The notes: generated from the letters alone by a model not told the origin. Numbered from the stretch's first letter, positions 1 to 50,652 are shown. The stretch is 50,652 nt of DNA from Sphingomonas sp. (GCA_031429555.1 JANOZQ010000306.1:1-50652), one strand, 5' to 3'. Made by a program: numbers and translations.

Positions 1-1203
1 GATCAACGCGGTGAACCCAGCCAGATCCGTAAACAGGACTGCGATTTCGGTTCGCTTCGCCGCAGCTGTGACAAGATCGGGGTCGCGTTCCAGCATCCGG
101 ACATAGTCGGGTGCAAGAAAGCTTCCGAACGCCTTGCGCACCGATTGTATCTGAGCGCGGCGATATTGCCCCTCCAGTGCAAAGCCCGCAAAAGTCGCCA
201 AGACCAGCCCGATGCCTATTGCCACGAGATTGATCATGATATGGGCCACCGCGAAAATGGCGACACCGAAGAGCGCCAGTCCTGAAAAACTGCAAAGAAA
301 GACGGTGCTCTGCATCAGTATCGGAAGCGTCGACCTGCCTAGTAAAAATCCAATGATACCTGCCAAAGCAGTAAGGAGAATCGACCAAGTTAGCGCGCTT
401 GGACGATCATTTTGACCGAGAAGCTGACGCAGTTGGAAGGCGTGCACGACCACACCGGGAAGTCTGTCCGGCGACCCTTCGGCGAACCGTAGCGGAGTTA
501 AATGACGATCATTCTCGCTGAAAATGCCGCCAATTAGGACGTGCTTTCCCTTCAGCGTTGCGACCAATGAAGGATTGGCCAGAAGATGATGAGCGGGAAT
601 AATTTGAAATGGGAGATCACCATTCTTGGTCAGCCCATAACGGATTTCGAAATCTGGTTTCGTTTTCAAACGACCTGTTGTTTTCATAATAGATGCAGCG
701 AGCACGGGTGATCCCCCACGATCCCGTCCTGAAAAATTTCGCACGACGGAATCATCGCCATCAGTTTTAAGCGCGGGGCTCGCCACGTGTCGCCCAGCTA
801 GCATCGCGCGTTCAAATGCGGGCCGCCTTGACGAACCGATCATCACCAACGGCGCGCGTATCGAACCTAGTGCCTTGCCAAAGGCTTGGTCGCTGGCCGG
901 TTGCGTCGGGCGATCAAATAATATGTCGACCCCGATGGACACAGGTGCTGCCGAACCTACGACTGTAATCAACTGAGCCAGAAAGCGTCTGTCAATCGGC
1001 GACAGTGTTTGATTGTCACGCAGAGATTCTTCGGTAATGGAAACGATGACGATGCAAGGGTCGACAACGTCTGATCTTGCCAAATGTGATGTCCGGACAT
1101 CGGCGAGCATGGCTTCCATCTGCGCGAATGGCGCAAGATTGCCGAGGACGAAACTAGATGCTACAATTATCGCTAATATAACAAGAATAACGACGGGTCG
1201 CAT
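1..1203 (-). CDS. CHASE2-domain class III adenylate/guanylate cyclase (runs off the left edge)
   Basis: Not in the ORF track; translated by hand from the ATG at 1203. N-terminal hydrophobic segment (MRPVVILVILAIIVASSF), CHASE2-like motifs (IVIVSITEESL, SPIDRRFLAQLI, IGVDILFD, VLIGG, PGVVVHA), TM helices, then KAFGSFLAP...EIAVLFTDLAGFT, the class III cyclase first-Asp motif, at the window edge. Confidence 0.88.
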   Translation of the reverse strand, partial: MRPVVILVILAIIVASSFVLGNLAPFAQMEAMLADVRTSHLARSDVVDPCIVIVSITEESLRDNQTLSPIDRRFLAQLITVVGSAAPVSIGVDILFDRPTQPASDQAFGKALGSIRAPLVMIGSSRRPAFERAMLAGRHVASPALKTDGDDSVVRNFSGRDRGGSPVLAASIMKTTGRLKTKPDFEIRYGLTKNGDLPFQIIPAHHLLANPSLVATLKGKHVLIGGIFSENDRHLTPLRFAEGSPDRLPGVVVHAFQLRQLLGQNDRPSALTWSILLTALAGIIGFLLGRSTLPILMQSTVFLCSFSGLALFGVAIFAVAHIMINLVAIGIGLVLATFAGFALEGQYRRAQIQSVRKAFGSFLAPDYVRMLERDPDLVTAAAKRTEIAVLFTDLAGFTALI

Positions 1204-1278
1204 GTGCTGGAGCAGACTATTTCGTCTGGCTCTTATCGCTGTCGATGAAAGATTATCATGCATTCAAAATTTTTGCGC

Positions 1279-1713
1279 ATGGCGTCCCTGAAATCTACCC
1301 TATTGGCCGCTGGCACGCTTCTCATGTCAACCCCGGCCCTCGCCGATGCTATCGTCCTCCGATCCGCAGCGCCCGGTATTCCGGCCGGAACAACCGTCCG
1401 TGAAGGCCAAATGCTGCGATTGTCTGCCGGACATAAAGTTGAACTTCTGCTCCCGAACGGACAAACCCGCCAATTAATTGGACCTTTGCGCGAGCGATAT
1501 GCTGCCACAACTCAACCTGCGCCTTCGATGATCGGAGCATTTGTCGCGATGTTCAAAGTGCGTGCTTCGAACGAACGACTCGGTGGAGTGCGCAACGGGG
1601 ACCTGCGATGCACATCAAACATACCCAAAGACTGGAATGCGATTGCAACCGAATGGAACGCCGGTTGCCGTCAGGAGGCGCTGGCAATACTGAATGCGCG
1701 GCTCGGCGATTGA
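1279..1713 (+). CDS. small exported hypothetical protein
   Basis: ORF 1258..1713; signal-peptide-like N-terminus from Met 1279 (MASLKSTLLAAGTLLMSTPALA); two C-terminal Cys; stop overlaps the next start. Confidence 0.7.
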   Translation: MASLKSTLLAAGTLLMSTPALADAIVLRSAAPGIPAGTTVREGQMLRLSAGHKVELLLPNGQTRQLIGPLRERYAATTQPAPSMIGAFVAMFKVRASNERLGGVRNGDLRCTSNIPKDWNAIATEWNAGCRQEALAILNARLGD

Positions 1714-4700
1714 CGCTTTTCAAAAGCATCATTGGGCTGACCATTGCCGCTGCCGCGCCGGCTATGGCGGCAACTGCCATCCCTGCCGCGCTCCAAGCCC
1801 AGCTCACGACCAGCGCCGCCGCCACGGCCGATCCTGACAGCGTCGAGCCCAGCCGCCAGGTCGATCTCGCCCGCGCCCATCTGTCGCTGTGCGTCGAGGC
1901 CTGGGGGCCAGCCAGCCAGCAAACCGCCGCGTGCGAGCTGGAACTGGGCCGCGCGCTGCTGGTCGAGATGTTCCCGGCTGAAGCCAAAAGCGTGCTGACC
2001 AGTGCCATCGTGCATCTTGGGTCGGCGCCCGATCCGCAAGCCTTGGCCCGCGCCCAATCGTTACTCGGGGAAGCGTTGATCTGGCGGGGACAGCATGAGG
2101 AGGCGTTGGGCCTCATGACCTCAGCGCTGGCGGTACAGACGGACCCCGCTCAGCGCTCGCTTACGCTGCGCCGGCAAGCAAATGTACTGGCTGCGCAAGG
2201 CAAATTGCCGGAACTGCAAGCCGCGATCACAGCCGCACGCGGATTGGCTGAAACGTCGGCGCTTACCGTGCATGATCAGGCTTTGCTGGATTTGGCGGGC
2301 GCCTTAAACGAGGTTACCCGACACCCAGCCCAAGCCGTCAGCCTTAATCGTGCGGCACTGGCGAAAATGGAGAAGCGCTTCGGTGCCACCGACAGCCGGC
2401 TCGGTTTTCCGTTGGCAAGGCTGGGCGATTCCCTTTTCGTTGCCGAAGGGCATATGGCGAGTGAGCCGTTTCGTGAACGAGCGCTGGCAATCGAGCGTGC
2501 CCGCCCACGCCCTAATCCTCATCGCGAGACCGCAGCTCTCGTTGATCTGTCGAGCGTTTGGGCGGCATCTGGGCGTTTGATCCCGGCGATGACGATCCTA
2601 AAGGAAGCCGTGGCGCGTTCCGAGACAGAAGATACAGAAGGTCTGCTGGCCACTCGGTTGCGAAGGCTGGGTGAGATGCAGGCGCAGGCGGGTCAGCTTG
2701 AAGCCGCAATCAGTTCTCTTGAACGCGCCGTACCGGCAAGTGAAGCGCTAGCAGGGGGTAATCCCGCAACCACCGGAATCATATTGCAAACGCTGGCGCT
2801 AACCTACGGCCGGGTGGGCCGTGCTACCGACGCTGAGGCGGCCGCGCGCCGGTCAGTCATGCTGCGAGAGCGGCTATATGGTCTCAATCACATTGTCACT
2901 CTGACCGCTCGTGCCGTGCTCGGCGGCCTGCTGTTGGACACAAGCCCCACGGAAGCGGCTCGCTTGCTTGAGCCTGCAGTGAATGCAATCGCCGTGCAGT
3001 TTGGCAATGAACACCCCCGCACCCAAACATATCGCGCCCTTCTGGCGGCCGCGCTAGCAAAATCAGGACGTCCAGACGCTGCGATCACCGAAATCGACAC
3101 ATCGATTGACGTGCTGCGGCAACCGCTGCTTGGCACGCAGATACTGAATAGTGTGGGCAGCCAACTCGGTCTTGCTTGGTCGAATGACGTGTTTGCCGCT
3201 CTGAAAGCGGCGGTGTATTGGTTGCCTCCTACCGACGGCGCACGAGCCGCACGCGCATTTGCACTATTGCAGCTGGACGAAGCCGCTACCGGTTTATCCA
3301 CAATTGCCTGGCAGGCCGCCGCGCGACGCAGCATCAGCAACCCGAAGATCAAGGCGCTGGTCGAGGCGCAACGCATCGAACAGATCGCGTTGACCAGCTT
3401 GCGCCGCAATGTGGTCAACAAGGCCGATACCTTGACGGTCGTACCGCAGATCACTGCGTTGAAAGAGCGTATGGCGGCTCTAGACGCTCAGATTGCCGCC
3501 GCCGATCCCGCCTTCGCTTCGCTTTCCAGGCGCCAGGAAGTGCCACTGGCCGACATGAATTCGGGACGCCAACCACTGTTGCGTCGACATGAAGCGATGA
3601 TTGCCTTCATGCAGAACTACGACGCAATTCGCGTTTTGGTGATAACGCGCGACGGCACGTTCATGAACACCCTGCCTGACACAAGGCGCGAGGTTCTGGC
3701 GGCACAGGTTGCAGCCCTGCGCCGCGGCCTGGTCATCGATGCAGCACTCACCGCCGCTGATCTGCCGGAATTCGATGTGGCGGCCTCCCATGCGCTTTAC
3801 GCCAGAGTGATCGCGCCGCTGCTGCCACATCTGAAAGGCATCACCACGCTGCAGATTGTCGCCGATGGCCCGCTCGCTCGGTTGCCGCTAGGGCTGCTGG
3901 TGTCGAGGCCGGCCAAGGATGCCGATCTGCTGGCGCGCTATCGCAACAGCCGGTGGCTGGCCGATCGTTTCGCGGTCGTCGTGCCTCCCGGTATCGCGGC
4001 GCTGGCGGCGGCGCGCAGCATCGACGCGCCCAGCCGCGCCGATCGGATGTTGCTGGCGGTGGCCGATCCGGCGCTGACCGGCATCATTCCCGGTACTACC
4101 CCCCGCGCCACCCAAGTGGCGGGCTTGGCCGGCTTTGTGAAACTACGTGGGGACGAGCGCGGCACGGCCCGAACTGCTGCTGCCATCTGCGCCATGCAAC
4201 CGCTGCCCGACACGCGGCGGGAGGCCGAACGTGTAGCCAGAGCGCTTGGCAAGCAAGGCATAACAACGCTGCTGACAGGCGCGCAGGCGTCTGAACGCGA
4301 GGTGCGATTGCGCAGTGACAATGGCGATCTCGCTCGCTATCGCGCCGTGCTGTTTGCCACCCACGGTCTAACCGATAACGAAGCCAGCGGCGAAGAGCCG
4401 GCGCTGGTGCTGGCACCGGCCAGTTGCAGCAGCAACGATGCGGCGGAGGATGGCTTGCTCTCCGCCAGCGAGATCGCCACGCTGAAACTTGATGCCGATT
4501 TGGTCATCCTGTCCGGCTGCAACACGGCCGCACCGGGCGATGCGCTGGTGGGGCAGCCGTTTAGCGGCCTAGCGCAAGCCTTCCGCCAAGCCGGCGCCCG
4601 CCGCCTTCTGGTCTCGCACTGGAGCGTGGATTCCGCCGCCACCGCCGATTTCATGGGCAGCCTGTTCGCCAATCGCCGCCCGGTCACCGCCGCGAGCCTG

Positions 4701-4802
4701 CAAACCACCATGCAGGCCATGCGCCACAGCCCCGGCCGCTTTGCCTATCGCAGCCACCCTGCCTTCTGGGCACCGTTCGTCCTCGTCGGCGACAGCCGCT
4801 GA
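1710..4802 (+). CDS. exported TPR-repeat CHAT-domain (caspase-like) protease
   Basis: TPR-like helical repeats followed by a CHAT domain: LQIVADGPLARLP, LFATHG (catalytic His), VILSGCNT (catalytic Cys), SHWSVD, HPAFWAPFVLVG. Likely TTG start at 1710 gives a signal peptide; the track ORF starts at 1608. Confidence 0.9.
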   Translation: MTLFKSIIGLTIAAAAPAMAATAIPAALQAQLTTSAAATADPDSVEPSRQVDLARAHLSLCVEAWGPASQQTAACELELGRALLVEMFPAEAKSVLTSAIVHLGSAPDPQALARAQSLLGEALIWRGQHEEALGLMTSALAVQTDPAQRSLTLRRQANVLAAQGKLPELQAAITAARGLAETSALTVHDQALLDLAGALNEVTRHPAQAVSLNRAALAKMEKRFGATDSRLGFPLARLGDSLFVAEGHMASEPFRERALAIERARPRPNPHRETAALVDLSSVWAASGRLIPAMTILKEAVARSETEDTEGLLATRLRRLGEMQAQAGQLEAAISSLERAVPASEALAGGNPATTGIILQTLALTYGRVGRATDAEAAARRSVMLRERLYGLNHIVTLTARAVLGGLLLDTSPTEAARLLEPAVNAIAVQFGNEHPRTQTYRALLAAALAKSGRPDAAITEIDTSIDVLRQPLLGTQILNSVGSQLGLAWSNDVFAALKAAVYWLPPTDGARAARAFALLQLDEAATGLSTIAWQAAARRSISNPKIKALVEAQRIEQIALTSLRRNVVNKADTLTVVPQITALKERMAALDAQIAAADPAFASLSRRQEVPLADMNSGRQPLLRRHEAMIAFMQNYDAIRVLVITRDGTFMNTLPDTRREVLAAQVAALRRGLVIDAALTAADLPEFDVAASHALYARVIAPLLPHLKGITTLQIVADGPLARLPLGLLVSRPAKDADLLARYRNSRWLADRFAVVVPPGIAALAAARSIDAPSRADRMLLAVADPALTGIIPGTTPRATQVAGLAGFVKLRGDERGTARTAAAICAMQPLPDTRREAERVARALGKQGITTLLTGAQASEREVRLRSDNGDLARYRAVLFATHGLTDNEASGEEPALVLAPASCSSNDAAEDGLLSASEIATLKLDADLVILSGCNTAAPGDALVGQPFSGLAQAFRQAGARRLLVSHWSVDSAATADFMGSLFANRRPVTAASLQTTMQAMRHSPGRFAYRSHPAFWAPFVLVGDSR

Positions 4803-5418
4803 AGCAAAATCGCAGATTCGGATCACAGAGATCTTGAAATCGCGCAGGTTGATTGTGGCCTGCATGGCCATGGCCACATTTTACGCCGCGAGTGCTTCGC
4901 CGACCACACAGATAAGCATCCTAGGATGCTTATCTGATTGAGGTCGTGAAGCCCAGAGAATCGACAGAATGCTGCATGCGTAACCATCTGATAAGCGAAT
5001 AAACTGACATCTGGACATGCCGATGAGCGGCCGTCTTCAAGCTTGAGCCAAAATGGTGGAACGTCCGGATTGTTGGCCGGCTCTGTCAGTTGCTATCACA
5101 AGCTGCACATAGGGGAAATTCTGAATTTGCGTCGCCGCAGACGACTGGAGCCCCGCAATGTGCGCAGGCCGTAGCAGGAGAGTGGTCAGTTTGATCTCGA
5201 CCAGCCCTCCGCTCAGTGTGCCACTTTTGCTTTTCGGCTTCCGTAAATGGCATTTTCTTCTCCTTCAGCCCTTAGGCTAGAAGTGAATTGCTAACGAGTG
5301 GTTTCCAGACGATTCCTTCGGCGAATCAGGAACTTAACATTTGGCAGCATTTGAGATGAATCTAGAACGGGCTAATGTCCGCTTTGCCGGCGGAAGTGGT
5401 CGGCGCAACGGACCACGA

Positions 5419-6783
5419 TCACGGCCCAGAGGGAATCAGGGTAAGTTTTGTCTGCCGTCCATCGATGTAGCGCACCTTCTCGCCGTCAAAGAACGCGTTC
5501 TCCTCAGTCCGGAAATCGACCCGCTGGCCGGCCCATTCGGGCACGGCAGCGTAGGATGTCAGTTCGATTGACCACGCGGTATTGGCGTTAATCGGCCCGT
5601 TGCCACGTGGATCCGGATTCTGGTTGTCCCAGAAGCCGATGGAAGGCCCGGCACCATGACCATGCAGGCCGATCGGATGCGAATAGATCGAGGGATCGAG
5701 GCCGGATGCCTGGGCCTCCGCCCGCGCCAGGGCCAACACCGCGTTGCCGCTGCGCCCGACAGCGAACTGCCGGGTGAGGATATCCTGCACCCGGTTACTG
5801 TTCGCTAGCCCCTGCCTTAGGCCTGCAGGCGCCTCGGTCTCACCCGGCTTTAAGACATAGGCGAGGTGCTGTGTATCGGTGTTGAGCCGCAGATAGGTAA
5901 TCCCGAAATCGGTCCACAGCAGATCGCCGGGTAGGATCACTTCGGCTCCTTCGAGCATACCTTTCGTGCCTTTACGCTGGATCGCCACCGAGGGGTGGAA
6001 CCACGGATCGAGACCGAGCTGCAGCAGCCGGTCGCGATACCACCATTGCACCTGTTCAGCTGTTGTCACGCCGGGCGTGATGACTGCCCGTGAGAACGCT
6101 TCGCCGATGACGGCGTGGGCAATGCGCACGATCGCAGGGTATAGGTTCATCTCGGCGGGGGTGCGGGTCTCGAGCCAACGGATCGAAAGCCCTTCTCCGC
6201 TGACAATCCGCTGGCGAAGGGCCGCAGGCAGCGCAGACGTGAATTTGTCGTACTGGCTGACTGTCATGCCGTCAGCAAACTGGGAGAGATCGGACGTGTT
6301 GACCGCAATTTTAGCAGGATTGCGCTTGGCGATGATATCGACAGCTGCCTGCCATTGGTCGGGCTGCTTGGTCGGATCCCATGCGGACGCGAACAGACCG
6401 CCAAGCCCATAACGGCTAACCGTGAGCCGCTCGACCGGTTTGCCACCGCCCGGATCATGGAAAATCAGGATCGTCCGGCGCCGCGCGTGCATGTTTTCGG
6501 CATCGAGCATCGAAGCGACCACCGGCTCTTCAAAATACTCGCGCGCCACCAGCAGCCATAGGTCGATCCCCTGTTCGCGCATGATCGCGGGAATGATCGC
6601 ATCGAGCCGCTCGGCCAGAATGCGGTTTTCGGTCCGCGCCCTTTCGCGCGCAGACAAGATATGCGGCACCGCCGGGGCAAGTTCTTCAGTCTCGCTCATA
6701 ACAACGGGCGCAGGTGCGGCTGCAGCCAGCAACGCGATGAGTGGGACGGCGAGTATTGCTCCGGATATCCTGCGCTTTGCCAT
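5419..6783 (-). CDS. M24 family metallopeptidase (Xaa-Pro aminopeptidase-like), exported
   Basis: Signal peptide; metal-ligand motifs GDLLWTDFG, NTDTQH, YSHPIGLHGHG, WSIE, TEE. Confidence 0.85.
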   Translation of the reverse strand: MAKRRISGAILAVPLIALLAAAAPAPVVMSETEELAPAVPHILSARERARTENRILAERLDAIIPAIMREQGIDLWLLVAREYFEEPVVASMLDAENMHARRRTILIFHDPGGGKPVERLTVSRYGLGGLFASAWDPTKQPDQWQAAVDIIAKRNPAKIAVNTSDLSQFADGMTVSQYDKFTSALPAALRQRIVSGEGLSIRWLETRTPAEMNLYPAIVRIAHAVIGEAFSRAVITPGVTTAEQVQWWYRDRLLQLGLDPWFHPSVAIQRKGTKGMLEGAEVILPGDLLWTDFGITYLRLNTDTQHLAYVLKPGETEAPAGLRQGLANSNRVQDILTRQFAVGRSGNAVLALARAEAQASGLDPSIYSHPIGLHGHGAGPSIGFWDNQNPDPRGNGPINANTAWSIELTSYAAVPEWAGQRVDFRTEENAFFDGEKVRYIDGRQTKLTLIPSGP

Positions 6784-6836
6784 TGAAGCCTCACCTTTTG
6801 ACGACGTGCGCCCGTACTGGCCGCGTCGTCGTAACT

Positions 6837-7538
6837 CTACAGCAAACTTATGCTTTCGCCATCGACGCGCCAGTGCTCATCGTTGCTGGTCGTGATGACG
6901 CTCAGCGCCATGCCGTGGCGCAGGCTTAGGTAGACGTGCGCCTCGCTCGGCACGTCGTCGAGCAAGTGGGTGACCGTCACATCTCCGATGTCGCCTTCGT
7001 TCCTGGCGGGGAGAATGAGCTCTGATCGCGCGAGGGGTTCGGATGCGCGGAGCGTGCGCCCGTCGGGGGACAGCCGGAAACGGCTGTGAGGACCGATCGC
7101 GACGGCATCGGGCGTGTCGGCGCGGCGCAGCAAGTAGCCTTCGATCTCGTTACCGATCGATCCGGCGGTCGGGGGGATGGCGATGACGGTCGAGGGGGGT
7201 CTGCTCCCCATCGCCGCGATTGATCGGGCCGCCGTGGCGAGCGCACGGATGCGTGAAGACGGCGCGCCGCGGCCTGCTTCGACGATCGGCGATCCGTCGG
7301 CCGCGAAGGTCACGACCGCAAGCTCGCTATCGGGGAAGTCGCTGACAAACACAGCCTCGTAACCACGGCTCGTCACGTCGACGGCCCAGCCGTCGCAATC
7401 CGCGATTATTGTATTGCCGTCGAGATGTTCGCGCGCGATCGTTGCGGCCAAGTCTAGATGAAACATGAGGCTGCCGCGCGTAACCGCCCAGGCAGCCGCA
7501 TGACGCAGCGCTTCGAGAGGGTCGGCGTCGTCGGTCAT
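6837..7538 (-). CDS. hypothetical protein
   Basis: 242-aa ORF with plausible composition (C-terminal THLLDDVPSEAHVYLSL); likely start MTDDAD; no family recognised. Confidence 0.6.
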   Translation of the reverse strand: MTDDADPLEALRHAAAWAVTRGSLMFHLDLAATIAREHLDGNTIIADCDGWAVDVTSRGYEAVFVSDFPDSELAVVTFAADGSPIVEAGRGAPSSRIRALATAARSIAAMGSRPPSTVIAIPPTAGSIGNEIEGYLLRRADTPDAVAIGPHSRFRLSPDGRTLRASEPLARSELILPARNEGDIGDVTVTHLLDDVPSEAHVYLSLRHGMALSVITTSNDEHWRVDGESISLL

Positions 7539-7594
7539 CTGGCACTCCGTTTTCAATTCGCGCACATTATGGCGCGCACAGTCGGTCGAGTCGA

Positions 7595-7912
7595 TTGGCG
7601 TAACATGATGAGGATGTCGCGATCGCAGCTGATACGAATACCCGCGCTCAAGCCCTGCGCGCGCTTCTGACCGAAGGCGAGCTTGAAATACTGGCGCAAG
7701 CCGAGCGTCTGTCGAATCAGGAGCTCGCGGTTTTCGTCATGCTTGGGCAGGGGCTGAAGCCGAAGGCGATTGGCCATGAGCTGGCGATCGCGGCGACGAC
7801 CGTCGACACGCATATTGTCCGTATCCGCGCTAAATTAAGCCCGGGGCGTCCTTTGCCGCTAGCCGATCTGCTGTTTCTCACGCGGATGTGGGTTCGCGCC
7901 GGACGCCTCTGA
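7595..7912 (+). pseudogene. LuxR-family HTH regulator with disrupted start
   Basis: Not in the ORF track. Frame 7604-7912 reads ...LSNQELAVFVMLGQGLKPKAIGHELAIAATTVDTHIVRIRAKL..., a typical LuxR HTH, and is preceded in frame by TTG GCG TAA (7595-7603). Confidence 0.7.
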
Positions 7913-7974
7913 AGATGATCGTGTAGCGAAAATCCCGACAAGACCGGAGTCCGGTGATCGGGCAATCTTTCGCA

Positions 7975-8433
7975 ATGACCATCGGTGTCGGCCCTTCAAC
8001 GTTTAACGCCAGGACTGTTGGCGTTTCGACGTCCTCTTCTGGAACGGGGAATGACGCAGCATTCTCCAATGTTGCGCGCGCCGCTGGTTTAATCGACGGA
8101 CCACTCGCGGCGACCGTTCAGAAGCTTGGTGAGCAATTTGCAACCGCGGCAGGCGGCGCCAATCATACGATCGGCGCGGCGCATCTCGAGACGGCGATGC
8201 TCGATTTCGCACGCGAAGCGAAGGCATTACGGATCGGTAACCCGTATGCTGCCGAATCTCTCATTGATGAAGCTCTCGCGGCGGGTGTGGCAAAGTTCGC
8301 TTCGATGCCCGACGTTGGGCTGAACGCGCTCGATCATGCCACAACCGTTTTCGCCGAGGCAGCACGTAGCCTCTCCGAAATGCCCGCCGCCCCGCTTTAC
8401 GATACCGCCGCTGCTCCGAACACGAGGACCTGA
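7975..8433 (+). CDS. hypothetical helical protein, first gene of the toxin operon
   Basis: ORF ends 5 nt before the toxin start; no family recognised. Confidence 0.6.
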   Translation: MTIGVGPSTFNARTVGVSTSSSGTGNDAAFSNVARAAGLIDGPLAATVQKLGEQFATAAGGANHTIGAAHLETAMLDFAREAKALRIGNPYAAESLIDEALAAGVAKFASMPDVGLNALDHATTVFAEAARSLSEMPAAPLYDTAAAPNTRT

Positions 8434-8438
8434 TCCCC

Positions 8439-10169
8439 ATGCCTGAGATTTTCGGATTTAAGGTTGAAGCTCCCCGACTTCCGTCTTGGAACGAGGTCCG
8501 CTCGACAGTCACGCACACGGCGCAGACGGCGACGCAACTTGGTCGTTCCGCGCTCAGCCATGCGCGCAATCTCGGGAGCCAAGGCGTCGATCTCGGACGG
8601 AGAGCCATCGCAGACCCCGAGGGCACCGTGCGTCGGCTTGCCGCATCGGCGCGGACCGGCATCCACCATGCGGAGACTGCGGCACAGAATGGCATCCGTG
8701 ACGGGGTAATGTGGACAGGGCGGCAAATCCACGCCGGTGCGAATGTCGCTCGCGGCGCGGTTCATGGCAACAGCGCGGTTGCCCAGGTCACACGGGGTTT
8801 GATAACGCATACTGAAAATCAGGCGCGCTTCACAGTGGGTGTTGCGGGAGGGCTTGCCAAGGAAGCGGTCGGGCTGGTCGGCACGGCCGGGACGCTTGGA
8901 ACTTATGCGACCGAACTGCAATATTCCCGGTCGGCGCGCGCGGAACTTGGCAATGCCATCTCGTCGGGCGTGAGCCGGGGCAGCGTAGCGGTCGCCGACT
9001 ATGCCCGTTCGGTCGCGGCTAATCCGTCGCGCGTTGCCGGCGATGTTCGCGGTGCCGCAACCGCGACGTGGAACGCAGGCAGTGGCTTCGTTGAAGGACA
9101 GGTGCGGCGTCATGAAGAAGCCTTCCGTCGCGGCGAGGGGTTTGAAACGATCGGTATGACGACGGGCCAGGTTGCGTCCTATTTCATCCCCGTCGGTGCT
9201 GGAGCCAAAGCTGCTTCTACCGGTGTGCGCGGGGCCGAAGCTATTGCGGTCGGCGGAACGCGGACGCTGGCACGCGAGGGTGGCGAGGCAGCATTGCGTG
9301 CTGCCGGTGCCGAAACGCGCGTGGTTACACTGGCCGCATCACCTGCGACGCGACAGGCAGCCGAAGTGTCGGGCGCCAGGCTCCTACAAGGGGCCGAGGC
9401 TGGCGGTGGAACAGTGCGTGTCGCCCGATCAGGCGGCGTTACCGCGCAGAACCTTGCCGCAGCCAGCCGTCAATCTGGCCGTGAGGTCGCGCTTTACCGC
9501 AACACAGCAACCAACGAACGCTTCGTCGCGGTCGGCACGCGCACGGGCGTTGAGGTGCCTCAAGGTTCGCGCCTGATCGCACATACGCAGCCCGGCACTG
9601 GTGCCGCTGCCGTCCGCGCAAGCGTCGCCGACGAGGCCGCGCTGGCACGGCTCGGTCAGCGCTCGTCGGTCATCATCGATGAGGGCGGGACGGCGGCAAC
9701 ACGTTTCCGGGCGACGGAAGAGGGCGCGGCATTGGCGCGGACAAAAACGGGGCCGGTGCAGCTGCATGCACCTGCGGCTCAGCCTAGTCTTCTTCCTAGC
9801 GAGGGAGCCGTTGGTTCGTATCGCGATCTGGTATCGGCAGGTTCTAAAGGCGACAACGTAACGCCCCACCATATTCCATCTGCCAATCGGATGGTCCAGG
9901 AAGGGGTGTCGAAAGGCGACGGGATTGCGATCAATATGGAGCAGCCATTTCCGGGAGTCGGGGGCCGCCATCGGGCAACGTTTACTTATGGCAGTCAAGC
10001 AGACTTAGGATTGTCGGTTCGTGATGCCTTGGCTGCGGGCGTTCGCGACGCGCGAAAAATCTACCAAGCGGACGGTCTTTACACGCCAGAAATTCGAGCT
10101 AGTCTCAAAGCCTTAATTGATATGAATTTGGCACAGCATTCCGCAGTTTTCGCGAAGCCGATCAGGTGA
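8439..10169 (+). CDS. polymorphic toxin: Ala/Gly-rich N-terminus, JAB-like middle domain, C-terminal His-rich HNH-like nuclease
   Basis: C-terminal GSYRDL...GDNVTPHHIPS...GRHRATFTYG resembles HNH-fold toxin tips; middle REVALYR...LIAHTQP...SVAD; directly followed by an Imm30-like gene. Confidence 0.75.
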   Translation: MPEIFGFKVEAPRLPSWNEVRSTVTHTAQTATQLGRSALSHARNLGSQGVDLGRRAIADPEGTVRRLAASARTGIHHAETAAQNGIRDGVMWTGRQIHAGANVARGAVHGNSAVAQVTRGLITHTENQARFTVGVAGGLAKEAVGLVGTAGTLGTYATELQYSRSARAELGNAISSGVSRGSVAVADYARSVAANPSRVAGDVRGAATATWNAGSGFVEGQVRRHEEAFRRGEGFETIGMTTGQVASYFIPVGAGAKAASTGVRGAEAIAVGGTRTLAREGGEAALRAAGAETRVVTLAASPATRQAAEVSGARLLQGAEAGGGTVRVARSGGVTAQNLAAASRQSGREVALYRNTATNERFVAVGTRTGVEVPQGSRLIAHTQPGTGAAAVRASVADEAALARLGQRSSVIIDEGGTAATRFRATEEGAALARTKTGPVQLHAPAAQPSLLPSEGAVGSYRDLVSAGSKGDNVTPHHIPSANRMVQEGVSKGDGIAINMEQPFPGVGGRHRATFTYGSQADLGLSVRDALAAGVRDARKIYQADGLYTPEIRASLKALIDMNLAQHSAVFAKPIR

Positions 10170-10172
10170 AAA

Positions 10173-10646
10173 ATGACTTACGCTTCTGAGTTGAGCGCAC
10201 TGCGCGAGGAAATTGAGCAAGGAGGCGCTCGGCCTTCGGTCATTGACAGCAAGGTGAGTTCAATCTTGGGGATTGGAGATGAAAAAATGCCACATGATTT
10301 GTTGGCGTTGTTATCCGACACCGCAGAACACGACGAGGGTATGTTTTCGCTCGTTCATGCAGCCGAGTCAGTTGACGATCTCCCGTATGTGCATGCCTTA
10401 TTGGCCGTCTTTCCCGCACTGGCTTCTTCTTCGCCTCGGTGGGCATCAATCGTTTTGATGAGAGTTCTCAACAACGATAATGCGAAGGAACATATTGTGC
10501 GCGAGTTACGAGCTGCAACACAGAGCGTCAAAACCGCCGTTCGCGAAATCAGCCTTCAAATCAATCGAGTGAGCCCAGAATTTTTGGCGAAAACAGCGCC
10601 GGTTCTGATTGCTGCTGCGCCACCTAAACTCACTCCCGTTCATTGA
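10173..10646 (+). CDS. Imm30-like immunity protein
   Basis: Starts 3 nt after the toxin stop; motif DTAEHDEGMFSLVHAAE..D..YV..LL...P.WA is typical of Imm30. Confidence 0.72.
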   Translation: MTYASELSALREEIEQGGARPSVIDSKVSSILGIGDEKMPHDLLALLSDTAEHDEGMFSLVHAAESVDDLPYVHALLAVFPALASSSPRWASIVLMRVLNNDNAKEHIVRELRAATQSVKTAVREISLQINRVSPEFLAKTAPVLIAAAPPKLTPVH

Positions 10647-11128
10647 TATAGGCCGGCACGGTCGCCTAGCGTTTCCACACAGTCGAGCAGGGCGGGACAC
10701 TCGCCCACCGCGAGACCGGTGCCACCCGCTTTCATACGCCGAACACGCCGCTCTCGCCGCGCCTCCCGGAGGCCGAGTTCAACAGATTGGCGGGCAACTG
10801 GCGCGACAAGGTCTTGCGTGATGCTGGTATCGAGCCGGCTATTGGTATGAAGCAGCCACATGCGCATCACGTCGTCTATGAGAACGGCATCGGCACGGCT
10901 CAGCAAGCCATTGTTAAAGAGGGGCAGGAAATCCTGCGCAGACACGGGCTCGATCCGGTGAAAGGCCTCGAGAACCTCGTTTGGGCACCGAACGTGAAGG
11001 GGCAGCATAATCTTGCAAATCTGACTGCAGAGGTAGATGATCTGAAAGCTGCAGACGCTGCTGGACTAGGTAAATCTGATATTATCGACTTACTTACGAA
11101 GCATGCTGCTGACGCTGCCAAGAGGTAA
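10640..11128 (+). pseudogene. orphan toxin C-terminal cassette, AHH-family HNH/EndoVII nuclease
   Basis: PHAHHVV...GQEILRRHGLDP..GLENLVWAPN...H is the AHH signature. The in-frame upstream segment RFHTVEQGGTLAHRETGATRFHTP matches the pre-toxin region of the full toxin; no proper start. Confidence 0.78.
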
Positions 11129-11721
11129 TGATTATGAACACTGAACCAGTAAAATCGGCACCGCTCATATCAGAGGCCATACGTCAAAGTAACCAAAAAG
11201 AGCTAGCAGCATTGTTTGAAAATTACCCAGAAATGCGTAATTTTCATTTTCCTTCTTTTGGAACTTGGCTTCACTTTGCGGCAGCGCATAGCTCCGTTCA
11301 AATCGTCGATCATCTTGTTGGACTTGGTTACGATGTCAACTCAAGACAAAATCGCGAGGAGGATACTCCACTGAATAACGCTTGTAATGAGGGTAAAGCC
11401 GAAACGGTTGAATATTTTCTAAACCATGGCGCTGAACTCGACGTAAGCACGTCAGTCCGAAATCCGCTTTTCAGTGCAATCGTTGGCAAAAGCCCCGAGT
11501 GTGTCCGGCTGCTCATCGATGCCGGGATTGACACCCGTGCGAGCTATGTTCTCGAGGGCGAGGTGAAAATTCGGTCAGACGCAATCGCTTTCGCGATGCT
11601 GCGAGGTGAAACCGAAATTGCAAATATGATCGCGCTTCACAATGCCGACGGTGATGACGCGAAAGCGCGCGAGCTCGTTGCCGAAGGCGATCGCATCGCG
11701 GAACTGCGAACCGCGGCTTAA
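11128..11721 (+). CDS. ankyrin-repeat protein, probable immunity to the AHH toxin
   Basis: Ankyrin motifs GTWLHFAA, DTPLNNAC, NPLFSAI; TAATG overlap with the AHH stop. Confidence 0.85.
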   Translation: MIMNTEPVKSAPLISEAIRQSNQKELAALFENYPEMRNFHFPSFGTWLHFAAAHSSVQIVDHLVGLGYDVNSRQNREEDTPLNNACNEGKAETVEYFLNHGAELDVSTSVRNPLFSAIVGKSPECVRLLIDAGIDTRASYVLEGEVKIRSDAIAFAMLRGETEIANMIALHNADGDDAKARELVAEGDRIAELRTAA

Positions 11722-12129
11722 GTTGAAGAACCTTCGTGCGTCGGAACAGCTGAGCGCAGTTTCCAGCGCAGGGACAGAATTACATTAACGCTGCATCGTG
11801 AATTGCACGGCACTGTGCAATCTTACGACCTCGTGAATGACGGTTAGGAATTAGGAACTAGCAATTTCATAATACTGTCTTTGGCTGAGCCTACGACCGG
11901 TATCGTGGAGTTTAGAGGCTGCACGTACGTCCGCAATATTGGCAGGAGGGGTCATTCAAAGGTCGCGTGCCGCAATAGCAAGGCCGCATTTGAGATAGGC
12001 AGAATGTCTGCAGTCCGTTAATCGATCACTCTCTTGCGCAAATCCGCAGTAACAATTCCCTTGCATACCCTCGCACCCCATGGCTCACTCGCTCCACCGA
12101 TGCCACATTATAAGAAAAGGGGTCTGTCC

Positions 12130-14172
12130 ATGCGCCGCAATGTCTTCGCCCTGTTGCTGCTCACCACCTCGGCAATTGTTGCTGCCGCGCCGACGCCCAA
12201 GGAGCAGTTGATGCAGCCACCACCTGCGGCGCAGCATTACACGATCAGTTCGGCCGCCGGTAAGCATGGCGATATCTGGTCGTGGAAAACGCCCGACAAC
12301 AAGCTTGCTTATCGCATGTCGATGTCGCTGCGCGGCTGGATTACCGAGACGGATCAGTTGACGACAGTCGGCCCTGATGGTCGTCCGACCACCATCGCTA
12401 TTCGCGGCTATACCGACTCTGGCGACGCGACCGAGGATTTCAGCGTCGATGCCAACGGCATCGCGCGCTGGAAAACCGCAGTCGATGAAGGCAGCGCCCC
12501 CTTCGCCACCAAGCGTTACAGCACGTATGGCGGACCATGGCTGGCGGGCGAGCTTGATATCAATGCGCTGGTGAAGGCCGGACCGAAAGGCATCGAAATG
12601 CTGCCCGCAGGACGTGCGAGCATTTCAATCGGCAAGGCGACCGAGATTGACGGCTCGTCGGGCAAGAAGACGGTGAAGCTCGCCTATATCACCGGGCTTG
12701 GTTTTTCGCCTTCGCCTGTCTGGCTGGATAAGGACAATCACTATTTCGGCACTGCCGGGGTGATCTCACTTCTGCCCGCCGGTTATGAAAAGGCCGGGCC
12801 GAAGCTGAAGGAAATGCAGGACGCGACCGAGGCAGTGATGGTGCGCGACGTTGCCAAACGCTTCCTCAGCCCCGCCAACCGGGCGTCGACACTGGTCGAT
12901 AATGTGCTGCTGTTCGATTCGGAAGCCGGTCGTTACGCGCCAGCCCAGGCGGTGCTGATCGAGGGTGGCAAAGTAACGGCCGTGGGCGCCGCAGGATCGA
13001 TCAAGCCGCCCGCCGGCACCACCCGTATCGACGGGCGCGGCAAGACCTTGCTGCCCGGGCTTTGGGATTCGCATTTACATGTCGGCGGCAGCGACTGGAA
13101 CCTGCTGCAAAATGTGGCGACCGGCATTACCAATTATCGCAGCCCGGGTTCGATGATTGATGAATCACTGAGCATCATCAAGCGCCGCGCGGCAGGCGAG
13201 CTGCTCGCGCCCGATGGCAAGATATCGGTCATTATTGACCGCAGGGATCCGCTGGCAGCCCAAGGCGCGTTGACGGTTAGCACAGCCGAAGAAGCGATCA
13301 CTGCCGTGGACAAAATTAAAGCGGCGGGCCTGTGGGGTGCCAAATTTTACACCTCGATGACGCCCGCATGGATCGCCCCCGCAGCTGCCGAGGCGCACAA
13401 GTTGGGGCTGCATGTCCATGGCCATATCCCTGCCGGGATGCGTCCGATCGAGGCGGTGCGAGCGGGCTATGATGAGATCACTCACATCAACTTCATCATG
13501 ATGCAGGCGATGCCGCAAGCGGTGGTCGACAAGGCCAACACCGCCGCGCGGCTCGAAGGTCCGGCTAAATATGGCAAGGATGTTGATCTCGATTCGCCCG
13601 AAATGCGTGCCTTTTATGCCGAACTTTCCGAGCGCAAGACGATTGTCGATCCGACGTTGGTGGTCTGGGAAGGTTTGCTGACATCGGACGGCAGCGCGAT
13701 CATGCCCGCTTACGCCCCATTCGCGCCAATCTCTCCGCCCGCAGTATCGCGCGGTTTCAAGATCGGCGGCTATCCGCTGTTCGACGGCCTGACCCGCAAC
13801 GATTTCCGCGCGAGTTTTGCCAAGATGGTGGGCGTCGTCGGGCGTCTGCACAAGGCCGGCGTGCGCATTGTCGCCGGCACCGACGGTTCGGGGATCGAGC
13901 TGGTCCGCGAGCTCGAACTTTACCAGCAGGCGGGGCTGACAAACGAAGAAGCGCTGCAGACCGCAACCATTGGTCCAGCACGGATGACGGGCATGGACGA
14001 TCGGCTCGGCTCGATCGCACCGGGCAAGACCGCGAGCATGATCCTGGTCGAAGGCGATGCCTCAAAAGACATGGCTGCACTCCGCCGGATTACCACCGTG
14101 TTCCTCGACGGCTATCGGCTGAATGCTGACGACCTGCGCAAGGCCAGCGGATTCAGCGGGGGGCCGAAGTAA
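12130..14172 (+). CDS. exported amidohydrolase family protein
   Basis: Signal peptide from Met 12130; DGRGKTLLPGLWDSHLH, HVHGH, EITH, AGTD, GSIAPGKTA motifs. Confidence 0.9.
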   Translation: MRRNVFALLLLTTSAIVAAAPTPKEQLMQPPPAAQHYTISSAAGKHGDIWSWKTPDNKLAYRMSMSLRGWITETDQLTTVGPDGRPTTIAIRGYTDSGDATEDFSVDANGIARWKTAVDEGSAPFATKRYSTYGGPWLAGELDINALVKAGPKGIEMLPAGRASISIGKATEIDGSSGKKTVKLAYITGLGFSPSPVWLDKDNHYFGTAGVISLLPAGYEKAGPKLKEMQDATEAVMVRDVAKRFLSPANRASTLVDNVLLFDSEAGRYAPAQAVLIEGGKVTAVGAAGSIKPPAGTTRIDGRGKTLLPGLWDSHLHVGGSDWNLLQNVATGITNYRSPGSMIDESLSIIKRRAAGELLAPDGKISVIIDRRDPLAAQGALTVSTAEEAITAVDKIKAAGLWGAKFYTSMTPAWIAPAAAEAHKLGLHVHGHIPAGMRPIEAVRAGYDEITHINFIMMQAMPQAVVDKANTAARLEGPAKYGKDVDLDSPEMRAFYAELSERKTIVDPTLVVWEGLLTSDGSAIMPAYAPFAPISPPAVSRGFKIGGYPLFDGLTRNDFRASFAKMVGVVGRLHKAGVRIVAGTDGSGIELVRELELYQQAGLTNEEALQTATIGPARMTGMDDRLGSIAPGKTASMILVEGDASKDMAALRRITTVFLDGYRLNADDLRKASGFSGGPK

Positions 14173-14786
14173 CAGGTACTCGATTCATATACAGTCTTTC
14201 TGGTTCGGATGGAGACATTTTTCGGGAAGCAGGACTGTTCGGATCGACTAAATGGCCGTCGTCCGACTAACGCTCGAATGTCGCCTTTCGCAATAGCGCG
14301 AACTCATTCTCAGACCAACATCGTTCAGTTGTCGCGTTTGGCTGGGGATGAACGTAAGGCAGGTTTCGACGGGCCAATTTGAGCTTGTGAGCGACAGGCT
14401 TGTTTGGCGCAACAGGCCGCTCATATATGTATTACCCTTGGAATTAGCCGCGAGAAACGTTCAAGAAGATCGCCGTTAATTAATGTTTGGTATCGTCGAT
14501 AACCAACCTTTGCAGGTTGCCTATTAAAGCGGGTTACGAGTGGCGTCCGAGGGGGGAGTGACGGCGTGACCACACCGAACTACTGCTGTTTCAGGTGATT
14601 GGTCTCACGCCCGTTGAAAGGAATTGTTCGTATCGCGTAAGGAAGATCTGCTTCCTCGCAAGCCTATCGGAGCCGCAGATCGCGTACGAACCCGCGAGGT
14701 ATCTCGGGCACCCAGTCCAAAGTCCAAATCGTGATTGAATTCATCGCAAGGCCTTTCAAGTGCGAATTTACTTTTGTCGATGTCGA

Positions 14787-15104
14787 TCATCGGACTTGCG
14801 GCGGAGCCGAGCACATATCCGCGCTACCAATATGAGCCGTCCTCGTCCGCTTGTTAAACAAGCACAAGTTCGAGTCTGCCGATCCGCGCGACCGGTTGGA
14901 TACCAGTATAGTGACCACACCGACGCGGTTGTCAAAACCCAAAATCTGCGACGCGCGAGGGTCGCAGATGCCGCTGGCGATGATGCTCGCGCGTGTCACT
15001 TGGGCATTGAACTGGCCCCAGGCCTTATTGCTCGAGGCGTAAACGGCGCTACTGCCGCCGGCAAGGCCGACAATGGCCAGCGAAACAAGGTGAAACAGCT
15101 TCAT
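14787..15104 (-). CDS. small exported hypothetical protein
   Basis: Signal peptide MKLFHLVSLAIVGLAGGSSAVYA; GGAG RBS upstream; LCLFNKRTR motif. Confidence 0.55.
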   Translation of the reverse strand: MKLFHLVSLAIVGLAGGSSAVYASSNKAWGQFNAQVTRASIIASGICDPRASQILGFDNRVGVVTILVSNRSRGSADSNLCLFNKRTRTAHIGSADMCSAPPQVR

Positions 15105-15117
15105 TTTCAGTCTCCTT

Positions 15118-15198
15118 TATGGCGTTGCGCTTGTCGGGGCGCGCCAACCGAATTGCGCAAACCCTATCGTTGTGTTCGACCGCGACAAACTTGGTCAT
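15118..15198 (-). pseudogene. N-terminal fragment of an enoyl-CoA hydratase/isomerase
   Basis: MTKFVAVEHNDRVCAIRLARPDKRNAI is a crotonase N-terminal motif. ATGA overlap with the upstream fragment; similarity is lost after about 27 codons. Confidence 0.6.
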
Positions 15199-15535
15199 TG
15201 GTTCGCCTTTGTCGACATCGCTGCCATCGTCGCCCTTGCCTTTGTCGAGACCGGCGTCTGGGGTTTGCTTTCCCGCGTGAATGCCGAGATATCCTGCATC
15301 CGCACCACCGTGCCCGTGCCGCCCCATGTGCCATCAGGGATTTCGTGCAGGAAGCACCAGACCCGAAACTGATGATGCGGCAAGGGATCGACACCTTCCG
15401 CTTTGAGGATCAGCGCGGTTGCGCGCTCGAACATCTCGGCACGGCGCGGGGCCGACATCGGACCATGCAGCCCGCGCGTATACGACGGGTCGACCTTGAG
15501 GAGTTGTTTGTAAAAAGCATCCTCCCGAGAGCGGC
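15195..15535 (-). pseudogene. tautomerase-family C-terminal fragment
   Basis: RVWCFLHEIPDGTWGGTG is a tautomerase-superfamily C-terminal motif; the N-terminus is replaced by an integrase fragment. Confidence 0.55.
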
Positions 15536-15770
15536 TTAGCTTTCTTCGAGGAATGCCGCCCACGCCGTCATCATCGGCCTTCGCTTCTCAAGTGCATCGC
15601 CGCGGCTGTAAGCGCGCTCGACTGCGTTTCCGATTTGCTGGGCAAGGGCTGCCTCCACAATCTCTCGTGGGAACTGCGTGCCCTCGCCGACCCAATCCCG
15701 AAAGGTCGAGCGAAAACCATAGGCCGTGATATCGTCGACCTTCATCCGACGCAGTAGCATGTTCATGCTC
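15536..15770 (-). pseudogene. C-terminal fragment of a P4-like tyrosine integrase
   Basis: ITAYGFRSTFRDW (H to Y in HGFR), VEAALAQ (H to Q), VERAYSRGDALEKRRPMM.AWA. Confidence 0.85.
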
Positions 15771-16473
15771 AGCCGAGCGCGTCGGCCACGGGCGTGCGAT
15801 ATGAAAACCCACCCCCCGGCTGATGATCGCGCCGCGCCAGTCGCGCCAAAGCCTCATGCGCGCCCCCTTTGGCAACAGCGGGCGTCCAATAGCTTGCCGA
15901 ATAGCGGTGAACATCGGCATCGGGATTGGCATAATCCTCATCGAACGCGACCCCGTCAGTCATATCGAGCAAGTGGCGGACATTGGCCACGGCGAAACCG
16001 CTGCCGCTCAGTTCGGGTACATAGTGCGTTACCGGCGCACCGGGATCGAGCAGCCCATCAGCAATGAGCATCTCGCCAAGCAGTCCAACAAAGGATTTGG
16101 TGATCGAAAAAGCATGGTGAGGCGTTTGTGCGGTCATGCCGTTAAGGTAGCATTCGTGGATGATCGCGCCCTCATGCAGGACGATCATCGCATCCGAAAA
16201 CGTGCGTTTCTCGAACTCTGCCCAGCTTATGATCCCGCCTTCACCATCATCAAAGCGCAGCCCGTCAAGCTATAGCGGGCGCTCAACCAAGTGACGCGGG
16301 TTGGCGCTTCGACGCAATCCACGCGATGGCACCAGCTCGCGCGTATGCTGGAACGCCCAGCGCGAAAAGGGATAAAGCCGCCAATTCGCGCGCGTTACGC
16401 GGCGTTCGATCGGAATATCGAGGCCGGGGCCAATCCCGGCGCTGGGCCAATCGAGCAAGGGCGGCAAAATCAT
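15769..16473 (-). pseudogene. serine hydrolase (beta-lactamase/NylB-like), nonsense-disrupted and truncated
   Basis: NWRLYPFSRWAFQH N-terminus; in-frame TAG at 16270-16272; continues to FSITKS (SxxK), VRHLLDM, FSYRT; ends at the integrase fragment. Confidence 0.8.
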
Positions 16474-17579
16474 CGTGTCGTGGGATAGCGGATCACCAAC
16501 GATTGTTCACGCCGCCATTGCGCGATGAATGATCGCCAGCTGTCGGGCTTCACCCCGCGCTTGCGGTTGGCCGCGCTGACCTTGAACAGCAGCGAGAATT
16601 GCCCGCACAGCGCGCCCCACGCCTCGAGCAGGGTCGTGCGGCTGTCCCAGATATGCGTCATTTCCGCACCAGCGCCGTTATACTCGATGATCGCGAAATC
16701 TTCCCCGCTTTGGAAAGCGCCGAAATCAGCAAAGCGAACATCGAACCGGCCGAAATAGAAACCGTCGATCGCGTCGGCAATGGCATCAAACCTGACACGC
16801 ATCGCCTCGGTGATATAGGCATTGCCATTGCGGAAAATCGCGCCTTTCGAATGGCTGCCCGAAAAGACCAGCCGCTTGGCTTCACCAATCGTCAGGACGC
16901 GGTCAAGTTCGTCTTTGAACCGCTTGAGATAAAGCTGCGGCACGAGGCCTGCGCGGGGGTCAGCCTGTATCAATTCGCGCAAGGTTAAACGACCGTCTCC
17001 GACGACGCGAGGAAAATATTTGAGGGTGAGCGATACAATCTTGCCTTGTCGTGCACCAGGTTCGCGGACGTAGAAGACACCTGCTTCGCCCTTAACGTCG
17101 ATCATCTGCTGTAGCAAAAAAGTTGCGCCTGGCGGAAAAGCTTCGAGATAGTCCCACAGCTGAGCAGAGGAACGGATCGGTTGCACCCCGGCACCGCGAC
17201 AACCGATATCGGGTTTTGCGACGAGTGGATAGTCGAGACCCGCAGCGTCGATGCGCGCCATCATAAGCGGCCACTGTGCCTCAACGGGCGCTGCCCAGCG
17301 GTTTATCGCCACATAGTCGGGCAAATACCTGCGCTGGAGCCCGCTTAGCCGCGCGAATAGCTTACTCTTCTCTTCCCCAACAAGTCCGGCGGCAGGAAAA
17401 CCGGGATTGGCAACTAGTGGCAAGCGGATGCTGCGGTAGCGGATCATCAAGCCGATAATCCAAAGCCAGATCGGCGCATAGAAGAGCCAGCCCGGCCAAA
17501 ACTCAAAGTACGAGACAGCAGGGCCACCGCCGAATGCAGGCATCGCTACACCGCTGATGCTTCCTTCAGGCTGCGACAC
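16470..17579 (-). CDS. ATP-grasp (D-Ala-D-Ala ligase-like) protein
   Basis: YPLVAKPDIGCRGAGV, FLLQQMI, GEAGVFY, FYFGRFDVRF, IIEYNG. Confidence 0.8.
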   Translation of the reverse strand: MSQPEGSISGVAMPAFGGGPAVSYFEFWPGWLFYAPIWLWIIGLMIRYRSIRLPLVANPGFPAAGLVGEEKSKLFARLSGLQRRYLPDYVAINRWAAPVEAQWPLMMARIDAAGLDYPLVAKPDIGCRGAGVQPIRSSAQLWDYLEAFPPGATFLLQQMIDVKGEAGVFYVREPGARQGKIVSLTLKYFPRVVGDGRLTLRELIQADPRAGLVPQLYLKRFKDELDRVLTIGEAKRLVFSGSHSKGAIFRNGNAYITEAMRVRFDAIADAIDGFYFGRFDVRFADFGAFQSGEDFAIIEYNGAGAEMTHIWDSRTTLLEAWGALCGQFSLLFKVSAANRKRGVKPDSWRSFIAQWRREQSLVIRYPTTR

Positions 17580-18789
17580 GATAATCGTCCGGAGTTACAA
17601 ATGAAGTCGTACGGCGCACCTGCCCAATGCAGTCAATCAAGATGACTTCGAACAGGTCACGCTGAACATTGCTGCCACCGATTTCGCCAATTTGGCGGCG
17701 AACAGAGGCGATGTTTGACGCCGCGACGCTAAAATCGTCTCTGGCATGCGCGATAATGGCGCGTGCCAATGCGCCTGCTACGCGCTTGCTTTGCAATCCC
17801 TCACTCAGGCACGAAGCTGCCGCGTCGCGACCGCTCCGCACGAGCGCGATCAAGTAAAGGAGATCGATGAAGTCACTCAGCCGGTCACTCACTCGGTCTT
17901 TAACATAAAACGCAATGTCGTCCCAACGCCACGCCGGACACGCTCCTTGCATTTCGAGCCGGATCAGCAGCGAAATCGCATTGATCTGATCCTGCACATG
18001 GCCTTTGCGCGCGCCCCAAACATATTCGTCGAAGATCGCAAACGCAGCACCGCGATTGCCAAGGTCAAGCTCCAACAAGGCAAGATGCCACCAATTATGC
18101 GTCAGCATGAACGAAGAGCAGCGATCCCAGCTAGGCGCAACGCTGCGCAAAAACGCGCGCGCCTCGATTGGCTGATCCATCGCGATCAGCGCATGGGCAA
18201 AGGCATGTTGCGCCCAGGGATCGCAGACCGGATTGAGGTCTAGCGCACGGCGCGCAAAGCGAAGCGCGACTTCGGGATGGCCCGCTTGTTCAAGCGCAAA
18301 GGCGTGAAGACCAAGGGCATAGCCGCTACGTCCCTCGACTGCTGCGACCATCGCCGACGTCCGGACCATCCCACCAACATCTCCCACGCCCAATTCAAGG
18401 ATTTGGCATAGTTTGGCGGCCACAAGATCTTGAGGGGTAATTTCGACGACCCGCCGCAGCATCAAAATCGCGCCGCGATCATCGCCTTGCCCCCAAGCTG
18501 CAATCGCACTGATCGTATCGGCCTCCCGCTCGCTACACATCGGACTTAAATTCAGCGCGGCAGCAATATGCGGCGCGGCCTGGGCCTGGCCATCACGAGT
18601 CATTTGGGTCAGGTAAAGTACAGCTGCATAAGCATGCCCGATCGCGCATTCGGGGTCCGCGGCGAGCGCGTCAAAGATGACCCGCGCGCCCGATCCATGG
18701 CTCACCAATTCATGTGCAAATACGTGGATCGCGCTGGCGGCGGCCGGGGCAATCGTGGTGATTGGCAGAAAGTAATAATCCTCATTCAT
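17566..18789 (-). CDS. TTC38-like tetratricopeptide protein
   Basis: GLHAFALEQ, DPWAQHAFAH, FMLTHNWWHLAL, IGGSNVQRDLF motifs. Confidence 0.8.
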   Translation of the reverse strand: MNEDYYFLPITTIAPAAASAIHVFAHELVSHGSGARVIFDALAADPECAIGHAYAAVLYLTQMTRDGQAQAAPHIAAALNLSPMCSEREADTISAIAAWGQGDDRGAILMLRRVVEITPQDLVAAKLCQILELGVGDVGGMVRTSAMVAAVEGRSGYALGLHAFALEQAGHPEVALRFARRALDLNPVCDPWAQHAFAHALIAMDQPIEARAFLRSVAPSWDRCSSFMLTHNWWHLALLELDLGNRGAAFAIFDEYVWGARKGHVQDQINAISLLIRLEMQGACPAWRWDDIAFYVKDRVSDRLSDFIDLLYLIALVRSGRDAAASCLSEGLQSKRVAGALARAIIAHARDDFSVAASNIASVRRQIGEIGGSNVQRDLFEVILIDCIGQVRRTTSFVTPDDYRVAA

Positions 18790-18810
18790 GTCACGATCCT
18801 CTCTTCTTTT

Positions 18811-19383
18811 CTAAAGTCCGGTATTTGCCAATGATTTTGCTTGCCGTGATCGCCCGAAAAGCAGGGCGCCGCAGCCGATCAACAATGCGGCAGGTAAGGC
18901 GGTGGTCAGAAGATGTTGCGCACCAACTTCGCCTGCAACATACGCGACCGCGAACAGCCCACCCGTCCAGAACGGTGTTGTCAGGCCGATGATCGCGGCG
19001 ACAGGGATGAAAGGCGCTGCGACCAATCCGCTCGCCGTATACACTGGCAGTCGGAATCCCGGCGCAAAGCGCGCGGCGAAGACCAAAATGAGCGCTCGGC
19101 CAGCAATCCAGCCTTCAGCGCGCTTCACATCGGCGCGCGCCCGCAGTTTTTGACCCATTCTTGTTTCGCCACCCCAGCGACCAAGCGCATAAAGCGCAAG
19201 GTCACCAATCGCTGTCCCAAGGATGACACCCGTTAAAGCCGCCACGGGATCAGCACCGGTTTGCGCGACAAAAACACCCGCCGCGATTGTCGCGACATCT
19301 TCGACAATGAAGGTTGCGAAGAACAGGGTCAGTCCGAGCAACAGCGGATGCTGGCTGAGCAAGAGGAGTAGATCGGCGAGCAT
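18811..19383 (-). CDS. DedA/VTT-domain membrane protein
   Basis: ATFIVED, IGDLALYALGR, ARFAPGFRLPVY. Confidence 0.85.
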   Translation of the reverse strand: MLADLLLLLSQHPLLLGLTLFFATFIVEDVATIAAGVFVAQTGADPVAALTGVILGTAIGDLALYALGRWGGETRMGQKLRARADVKRAEGWIAGRALILVFAARFAPGFRLPVYTASGLVAAPFIPVAAIIGLTTPFWTGGLFAVAYVAGEVGAQHLLTTALPAALLIGCGALLFGRSRQAKSLANTGL

Positions 19384-19384
19384 C

Positions 19385-19861
19385 TTACTTGGTTCCGCGA
19401 ACGCGGCTGATTAGATCAGCGATGATGTCGCGGCTCAGCCACAGCAAAGCCGCTCCCGCTATCCACACACCGCAAGCCAGCGCGAACAATTCGCCGCTGT
19501 CGCGCGTTCCGTCGGTGTTGAGCACTGAGACACCAAGCGGCGTGAAAAGGTGGAAGAAAATCGCCCCTGAAATTACGCCCACCGCCATCACGGCACCAAT
19601 AGGACGCAGGATGCGAAACACCGTCGTCAAGCCTGTCAACAGCAGAGCAGAGGCAATCAGTTCGCCGGTGCCCACGACATATTGCGAGAAAATGCCGGTC
19701 GGCGCAAATAGCCCGGGCCAGCCGAGCGAAGCCCCCCACGCATCAAGCGTTTCGAAAATATATTGCGTTTCAGGCGAATTGGTGAACTTAAAAAACAACG
19801 ACTGGATGAAGACGAACGCAATGTAGAGCGTTAGCACTGTCGGTATGTGACGGCGTATCAT
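19385..19861 (-). CDS. DoxX-like membrane protein
   Basis: Four TM segments; IQSLFFKFT..PET.YIF, VGTGELIA, GAIFFHLFTPLG; AGGAG RBS before Met 19861. Confidence 0.75.
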   Translation of the reverse strand: MIRRHIPTVLTLYIAFVFIQSLFFKFTNSPETQYIFETLDAWGASLGWPGLFAPTGIFSQYVVGTGELIASALLLTGLTTVFRILRPIGAVMAVGVISGAIFFHLFTPLGVSVLNTDGTRDSGELFALACGVWIAGAALLWLSRDIIADLISRVRGTK

Positions 19862-19985
19862 GGCAATCTCTCCTCGGTGGTTCCGATGCAGATGTAATTG
19901 CCCGATGCGCGACAAGCGTTGAAATCACCTTTGGTTATCGTTTCGATACATGAACGGTGCCGAGCGCTTCCGGCCCCAAAAAAAT

Positions 19986-20011
19986 GCAACCCTATTTGGC
20001 TGGGCAACGAA
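19986..20011 (+). promoter_or_regulatory. SigF (ECF16)-type promoter, variant GCAACC-N16-CGAA
   Basis: GCAACC 19986-19991, 16-nt spacer, CGAA 20008-20011; upstream of the YHS remnant. Confidence 0.6.
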
Positions 20012-20051
20012 CCGAGATGAAATATACGGCTGAAATTGCAAAGGATGATCC

Positions 20052-20318
20052 ATGGCCAAATAGGTTGCTACTCTCGTTTCGGTGGGGCTTGGATGCAGCC
20101 TGGCATTCCTGCCGACACAAGGATTTGCAAAGACCGAACCAGTTTACACCGAAACGTTCAGCAACGTGGCCGTATCGGGCGATCCTAATGTCTGGAAAAT
20201 TGTAGGCGGCAAGTTAGACCTCAATTGCGGTCGTGAAGTCGGCAGCCGTCAGGGCAAGAATATTCCGGGTCATATCCGCTCGGCCAATGCCAATTGGCCG
20301 AAGCTTCTTGCCAAATAG
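20052..20318 (+). pseudogene. YHS-domain family protein remnant
   Basis: ATG 20052, in-frame TAG at 20061. EPVYTETFSNVAVSG is fused directly to DPNVWKIVGGKL.LN...ANANWPKLL, so the central part is deleted. Confidence 0.7.
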
Positions 20319-20375
20319 CTTTGTATTGCCGTTACCGAACCTATAGAAAATCTCGCGATCCAGCATCCAATATTA

Positions 20376-20807
20376 TTGGGAAATGTACATCGATTTGCTG
20401 AATGGATGGTGGTTTTCGATACTGGCAATTTCCTGATCAAGCATCCGAATCGTTTAGCGGCAACCGCCAATCATCGTACCGCAGCGGACGCACCGGATAT
20501 CGCGCGCGCGGGAGATGGCGTAACCGCCAGCGTCAGCGTCAGCGGCAGCGGCAGCCGACCGTCGAACTCCGCAAGAGTATGGCTGGTTGACGATGATTCG
20601 AGATATTCCGCGATCCCGATCCGCGCGGGAGAAAATGACGGACGGACACTCGCTGATCGCAATATCGTGCGCCGTCTGACTGCGCTCGGCACATGGGCCC
20701 GGACCCGTGCCACATTTTCGCTTCCAAAAATGCAAACAGAGCCGGCACGCGGCATATTGGTCCAGTCGGGCGTCGGCGGCCCAGTATTGGCGGCCCGAAA
20801 AATCTAA
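20376..20807 (+). pseudogene. DUF1223-like C-terminal remnant
   Basis: IPIRAGENDGRTL..RNIVRRL..LGTW...ILVQ...GPVLAA; the N-terminal thioredoxin-like CSSC region is not seen. Confidence 0.55.
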
Positions 20808-20832
20808 TGTTTGTCGCCGTCCCTGTTGGGCT

Positions 20833-20858
20833 GTAACCAAAAACAAGGCAGCTGCGAA
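20833..20858 (+). promoter_or_regulatory. SigF-type promoter GTAACC-N16-CGAA upstream of the sigma gene
   Basis: Exact motif with 16-nt spacer, 15 nt before GTG 20874. Confidence 0.8.
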
Positions 20859-20873
20859 CAGGACTGGACCGAC

Positions 20874-21401
20874 GTGAGGCCGGACGAGGCAGAATTTAAG
20901 GCGCTGATGATTAGTGCGCTCGATGGCGATCAACATGCTTACCGGCAATTGCTGCGCCGCCTCGTCCCGATCTTGCGGCAATATCTTGGGCGGCGCGTCT
21001 CTTCGGGACCAGAAGATGTTGAGGATCTAGTGCAGGAAACTTTGCTCGCCGTTGATACTAGACGGATCACTTATGACCGTGCGCGACCGTTCACGCCTTG
21101 GGTATTTGCGATTGCGCACCACAAGTTTGTTGATCTCGTCCGGCGGGGACGGATGACCGCCGTTTTGACCGATGATCTGATCGGCGAGCACGGTTCGGGT
21201 GATGCCATCATGGCAGAGATCGACGTGGGCAATCTGCTCGACACGCTACCTCCAAAGCAGGCCGAGGCCATTCGCGCGGTAAAACTTGACGGGCTGAGCG
21301 TTGCCGAAGCAGCTGAACGCCAGAACATCGGCGAATCCGACATCAAAGTTTCAATCCATCGCGGGTTGAAATCGCTCATACAAAAGATTGGCAGACAGTG
21401 A
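20874..21401 (+). CDS. sigF: ECF sigma factor, SigF/ECF16-type
   Basis: DVEDLVQETLLA, YDRARPFTPWVFAIA.HK, DGLSVAEAA, IKVSIHRGLK; coupled to NrsF. Start placed after the promoter. Confidence 0.85.
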   Translation: MRPDEAEFKALMISALDGDQHAYRQLLRRLVPILRQYLGRRVSSGPEDVEDLVQETLLAVDTRRITYDRARPFTPWVFAIAHHKFVDLVRRGRMTAVLTDDLIGEHGSGDAIMAEIDVGNLLDTLPPKQAEAIRAVKLDGLSVAEAAERQNIGESDIKVSIHRGLKSLIQKIGRQ

Positions 21402-22042
21402 CGACTTCGACCGACGAGCTGATTGACGGGCTTGCGGACCGGCTTGTGCCGGTTCGGGCGAAACTGCTTGAGCGGCGGCTTGCGCTTGCTGTGGCGGGTG
21501 GTGCGATTGTCGTTTTGGCGCTTGTCGTCGGCTTGATTGGATTACGCCCAGATTTAAAGAGCGCCACCGCCACCGGAGATTTCTGGGTGAAGCTGGTCTA
21601 CACCGGCGCTATCGCAATGGTCGCGCTGGCGGGGGCAAGACGTCTCGCGCGTCCCGATGTGTCGGGCATCAAGCTGACCTATTTTGCGGTGCCGGTTGTC
21701 GCTCTCGCACTGCTGGCGATTTTCGAGTTGAGCTCGGCACCGGTCGATCAGCGCAATGCCCTCATTTTCGGCAACACATGGCGCGAATGTCCGGTCTTGA
21801 TTGCGGCGTTCGCTTTGCCTTTGCTCGCCATTCTATTGCGCCTGTTTGCCGGATTTGCGCCACAGCGTCCACGCCTGACGGGTGCCGTTGTCGGCCTTGC
21901 AGCTGGCGCGACAACTGCTACGCTTTATTCGCTGCACTGTCCCGAAACAGCGATGGCGTTTCTGCTGCTGTGGTATAGCGCCGGGATCGCAATCATTGCC
22001 GCGATCGGGGCGATTGTCGGGCCTCGCGTCTTGCGCTGGTAG
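21398..22042 (+). CDS. nrsF: NrsF/DUF1109 membrane anti-sigma factor
   Basis: TDELIDGL, GLRPDL, FWVKL, conserved Cys (WREC) and YSLHCPE...WY; GTGA overlap with the sigma gene. Confidence 0.88.
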   Translation: MTTSTDELIDGLADRLVPVRAKLLERRLALAVAGGAIVVLALVVGLIGLRPDLKSATATGDFWVKLVYTGAIAMVALAGARRLARPDVSGIKLTYFAVPVVALALLAIFELSSAPVDQRNALIFGNTWRECPVLIAAFALPLLAILLRLFAGFAPQRPRLTGAVVGLAAGATTATLYSLHCPETAMAFLLLWYSAGIAIIAAIGAIVGPRVLRW

Positions 22043-22047
22043 GGTCT

Positions 22048-22073
22048 GTAACCAAAACATTGTTCCCGACGAA
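22048..22073 (+). promoter_or_regulatory. SigF-type promoter GTAACC-N16-CGAA
   Basis: Exact motif upstream of the ferritin-like gene. Confidence 0.8.
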
Positions 22074-22080
22074 GAGATAC

Positions 22081-22794
22081 GTGCCTTCGTCATCACCTGA
22101 ACCTGTCGCGTTAACGCCAACGCCCACACCCATCTGCTTTCGGCGTGGCCTGAGGGCGCCAACGATTCGGCCGTTCGAGATTGATGCGACACTGGCAGTG
22201 CGTTATCAGGAAGGACTGGCGGCACTGCTCCCGATCCTTGGCTGTGGCGAAGAAGCGGCAACACTGGCCTTTGACGAGCTTGCCGATTCAGTCGATGATG
22301 ATACCGACGGTCGTGCCGCACTTGCCGACATTGCCAAGGACGAGGATCGTCATGATCAATTGATCCTGAGCATGCGCGCGGCGCTGCCACCCCCGCCGGA
22401 CCAGCGCGAAATACTGCGCAGGGCACGGCGTTTTCACATCGATCTTGGGCGTGGTGGCACAGCGCTTCGGCTTGCGCGGATTGCCGCGCTGGATTCAGCC
22501 GTTTGCACGGTGCTTGGTGGTTTGCTGCGTCGCAATGCAGCGCTGGTTAATGCACCGATGGTTCACGGGGCGCTCTCGGCCATCTGGCGGGACGAAGCGC
22601 ATCATGTTGCGGTGTCGCGCCGCTTGGCCCTTGCGCGGGCTGACGGGGCGACGTTGCGTCCACTCGCCAGTCAGGCACGCGAAGCGCTGGCGGAAATACT
22701 TTTGCTCGGTGGCGGTGCCCTCGACAGTCTGGACGTTGATCCCATGCAGCTAGCACGTGATGTGCGGCGGCTTCCCGTCGGATTGCTGGCATGA
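22081..22794 (+). CDS. ferritin-like di-iron protein
   Basis: GEEAA..AF, IAKDEDRH, LDS, IWRDEAHH (two ExxH motifs); start uncertain, GTG 22081 lies after the promoter. Confidence 0.75.
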   Translation: MPSSSPEPVALTPTPTPICFRRGLRAPTIRPFEIDATLAVRYQEGLAALLPILGCGEEAATLAFDELADSVDDDTDGRAALADIAKDEDRHDQLILSMRAALPPPPDQREILRRARRFHIDLGRGGTALRLARIAALDSAVCTVLGGLLRRNAALVNAPMVHGALSAIWRDEAHHVAVSRRLALARADGATLRPLASQAREALAEILLLGGGALDSLDVDPMQLARDVRRLPVGLLA

Positions 22795-23831
22795 GTGCTG
22801 CACCGTGGCGGTCGCGCGGAAAGATTGCTGTGCTCGGCACGGGGCTGGCGCTGCCCGGCCGTGCTGTGCCGACCGGCGAGCTTGTCGCGATGCTTGAAGA
22901 CCGCTTCGCCTTTTCCGCCGGACGCGAGGTAAAGGCCATTGCAAAGCGGATGGGCATCGCCACGCGGCATATCTCGCGGCCATTCATCCACCGTCATGAA
23001 GCCGCGCTGGCTGGTTGCTCGAACGCCGACCTTGCTGCGGCGGCGGTCAAACGTGCGCTTGATGATGCGGGTCTGAAAATAGATCAACTCGGTTACCTCA
23101 TCGGCCATACGACCACGCCCGTGCAGCCATTGCCCGGCAATATTACCTTTGTCGCCGACCTGCTGGGCTATGCCGGACCGCATGTCGAACTGCGTCAGGC
23201 TTGCACGGGCTTTGCCAATGCGCTGATGATCGCATTCGGTCTGATCGCGGGTGGCCTTGATGCGCCAATTGCCATTGTAGGGTCCGAAACGGGATCATTG
23301 TTCTTCGATCCAGTCCGCGCGAGCGAGGACCGCGGCCAATGCGTCAATCTCATCCAGATGGGCGACGCAGCGGCGGCTGTTATCGTTGCTCCGGTCGCGC
23401 CGGGATGCAGCATGATTTCGGGGGCATGGTTTGGCGCCACCGGCCTTGGTCGTCCGCCGGGTTTGCAAATGCATGCGGGCCGCACTGAGTTCGAACATGA
23501 TTATGCGCGTATTGCAGAGTCTGGCCCCGCGCTGTTCGCAGCTGGTGTCGCAGCAGCAGCGTCACAAGGCATCGCCGCCGATGGCGTCGATACGATCATC
23601 CCGCATCAAGTGAGCGGCAGCATCCGGGCACAGATCGCAAGCCATCTCGGCGTCGACCGAGAGCGGGTGTTCGGCAATGCGGACAGGGTCGGGAATACCG
23701 GATCAGCAGCCATCTGGCTCGCGCTCGCCGAACTTCGCGCGGGTGGCCTTTCGAGCGGTGCGCGTGTTATCGCGCTTGGCGCGGAAGCCACAAAATATAT
23801 GCACGGTGGGTTCCTGTATCAGCATGGCTGA
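22791..23831 (+). CDS. KAS III/FabH-like condensing enzyme
   Basis: QACTGF (Cys), IPHQ (His), VGNTGSAAI (Asn), MGDAAAA. Confidence 0.88.
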   Translation: MSAAPWRSRGKIAVLGTGLALPGRAVPTGELVAMLEDRFAFSAGREVKAIAKRMGIATRHISRPFIHRHEAALAGCSNADLAAAAVKRALDDAGLKIDQLGYLIGHTTTPVQPLPGNITFVADLLGYAGPHVELRQACTGFANALMIAFGLIAGGLDAPIAIVGSETGSLFFDPVRASEDRGQCVNLIQMGDAAAAVIVAPVAPGCSMISGAWFGATGLGRPPGLQMHAGRTEFEHDYARIAESGPALFAAGVAAAASQGIAADGVDTIIPHQVSGSIRAQIASHLGVDRERVFGNADRVGNTGSAAIWLALAELRAGGLSSGARVIALGAEATKYMHGGFLYQHG

Positions 23832-24507
23832 CCCTGTCATTTCGGTGGCGGGGCTCAGCAAGTCGTTTGCCGGACATAAAGTCCTCGATGACTTGTCTTT
23901 TTGTGCCTTGTCGGGCGAAATCCTGGGGCTTGTCGGTGCCAATGGTGGTGGCAAAACAACGACGTTGCGTTTGCTTGCTGGATTGCTTCAGCCAGACACG
24001 GGCGGCGGATCGTTTTTGGGCCAGCCGCTTTCGCACCTGTCGAACCGTGGCCACCTCGGTTATATGACCCAGCGCAACGCCCTTTATCCCGACCTGAGCG
24101 TTGCCGAAAATCTGGCGTTTCGCGCGGACGTCCATGGCGTTGATAAAGCGCGCGTTGTCGAAGCCACTGAAGCCTATGGCGTCGCGGATGTGCTGGGACA
24201 GCGCGTTTCGTCGCTGTCAGGTGGCTGGGCGCGGCGCGTGGAGTTTGTCGCAACAGTGCTTCATAAACCAAAGCTGCTTTTGCTCGATGAACCCACCGCC
24301 GGACTCGACGTCGTGACCCGCCGTGATATGTGGCGGTGGATGGCAGCGCTCGCCAGTGAAGGCTGCGCGGTCATTGTCAGCACACATGACCTGATCGAAG
24401 CGGGGCAATGCGCAAACATCCTTTTGTTTAATCAGGGGAAAGTGCTCGGCCCGATGGCACCTCCCTTGAAGCTCGAAGACGCGGTCTTCGCACTGGCCAC
24501 ACCTTGA
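23824..24507 (+). CDS. ABC transporter ATP-binding protein (exporter type)
   Basis: GANGGGKTT, LSGG, LLLDEPT, STH. Confidence 0.92.
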   Translation: MADPVISVAGLSKSFAGHKVLDDLSFCALSGEILGLVGANGGGKTTTLRLLAGLLQPDTGGGSFLGQPLSHLSNRGHLGYMTQRNALYPDLSVAENLAFRADVHGVDKARVVEATEAYGVADVLGQRVSSLSGGWARRVEFVATVLHKPKLLLLDEPTAGLDVVTRRDMWRWMAALASEGCAVIVSTHDLIEAGQCANILLFNQGKVLGPMAPPLKLEDAVFALATP

Positions 24508-25604
24508 ATTTCAGGACGATCAGGGCCATCGCTGTGGTCGAGGCCAAGCGGCTTATCCGCGCGCGCATGGCGCTGACGCTGCTGCTTGTCGTGCCGGTGT
24601 TTCAGATCATTCTCTTTGGCTACGCGATCAAACCCGGCGAAGCGAGGGTTCGCATCCATGTTGCTGCACCGAGCCTGCAAAGTGCGCGCGAAGTTGTCGA
24701 TGCCCTGCGCAAGCTGCCGTCGGTCAGCGTGATCGATCCCGTCGGCGCACCGGGCGCCGCCGAAGCCGCCGTGCGCAACGGCGAAGTGGCCGTCGGCATC
24801 GAAGTGCCGCGTGTGCGCAGCATGGCCGATCCAACCGCGCCCGGCGGGCCGATCAGGATCATCGTTGATGCGACCGATCCCCTCCTGATAATGGGCGCCG
24901 TCGCACGGATCGAAGGTGCATATGAGGCCGAACGCGTGGCACGCAGCGACATGGCCGACGCCGGACCCGGTCTCCGCATCGAACGGCTGTTTAATCCCGA
25001 TGCCCGGAGCGACTGGACCTATGCACCTGCGCTTGCCGGGGTCACGGTCATGATCGCGATGGTCATGCTGGGCAGCATCGGTATCGCTCGCGAACGTGAA
25101 GGCGGCTCATGGGAAACGTTCCGGTCGTTACCGGTGTCGCCCGCCGAACTGATTGCCGCAAAGCTGGCGCCGCATGTGCTGATCGGAACCGTGCAGGGGG
25201 TGCTCGTGCTGGTGACGGGGCATCTACTTTTCGCCTTGCCGATGCCCGGTGCAACCGCAGCATTGATCCTGTTATTGCCACTTTTTGCCGCGGCCCATTA
25301 TATGATCGGTTTCGTCATTTCGGCGCGCGCGACGACGCAGTTGTCGGCCTTGCAGGGCGCGGTTGCCTTTTACCTTCCGGCGATGCTGCTCTCGGGCTTT
25401 CTCTACCCGTTCGAAACGCTGCCCCCCTGGGCACAAATTATCGGCAATATCTTTCCGTTGTCACAATTCATCAGGGCGGCGCATGATGCTGTGCTGCGCG
25501 AGCGCGACGCCATGACGGTTCTTGCGCATGGCCTGCCCATTCTCGCATTCTTGGCTGTTGCCTTGCTTATGGCGCAGCGCGTTTGTCGTAACCAGACGTC
25601 CTAA
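24504..25604 (+). CDS. ABC-2 type permease (YbhR/S-like)
   Basis: PVFQIILFGYAI, IAREREGG, LLSGFLYPFE.LP.WAQ. Confidence 0.9.
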   Translation: MNFRTIRAIAVVEAKRLIRARMALTLLLVVPVFQIILFGYAIKPGEARVRIHVAAPSLQSAREVVDALRKLPSVSVIDPVGAPGAAEAAVRNGEVAVGIEVPRVRSMADPTAPGGPIRIIVDATDPLLIMGAVARIEGAYEAERVARSDMADAGPGLRIERLFNPDARSDWTYAPALAGVTVMIAMVMLGSIGIAREREGGSWETFRSLPVSPAELIAAKLAPHVLIGTVQGVLVLVTGHLLFALPMPGATAALILLLPLFAAAHYMIGFVISARATTQLSALQGAVAFYLPAMLLSGFLYPFETLPPWAQIIGNIFPLSQFIRAAHDAVLRERDAMTVLAHGLPILAFLAVALLMAQRVCRNQTS

Positions 25605-25606
25605 TT

Positions 25607-25632
25607 GTAACCACGCACGCGGCGCTGACGAA
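25607..25632 (+). promoter_or_regulatory. SigF-type promoter GTAACC-N16-CGAA
   Basis: Exact motif upstream of thioredoxin-ccdA. Confidence 0.8.
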
Positions 25633-25666
25633 AAGGCAATATTGTCAACAACCGTAGGATCGCCCC

Positions 25667-26059
25667 ATGTCACCTATTCGCTCCACCGCACTTGCCTTCA
25701 CAGCAGTTATCGCGGTTGCCCAGCCTGCGCTTGCCGCCGAATTCAAACCGTTTGATCGTGCGACATTCGATGCCGCGCAAAAGTCGGGGCGACCGATCCT
25801 CGTCGAAGTCAACGCGTGGTGGTGCCCGGTTTGTGCGTCGCAATCGAAGACAATCAAAGCAACTGTCATTGCGCCTGCCTATGCCAAGCTGCTCGTCCTA
25901 CGCATCAATTACGACAAGCAGAAGAGCGAATGGCAGGCCTTCGGGGTGCAAAAGCAATCAACACTGATCGCGTTCAAGGGCGGTCGCGAGCTTGGCCGTG
26001 TTTCCTACATTACGGACAAGGCTAAAATTCAGGCTCTGCTCGCAACGACGACGCGCTAG
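25667..26059 (+). CDS. periplasmic thioredoxin family protein
   Basis: Signal peptide; AWWCPVC. Confidence 0.88.
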   Translation: MSPIRSTALAFTAVIAVAQPALAAEFKPFDRATFDAAQKSGRPILVEVNAWWCPVCASQSKTIKATVIAPAYAKLLVLRINYDKQKSEWQAFGVQKQSTLIAFKGGRELGRVSYITDKAKIQALLATTTR

Positions 26060-26062
26060 GCG

Positions 26063-26788
26063 ATGTCCGCCGGTCTTTCACCCGTCCTAGCGTTTGGCGC
26101 CGGGGCACTCACAATCCTGTCGCCCTGCGTGCTGCCGCTCGTTCCCATCGTGCTGAGCAGCGCGGCACAGCGCCACCGCTTTGGCCCGCTGGCACTGGCG
26201 ACCGGGCTGGTTCTGTCGTTCACAATTGTCGGGTTCCTTGTGGCCACGCTTGGCGCATCGTCGGGCTTCGACGGCGAGAATATCCGTATAGTCGGCGCGA
26301 TCATGCTCGTTATCGCGGGGGCTTTCCTGTTGTCATCGCGGGCGCAGGCATTGGCGACACGGCTGGCAACGCCGTTGGCAGACTGGGGCAACGCGCGACA
26401 GGATGATTTCGAGCGGTTTGGTCTGGTCGGACAAACAGGGATTGGGGCGTTGCTGGGAATCGTGTGGAGCCCTTGCGTCGGCCCGACACTGGGCGCCGCG
26501 ACAGTGCTCGCTGCACAAGGCGAAAACCTCGGCGAGGTCGCCTTGGTCATGCTTGCCTTCGGCCTTGGTATCGCCACAGTCCTGCTGGTCCTCGCAACAC
26601 TCACGCGTTCTGCCCTCGGTCGCTGGCGCGGGCGCATGATGGCGACCGGGCAGACCGGAAAAACAGTGCTCGGCGGGTTGCTGGTCGCCGTCGGTGTTAT
26701 GATTTTCACCGGGTACGACCGCGTTATCGAAGGTGTTCTAGTAACCGCCTCACCCGACTGGCTGACCGAACTGACAACGATGATTTAG
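26063..26788 (+). CDS. ccdA: CcdA/DsbD-type disulfide transport membrane protein
   Basis: LSPCVLPLVP and WSPCVGP motifs. Confidence 0.9.
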   Translation: MSAGLSPVLAFGAGALTILSPCVLPLVPIVLSSAAQRHRFGPLALATGLVLSFTIVGFLVATLGASSGFDGENIRIVGAIMLVIAGAFLLSSRAQALATRLATPLADWGNARQDDFERFGLVGQTGIGALLGIVWSPCVGPTLGAATVLAAQGENLGEVALVMLAFGLGIATVLLVLATLTRSALGRWRGRMMATGQTGKTVLGGLLVAVGVMIFTGYDRVIEGVLVTASPDWLTELTTMI

Positions 26789-26868
26789 TGGCGACTGAAC
26801 TGCGACAGCGCCACTTTGCGGCAAGGGCGTAGAATACCTTCGGCCATTTTGGCCGAAGGCGTATTGTC

Positions 26869-27488
26869 ATGGGAGTATCAGATCTTGACCCCAACGCCCA
26901 TGAGCGTCGCCCATGAAATGCTGGTAACATCGTCGGTGCCAAGCGCCCGCTCAAACCCCGCGATGTGTGAGCAATCCGTTTTTTCCTCGATGAGCACCAA
27001 CGGTTGCGCGATAGAGCGCTGTTCGACCTAGCGATCAATAGCAAACTGCGTGGTTGCGACATCGTGAAGATGAAGATTGCGATATCTTCACTGCCCGTGC
27101 CATCCGAAACCGCGAAACCGTCATCCAACAGAAGACTAGCAGACCCGTGCAATTCTAGCTGATGACCGAGGCGCGCTAAACGCTACTGAACTGGCTTAAC
27201 CGTCGTGGCGGCTCACTTGATGATTTCATCTTTCCGAGGCGCGTCAACTATATGGGCCATGTTAGCACACGGCAGTGTGCGCGGTTGGTCGATGATTGGG
27301 TGACGGTCGTCGGTCTTGATGCACGCGAATATGGGACGCATTCGATGCGTCGAACGAAGGCTTCGCTGATATGCAAAGCAACCGGCAATCTACGGGCGGT
27401 TCAAATTCTGCTTGGGCATGCAAACATCGCGAATACGGTTCGCTATCTCGGCGTCGATATTGACGTTGCGCTCACCCTTGCCGAGTGA
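26869..27488 (+). pseudogene. small tyrosine recombinase pseudogene
   Basis: MGVSDLDP...RRP*NAG..VGAKRPLKPRDV*AIRFFLD...RDRALFDLAINSKLRGCD...YGTHSMRRTK...GNLRAVQILLGH...TVRYLG; multiple stops and frameshifts. Confidence 0.85.
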
Positions 27489-27839
27489 ACCGAAATCTGA
27501 GCGAGGCGGCTTCTCGTCACGGCGGGAAGTCGTGTGCCAGCACTTGAACGGATAGCAGCTATCATTAGGGCTGTCGTGGCGGCTGTATGTCCGCATTGTT
27601 CGCGAAAGCTGCGTCCGATCAGGCAGTCACTATCCTGCCCGGTGAACGATATTGAGTGCGCGCTTGAGATAGTAGGCGATCGCGGGAAGGTGGCTTTGGC
27701 GTGCCGCGCTATCCTTTGCCAAGAGCGCATTCGCGTTGCCGCTGGAGGGCGTATCGACGGCGCCCACACAACGGGCTTTCCACGTAACTGTCCCATTAAG
27801 GCACTCGCCGGACAAAAGTTCCTTACTTCGTAAATTTCG

Positions 27840-27868
27840 TGACCCCTTTTGCGGCCGAACGACGCCTT
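27840..27868 (+). promoter_or_regulatory. candidate ECF promoter TGACCCC-N16-CGCCTT
   Basis: Matches TGGCCCC-N16-CGCCTT at 34027-34055, upstream of the ECF gene. Confidence 0.5.
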
Positions 27869-27951
27869 ACCTTTTGTCGCATGAATTTTGCCGGCGAAAC
27901 GCGGACACCGCGCGCCTGCCAACCTATCGCAATCTGTTTGGGGAATTTGTC

Positions 27952-30900
27952 ATGACCATGCGAGCCATCAATCTTCGCCTTGCCCTGTCGGCGTCGGCAA
28001 TTACCCTGTTTGCCATGCCGGGGGCGGCATTGGCGACCACTTGCGTGTGGAACGGCGGAACCGGCAACTGGAGTCCGGCAGGCGGGTGGAGCGCGTGCGG
28101 CGTGCCGACAAGCACGGACGACGTGTCGATTCTCGCGGGCGCATCAGTGGTCACGATGACGGGGATCAACGCGAATGCATTGACGCTCAATCTGGGCATC
28201 GGCAACGTGCTCAACATCATCAACAGCAACCTCAACGTCTTTGGCAACGCATTCACAAACAATGGCACGGTCACGCTGGGCAACGGTCCGGGGCTGGCGC
28301 AGATCATCAACAATAATCCGACGACGCTGGCTTTTACGGGGACCGGCACGATTGTCCTTAGCAACATCGGCGGCGCCAACGCGCGCATCTATGGCGGAAA
28401 AACGTCGTTTGGCGCGGGGCATTCGCTTGTCGGGACCGGGAGCCTTGGCATCAATCAGACGATCGTCACCAACGGCGGTCTGATTTCGGCTAATGTCAGC
28501 GGCAGCGAACTGCTGATCGACGCGTCGGGCGGTAACGGCGGCGTGGGTGCCGGGAACGGCGTCGGCACAAACAATGCGTCAAGCATGCTCAACACCGGCG
28601 TGATGCAGGCAACCGGCGGTGGATCACTGAGTTTCGATGGCGGGCTGTATGAAAACAGCGCGGGCGGCGTCATTCAGGCGCTGAACGGGTCGGTCGTCAA
28701 CCTTCGCGGCGATTCACGTATCGTGGGCGGCACGCTGACGTCGGTTGGCACGGGCGCGATTCAGGCGCACAACGCGACACAATATCTGACCGATGTGACC
28801 TTGTCGTCAGGGAGCAACCTGACGGTCAAGAACGATAATCTCTATTTGAACAATTCATTCGTTAACAACGGCACCGTCACCGTTGGCGGGATTGCCGGCA
28901 TCTCGCAACTGATCAACGAAAGTGCGTCGCTGACCCTGTCGGGGACTGGCACCATCGTGCTCGATCAAAGCGTCGGTACCGCGCGGATCTATGGCGGGCG
29001 GATCATCTTCGGATCGAACCAGTCGCTGACCGGGGCAGGGTCGCTGGGCATCAACCAGACGATCGTCACCAACAATGGCCTGTTTTCGGCGAACAGCGGC
29101 AGCAACCTGTTGATCGACGTAAGCGGCGGTAATGGCGGCGTTGGCGTCAACAACGGTGTGGGCACCAACAACGCATCAGGCCTGCTCAACAACAGCTTCA
29201 TGGAAGCGACGGGCGGCAGCACGATCTCGTTCGACGGTGGCCTGTATGAAAACGCGTTCGGCGGCGTGATCCGGGCGACCAACAATTCGTTTATCAATCT
29301 TCGCGGTGACTCGCGTATTTTCAACGGAACGCTGACCAGCGATGCGACGAGCGCGATCCAGGCGCATGGCGCGACGCAGTATCTGACCAATGTCACGCTG
29401 TCGGCAGGGAGCAATCTGACGGTCAAGAACGACAATCTCTATCTCAACACGATGCTCACCAACAATGGCACAATCACGCTCGGCGGGATTGCGGGTGTCT
29501 CGCAGCTGATCAACGAAACTGCCACTCTTGCCATTAACGGCACCGGCACGATCATACTCGACAACAGCGTCGCGGGCAGTGTGCCGCGCATCTATGGCGG
29601 CAACATCACCTTCGGCGCGGGACAGACCGTGCAGGGCGCAGGCGATCTGGGCATCAACCAGACGCTGTTTACGATCAACAATGCGTTTTCGGCCAATGCG
29701 GGCAGCCTGCTCAATTTCGATGTAAGCGGCGGCAATGGTGGCGTGGGCGCCGGCAACGGCCTCGGCACCAACAATGCGTCCGGCATGCTCAACAACAGCA
29801 CTATTCAGGCGACCGGCGGCAGCACGATCAACCTTGCCGGGGGCTTGTATGAAAACGCTGCGAGCGGCGTGATTCAGGCGCTTTCGGGATCGTTCGTCAA
29901 TCTCGGGGGTGACTCGCGTATATTTGGCGGGACACTGACCTCGGTGGGCTTGGGCGCAATTCAGGCGCACGGCGCGACGCAATATCTGACCGGTGTGACC
30001 TTGTCGTCGGGCAGCAACCTGACGGTCAAGAACGATAATCTCTATTTGAACAGCACGTTCACAAACAATGGCACGGTCATGCTGGGCGGGATTGCAGGCG
30101 TCTCGCAACTGATTAACGAAAGCCCGACGCTGACCCTGTCGGGCAGCGGGACAATCGTGCTCGATCAAAGCGTCGCGGGCGCCACAGCGCGCATCTATGG
30201 CGGCCGGATCATCTTCGGGTCGAACCAGTCGCTGACCGGGGCAGGGTCGCTGGGCATCAACCAGACGATCGTTACCAACAACGGCCTGTTTTCGGCGAAC
30301 AGCGGCAGCAACCTGTCGATCGACGTGAGCGGCGGCAATGGCGGCGTCGGCCTGAATAACGGTGTGGGCACCAACAACGCATCAGGCCTGCTCAACAACA
30401 GCATCATGGAAGCGACCGGCGGCAGCACGATTTCGTTCGAAAGCGGGTTGTATGAAAATGCCGTCGGCGGGATCATCCGCGCGACCAACAATTCGTTCAT
30501 CAACTTGAACGGTGATTCACGGATATTGAACGGCACGCTGACCAGCGACGCCACGAGCGCGATCCAAGCATTCGGTGCGACGCAATATCTGACCAATGCG
30601 ACGCTTTCAGCGGGCAGCAACCTGAACGTCAAGAACGACAGTCTCTACCTCAACACGACGCTGACCAACAACGGCACGATCACGCTGGGCGGCATCGCGG
30701 GCGTCTCGCAGCTGATCAACGAAACTGCCACTCTTGCCATTAACGGCACCGGCACGATCATACTCGACAACAGCGTCGCGGGCAGTGTGCCGCGCATCTA
30801 TGGCGGCAACATCACCTTCGGCGCGGGACAGACGCTGCGCGGTGCCGGTAGCCTCGGCATCAACCAGACGGTCATCACCAACAATGGCCTCATCACCGCC

Positions 30901-33356
30901 GATGCGGGGACCGGAACCGGGATCAGCATCGACATATCCGGCGGTAGTGGCGGTACTGGTGCGGGCAATGGTGTCGGGACGGGTGGCAATAAAGGTCTGG
31001 TAAATTTCGGGAACATGTCCGGCGTGAATGGCGGGACGCTGTCGTTCGAGGGCGGCCTTTATGAGAATGGCGACGGCGGCAGGCTGTTCGCCAATGCGAC
31101 CGGCACGGTCGTGTTCAACGGCGACGCCAGCTATTTCAACCTGAAAGCCGGCGGCGTCCTCGATACCGGGCGGATTTATGCGCAAGGCTACGGCGGCACC
31201 GGTACGATCAACCTGCGCTCGAATGCGGCGAACAGCATTGTCACCATAGGCACGGCGAGCGGCCCTTCCACCGAAGTCATCCTTGAGGGATCGGGATCGG
31301 TGGTCGAGGTGACGCCATTCGGCGGCGGCGCGCCGGTGACGATCGACCAGACGCTGACTGGCGTGGCGGCGTCGGGCGTGTTCGCGCTGCATGACCGCAA
31401 CTTCACAGTCGTGGCGGGCGGCGGCAATTTCAGCAACGCCGGGCTGACGTTCGTCAACAACACGGTCTTCACATCGAACAGCTTCACCAACTCGGGGTTC
31501 CTGTTGAGCGATGCAACGAGCAGCGTGACCGCGCCGATAACCAACTCCGGAACGGTTCAGGTGTCGAGCGGCACATTGAGCACACAGGCGATTACCGGCG
31601 CGACGGGAACGATCAAGACCAATGCCGGAGGGACGCTCAACCTGGGCGGCAATTCGACTGCCGGGTTCCTGACGAACAACGGCACCCTGTCACTGGGCAG
31701 CAACAATGTGCTGGTCACAACCGATTACACCAATGCCGCGTTCGGCAGCGGTAATGCGTTCAACAATCATGCGAACGTCACGGGCAGCGGCCTGATCCTT
31801 GCCGCAAATGCGACGATGGACCTGTCGGGTGCGGCGCTTTCCGGCAATGTCCTGAATGTCGGCAACGTCCGCACTGGCGGGTCAAGTTCGACAACGTTCA
31901 CGATCACCAACAACGGCACACTCACCAACGTGATCGGCGCAGTGAAGACCACCAACGCCCCCAGCGTCGCGTTGACCGGCGCGGACTGGACAGCGGCAGC
32001 GAACGGTGGCTCGGCCAATGTCGGGGTCAGCTTCACGGGTCTGGCAGCCGGATCGCTGGCGGGACAGACGCTGGGCGTTTTCAACAATTTCGACAATGTT
32101 GCCAGCCAGACAATCATCCTCGCGGGCAACATCTATCAGGTCGCACAGGCAGGAGCGCTGCCGGCATCGATCACACTCGCCGCGCGGCGCGTGGGCGGAC
32201 CAGCGGCAACGGCCGGCTTCAACATCGCCAATGTCGCGCCGGTGACGTTGGGCTTTAACGAAGACCTGAACGCGGTGGCGACCGTGGGGAGCGGCTTCAC
32301 GCTCAATGGCTCGGGCACGGCGACCGTCGCAGCGCTCGGCGCAGGCAGCAATGTGCCCATCACGCTGTCGCATGGCACCGGCACAGCTGGCGCGTTCAGC
32401 AGCATCGTAACGTGGCGAACACCTCGCTTGCGGTGGTGGGAAGCGGGCTGAATAACCTTGCCCTTGCGGGCCAGTCGATCACTGTGCTCGGCAATGTCTA
32501 TGCGGCAGCGGTCGCCAGCCTGTCGCCGACGACCGTCAATTTCGGTGTGGTCAGAAAGAATACAGCCAGCCCGACCGGAAGCGTGGGAGTTACCAACAGT
32601 GCGACTGGCGCGCTGACCGATGCGCTAGTCACGACGACAAGCGCTTTGCCTGCAGGCGTGACCGGGACGGCACCAAGCGCGCTCACCGCAGGACAATCGG
32701 GGAATGCCACATTCTCGCTGAACACCGCAACGGCGGGCGTCGTTAGCGGTTCGGGCTCGCTCGATTTCAAATCGACCAACGGCGAAATGGCCGATCTGAC
32801 GCTGGCATCACAATCAGTGAGCTTCACTGGCACTGTCACGGAACTGGCGAGCGCGGCGCTCTTCAAGAATGCCGGGCTTGGCGCATTTGCCGGGGGCGGC
32901 AATGCCTTTACACTCGATCTCGGCGCGCTCGCATCAAACTCGGGGATTGTTACAACTGACCTTGGGATCAGCAACCTTCTAGTACCTTCGGCCTTTGCCG
33001 AACTGCTCGGCGGCAGCTTCACGCAAGGCGGTGGTCTCGGCTATGTCTTTGCAGGCAACAGCTTTGCCAATCTGGCAGCCGGCGCGTCGAATCTAGGGAA
33101 TCTGCTGAGCTTTGACACCACGGGTCTTGCCGACGGCACATACACCAAGCTCGTGACCTTCAACGGCTACAGCCGCTATGCCGGTCTCAACGACTTCAAC
33201 CTGACGCCGATCAGCCTGAACATCACGGCGACGGTCACCGGCAATGCTGTGCCCGCTGTGCCCGAACCAGCGACATGGCTGATGATGCTCTTCGGCTTCG
33301 GTCTGGTGGGCTCGACGTTGCGGCGCGGACGGTTGGCGGTGGGGCAGCTGGCATAA
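27952..33356 (+). CDS. large Gly/Asn/Thr-rich repetitive surface protein with PEP-CTERM (PEPxxW) anchor; one frameshift near 32412
   Basis: Signal peptide from Met 27952; beta-strand repeats; C-terminal VPEPATWLMMLFGFGLVGSTLRR. ORFs ..32451 and 32412.. join if one G is restored (GTA ACG [G]TG GCG AAC). Confidence 0.85.
28447..30870 (+). repeat. intragenic tandem repeat, unit about 600-603 bp (about 201 aa), with A-B-A-B 1206-bp higher-order duplication
   Basis: LGINQT recurs at about 28447, 29048, 29651, 30254 and 30856; near-identical DNA at a 1206-bp offset (e.g. about 29500-29630 vs 30706-30836). Confidence 0.9.
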
Positions 33357-33435
33357 CGCCTGTCGGCTTCCGCCATTTGGCCCGGGATGATGCGACCCCG
33401 TCCCGGGCCGCAACTTTTCGCAAAGGACAATCGAG

Positions 33436-33744
33436 ATGACCGACGATCCGCCAAGATCGCGTTTTGATACATTGGCTGTTGTACTTGGCGTGATTGCCCT
33501 GCTTCTCGCGGTTGCCACGGTCGTGCAAGCGGCGCAGGTCAGGGCTTTACAACAGCAGGTGCGCGATGGTCAGGGCAAGCTGGCACAAGCACAAACCATG
33601 GCCAATCTCGACAATTCGCTGATCCAGCTCATGGCCAAGACTGCTGCGGAGAATGATGACAATGCCATCCGCGATTTGCTGGAGCGCAACGGCGTCACCT
33701 TCAAACCGCCGCCCATACCCAGTGCCGACTTTTCGCAGCGGTGA
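33436..33744 (+). CDS. small single-TM coiled-coil protein
   Basis: AAGGA RBS; N-terminal TM; ends LLERNGVTF. Confidence 0.65.
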   Translation: MTDDPPRSRFDTLAVVLGVIALLLAVATVVQAAQVRALQQQVRDGQGKLAQAQTMANLDNSLIQLMAKTAAENDDNAIRDLLERNGVTFKPPPIPSADFSQR

Positions 33745-33751
33745 CAGGGCG

Positions 33752-34018
33752 ATGAGCGGCAAGGCGGGCCTTGCCGCCACGCTGACGGCGGCGGCGCTGG
33801 CGATTGTGCTGGCATCGAACCTTTTCGATCAACGGCGCGGTGCGCTCGAAATGACGGCTGTATTGGCGGGCCAGTCCAAGGCGCTGGAAGGCAATGCGAA
33901 AATCGAAGCGCAGCTTGATGCGCTCGCGAAGGGTATCAACAGCCTCGCGAAGTCAGGCAACGCGAATGCGCAGCGCATCATCTCCACGCTCAAGCAAAAT
34001 GGCGTTTCCATAAATTAG
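33752..34018 (+). CDS. small single-TM protein, apparent paralogue of the previous gene
   Basis: N-terminal TM; ends TLKQNGVSIN, similar to LLERNGVTF. Confidence 0.6.
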   Translation: MSGKAGLAATLTAAALAIVLASNLFDQRRGALEMTAVLAGQSKALEGNAKIEAQLDALAKGINSLAKSGNANAQRIISTLKQNGVSIN

Positions 34019-34026
34019 CGGCTTGC

Positions 34027-34055
34027 TGGCCCCCTTTCGGGACAGATCGCGCCTT
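34027..34055 (+). promoter_or_regulatory. candidate ECF autoregulatory promoter TGGCCCC-N16-CGCCTT
   Basis: Shared with 27840-27868. Confidence 0.5.
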
Positions 34056-34083
34056 TCTGAGTACCAATGATGGTCTTGCCACT

Positions 34084-34665
34084 GTGGCGTACGGCGGGCG
34101 ATACCTCGCGCATGACGCAGCACGGGGGCGAGTCGGGTGCAGGAGAGTATCCGCCGCGCTTCTTGCTACCTGTTATGACGAGACGCGACGCATCGCGCGG
34201 CGCATTATCGCCAATGACGGCGCCAAGCGTCCGCTTCAGGCTACCGAATTGGCAAACGAAGCTGCGATCCGGCTGATGGGCCTTGATCGCATGGAGATAA
34301 AGGACCGAGGCCATATGCTCGCAATGGCGGCACGAACGATGCGGCGCATCCTGATCGACGAAGCGCGCAAGGGGAGCGCGAGCAAGCGCCATGCGCCGAC
34401 GTTTTTCACGCGCTGGCCCGACGAGAACACCGTCGGTGACCTCATCGAACTGGTCGATCTGGATCGCGCGCTCGAGGCACTCGAAACGGTGTCGCCCGAC
34501 CATGCGCAAGTGATCGAATTGCGCTTCATGCTTGGCCTGAGTGTAGAGGAAGCCGCGCAGTCGAGTGGCCTTTCCGAACGCACGATCAAACGCCGCTGGC
34601 AGGCTGCGCGTGCTTGGCTTCTCGACTATTTGAGCGGCGATGGCGCGGTTTCCAGCTTCGCCTGA
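34084..34665 (+). CDS. ECF sigma factor, kinase-associated (ECF43/TIGR02999-like)
   Basis: YDETRRIARR, LQATELANEA, DRGH..AMAARTMRRILID.AR, VIELRF..GLSVEE, TIKRRWQAARAWL. Start uncertain; a frameshift near 34146 is possible. Confidence 0.85.
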   Translation: MAYGGRYLAHDAARGRVGCRRVSAALLATCYDETRRIARRIIANDGAKRPLQATELANEAAIRLMGLDRMEIKDRGHMLAMAARTMRRILIDEARKGSASKRHAPTFFTRWPDENTVGDLIELVDLDRALEALETVSPDHAQVIELRFMLGLSVEEAAQSSGLSERTIKRRWQAARAWLLDYLSGDGAVSSFA

Positions 34666-36952
34666 ACACGAGCGCCGGGCGCTTGCATTGTTCGAGCGTC
34701 TGGCCGATCAGCCAGACAATAGCCGACTGCGCGCTCGCCTGACGCGCAGCGAACCCGAAGCCGTGCTGACACGCCTGCGCGCACTTGAGGCAAGCGTGAT
34801 ACGCGCGGCGGGGGCGATTCCGACACTGATCCCGGGCAGCGCCGACTGCGAAGGTGTGCTGCTGCCCCCTGAGCGCATCGGCGCTTTCCGCCTTGTCGAG
34901 CGCATCGGTCGCGGCGGCATGGGTGACGTCTGGCTCGGCGAGCGCGACGACGGTCTTTACGACCAGAAGATCGCCATCAAGCTGATCCAGCGCCACGCGC
35001 TCAACCGCGCCGCCGGGGCTTTCGACGACGAACGCCGCTTCCTCGCGCGGCTCGAACATCCCAACATCGCGCGGCTGATCGATGGCGGCGTTACAGAAGA
35101 CGGGCTGCCCTGGCTCGCGATGGAATTTTTCGATGGCAAGCCGATCGACGTCGCGTGCGAAGCGCTGGGCCTTGCCGATGGCGTGCGTCTCTTCATCAAG
35201 GCGACCGATGCCGTCCAGCACGCGCATAGCCGCCTAATCGCGCACGCTGATCTGAAACCGTCGAATATCCTCGTCGCCGCCGACGGGCGGGTGAAGTTGC
35301 TCGATTTCGGGATCGCCGGTCTGATCGGTGCCGGACCGCGTGAGGGGACGGGGTCAGGACCGTTGACGCGCGACTTTGCCAGTCCTGAGCGCATCGCAGG
35401 CGGTGGACCGTCGGTCGCGGACGATGTGTTTGCAATCGGCAAGGTGCTGTCGCTTGTTCTTAACGGCCACGACAATCACGAGCTCGCAGCAATCGCGGCC
35501 AAGGCACAATCGGCCGATCCCGACGCGCGCTATGGCAGCGCCGCCGAACTGATTGCCGATCTCGACCGCTGGCGGACCCGGCTGCCGGTGCAGGCAATGC
35601 CCGACGGGTTTCGGTATCGCGCGAGCAAATTTGTCGAACGGCACCGGACCGGCGTCTTTTCGACCGCGCTTGCCTTGGCTGGCCTCACCACAACGACGTT
35701 GGTCGCAACGTCGAGCTATGTCCGCGCCGAACGCGCGCGCAGCGACGCCAGTGCCCGCTTCGACGATGCACGGAGCACGGCGCGTTATGTTTCGATCAAT
35801 CTGCTTGACGATCTTGCCTTAAGGCCAGGCACATTAGCAATGCGCGCAAAGGCGGCAGGCGTTGCTCAGCATTATCTCGACCGGCTGGTAAAGAGTACTG
35901 GCGCGCCTGAGGCGATGCGTCTCGAAGCTGCCGAAGGTCTGCTCCGTCTGGCCGCAGCGCAGGGGCGACCCGGCGTGCCTAACCTCGACCAGCCCGAAGC
36001 CGCGGTCCGCAATCTGGCCAAGGCATCAGCACTCGCGGGCAGTGTCGACAGCGTGGCGGCGCGGTGGCTGGGTATTCGCATTCGCCTCGATCAGGCGCGG
36101 CTAATCGCACAGTCCGAAAACCGGATTCCGGCGGCGCTGACGATCCTGGCCGAAGCGCGCAAACTTCTTGACCGCGATACCGACTTGCCGCCGTTGCTTG
36201 AAAGCCAATATTTCACCGAACTTGCAAATGCGCTTGAATGGCAAGGGGATTATCCGGGCGGTATCGTCGCCGCACGTCGTGCCGATGCCCTGCTCCCTGC
36301 GGTTGAGACGCGCGATATATTATTGCAGCGTGCAACGGCTCAGGATCTCCTTGCCGAGGGCATTTATTACTCGCAGCCGCAGAAGCAGGCGATTGCGCCC
36401 TATCGCAATGCGTTGGCGCTCCTCGAACGCGCCCGTGCGCTGTTTCCGGGGGACCAGATTGTCGCGCGCAGGCTCGCGCGGGCACGCTGGGCGCTGGGCA
36501 CAACTCTGGTCGACAATGGAGATCCGAAAGAAGCGTTGGCGCAGATCGAAGCATCTTCGGTTGGCGTTCGTCAGGTGCTGGCGTTCGATCCCGACGACCA
36601 GGACGCAAAGCGGATGTTGCGCATCAGCGAAAATGCGCGTGGGCAAGCGCTCGCGGCGGTTGGACGTGTCGAGGAGGGGCTGTTCCTGTTCAAGGCAAAC
36701 ACCGCTGAACGCAAGACGCTATGGCAAGCGCGCCCGGCCGATGCCCTGCGGCTTCGCGACTATATGGTGGCGGTGAAGGGGCTAGGGGACATGCAGACAC
36801 AGTTCGGTCACGCCGCCGATGGCTGTGCCACCTATCGCGACGCCCGCCGTATCATCGCTCAAATCGGCGCCACGGGACGGTTGACGGGCATGGACACGGC
36901 CAGTGTTCTTACAGACCTCTCAGAACGCGAAAAGAAATTCTGTAGAGGATGA
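34640..36952 (+). CDS. Hanks-type Ser/Thr kinase with TM and TPR-like C-terminus
   Basis: IGRGGMGDV, AIK, LEHPNIARL, HADLKPSN, DFG, FASPE, DVFAIG. Confidence 0.93.
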   Translation: MARFPASPEHERRALALFERLADQPDNSRLRARLTRSEPEAVLTRLRALEASVIRAAGAIPTLIPGSADCEGVLLPPERIGAFRLVERIGRGGMGDVWLGERDDGLYDQKIAIKLIQRHALNRAAGAFDDERRFLARLEHPNIARLIDGGVTEDGLPWLAMEFFDGKPIDVACEALGLADGVRLFIKATDAVQHAHSRLIAHADLKPSNILVAADGRVKLLDFGIAGLIGAGPREGTGSGPLTRDFASPERIAGGGPSVADDVFAIGKVLSLVLNGHDNHELAAIAAKAQSADPDARYGSAAELIADLDRWRTRLPVQAMPDGFRYRASKFVERHRTGVFSTALALAGLTTTTLVATSSYVRAERARSDASARFDDARSTARYVSINLLDDLALRPGTLAMRAKAAGVAQHYLDRLVKSTGAPEAMRLEAAEGLLRLAAAQGRPGVPNLDQPEAAVRNLAKASALAGSVDSVAARWLGIRIRLDQARLIAQSENRIPAALTILAEARKLLDRDTDLPPLLESQYFTELANALEWQGDYPGGIVAARRADALLPAVETRDILLQRATAQDLLAEGIYYSQPQKQAIAPYRNALALLERARALFPGDQIVARRLARARWALGTTLVDNGDPKEALAQIEASSVGVRQVLAFDPDDQDAKRMLRISENARGQALAAVGRVEEGLFLFKANTAERKTLWQARPADALRLRDYMVAVKGLGDMQTQFGHAADGCATYRDARRIIAQIGATGRLTGMDTASVLTDLSEREKKFCRG

Positions 36953-37327
36953 TCTGCCGCCGGCGATGAAAGCTCGTCATCGACCAAAATACAAGAAATT
37001 GTGGCTGTCACCATTCGATCGCGGATGTCGCCGCGCAAAATGATCTCAGTTGACTCAAGCGAGCCTCGCCGGGCGGGCCGGTGTCGCGCGAAGTGTGCAG
37101 GTTCGGGATAATCATGCAGCCACATCAGGTCGAACTCGTGGACGTCGAGGGTGTCGGTCCATGAAAGACAGCCTTACGTTCTGCGCCGTATGAACCAAGG
37201 GCGGGATTTGAACTGCTCGCTGCAGGCATCGACTGACCGCAATGTTTGGTGGGAGATGCTGTTAACTATTTAGGCAGTTTTTTCGGGTTATGCTGCCGTT
37301 GGCAGTTGCGACGGAAGGCGTCGTATC

Positions 37328-37470
37328 ATGGGAGTATGAGACCTCGATCCTGACGAGCGCGGACGCCGTCCTTGGAATGCAGAAAACACGGTTGGCGCGA
37401 TGCGACCTTTGAAACCGCGCGATGTGTGGGCCATCCGCTTCTTCCTCGACGAGGATCGACGTTTGCGCTT
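37328..37470 (+). pseudogene. second N-terminal remnant of the same small integrase family
   Basis: MGV*DLDPDERGRRPWNAENTVGAMRPLKPRDVWAIRFFLDEDRRLR, homologous to the region starting at 26869. Confidence 0.8.
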
Positions 37471-37897
37471 GCCGAACGAACCCAGATTTAAGCGCAGTCG
37501 CGGTGCTGAGCCGCTCCGAAATTGTCGGAGGCCCAAAGCCTTGAGAGGGCGGGCCTATTTTGAGCATGAAAACGAATGGTGCCAACGATGCTTCCTGAAG
37601 GCGAATAATCCAATACCCATCGGCTCGCGGGCGATCCGTCGGTTTGAATATTGCAATTGGACCGTTTACGCCGACGAACTCTTGCTGTGGCTTAACGTCA
37701 CCATTTATTAGAATGTGTCAGGCGAGGCGCGCCAGATCACGTGCAGCATCGCGCGAGTCTGCGTAATTGAGAAATCGAGCACACAGCTCATAGCCCACAA
37801 AAGCCATTAACCCGTTTTTTCGATGTCCGGTGTCAGACGCCCCAAGCACCAGCTCAATGATCGACAAAATTGGCGGATCACCGCTTTCCTCCCAAGC

Positions 37898-38491
37898 CTA
37901 AAGTAACGCCAGAGCACCTGATGCTCGCGTCGCCTGACCAGAGGAGAGAAATGTGAGCGAGCAATCACCGTCAGCTTCCAATGCGGCGAGCACGGCACCG
38001 ACACGCTGGCGCACGCGGCGTGCCGTTTCGGGCTTGCTCAGCCAGATCGGCAAGAGCGCCTTGCGGATGTCCGGCCCTTCGATTGCATTTACGAAACGGT
38101 CGCCGAGGAAGGGGAAGGCGTAGGTCGCCAACGTTGTGATCCACTGGACCCGATGCTTGCCGTTTTTCCAAGATGCCTTTTGCTCTTCGTGGACGCGGCG
38201 CGCGGCATCGGCAAAAGTCGGCACAGGGTCTTCAACCTTCTTCTTTTCCGCAATCGGATCGAAGCCCTGGGCAATTTGTCGGCGTAGCTCGGTTGCCTTT
38301 GCGCGTGCCTCGGCAAGCGTCATGACTTCAGTCGAACCAAGACTAATGTCACACTGATCGCCCTTGATGCGAACACGCAACATCCAACTTTGCGCGCCGC
38401 TTGCTTTCACCAGGAGCATGAGGCCGTCACCATCAACGTATCGACTTGGCTCTCGAAGGCCCTTGATGCGCGCAACGGTGAGCTGTCCCAT
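37898..38491 (-). pseudogene. P4-like integrase N-terminal part (arm-binding and core domains), truncated
   Basis: LTVARIKGL.EP.RY.DGDGL.L.V...GAQSWMLR, LAEAR.KA, WKNGKH..QW..TL..YAFP, KPETARRVRQR; no catalytic domain; starts just outside att. Confidence 0.85.
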
Positions 38492-38643
38492 GTCCAATTC
38501 CTTTCCCGGCACCCACTATCGTTCCCACCAGACCGGTGGGAACACAGGGGAACGGCAGTGGACGCCCGTGAACGTCATTCACGCGGAATATGATGAAACG
38601 AGCCGTTTTCTGTTGGATTTGGAAACTGGAAAAAGAGGGCAAA

Positions 38644-38660
38644 TGGCGGAGAGGCAGGGA
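38644..38660. repeat. att direct repeat (copy of the tRNA-Ser 3' end)
   Basis: TGGCGGAGAGGCAGGGA, identical to 50412-50428. Confidence 0.92.
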
Positions 38661-38724
38661 AACTACCCCCATATTTTAAACTTAAACAAAAACAAACTCT
38701 TAGGTGACATATGAAATTGCGAAT

Positions 38725-38744
38725 TGTAGCAGTCCCTGTAGCAG
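38725..38744. promoter_or_regulatory. putative integrase arm-type sites (TGTAGCAG x2)
   Basis: Direct pair with a 12-bp period; the same pair occurs at 50328-50347. Confidence 0.7.
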
Positions 38745-38789
38745 CGTTTTTGGCTGAGACACAGCGTGCAACAGGTTGGGCGCTAGCGA

Positions 38790-39554
38790 TCAATCGATTG
38801 TGGCGCGCTCAATCGAGCAGTTTGCGGTGGTCGCTTGTGAGTTCATAAAGCCAACACTGACATTGCGAATTGTTCGCGTGCTGCGCGCTTCCACCATCTC
38901 ATAAACTACCGTTTGTGGGCGACTGACAATGGTGCCTGAGGGTGCCTTGACCTCGCACAAGACGACGAAGTCTTTGAGGTTTGATAGGCCCCTGTTTCGG
39001 ATTGTCAGGTCGGCAATCATCACCGTTCCAAACCCTCCTCGACGCCCGCGAACCTTTACGATCTCGCCCGCTAATTCGGGATTGTCTCGATAAGGGGCCA
39101 TTGCGTCATCCTCCTTTTGTGCCTCGTTGCGCCGTCGAACATACTGTTCATTGTCGGGTGCAAGGCGAACGATGTCATTCCAAAACGAAAGCCGATCCTC
39201 GACGTTCTCGCGCCGCAATGTCTTTTCGCCAGCTAGCAAATCCGCCAACTTGCGCTTGATCTCAGCGTGCTCCTGAGCAGATCGAACATTATTTGTCGAC
39301 GCAGCCATAGGGGTTGTTGGCTGTTTCGCACTTGCTGAGCGATCTGTCGGCTTGGCGCTTTCAGCCGTAGGCTTTTCGGGTAGCGTCTTGATAAACCCGT
39401 TGGCGATTAGGGACGCCACGCCGACGACCAACAGGAACGCAGCGCCTATCAATCCGACGCAGCCTAGTCCGGCAAATCTCAATCGCCTCTTCCAACGGGT
39501 TGGACCAACCGTAGTCTCAGACGCGTTGTTGGTGTCTGTCGTGTTACTCGTCAT
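38790..39554 (-). CDS. single-TM hypothetical protein with C-terminal beta-rich domain
   Basis: Basic patch plus TM, linker, then GGFGTVMIADLTIRN...KD..V.C...SGT...GF; divergent from the XRE gene. Confidence 0.7.
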   Translation of the reverse strand: MTSNTTDTNNASETTVGPTRWKRRLRFAGLGCVGLIGAAFLLVVGVASLIANGFIKTLPEKPTAESAKPTDRSASAKQPTTPMAASTNNVRSAQEHAEIKRKLADLLAGEKTLRRENVEDRLSFWNDIVRLAPDNEQYVRRRNEAQKEDDAMAPYRDNPELAGEIVKVRGRRGGFGTVMIADLTIRNRGLSNLKDFVVLCEVKAPSGTIVSRPQTVVYEMVEARSTRTIRNVSVGFMNSQATTANCSIERATID

Positions 39555-39679
39555 CGTTACCGAACCCCCAACTTACATGTCATGTCACTGATAAGAGTAG
39601 CCGTCCTACGCGTAGGAGCAAGAACAACTACACTCATCGTCGATTGCACTTTTTCCGCTGATGTCGCCGATAGTCGACG

Positions 39680-39883
39680 ATGGAAGTTCGGCAGCGCCTA
39701 GGTCAAAACATGCGCAAGCTGCGTGAGGCGGCTGGATACACGCAAGAGGCCTTTGCCGATCTTGCGAATGTCAATCGGACCTACATATCGGACTGTGAAC
39801 GCGGCACTCGCAACCCTACGATCCTCGTGGTCGAGAAAATCGCAAAAGCGCTTGACGTTACGCCGGGCAGTCTGCTCGACTGA
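39680..39883 (+). CDS. XRE/C-protein-like HTH regulator
   Basis: LGQNMRKLR...YTQEAFA..ANVNRTYIS..ERG.RNPT...EKIAKALDV. Confidence 0.92.
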   Translation: MEVRQRLGQNMRKLREAAGYTQEAFADLANVNRTYISDCERGTRNPTILVVEKIAKALDVTPGSLLD

Positions 39884-39894
39884 GCACCGATGAC

Positions 39895-41277
39895 ATGTTC
39901 CGCGACCTTCAAGCCATGAGCATCGTTCCGACGCGCATTCGCGGAGGCATGACCGATTATCAACGCTTCTCGCGGCGCTTTCCCGAGTTCGTGACTGAAA
40001 TGATCGAAGAACGTGGCCGTTACGATGCGAAGTTGTCCCGCTTGCAACTGGTGTCAGGCAGACCACGGCACAATTTGGTCCGCAAACTCTTAGCCGACCG
40101 ACGCCTTCACCGCATTTTTGCGTTCGACGCTGTCAAGCGCACAGGCGGCTTGTGGGTCGGAACGCCCAGCGACATCGAAACCCTCGCTGAACAATTCGAT
40201 GCCTTCAATTCCTTTCACACCGAACCTGTCAGATTGCGAACTGTGTCCAAAGGAAGTGGACGCCGCGACGTGCAGGAGTTCGGACCAAGACGGAGAATGC
40301 AGCAGGCACTGGTCGCGCGACTTCTTCGTCACCTTCATCCTCCTCGTGCCAGCCAAAAGCTGTTCAACGGGGGGATGCCGATGGCCCGCAAGGCCATTGA
40401 AGACGCAGTGCGGAGCGGCAACTTGTTCGGCGTGGAGGTCGATTTTGTCGGCTTCTATGGCAGCTTGTGCAGCGAAGCCCTGCCTCAGCTACTGCGGCCG
40501 TTACCGACGTCTGTCGTCGATGCCGTGGTATGGGACGATGCTGCACGTGCCCCCACACGGTCACGCGATGCAGTCCGCCTCGAACCTCCCTCCAGCTCCT
40601 ACGAAGGGCTTTCGCTGGGTTCCGCTTGTTCTCCTATCGTTGGTGAAATCGTCATATCCGCCTTGCTGGCAGCCGCGCAGCTTGAGGATGTTGTGACCTT
40701 CGCCGACAATCTTTTCGTCTTCGGACGAACGGAGGAGGACGTGAGCGCGAAGATACAGGCCCTGCGGAACGTAATGAGAAATCACGCTTTCGGGGAGCTG
40801 GAGCTGAGGGTGTCGAGAGATCGAGGCTTCAATCTAAGTTTCGATTTCGAATTTGCCAAGCAAGCAGGCGTCCTTCGTGACGGACGCATTTACTGGGCAC
40901 CGGGCTCCCAGAAGATCACGCAATTTATGAGTTCCGACGCACAGTTCCTTACCTTCCCTGAAATCTCAAAAATCGAGCGACGGGTGGTGCATTGGCGACG
41001 TGCTTATCCCGACTGGGATGGTGGCGACGCCTTTGAGGCTGAATACTTGGCTGCTCTCGCCGTGAGGCGGTTCTACCTTGCCCGTCACCCGATGCATCTT
41101 TCAGGAGCGATCAGTGCTGTTCTGCGCGCCTATTATGAACGCTGCGTCATTGAGGCTAGTTTTCCGGGCGGATTGCACTTTTTCATTCCACAGGAGGGCG
41201 ATCCCCTCGGCGACGGCTATCTCCGGCTCACTACAGCGTTGGAGCGATTTGTTCGGCAAAACCAAGAAGCCGCTTAA
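39895..41277 (+). CDS. reverse-transcriptase-like protein with non-canonical motifs (FADN)
   Basis: RT motifs in order: PVRLRTVSKGSGRR (RT1), RRMQQALVARLL (RT2), VEVDFVGFYGSL (RT3), GLSLGSACSPIVGE (RT4), TFADNLFVFG (RT5, nt 40699-40710), FEF (RT7); then a helical C-terminal region. Confidence 0.8.
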   Translation: MFRDLQAMSIVPTRIRGGMTDYQRFSRRFPEFVTEMIEERGRYDAKLSRLQLVSGRPRHNLVRKLLADRRLHRIFAFDAVKRTGGLWVGTPSDIETLAEQFDAFNSFHTEPVRLRTVSKGSGRRDVQEFGPRRRMQQALVARLLRHLHPPRASQKLFNGGMPMARKAIEDAVRSGNLFGVEVDFVGFYGSLCSEALPQLLRPLPTSVVDAVVWDDAARAPTRSRDAVRLEPPSSSYEGLSLGSACSPIVGEIVISALLAAAQLEDVVTFADNLFVFGRTEEDVSAKIQALRNVMRNHAFGELELRVSRDRGFNLSFDFEFAKQAGVLRDGRIYWAPGSQKITQFMSSDAQFLTFPEISKIERRVVHWRRAYPDWDGGDAFEAEYLAALAVRRFYLARHPMHLSGAISAVLRAYYERCVIEASFPGGLHFFIPQEGDPLGDGYLRLTTALERFVRQNQEAA

Positions 41278-41430
41278 TTCAAAATGGCACTAGCTGTTTG
41301 GCCTGCTCCAGCGCATGTGGGGCAAAGACGGGGTCCAAAACGGCCGGAACTGGGTGGAAAGCGGTCCGTCCGCTATCCTTATGTCATATGAGCAAGCTGC
41401 CGTTCGTGATGGCGGAAAATAGGTGCGCTA

Positions 41431-42387
41431 TCATTTCCGGAATGCGGTAAATGTCACGTCGCCGCCGTAAACGTCACCCGAATAGCCGGGCACTTCAACA
41501 ACAACCTTTTTGAACCATGCAGCTTTAACGTAGTCCACTTCGGGATGAGCGGCCTTCAGGCCGCGATACACGGGATCGGTCATCAAAATTGGTTTCGTAG
41601 CGTCTTTCGTGACAAACCATTCCGACGACATGAAATGAGTTCGATAGGCATTGTTCGAATGCCGTAGTCCAGTAAGCAACGTATGATTTACGTCTTTGAC
41701 AAAGTTGTGCGGCCACTCGTCCCGCCAATTTAATTTGTCAGAATAGGGGCTATCGTAGCCAACACAGACTTTGTCCAGCGTCATTCCTTCCGATGGCTTA
41801 TTAGCAATGTCGGTCAACTTTGATGCGACGTTTGCCGGACGACCAAGCCATACAAGGTTCTTATAGTTGTGCTGCTCGACGCCGCGTCGCCTGAAGCCTG
41901 TCTTAGTAACAAGCATTTTTCCGGTATCGATGCCGATGCCACACTTAACTTCGTTACGAGTGAAGTGCTTATTGATAACATATTGCGCCGTAGAGTTCAT
42001 TAGGATTGCACAATCGACGGCCTTCCGAAAACAGTCGTTGCAATCGAATATGACCATTACACGGTCGCCAATAATGCCGCGCACATGGCCACCGTAATGG
42101 CGCGCGCACTTCGTCATGGCGCGGACGAACGCCGAATACAGCTTCGCAACCGTTTGCGGTTTGTGGGTAATGCTAAGTTCGGTCGAACGCCGAATGTCGA
42201 TATAAAGAACGCACGTATCTATCAACTTACACGCTTGTGTCTTCGCGTCCAGATTAGGGAATGTGATGGCGCCGTCGCTGGAATGCGGCACGGTAGTGGT
42301 CTTCGTCGCCGTGACAGCGAAATCATTCGCAAGAATGGTCCCGACTTCATCGGACAGTTCGACGCGCAAATCTGGCAAGGTCGTCAT
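41431..42387 (-). CDS. pycC: Pycsar nucleotide cyclase (class III cyclase)
   Basis: VLYIDIRRST, VRGIIGDRVMVIF, CGIGIDTG, LVWLGRPANVASKL; ATGA-coupled to the TM effector. Confidence 0.85.
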   Translation of the reverse strand: MTTLPDLRVELSDEVGTILANDFAVTATKTTTVPHSSDGAITFPNLDAKTQACKLIDTCVLYIDIRRSTELSITHKPQTVAKLYSAFVRAMTKCARHYGGHVRGIIGDRVMVIFDCNDCFRKAVDCAILMNSTAQYVINKHFTRNEVKCGIGIDTGKMLVTKTGFRRRGVEQHNYKNLVWLGRPANVASKLTDIANKPSEGMTLDKVCVGYDSPYSDKLNWRDEWPHNFVKDVNHTLLTGLRHSNNAYRTHFMSSEWFVTKDATKPILMTDPVYRGLKAAHPEVDYVKAAWFKKVVVEVPGYSGDVYGGDVTFTAFRK

Positions 42388-42953
42388 CGGCTGATCCAAC
42401 ACCCTATCGTATTCAGTATCGCCCCCACTGTGGGCACGGAAAACAGCGCAATCGCTATCAGCGCCGCGACCGCGCCCACGTTGAACATGCGATGCTTGCG
42501 CCGCGTGATTTTGCTGTTGATCGAAATTTGCGCTTCAAGGTCGCTCAAATAGGCGTCGGTCGGTGCGTCGCCCGTTTGAAGGTAGGCCGCACGAACATCG
42601 TTCTTGAACCCGTCAACGGTTATGTCGGCTATATCGCCGAAGAACAGCAGGTTTTGAAAGTCACCTTTTGGGTCGCCTGTGAACGTCGAAGTTTGAAGTT
42701 TGGGTAGCAGCGACGCTATCGCGATGGTCGCCGCAACGATGAACAAAGGCAGCGCCGCAAGGGTGACGTAGTGATAGCCGGATGGGATCGACTTGCCCGA
42801 CGAAAGAAGGTTCACAATGCCGACGATCCACGCGGACGCGAACGCCAGTAGCGCGGCGTTCTTCGCTTCGGCAAACCGCAGCATGTCCAACACGCGCGCC
42901 AACAGCGCAACCAACAGTTTGTCGTAGGCTTCGTCGTGATTTGTCGTTCCCAT
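42384..42953 (-). CDS. pycTM: Pycsar transmembrane effector
   Basis: LRFAEAKNAALLA, TM helices, P, NLLFFGDIA, DL..QI.INS.I..RKH..F, final TM. Confidence 0.85.
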   Translation of the reverse strand: MGTTNHDEAYDKLLVALLARVLDMLRFAEAKNAALLAFASAWIVGIVNLLSSGKSIPSGYHYVTLAALPLFIVAATIAIASLLPKLQTSTFTGDPKGDFQNLLFFGDIADITVDGFKNDVRAAYLQTGDAPTDAYLSDLEAQISINSKITRRKHRMFNVGAVAALIAIALFSVPTVGAILNTIGCWISR

Positions 42954-43017
42954 ATTGTTCGCATCGTAGCCAATGAACGGCGACGAAACAATCGTGGGAC
43001 AAACTAACGAACCAAGA

Positions 43018-43410
43018 TTAGGGTGCGCCATCCGCATAGGTCTCGCTCAACGGTCGCCATTGGCTGGTCGGGTCCATCGTCAATCGCTCAAACCATTGCG
43101 TGCCGTCGCCAAAGCGCCGGATCAGCCCTAGCCAGCGTTTTGGGCGATCAAAGCGTCCGTGAAGTGCACCATGACACCACCGGCAAATCTGGTGTGCAGT
43201 CAGCGGTGTGTCGTAAGTTTCATTATGATATCCGAGACGGTTGGAATGCGCGGGGTCGGGATGGGCGGTAAAGCCGCAAATTGTGCATCGGGTGGGTTTG
43301 AGCATAAGTCCCGTTTTCATTGCAACCCGTTGCAAGGGTATCGATGCGCGGCGTTCTTCGGGCGAGAAACCGTTATACCAGCCCATCGAAAATTGCGGCT
43401 TGTCGGTCAT
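43018..43410 (-). CDS. HNH-like Zn-binding hypothetical protein
   Basis: CTICG...YHNETY...ICRWCHGALH. Confidence 0.6.
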   Translation of the reverse strand: MTDKPQFSMGWYNGFSPEERRASIPLQRVAMKTGLMLKPTRCTICGFTAHPDPAHSNRLGYHNETYDTPLTAHQICRWCHGALHGRFDRPKRWLGLIRRFGDGTQWFERLTMDPTSQWRPLSETYADGAP

Positions 43411-43604
43411 GCCCCACTTCCTCGCAGCGAGCGTTCGATGGCGTTGGCTATACGAACGATACGGCCAATGCCTTGGCGCGCGGGCGCTAACAACGCCGCC
43501 TGCATGTCGGGCGAATTGCCCTTCGCCTGACCATCAACAACAACTGCGTGCAGGTCTTCGAGAGCCGCCGTCAAATCGGCGAACAGGCGTTGCGACGATT
43601 TCAT
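43407..43604 (-). CDS. small hypothetical protein
   Basis: ATGA overlaps at both ends (resolvase and HNH-like gene). Confidence 0.6.
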   Translation of the reverse strand: MKSSQRLFADLTAALEDLHAVVVDGQAKGNSPDMQAALLAPARQGIGRIVRIANAIERSLRGSGA

Positions 43605-44167
43605 ACCGGCAATCCTTCCGCCAGCAGGCGGTATACAGACGCTCGGGACACTCCCAGCCTAGTCGCGATGGCCGAGGCCCCTAACCCCTCTGAACGCAAG
43701 GCGCGCATCTGTTCGGCCTTCGCACGCGCCGTTGGCGCGCGACCGCGATATCGGCCTTCGGCCTTGGCCTTTGCTATCCCGGCCTTCTGCCTCTCCAGCA
43801 TCAACATCCGCTCGCATTCGGCGACAGCCCCCAGCACGGTAAGTAGCAGTCGACCCGTCGCAGATCGCGTATCGACGACGCCCCCGCCAAAATCCAATAT
43901 CCGGAGCGCAACGCTTTTAGCATCGAGCGTAGATACAATGGAAAGAAGATCAGCAGTTGATCGCGCCAGCCGGTCCAAGCGCGTCACCACCAAGCTGTCA
44001 CCCTCCCGGACAAAATCGAGCGCTGCTACGAGTTGCGGGCGGTCCATGACGGACGACACCATCTCCTCGAAAATCTTCTCGCATCCGACGGAACGAGCCA
44101 GATTTTTTTGGTCAATCGCGCCAGCTATTTGATCGGTTGTCGACACGCGGCAATATCCGACAAGCAT
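43601..44167 (-). CDS. serine recombinase (resolvase/invertase)
   Basis: VGYCRVST.DQ, GDSLVVTRLDRLARS, ERQKAGI..AK..G.Y.GR, C-terminal HTH. Confidence 0.93.
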   Translation of the reverse strand: MLVGYCRVSTTDQIAGAIDQKNLARSVGCEKIFEEMVSSVMDRPQLVAALDFVREGDSLVVTRLDRLARSTADLLSIVSTLDAKSVALRILDFGGGVVDTRSATGRLLLTVLGAVAECERMLMLERQKAGIAKAKAEGRYRGRAPTARAKAEQMRALRSEGLGASAIATRLGVSRASVYRLLAEGLPV

Positions 44168-44297
44168 CTCTAATCCCTTGGTAATTTCGTTCGACTAAGT
44201 CTAGGGGAGTGGTGCCCACAGCAAAGGGAAATCGCAGTATTTATATCTCAAAATACCATCTTATTGCATTCCGGGGCACACGACCGCTTTCCTACAT

Positions 44298-44312
44298 GTT
44301 CCAAATATGTTC
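44298..44312 (+). promoter_or_regulatory. alphaproteobacterial LexA box GTTC-N7-GTTC
   Basis: GTTC CAAATAT GTTC, 10 nt before ATG 44323, upstream of the SRAP gene. Confidence 0.8.
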
Positions 44313-44322
44313 TACATCGAGA

Positions 44323-44556
44323 ATGCCAAACGAAATGCCAGTGTCCGTCGATGACCTACGCCTGTTCCTAAGCGTCCGCCTCACCGTAGCTCCCCGGCAT
44401 TGGTTTCACGATCTATGGAAGCCTCGGACGCCCGCGACCGACCGCGATAAGGTGCGGGATCAACTTGTTGATTTCATCACCCAAGGTTGGGTGGCTTACA
44501 GGATTACGGCTGTGGAATATTCAGTGTTTGATGCGTCAAAGGACAAAAGCCTGTGA
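44323..44556 (+). CDS. small hypothetical protein (SOS-box controlled)
   Basis: MPNEMPVSVDDLRLFLSVRL..., directly after the LexA box. Confidence 0.6.
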   Translation: MPNEMPVSVDDLRLFLSVRLTVAPRHWFHDLWKPRTPATDRDKVRDQLVDFITQGWVAYRITAVEYSVFDASKDKSL

Positions 44557-44678
44557 AACGCCCCAAGCTGATTGAACTAGAATTTGCCATGCTGCTCTTC
44601 TTGATCGGTGGCGCGTTCGTCCACGGGATTTTGATGGGGCTCTTTAGCTTGGGCAAGAGCGCAGCGTCGCTTGGTTGA
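44553..44678 (+). CDS. 41-aa hydrophobic peptide
   Basis: Below the ORF-track cutoff; GTGA overlap; MKRPKLIELEFAMLLFLIGGAFVHGILMGLFSLGKSAASLG. Confidence 0.45.
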   Translation: MKRPKLIELEFAMLLFLIGGAFVHGILMGLFSLGKSAASLG

Positions 44679-44708
44679 CACCGGCAATGCGGTTGCCAAG
44701 GTGCGCAA

Positions 44709-45302
44709 ATGTGCAATCACTATAAAAATAGTCCGGAGGCGATCAGCAGTTGGGCCGAATACGCTGGTTTTCGTAAACTTGAAAATGACGTCGCGGCATC
44801 GGACGTCTGGCCAAAACGGCTTGCAACGGTTGCAAGGATTGAAAGCGGCGAGAAGACGCTCGACACCATGATCTGGGGCGTGCCGCGCACTATGCCCGGA
44901 AAGCGACCGGGGACGAAAGTCACAAAGCAAATCACAAACGTGCGTAATCTGACTAGCCCATTCTGGAAATCTATGCTGGCCAATCCTGAGCGGCGCTGCC
45001 TCGTTCCGTTCACAGCCTTTGCAGAGCCAAAGATTGGCGCTGGACGCGAGGAACACTGGTTTTCGATCAAAGGCGAGCCGGTATCGGCATTTGCGGGCAT
45101 CTGGCGGCCGTCCGAAGCTGGCAACGTCTTTGCTTTCCTGACTTGCGAGCCCAATCCGCTCGTTGCGCCGCTGCATCCCAAAGCAATGCCGGTGATCCTT
45201 CAACCGGAAGACTACCAACAGTGGCTGTCGGCGGATTATCATGAGGTCTGTTCAATGGTAGCCCCCTTCCCGTCGCAGTTGATGACAGTGGAGGTCGTGT
45301 AG
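44709..45302 (+). CDS. SRAP/YedK-family SOS-response-associated protein
   Basis: N-terminal MCN (Cys2), TNVRN, RCLVP..F.E, FAGIW, LT..PN.LV.P.H.KAMPVIL. Confidence 0.92.
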   Translation: MCNHYKNSPEAISSWAEYAGFRKLENDVAASDVWPKRLATVARIESGEKTLDTMIWGVPRTMPGKRPGTKVTKQITNVRNLTSPFWKSMLANPERRCLVPFTAFAEPKIGAGREEHWFSIKGEPVSAFAGIWRPSEAGNVFAFLTCEPNPLVAPLHPKAMPVILQPEDYQQWLSADYHEVCSMVAPFPSQLMTVEVV

Positions 45303-45395
45303 ATTTCCGATACACCTTGCATTTAATGGGACCATAGTGGTTGTTCGGTCGGTCACGCCTCATTATGCAGGGCCATCTAGCTGCGGGGCGGAAAC

Positions 45396-45839
45396 ATGAG
45401 TGACGAGTTCTTTGAAAAAATTGATGCTACGTTGGGCAAGCAAAAAAGCAAAAAAGCGAACGTCGATAATTTGGGGGATGCCAATCGGCGTTTTGTTATT
45501 TCCGTAATACCTCGGTTGGCGAAAATTGCGGAGGATTACGCATCTAAATGTGATGCGCGGGGAATGGTGGCCCGCGTAAGTCAAAACGAACGATCAATCA
45601 CGTTTTCGCTTAAATACAAGGACGGTCAAGAGCGATATGTAACGGGGCGTTGTCATAGCGAAATGAATGATAAGCTGGGGTTCGAGGAACATTTCCCCGA
45701 TAATGACGGGAAGCGCTATAAATCATCGCCAATGGCTTGGTATGATGAAAGTAGTTGGTCTGACGACCGTTTTAAAGGCGTTCTTGAAAAAACTATTGAG
45801 GATTTTGTGATCTACGCGGAAAGGTTCGGCGGGGTGTAA
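45396..45839 (+). CDS. hypothetical protein
   Basis: AT-richer 147-aa ORF; no family recognised. Confidence 0.65.
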   Translation: MSDEFFEKIDATLGKQKSKKANVDNLGDANRRFVISVIPRLAKIAEDYASKCDARGMVARVSQNERSITFSLKYKDGQERYVTGRCHSEMNDKLGFEEHFPDNDGKRYKSSPMAWYDESSWSDDRFKGVLEKTIEDFVIYAERFGGV

Positions 45840-46059
45840 TTCGTTTGCAACGTGCTTCAAGGTCGGATTGTTCACATGCTGTGAATTTCTGAACGCTCAT
45901 CCTCCGAAGATCTAGAACCTGCAATAATGTGTCTCATTGGGCGCAACTGGATTGTTGCGAAACTAAAAGTCCGCCAATCGCTTTGTCTTCCTAGGGGAAG
46001 GTCTAATAATGCAGCCGGACGGGATTAGCAGGAAGTTGTAAAAAGCGTCTCGCTACTAC

Positions 46060-47043
46060 TCATAAGCGAAATCCATCGCAGAAGTGCCGCGCAAGGAACA
46101 GCAACCACTCAATCTGGCTCTCTTGAATAATTGCGACGTTGAAGGTCGACGGCAAGCCCGATGTATCTAGTATCTCTGCAAGGTCCGAGATCGCGTACGT
46201 TGGCATCTCACCACGTGGGCCAGTCGCGGCCACGCAAGATCGGATCAACGCAATGCACAGTTCAATCCACGCGGTGTCTCCGCCAAGATACGTCCACCAA
46301 TCAATCCCGATCCGCACGGTGGCGGACACGTTCAGACCGTCTTGTTCGTAGCCAATAGACCACCCGCCCTTGTGCGACTGATGCACGACGACGCTTGTGG
46401 GTAGCACTTCTGCGATACTACGCAAAATGTGCCAATCCTTTTTGTTGGAGAGGCGTTTTGTTCCATACAAAACGCCGTAGGTGAATTCGACCTTATTCAC
46501 GCCGTGATTGGCCGCCCACGCACTTACGTGTTTGGCGACATCTTGACCGATGTTTTGGGCCATCTCATCATTCAAGCATCGGGGGCCACTTTTCAGTGTA
46601 ACTCCAAGGAAGTCTTGCGCTTCCGACTTACGTCCGTCGAGAAGGCTCTCCACGCTGTGCATTTGGCTTGGCACGACCTCCCAGCCATAAACCGGAAGAA
46701 CAACCTCCTCCACCATCCGTCCCGCTGACGTTTCCATCGAAGAAAAAACTTTGGCCGGAATGATGTCGTCTTCGATCTCGGAAACGCGTGTATACCCGCG
46801 CTTCTTTGAATAAAACATCAGCACGAAGGGACTGGTGTTGAACTTCTGGAACTTTGCCTCGGCTGTCGGAAGCCCTAAAAGGTGCGTCTCAATTTTTCTA
46901 CGAAAGCCAGTCTCCATCGCAAGCACGCGAGCACGTGCGTCCGCATCGGCGTCAATCCGCGCCAAAATAGCGTAGATCGATTGCTTTGAGATCAACAGCG
47001 GCTGCGCCGGAGGGGGAAGGTCTACGTGTCCTCTTGCCATCAC
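46060..47043 (-). CDS. type II restriction endonuclease (EcoO109I/PmeII-like PD-(D/E)xK)
   Basis: SSMETSAG..VEE...LLDG...TLKSGP..LN; overlaps the C5 methylase stop. Confidence 0.75.
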   Translation of the reverse strand: MMARGHVDLPPPAQPLLISKQSIYAILARIDADADARARVLAMETGFRRKIETHLLGLPTAEAKFQKFNTSPFVLMFYSKKRGYTRVSEIEDDIIPAKVFSSMETSAGRMVEEVVLPVYGWEVVPSQMHSVESLLDGRKSEAQDFLGVTLKSGPRCLNDEMAQNIGQDVAKHVSAWAANHGVNKVEFTYGVLYGTKRLSNKKDWHILRSIAEVLPTSVVVHQSHKGGWSIGYEQDGLNVSATVRIGIDWWTYLGGDTAWIELCIALIRSCVAATGPRGEMPTYAISDLAEILDTSGLPSTFNVAIIQESQIEWLLFLARHFCDGFRL

Positions 47044-48392
47044 TTTACCGCCATCTTTTTGACCTGCCGAACTTTTATTGCAGTGGCATATGTAGATGTT
47101 TGAAGGTCTGCGCCATCATCCCAGACGAAAGTTTCTCCGCCCTTGAACCACTGACGCGTTCGGACGTGAGATTGAATGTAGACCGTCCTGAAATGCGCTG
47201 GCGGCCTCGGGTAGGCTTGGCACTTACGCTCAGCGAGAGCATCGAGACTACGGCTAATCACTTCACCCGCCACGACGCCAAGCCGAACAGGAACTGCGTT
47301 GCCAACCTGTGCATACTGCTGCGAAGCCGTCCCGCAGAACTGCCACCCTTCCGGAAACTCTTGGATAGCTGCGTATTCCTTGAGGCTCAAGGCCCGCACT
47401 TCTCTTGGGTGACACAGCGAAGTGCTTGCGTGATTGGGCATCGTGACGAGGGTTGGGCAGGGAAGGTCAAATGATAAACGACGCCACCACCCAGAGCGGC
47501 CTCCCTTCGCGTGCCATGCCTTACCCATCGACAACTGTTGATCTGCCACATCGAGACTTCGCCAGTTCGATCCGGGCTTGATCTTCTCTAAAAATGACTT
47601 TTTCCTCGGGGAGAAATCCATGATAACTTCACCGGGATCGTTCATTCTACCAATAGCATCCCCGAGCGTCGCCCAAGGCTTCATGTCGTGCGGCAGGGCA
47701 AAAAGGTCCGCGACCTTCGGGGTAGAACGGTCAGGATTGCCATGTGTGGGATCAGGAAAGTCTATCTGCGCATTGAAGCGATTGCCGACGAATAACGCTC
47801 GCTCACGGAGTTGCGGAGCGCCATAATTGACTGCGTTCACCTCAAAGCAATCCATGTGGTAGCCAGAACCGATCTTTTGAAGGTCGTCCGCAAAAAGCCG
47901 CACAACTGACCCAGGCTGCTCTGCCTCACCAAGAGGCATCCCTCCCTTGTCCGGGCGCTCGGAGATGGGTCGGTGGCGCGTGGCTGATGACAACAATCCC
48001 CGGACGTTTTCCATGAGGAAAAAGCGCGGCTGGATTACTTCGACAAACCGTAGAAACTCCCAGAGTAGAGTGCCCCGACTGTCTTGTGTTGCTCCCCGCC
48101 GACCTGCTGTGCTGAACGATTGGCACGGTGGACCGCCCACAAGTAAGTCGAGTTCGCCCGGTTCCAATCCTACTGACTGGAGCAGTTCGAGTGGATCGAC
48201 ATTGCGGATGTCCGCCTCCACCACGATCATGCTAGCGTCGAGGAGGCCCGCCGCCTGATTTGCGCGGATGGAGGCGCAGAACGAACGCTCTTTTTCGACG
48301 GCCGCTAAAATTTTGAACCGCCCGGTCGCTTCAAGCCCCGCGTCGAGGCCCATCGCACCGGAGAACAAGGAGATAGTTGTATACCGCTTCAT
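47040..48392 (-). CDS. DNA (cytosine-5) methyltransferase
   Basis: LFSGAMG (I), GGPPCQSFS (IV), ENV (VI), PQLRER (VIII), QVGNAVP (X). Confidence 0.95.
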   Translation of the reverse strand: MKRYTTISLFSGAMGLDAGLEATGRFKILAAVEKERSFCASIRANQAAGLLDASMIVVEADIRNVDPLELLQSVGLEPGELDLLVGGPPCQSFSTAGRRGATQDSRGTLLWEFLRFVEVIQPRFFLMENVRGLLSSATRHRPISERPDKGGMPLGEAEQPGSVVRLFADDLQKIGSGYHMDCFEVNAVNYGAPQLRERALFVGNRFNAQIDFPDPTHGNPDRSTPKVADLFALPHDMKPWATLGDAIGRMNDPGEVIMDFSPRKKSFLEKIKPGSNWRSLDVADQQLSMGKAWHAKGGRSGWWRRLSFDLPCPTLVTMPNHASTSLCHPREVRALSLKEYAAIQEFPEGWQFCGTASQQYAQVGNAVPVRLGVVAGEVISRSLDALAERKCQAYPRPPAHFRTVYIQSHVRTRQWFKGGETFVWDDGADLQTSTYATAIKVRQVKKMAVK

Positions 48393-48702
48393 GGACCTGT
48401 GCTTTGTTTGGTGACAAGCGGCCTAATCCGGATCGTGAACCAAAGCCACCTCTGGGCACGCTACGCGTTGTTCGCCTATACACAACGTAAGACCCATTGT
48501 GTGTTTTGTTGCGTCGGTCCAATGCCTCGTTGCGCGCTTCGCTGTCACATTTACAACGGGTTGCAGTGCGAAAGCGCCTTTCAGCTGACGGTGTGGCGTC
48601 AAGACATTGAAATGTTAGAGGATAAAAAAGGCCGCCAATTAACAGCAGAAACGTTACAAAACCGCCAAATCCGTCAGCTAGGGACAGCCGATGCTGATTG
48701 GG

Positions 48703-50313
48703 TTACTTTGCCGCATCGTAGGGTGGAAGTTGCTCAATCTCTCGAAGCGTGGCGGCAACCGAAACATCGCCATATGACTGCCCTACTGTGGCCGAAGCGT
48801 GGCCAAGAATGTAGTCGACGACATCCGGCATTAAGCGATGCTCACGCGCCTGCGTTTTGAAGCGGTGCCGCCAGCCATGATTAGGAGCAACGCGCTTGTC
48901 GGTCACTCCAAGCGCCCGCACCCAGTTCGCAAGATGCTCACCCACCTTCTTCGCCTGCGGATTGGCATCCGAACCGCCCTTCCGACGATCAGGGTCGTAA
49001 AAAATTGGGCCGGACGACCTATGTGCGAAATCAACGAACCCCTGTTCGATCAAATGGGGGTGCAAAGCCACGGTGCGGGACTTGCCGCTCTTCACGGACC
49101 CCGCCTCCGGAGTTATACGGATCGCCCAGACACCGCTCGCCTTTGTAACAGCCTCGCCGCGTAGCTGCGTGATTTCGTTTACTCGCGCACCGCTATACGC
49201 ACAAATCCAAGGCACCCATCGGCGCGCTAGCGCACGCTCCTTCGAGAGCCCAGTCGCGGGTTGGGCGAATGTTGCTCGCAGGATGATGTTTGCCTCGTCG
49301 TCTGTGAGGCCCGCTTCGCGATCCCTAATCGCCCGCTTGTTTTTAACCCCGACCCCTTCTGCCGGGTTCGCAGCGAGACGGCCGTTATCGACAGCCCACC
49401 TGCACACTGCCTTCACAACCGCTAGATAGGTGTCATTCACTGAGCGTGGCGTGAGCACCCGACCCGAAGGGCTGGACCCCGCCAGAAGTTGATCCTTCCA
49501 CTCTGCGACCAATTTCTTGGTAACCTTACTAGCATCATCATGGCCCACGAATTGCCGGAAGACAGCAAATTGCCGCCGATATGACTTGACAGTGGCAGGG
49601 GCGAGATCGCTTTCCCGAAGGTAATCTTCGATCATCGCAGTGAGTGAAGCGCCTGAAACCGTTACAGAAATATCGGTTAGCGCGTCATCAAGCCTAAACC
49701 TATCAGCGCCGAATGTTTCGTCGAGCACACGCGAAGGTTCACCGTTCAACATTTGAAGTTGTCGCTCTGCGGCTTCAACTTGGGCCTGCGCGACCAGTCG
49801 CATAAGCGCCCTTTGATCGTTTCCTTCTAGTGCCCAGCCTTCTCGGTCTTGAATGGCCTCGGCGGTCCAAAGCGTAATCTGGTTCCAGCCACCAAGCCCG
49901 GGCTTGCGGCTTTCCACTACATCGTCGCGAAATCGCTCTATAGCGGCTTTTGCAGTGATTAAGTCGCTGGCAGCCGTTGCGTCCGACGGATCGATCTCCT
50001 GCACTCGTTCCATTCTGTCGGCGAAATAGGCGCGAATGACTTTTTCAATTTTTTGCGTGCCCACCGTCCCGTTCCGTCGTGCGGCCGAAGCCGCCGGTGA
50101 GACGTGACCCTTGAGGTCGGCTATAGTCTTTTCGAACTTCGCGTTCTCGCGTGGAAGCAGGTGCCGCGCTTCTGCTAAGTCGCTCGTTCGAAGGGAAACT
50201 TGAACTTCTGCGCGATTATCAAACGCAGCCTGAGCAAACACAGGGACGGAACGACGATAAATGAGCATGTCGCCTCGGCGATACAGGTAACGATGTCCCT
50301 TAACTGCCTTCAC
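48703..50313 (-). CDS. tyrosine integrase with DUF6538-like N-terminus
   Basis: YRRSVP...SLRT.D...AR; catalytic residues SGARVNEI, VK, HGWRH, ILGH, YG intact; likely GTG start at 50313. Confidence 0.9.
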   Translation of the reverse strand: MKAVKGHRYLYRRGDMLIYRRSVPVFAQAAFDNRAEVQVSLRTSDLAEARHLLPRENAKFEKTIADLKGHVSPAASAARRNGTVGTQKIEKVIRAYFADRMERVQEIDPSDATAASDLITAKAAIERFRDDVVESRKPGLGGWNQITLWTAEAIQDREGWALEGNDQRALMRLVAQAQVEAAERQLQMLNGEPSRVLDETFGADRFRLDDALTDISVTVSGASLTAMIEDYLRESDLAPATVKSYRRQFAVFRQFVGHDDASKVTKKLVAEWKDQLLAGSSPSGRVLTPRSVNDTYLAVVKAVCRWAVDNGRLAANPAEGVGVKNKRAIRDREAGLTDDEANIILRATFAQPATGLSKERALARRWVPWICAYSGARVNEITQLRGEAVTKASGVWAIRITPEAGSVKSGKSRTVALHPHLIEQGFVDFAHRSSGPIFYDPDRRKGGSDANPQAKKVGEHLANWVRALGVTDKRVAPNHGWRHRFKTQAREHRLMPDVVDYILGHASATVGQSYGDVSVAATLREIEQLPPYDAAK

Positions 50314-50327
50314 TTCGCCCCCAGTTA

Positions 50328-50347
50328 TGTAGCAAGAAATGTAGCAG
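50328..50347. promoter_or_regulatory. putative integrase arm-type sites (TGTAGCA x2)
   Basis: 12-bp period pair matching 38725-38744. Confidence 0.7.
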
Positions 50348-50411
50348 TCTAGGCAGGATAACCTTTTCAAATCAAGGGTTTTTCAAACGTTTCAGTCAGT
50401 TGGAAGATTTC

Positions 50412-50501
<90 letters not shown>

Positions 50502-50652
50502 GCAGAGGACAAGGCGTGTCTAAACGGCCTTGGCGAAATCGAAGAGCGGCGCTTAGCGAAGGCAACGCAACTTGCCAAGGCTCCGTTGCGCTTGTGTTGC
50601 GGCGAATAAGCCCTAAATTGCGTTCATGCACATGCACAATGCCATTCCCAAA

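Follow-up and report, generated by a model that had tools for sequence, protein, structure and literature searches.

An Asp-Asn reverse transcriptase with a structured coding sequence as candidate replication initiator of defence elements in Sphingomonadales

Introduction

The bacterial reverse transcriptases (RTs) known so far belong to introns, retrons and DGRs, or act in CRISPR adaptation, in repair and in defence against phages. The locus described here raises the question of what an RT-like protein with an altered active site does in an island integrated at a tRNA gene. The window, i.e., the whole stretch of DNA that was analysed, comprises one strand of 50,652 nt from Sphingomonas sp. 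(GCA_031429555.1 JANOZQ010000306.1:1-50652). A previous sequence-only reading had offered three options for the protein, i.e., (a) a defence enzyme with altered chemistry, (b) a catalytically dead nucleic-acid-binding sensor and (c) a replication or maintenance protein.

The RT gene and its active-site motifs

The gene and its motif C are located as follows.

39895..41277, plus strand: RT-like protein of 460 aa, with Arg124, Asp183, Tyr188, Glu251, Asp271 and Asn272
40699..40710, plus strand: FADN motif C, from the sequence read and the family alignment

The ORF is intact, with its motifs ordered as the sequence-only reading had placed them, and comparison with homologues suggests Met9 at 39919 as the true start. 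The FADN codons were confirmed at their position, as were the change of PQG to SLG (40612-40620), the replacement of the Asn in SPxLxN by Glu (Glu251, 40645-40647), the retained motif-3 Asp (Asp183, 40441-40443) and the retained first Asp of motif 5 (Asp271), the last two being present in 72/72 of the closest alignment rows. A further change that had been reported, FLG to FAK, is present in this protein but does not represent a fixed motif, as FAK occurs in 8 rows, FLK in 19 and FLH in 9. Judged from the alignment, the RT has kept two of the three catalytic aspartates, the dNTP Arg and the steric-gate Tyr; we take Arg124 and Tyr188 to be the equivalents of Arg72 and Tyr115 in HIV RT.

At E 0.001, 57 proteins including the query were found among 7,996 scored candidates, as well as 425 cluster representatives, the best 150 of which were retrieved. 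In the 72 closest rows, motif C reads YADN (62), FADN (8), YSDN (1) or YADD (1), so that FADN is a minority form and YADN prevails. Phe-Tyr 187-188 and Glu251 are invariant in these 72 rows, Arg124 is found in all 60 rows covering its position, and the Gln of the motif-B PQG is absent from 72/72 core sequences. Among 98 more distant rows, 66 have Asp-Asn and 22 Asp-Asp, with reversions to Asp-Asp on several branches; the motif-B Gln is present in 80/89 and Glu takes the place of the motif-B Asn in 63. As 71 of the 72 close homologues keep ADN and dN/dS lies below 1 (0.085-0.34 in the 14 closest pairs from 30 genes; 0.19 for the window versus locus L002), [YF]ADN is a maintained family trait and the RT is under purifying selection. 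Recent decay is ruled out by the same figures.

The relatives of the RT are only 35-64% identical and share its position and orientation in the element. In plasmid and phage collections no match to the RT was found, and its distant relatives gave group II intron or other weak RT matches or none. For the wider Asp-Asn clade, viral scans yielded nothing or weak, unrelated RTs, and a sample of 400 class and 400 phylum genomes yielded intron RTs or nothing; the genomic context of this clade rests on three loci with YCDN. No YADN RT, element palindrome or RT replication gene is described in the literature searched; supplementary tables of published RT surveys may list clade members as unclassified or G2L.

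Fold and placement among RT classes

RVT_1 of Pfam matches the RT weakly (E 4e-5, under the curated cut-off), and a profile of 40 family sequences matches Cas6-RT-Cas1, G2L4 and group II maturase chains. The AlphaFold model (pLDDT 89, pTM 0.84) retrieves group II intron RTs first in Foldseek (E 1.6e-9). By VIA, it is aligned with a DGR RT (8ub7; Z 21.0, rmsd 3.3, 304 aligned) and with a group II maturase (Z 20.4, rmsd 4.3, 351 aligned), ranks which are tied since the Z scores lie within 1. The CRISPR-associated RT CART-CAPP (8bgj) is matched with Z 15.2 and rmsd 2.6 over 187 aligned residues. Because the maturase alignment spans model residues 35-456, the C-terminal helices are modelled as thumb-like, which overturns the earlier description of the C-terminus as unrecognised. 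The RT fold is hence supported by both HMM and Foldseek, with palm, fingers and thumb and with motifs in order. A YxDD motif with both aspartates is lacking, the core sequences having Asp-Asn in 71/72.

None of the PADLOC class models for UG, Abi or DRT proteins matches the RT at E 0.1; only two generic RT models do (30 and 25 bits), and 47 distant relatives score at most 67 bits on UG models. The NCBIfam model group_II_RT_mat gives 13 bits against a cut-off of 300, and retron models give no match. A FastTree analysis of 119 family members and nine group II intron RTs, a set without further RT classes, places the core clade (support 1.0) within a mid clade (also 1.0), itself part of the wider Asp-Asn group, with the family outside the nine intron RTs. 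The claim of an uncharacterised RT clade depended on three points and has held on each: no described class was matched by HMM, close homologues keep ADN and do not all carry YADD/PQG, and an RT fold was found.

The element at tRNA-Ser

The RT gene is part of an 11.8-kb element bounded by att copies, with the following features.

38644..38660, no strand: left att repeat, a 17-nt exact copy of the 3′ end of tRNA-Ser (identical to 50412-50428)
38790..39554, minus strand: divergent ORF of 254 aa whose N-terminal segment is hydrophobic; 9 element loci carry homologues
39627..39679, plus strand: operator-like inverted repeats before XRE, from the upstream regions of 27 XRE genes
39680..39883, plus strand: XRE/HTH_3 regulator, an element gene, best PADLOC match R-M control protein (E 1.3e-20)
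41431..43037, minus strand: Pycsar cargo between RT and HNH (pycC 41431-42402, pycTM 42384-43037)
43018..43410, minus strand: HNH (beta-beta-alpha-Me)-like zinc protein, a core gene, invariant H62, H80 and H84
43321..43334, no strand: palindrome TGCAAC-NN-GTTGCA, 14 bp, element-specific, sole exact copy in the 2.39-Mb assembly
43407..43604, minus strand: ORF65, a conserved small protein of no known family, core gene
43601..44167, minus strand: small serine resolvase, core gene
44709..48392: variable cargo, i.e., SRAP (44709-45302, plus), type II REase (46060-47043, minus) and C5 methyltransferase (47040-48392, minus)
48552..48565, no strand: second palindrome copy with one mismatch
48703..50370, minus strand: tyrosine integrase (DUF6538 and Phage_integrase)
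50412..50501, minus strand: tRNA-Ser(CGA), integration site, with the right att copy at 50412-50428

The description as a tRNA-integrated defence island was borne out by Pycsar, restriction-modification (R-M), resolvase, integrase, tRNA-Ser and att repeats alike. The 254-aa ORF has no match in Pfam, and the inverted repeats resemble what we presume to be C-protein boxes. For the HNH-like protein, structure search gives a best Z of 5.9 (under 8; rmsd 4.6, 87 aligned), most of the lower rows being HNH nucleases; Foldseek gives E 0.15 and a PHROG endonuclease E 1e-3, and its His and Cys are invariant.

There are 36 related loci, 13 of them from genomes (mostly named Sphingomonadales), 22 from metagenomes and one from a viral contig (L037). 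The element core, i.e., integrase, resolvase, ORF65, HNH, XRE and palindrome, recurs in Sphingomonadales. Next to the RT, a convergent HNH-like gene is present in 31/31 loci with DNA beyond the RT and the resolvase in 30 (one contig ends), with ORF65 in between; the RT and HNH genes abut in most relatives and are separated by Pycsar here. The RT had been called XRE-coupled. XRE does lie upstream in 27 of the 35 loci with upstream DNA, but it is also found in RT-less sister elements, so that linkage of the RT is tighter to the resolvase-ORF65-HNH module (31/31) than to XRE. Several candidate partners were rejected: XRE, given its presence in RT-less elements and its position apart from the RT in L037; HNH, which every element type contains and which also lies next to terminases where resolvase is absent; and Pycsar or R-M, since each copy carries other cargo.

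Six relatives are bounded by att sites, measure 9.3-16 kb and lie at tRNA genes or tRNA-derived repeats. Between resolvase and integrase they carry cargo that differs from copy to copy, most of it defensive as judged from 100 of 192 candidate ORFs, the defence genes of these elements being R-M, SIR2-STAND, GmrSD, AbiV and Pycsar. No capsid or terminase gene was found among the scanned element ORFs. Allowing at most one mismatch, 17 copies of the palindrome were counted in 85.6 kb of DNA between att sites and none in 79.7 kb beyond them; the 443 kb of loci contain 69 copies, versus 0-3 in Markov shuffles. The own 2.39-Mb assembly has eight copies at this stringency, two of them within the element, and one copy has a fixed place in the resolvase gene across loci. 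Contigs of two DNA runs from one study contained no joint or excised form, which is uninformative either way.

As regards known RT systems, the absences listed by the sequence-only reading were upheld. NAxxH and VTG, the marks of retrons, are both missing from the family alignment; there are no Cas genes in the element or among the 100 scanned cargo ORFs of RT loci; and no DGR TR/VR pair or avd was seen, the longest direct repeat family in 36900-50652 being 30 nt at 70%. The spacing was likewise as described, the XRE stop lying 11 nt before the first ATG and the RT ending 153 nt from the pycC stop. Upstream and downstream of the RT there is no room for a non-coding RNA and no Rfam match, and no group II intron ribozyme is found around it (Rfam, 38600-44500, E 1).

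RT and replication-type genes share a slot

A survey of 400 host-family genomes turned up the RT in one, with the scoring of four candidates in each, and the HNH family in 25. Twenty HNH regions were fetched, 11 of which have resolvase and HNH without the core RT. The 19 RT-less resolvase-HNH elements contain a lambda-O-like gene (7), a Rep_trans-like gene (8), a primase (1), only a distant YCDN RT (2) or none of these (1). A replication-type gene is thus present in 16/19, mostly at the slot of the RT, with such content located distal to HNH or near the integrase. Not counted were HNH loci without resolvase (L105, L106, L108-L112, L124, L131), short or differently arranged contigs (L080, L081, L104, L122), L107 as a duplicate of L003, and weaker HNH matches in four genomes, whose wide flanks lay outside the set.

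The O-like initiators match PHROG 678 (E 6e-8 to 2e-3; 2/7 partial), with genes in L094, L099 and L101 and remnants in L098 and L125. The Rep_trans-like family occurs in L096, L097, L102 and five later loci; it has 11 homologues, all unannotated, and no Pfam, PHROG or PDB match, and its label is tentative, assigned from an Atlas lead to Phage_CRI/Rep_trans (features 0.80, TM 0.42-0.58) and a motif. The element in L100/L113 has a primase (PHROG 510, E 2e-52) and DUF3631 inside its att sites. In L095 and L103, a distant Asp-Asn RT (YCDN, 17-18% identical) lies right behind an excisionase-like HTH gene (PHROG 66, E 2e-10); satellites place a primase directly after the excisionase.

In contrast, HMM searches (--max, E<0.05) detect neither O-like nor Rep_trans-like genes in any core-RT locus, L123 included, and no such locus has a primase/DUF3631 pair within the element. 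After the idea of exclusion had been set down, 12 new HNH-anchored loci were collected. Nine of these were informative and each had exactly one type (5 Rep_trans-like, 3 O-like, one of them partial, and 1 core RT); in the other three, one contig ended and two had no resolvase. Many RT loci are short contigs and only eight are att-bounded. Compared with these eight, replication-type genes are found in 0/8 versus 16/19 RT-less elements (Fisher, p 7e-5), in 0/8 versus 8/11 without the Rep_trans-like elements (p 0.003) and in 0/8 versus 8/19 with database-supported initiators only (p 0.06), kin not being independent in any of these. On the resolvase and HNH trees of 48 elements, slot labels need 15 and 16 changes versus about 18 when shuffled; the labels are interspersed and slot swaps therefore recur. 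The palindrome is present in 19/19 RT-less elements and in none of eight HNH loci without resolvase. This mutual exclusion lends support to option (c).

Other observations speak against it. The O-like and Rep_trans-like genes are often encoded on the same strand as HNH, opposite to the RT, and a 20.3-kb att-bounded element (L115 and L101) has a YCDN RT and an O-like gene together. Defence genes also enter the slot of the RT, namely Pycsar here and AbiV in L014. L093 is a complete element with no replication-like gene; together with the remnants in L098 and L125, this indicates that elements persist without a replication gene and that the slot may merely be swapped for cargo.

A conserved structure inside the RT coding sequence

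The conclusion that there is no room for an RNA holds outside the RT ORF only. Within the gene, comparative analysis reveals a covarying base-paired structure that the sequence-only reading had missed.

40336..40810, plus strand: conserved base-paired region on the sense strand, codons ~145-305
40379..40399, plus strand: covarying hairpin of 7 pairs, 98% paired, 4 with two-sided change
40584..40604, plus strand: 5′ arm of a long-range helix (40584-40601 pairs with 40792-40810)
40789..40810, plus strand: 3′ arm of the long-range helix

Synonymous sites are over-conserved 1.4-2.2x in most 10-codon tiles of codons 140-310 (three tiles at 1.1-1.3), and flanking tiles reach 1.0-1.2, one of them 1.2-1.3. 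In consensus folding of 26 genes, four tiles of this region strongly beat synonymous shuffles, whereas C-terminal tiles do not, and 25/26 single sequences are more stable than their own shuffles (six each). An independent nucleotide alignment contains 42 pairs, 23 with two-sided changes. Of its cells 94% are paired, a value reached by 0/500 shuffles and compared with 37-50% for slid partners; the structure was derived from the same sequences, so that this comparison with controls favours it. The long-range helix has two-sided changes at 15/17 pairs, and four adjacent pairs are kept in 26/26 sequences, with CG/UA/GC swaps at three. As G-U cells outnumber A-C cells on the sense strand (467 vs 153), the structure probably forms on that strand as a single strand, likely as RNA, with single-stranded DNA as the alternative.

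The duplex of the two arms beats synonymous shuffles in the window gene (0/100), and 28/32 core genes versus 2/10 other RTs are at or below 5/100. In the three YCDN genes arm pairing gives 0, 0 and 3 of 100 shuffles, while their whole region folds no better than shuffles (-245 vs -247). No internal structure was found in the Rep_trans-like genes; in the O-like genes it is weak, and no iterons were found. Motifs B and C lie between the two helix arms, so that the catalytic codons are enclosed by the predicted fold, and translation would require it to open.

A putative role in element replication

Shared slot and internal structure together tip the balance somewhat towards the RT being the replication initiator of the element; the priming step is less certain. 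It has been considered more specifically that the RT, acting on its own mRNA, starts replication, with gene, RNA cofactor and origin united in one 1.4-kb sequence that is swappable with lambda-O-like, primase and rolling-circle initiators, a scheme with a real chance of being correct, if a little below even. In this scheme, the integrase would excise the element and XRE would then allow expression of the RT, whose target in cis would be the folded central part of its own mRNA. Bearing Asn for Asp in its active site, the enzyme may work as a slow DNA polymerase yielding short products. Its product, a short cDNA or RNA-DNA hybrid, would serve as a primer matching the DNA of its own gene, with the origin inside that gene, from where the host replisome would copy the circle. 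The internal structure would be the cis recognition site of the RT and the matching DNA the origin; HNH, common to all element types, is not taken as its partner. As the genes replaced by the RT are initiators and not replicases, the RT would most likely supply the primer, which would suit a slow enzyme.

Among known replicons, the genes for lambda O and pT181 RepC contain the origins, and in ColE1 a structured RNA about 550 nt long is used for priming. Mononegaviral polymerases naturally have Gly-Asp-Asn as their motif. Ty1 RT with the same Asp-to-Asn change still polymerises and prefers Mn, while kpol of this D211N enzyme is 223-fold lower and transposition is lost, which counts against the proposed role (PMC2148107). 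With Mn, group II and CRISPR RTs initiate DNA synthesis de novo on RNA as well as on DNA (PMC10415136). The loss of the motif-B Gln throughout the 72 core sequences is a separate observation against a replication role.

Alternative roles

Option (a) persists as a rival in the form of a one-gene anti-phage RT, which would copy the structured part of its own mRNA and arrest infected cells by its DNA product or complex. This is unlikely, but it deserves attention, as the host elements are defence islands (with R-M, SIR2-STAND, GmrSD, AbiV and Pycsar) and defence is the role of many stand-alone RTs that have structured RNAs. Moreover, a control-protein-like XRE precedes the RT, in the way that control proteins precede toxic restriction genes, and the element family can do without the RT (1/400 family genomes vs 25 for HNH). 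Unlike the other cargo, which differs in every copy, the RT was however not seen outside that family (31/31 flanked loci; none in plasmid or phage collections), and its exclusion of replication-type genes is not required of a defence gene. The lack of a UG/DRT match at E 0.1 is a further argument against this role.

Secondly, the RT could be catalytically dead or nearly so and serve, like a maturase that lacks polymerase activity, as an RNA- or origin-binding scaffold, either an initiator recruiting helicase or primase of the host or a sensor. The third Asp, the motif-B Gln and Asn, the primer-grip Gly and a K65-like Lys have indeed drifted in the core clade, and the internal helix overlaps these codons, so that base pairing could explain some conservation. 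Nevertheless, the two aspartates that bind metal do not vary, nor do Arg124 and the steric-gate Tyr, which disfavours option (b). Asp-Asn in 66/88 distant relatives that also keep PQG (80/89), with reversions to Asp-Asp, fits tuned chemistry better; altogether, a dead binder seems improbable.

Thirdly, a selfish retro-cassette can be imagined, in which the RT and its internal RNA copy themselves into elements, displace the replication gene and leave non-replicating islands. Gene and structured RNA do form one unit, slot labels are interspersed on the element trees and elements without a replication gene occur (L093). Little credence is given to it, as there is a single RT copy per genome, the gene ends without terminal repeats or intron RNA, and position and orientation are fixed across sequences of 35-64% identity. 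Finally, a functionless remnant, be it of a group II intron in decay or of some other RT, to which the weak Pfam score and altered motifs might point, has next to no chance of being correct in view of ADN in 71/72, dN/dS of 0.085-0.34, a confident full-length fold and covarying internal structure.

Comparison with known systems

Returning to the RT as candidate initiator, several known systems resemble parts of the arrangement. Phage satellites and integrative elements (P4-like, PICI; see PMC9122126) have interchangeable replication modules. The elements are similar to them in the order of excisionase and replication gene (in the YCDN type) and in their tRNA-targeting tyrosine integrase, size of 9-20 kb and role as defence hotspot. 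However, no helper phage, packaging or capsid gene was identified in the elements, and an RT-type replication gene was not found in the literature searched. Pipolins are also att-flanked integrative elements with defence cargo (PMC11551731, PMC5695915). The role of the RT is likened to that of the pipolin polymerase gene without implying membership (PMC11551731). Pipolins have their own primer-independent PolB, whereas the polymerase here has an RT fold and an internal structured element and swaps with O-like, primase and Rep_trans-like genes.

Among RTs, the group II RT/maturase and G2L proteins (7k9y, 6me0, 9d4s) are the closest sequence and Foldseek matches (PMC8632793). They share the N-terminal extension, palm and thumb, and likely the binding of own RNA in cis. 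The RT differs by the lack of a flanking ribozyme, by ADN for ADD, by Glu for the motif-B Asn and by its separate clade; its structure sits mid-ORF, and the ORF abuts XRE and, mostly, the HNH gene. The DGR RT (8ub7), the best VIA match, has its counterpart here without TR/VR pair, avd or target gene. Retrons, DRT, UG and Abi systems similarly combine a stand-alone RT with a structured RNA in a defence island, but here the RNA lies inside the ORF, no class model matches, and the retron motifs NAxxH and VTG are absent, with an upstream gap of 11-35 nt. In CART-CAPP (8bgj), which has primase activity, a protein of RT fold can begin DNA synthesis de novo (PMC10415136); no cas genes or array accompany the RT described here, and priming by the latter is putative. 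A term search of a review on prokaryotic RTs found no mention of linkage to resolvase or XRE (PMC8632793).

Implications

Regardless of its role, an RT clade with a fixed Asp-to-Asn change and a covarying structure over its own catalytic codons constitutes an undescribed architecture, and other 'stand-alone' RTs may hide an RNA partner inside their ORF. The element family, with its resolvase-ORF65-HNH core, palindrome and four swappable replication modules, is a common defence platform of Sphingomonadales. If the proposal is true, an RT acting as replication initiator would be a new role that links retroelements to the origins of DNA replicons, and the wider Asp-Asn clade, with hundreds of clusters, would represent a whole class of retro-initiators.

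The Palindrome and ORF65

All elements carrying both resolvase and HNH genes contain several copies each of an element-specific 14-bp palindrome, TGCAAC-NN-GTTGCA. One copy occupies a fixed site within the resolvase gene, and often another is found 80–250 nt upstream of the XRE gene. In the window, these features are:

43321 and 48552, palindrome copies
44822, palindrome variant, one base shorter
43407-43604 (-), ORF65

ORF65 is kept in nearly all elements and has no family match in Pfam or PHROG. It is a candidate for binding the palindrome or, alternatively, a candidate directionality factor.

RT Elements and Their Cargo

One RT element (L037, 8418-18852), complete and carrying att repeats, lies within a 50-kb IMG/VR viral contig; its XRE gene is apart from the RT. 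The closest relative (L002, 63% identity) is on a contig whose title assigns it to a Chthoniobacteraceae MAG; this may reflect mis-binning or cross-phylum transfer. A second cargo slot is located right behind XRE, where AbiV or a small Excalibur-domain protein is inserted (L014, 9072-9824; also L004, L005, L021, L022, L035 and L096).

In RT-less sister elements, an unannotated family of 465–490 aa occupies the replication slot (L096, 6051-7523; also L097, L102, L121, L126, L127, L128 and L130). Tyr-x-Lys and Arg-x-Glu are conserved in this family, whose one annotation lead, from the Atlas, points to Rep_trans/Phage_CRI.

Other RT Lineages

YCDN, a second Asp-Asn RT lineage, has EGS in place of QGS and shares the long-range helix of the core RT. 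An excisionase-like HTH gene directly precedes each of its three RT genes:

L095, 2185-3315
L103, 1664-2830
L115, 11337-12653

The wider Asp-Asn clade comprises several hundred clusters, mostly metagenomic, and keeps PQG with the motif-B Asn replaced by Glu (P0073-P0196 among the matches listed). A further, unrelated RT of YIDD type (L101, 6324-7643), cargo of an element with an O-like gene, scores 97–98 bits on the UG4/UG17 models.

Outside the Element

Just outside the left att site, a truncated P4-type integrase (37898-38512, -), with arm-binding and central domains only, is the remnant of an earlier element. As read from the sequence, the region 27736-36952 has a very long putative Gly/Asn-rich repeat ORF that overlaps a second one ending in a PEP-CTERM-like tail, with a possible frameshift near 32412-32451; predicted ECF-sigma-like and Ser/Thr-kinase-like ORFs then follow.

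The HNH family also occurs in loci with neither resolvase nor palindrome cluster (L124, 9732-12282; L131, 8310-10189), where it is convergent with genes for DNA methylases and the terminase large subunit. This setting hints at a packaging role.
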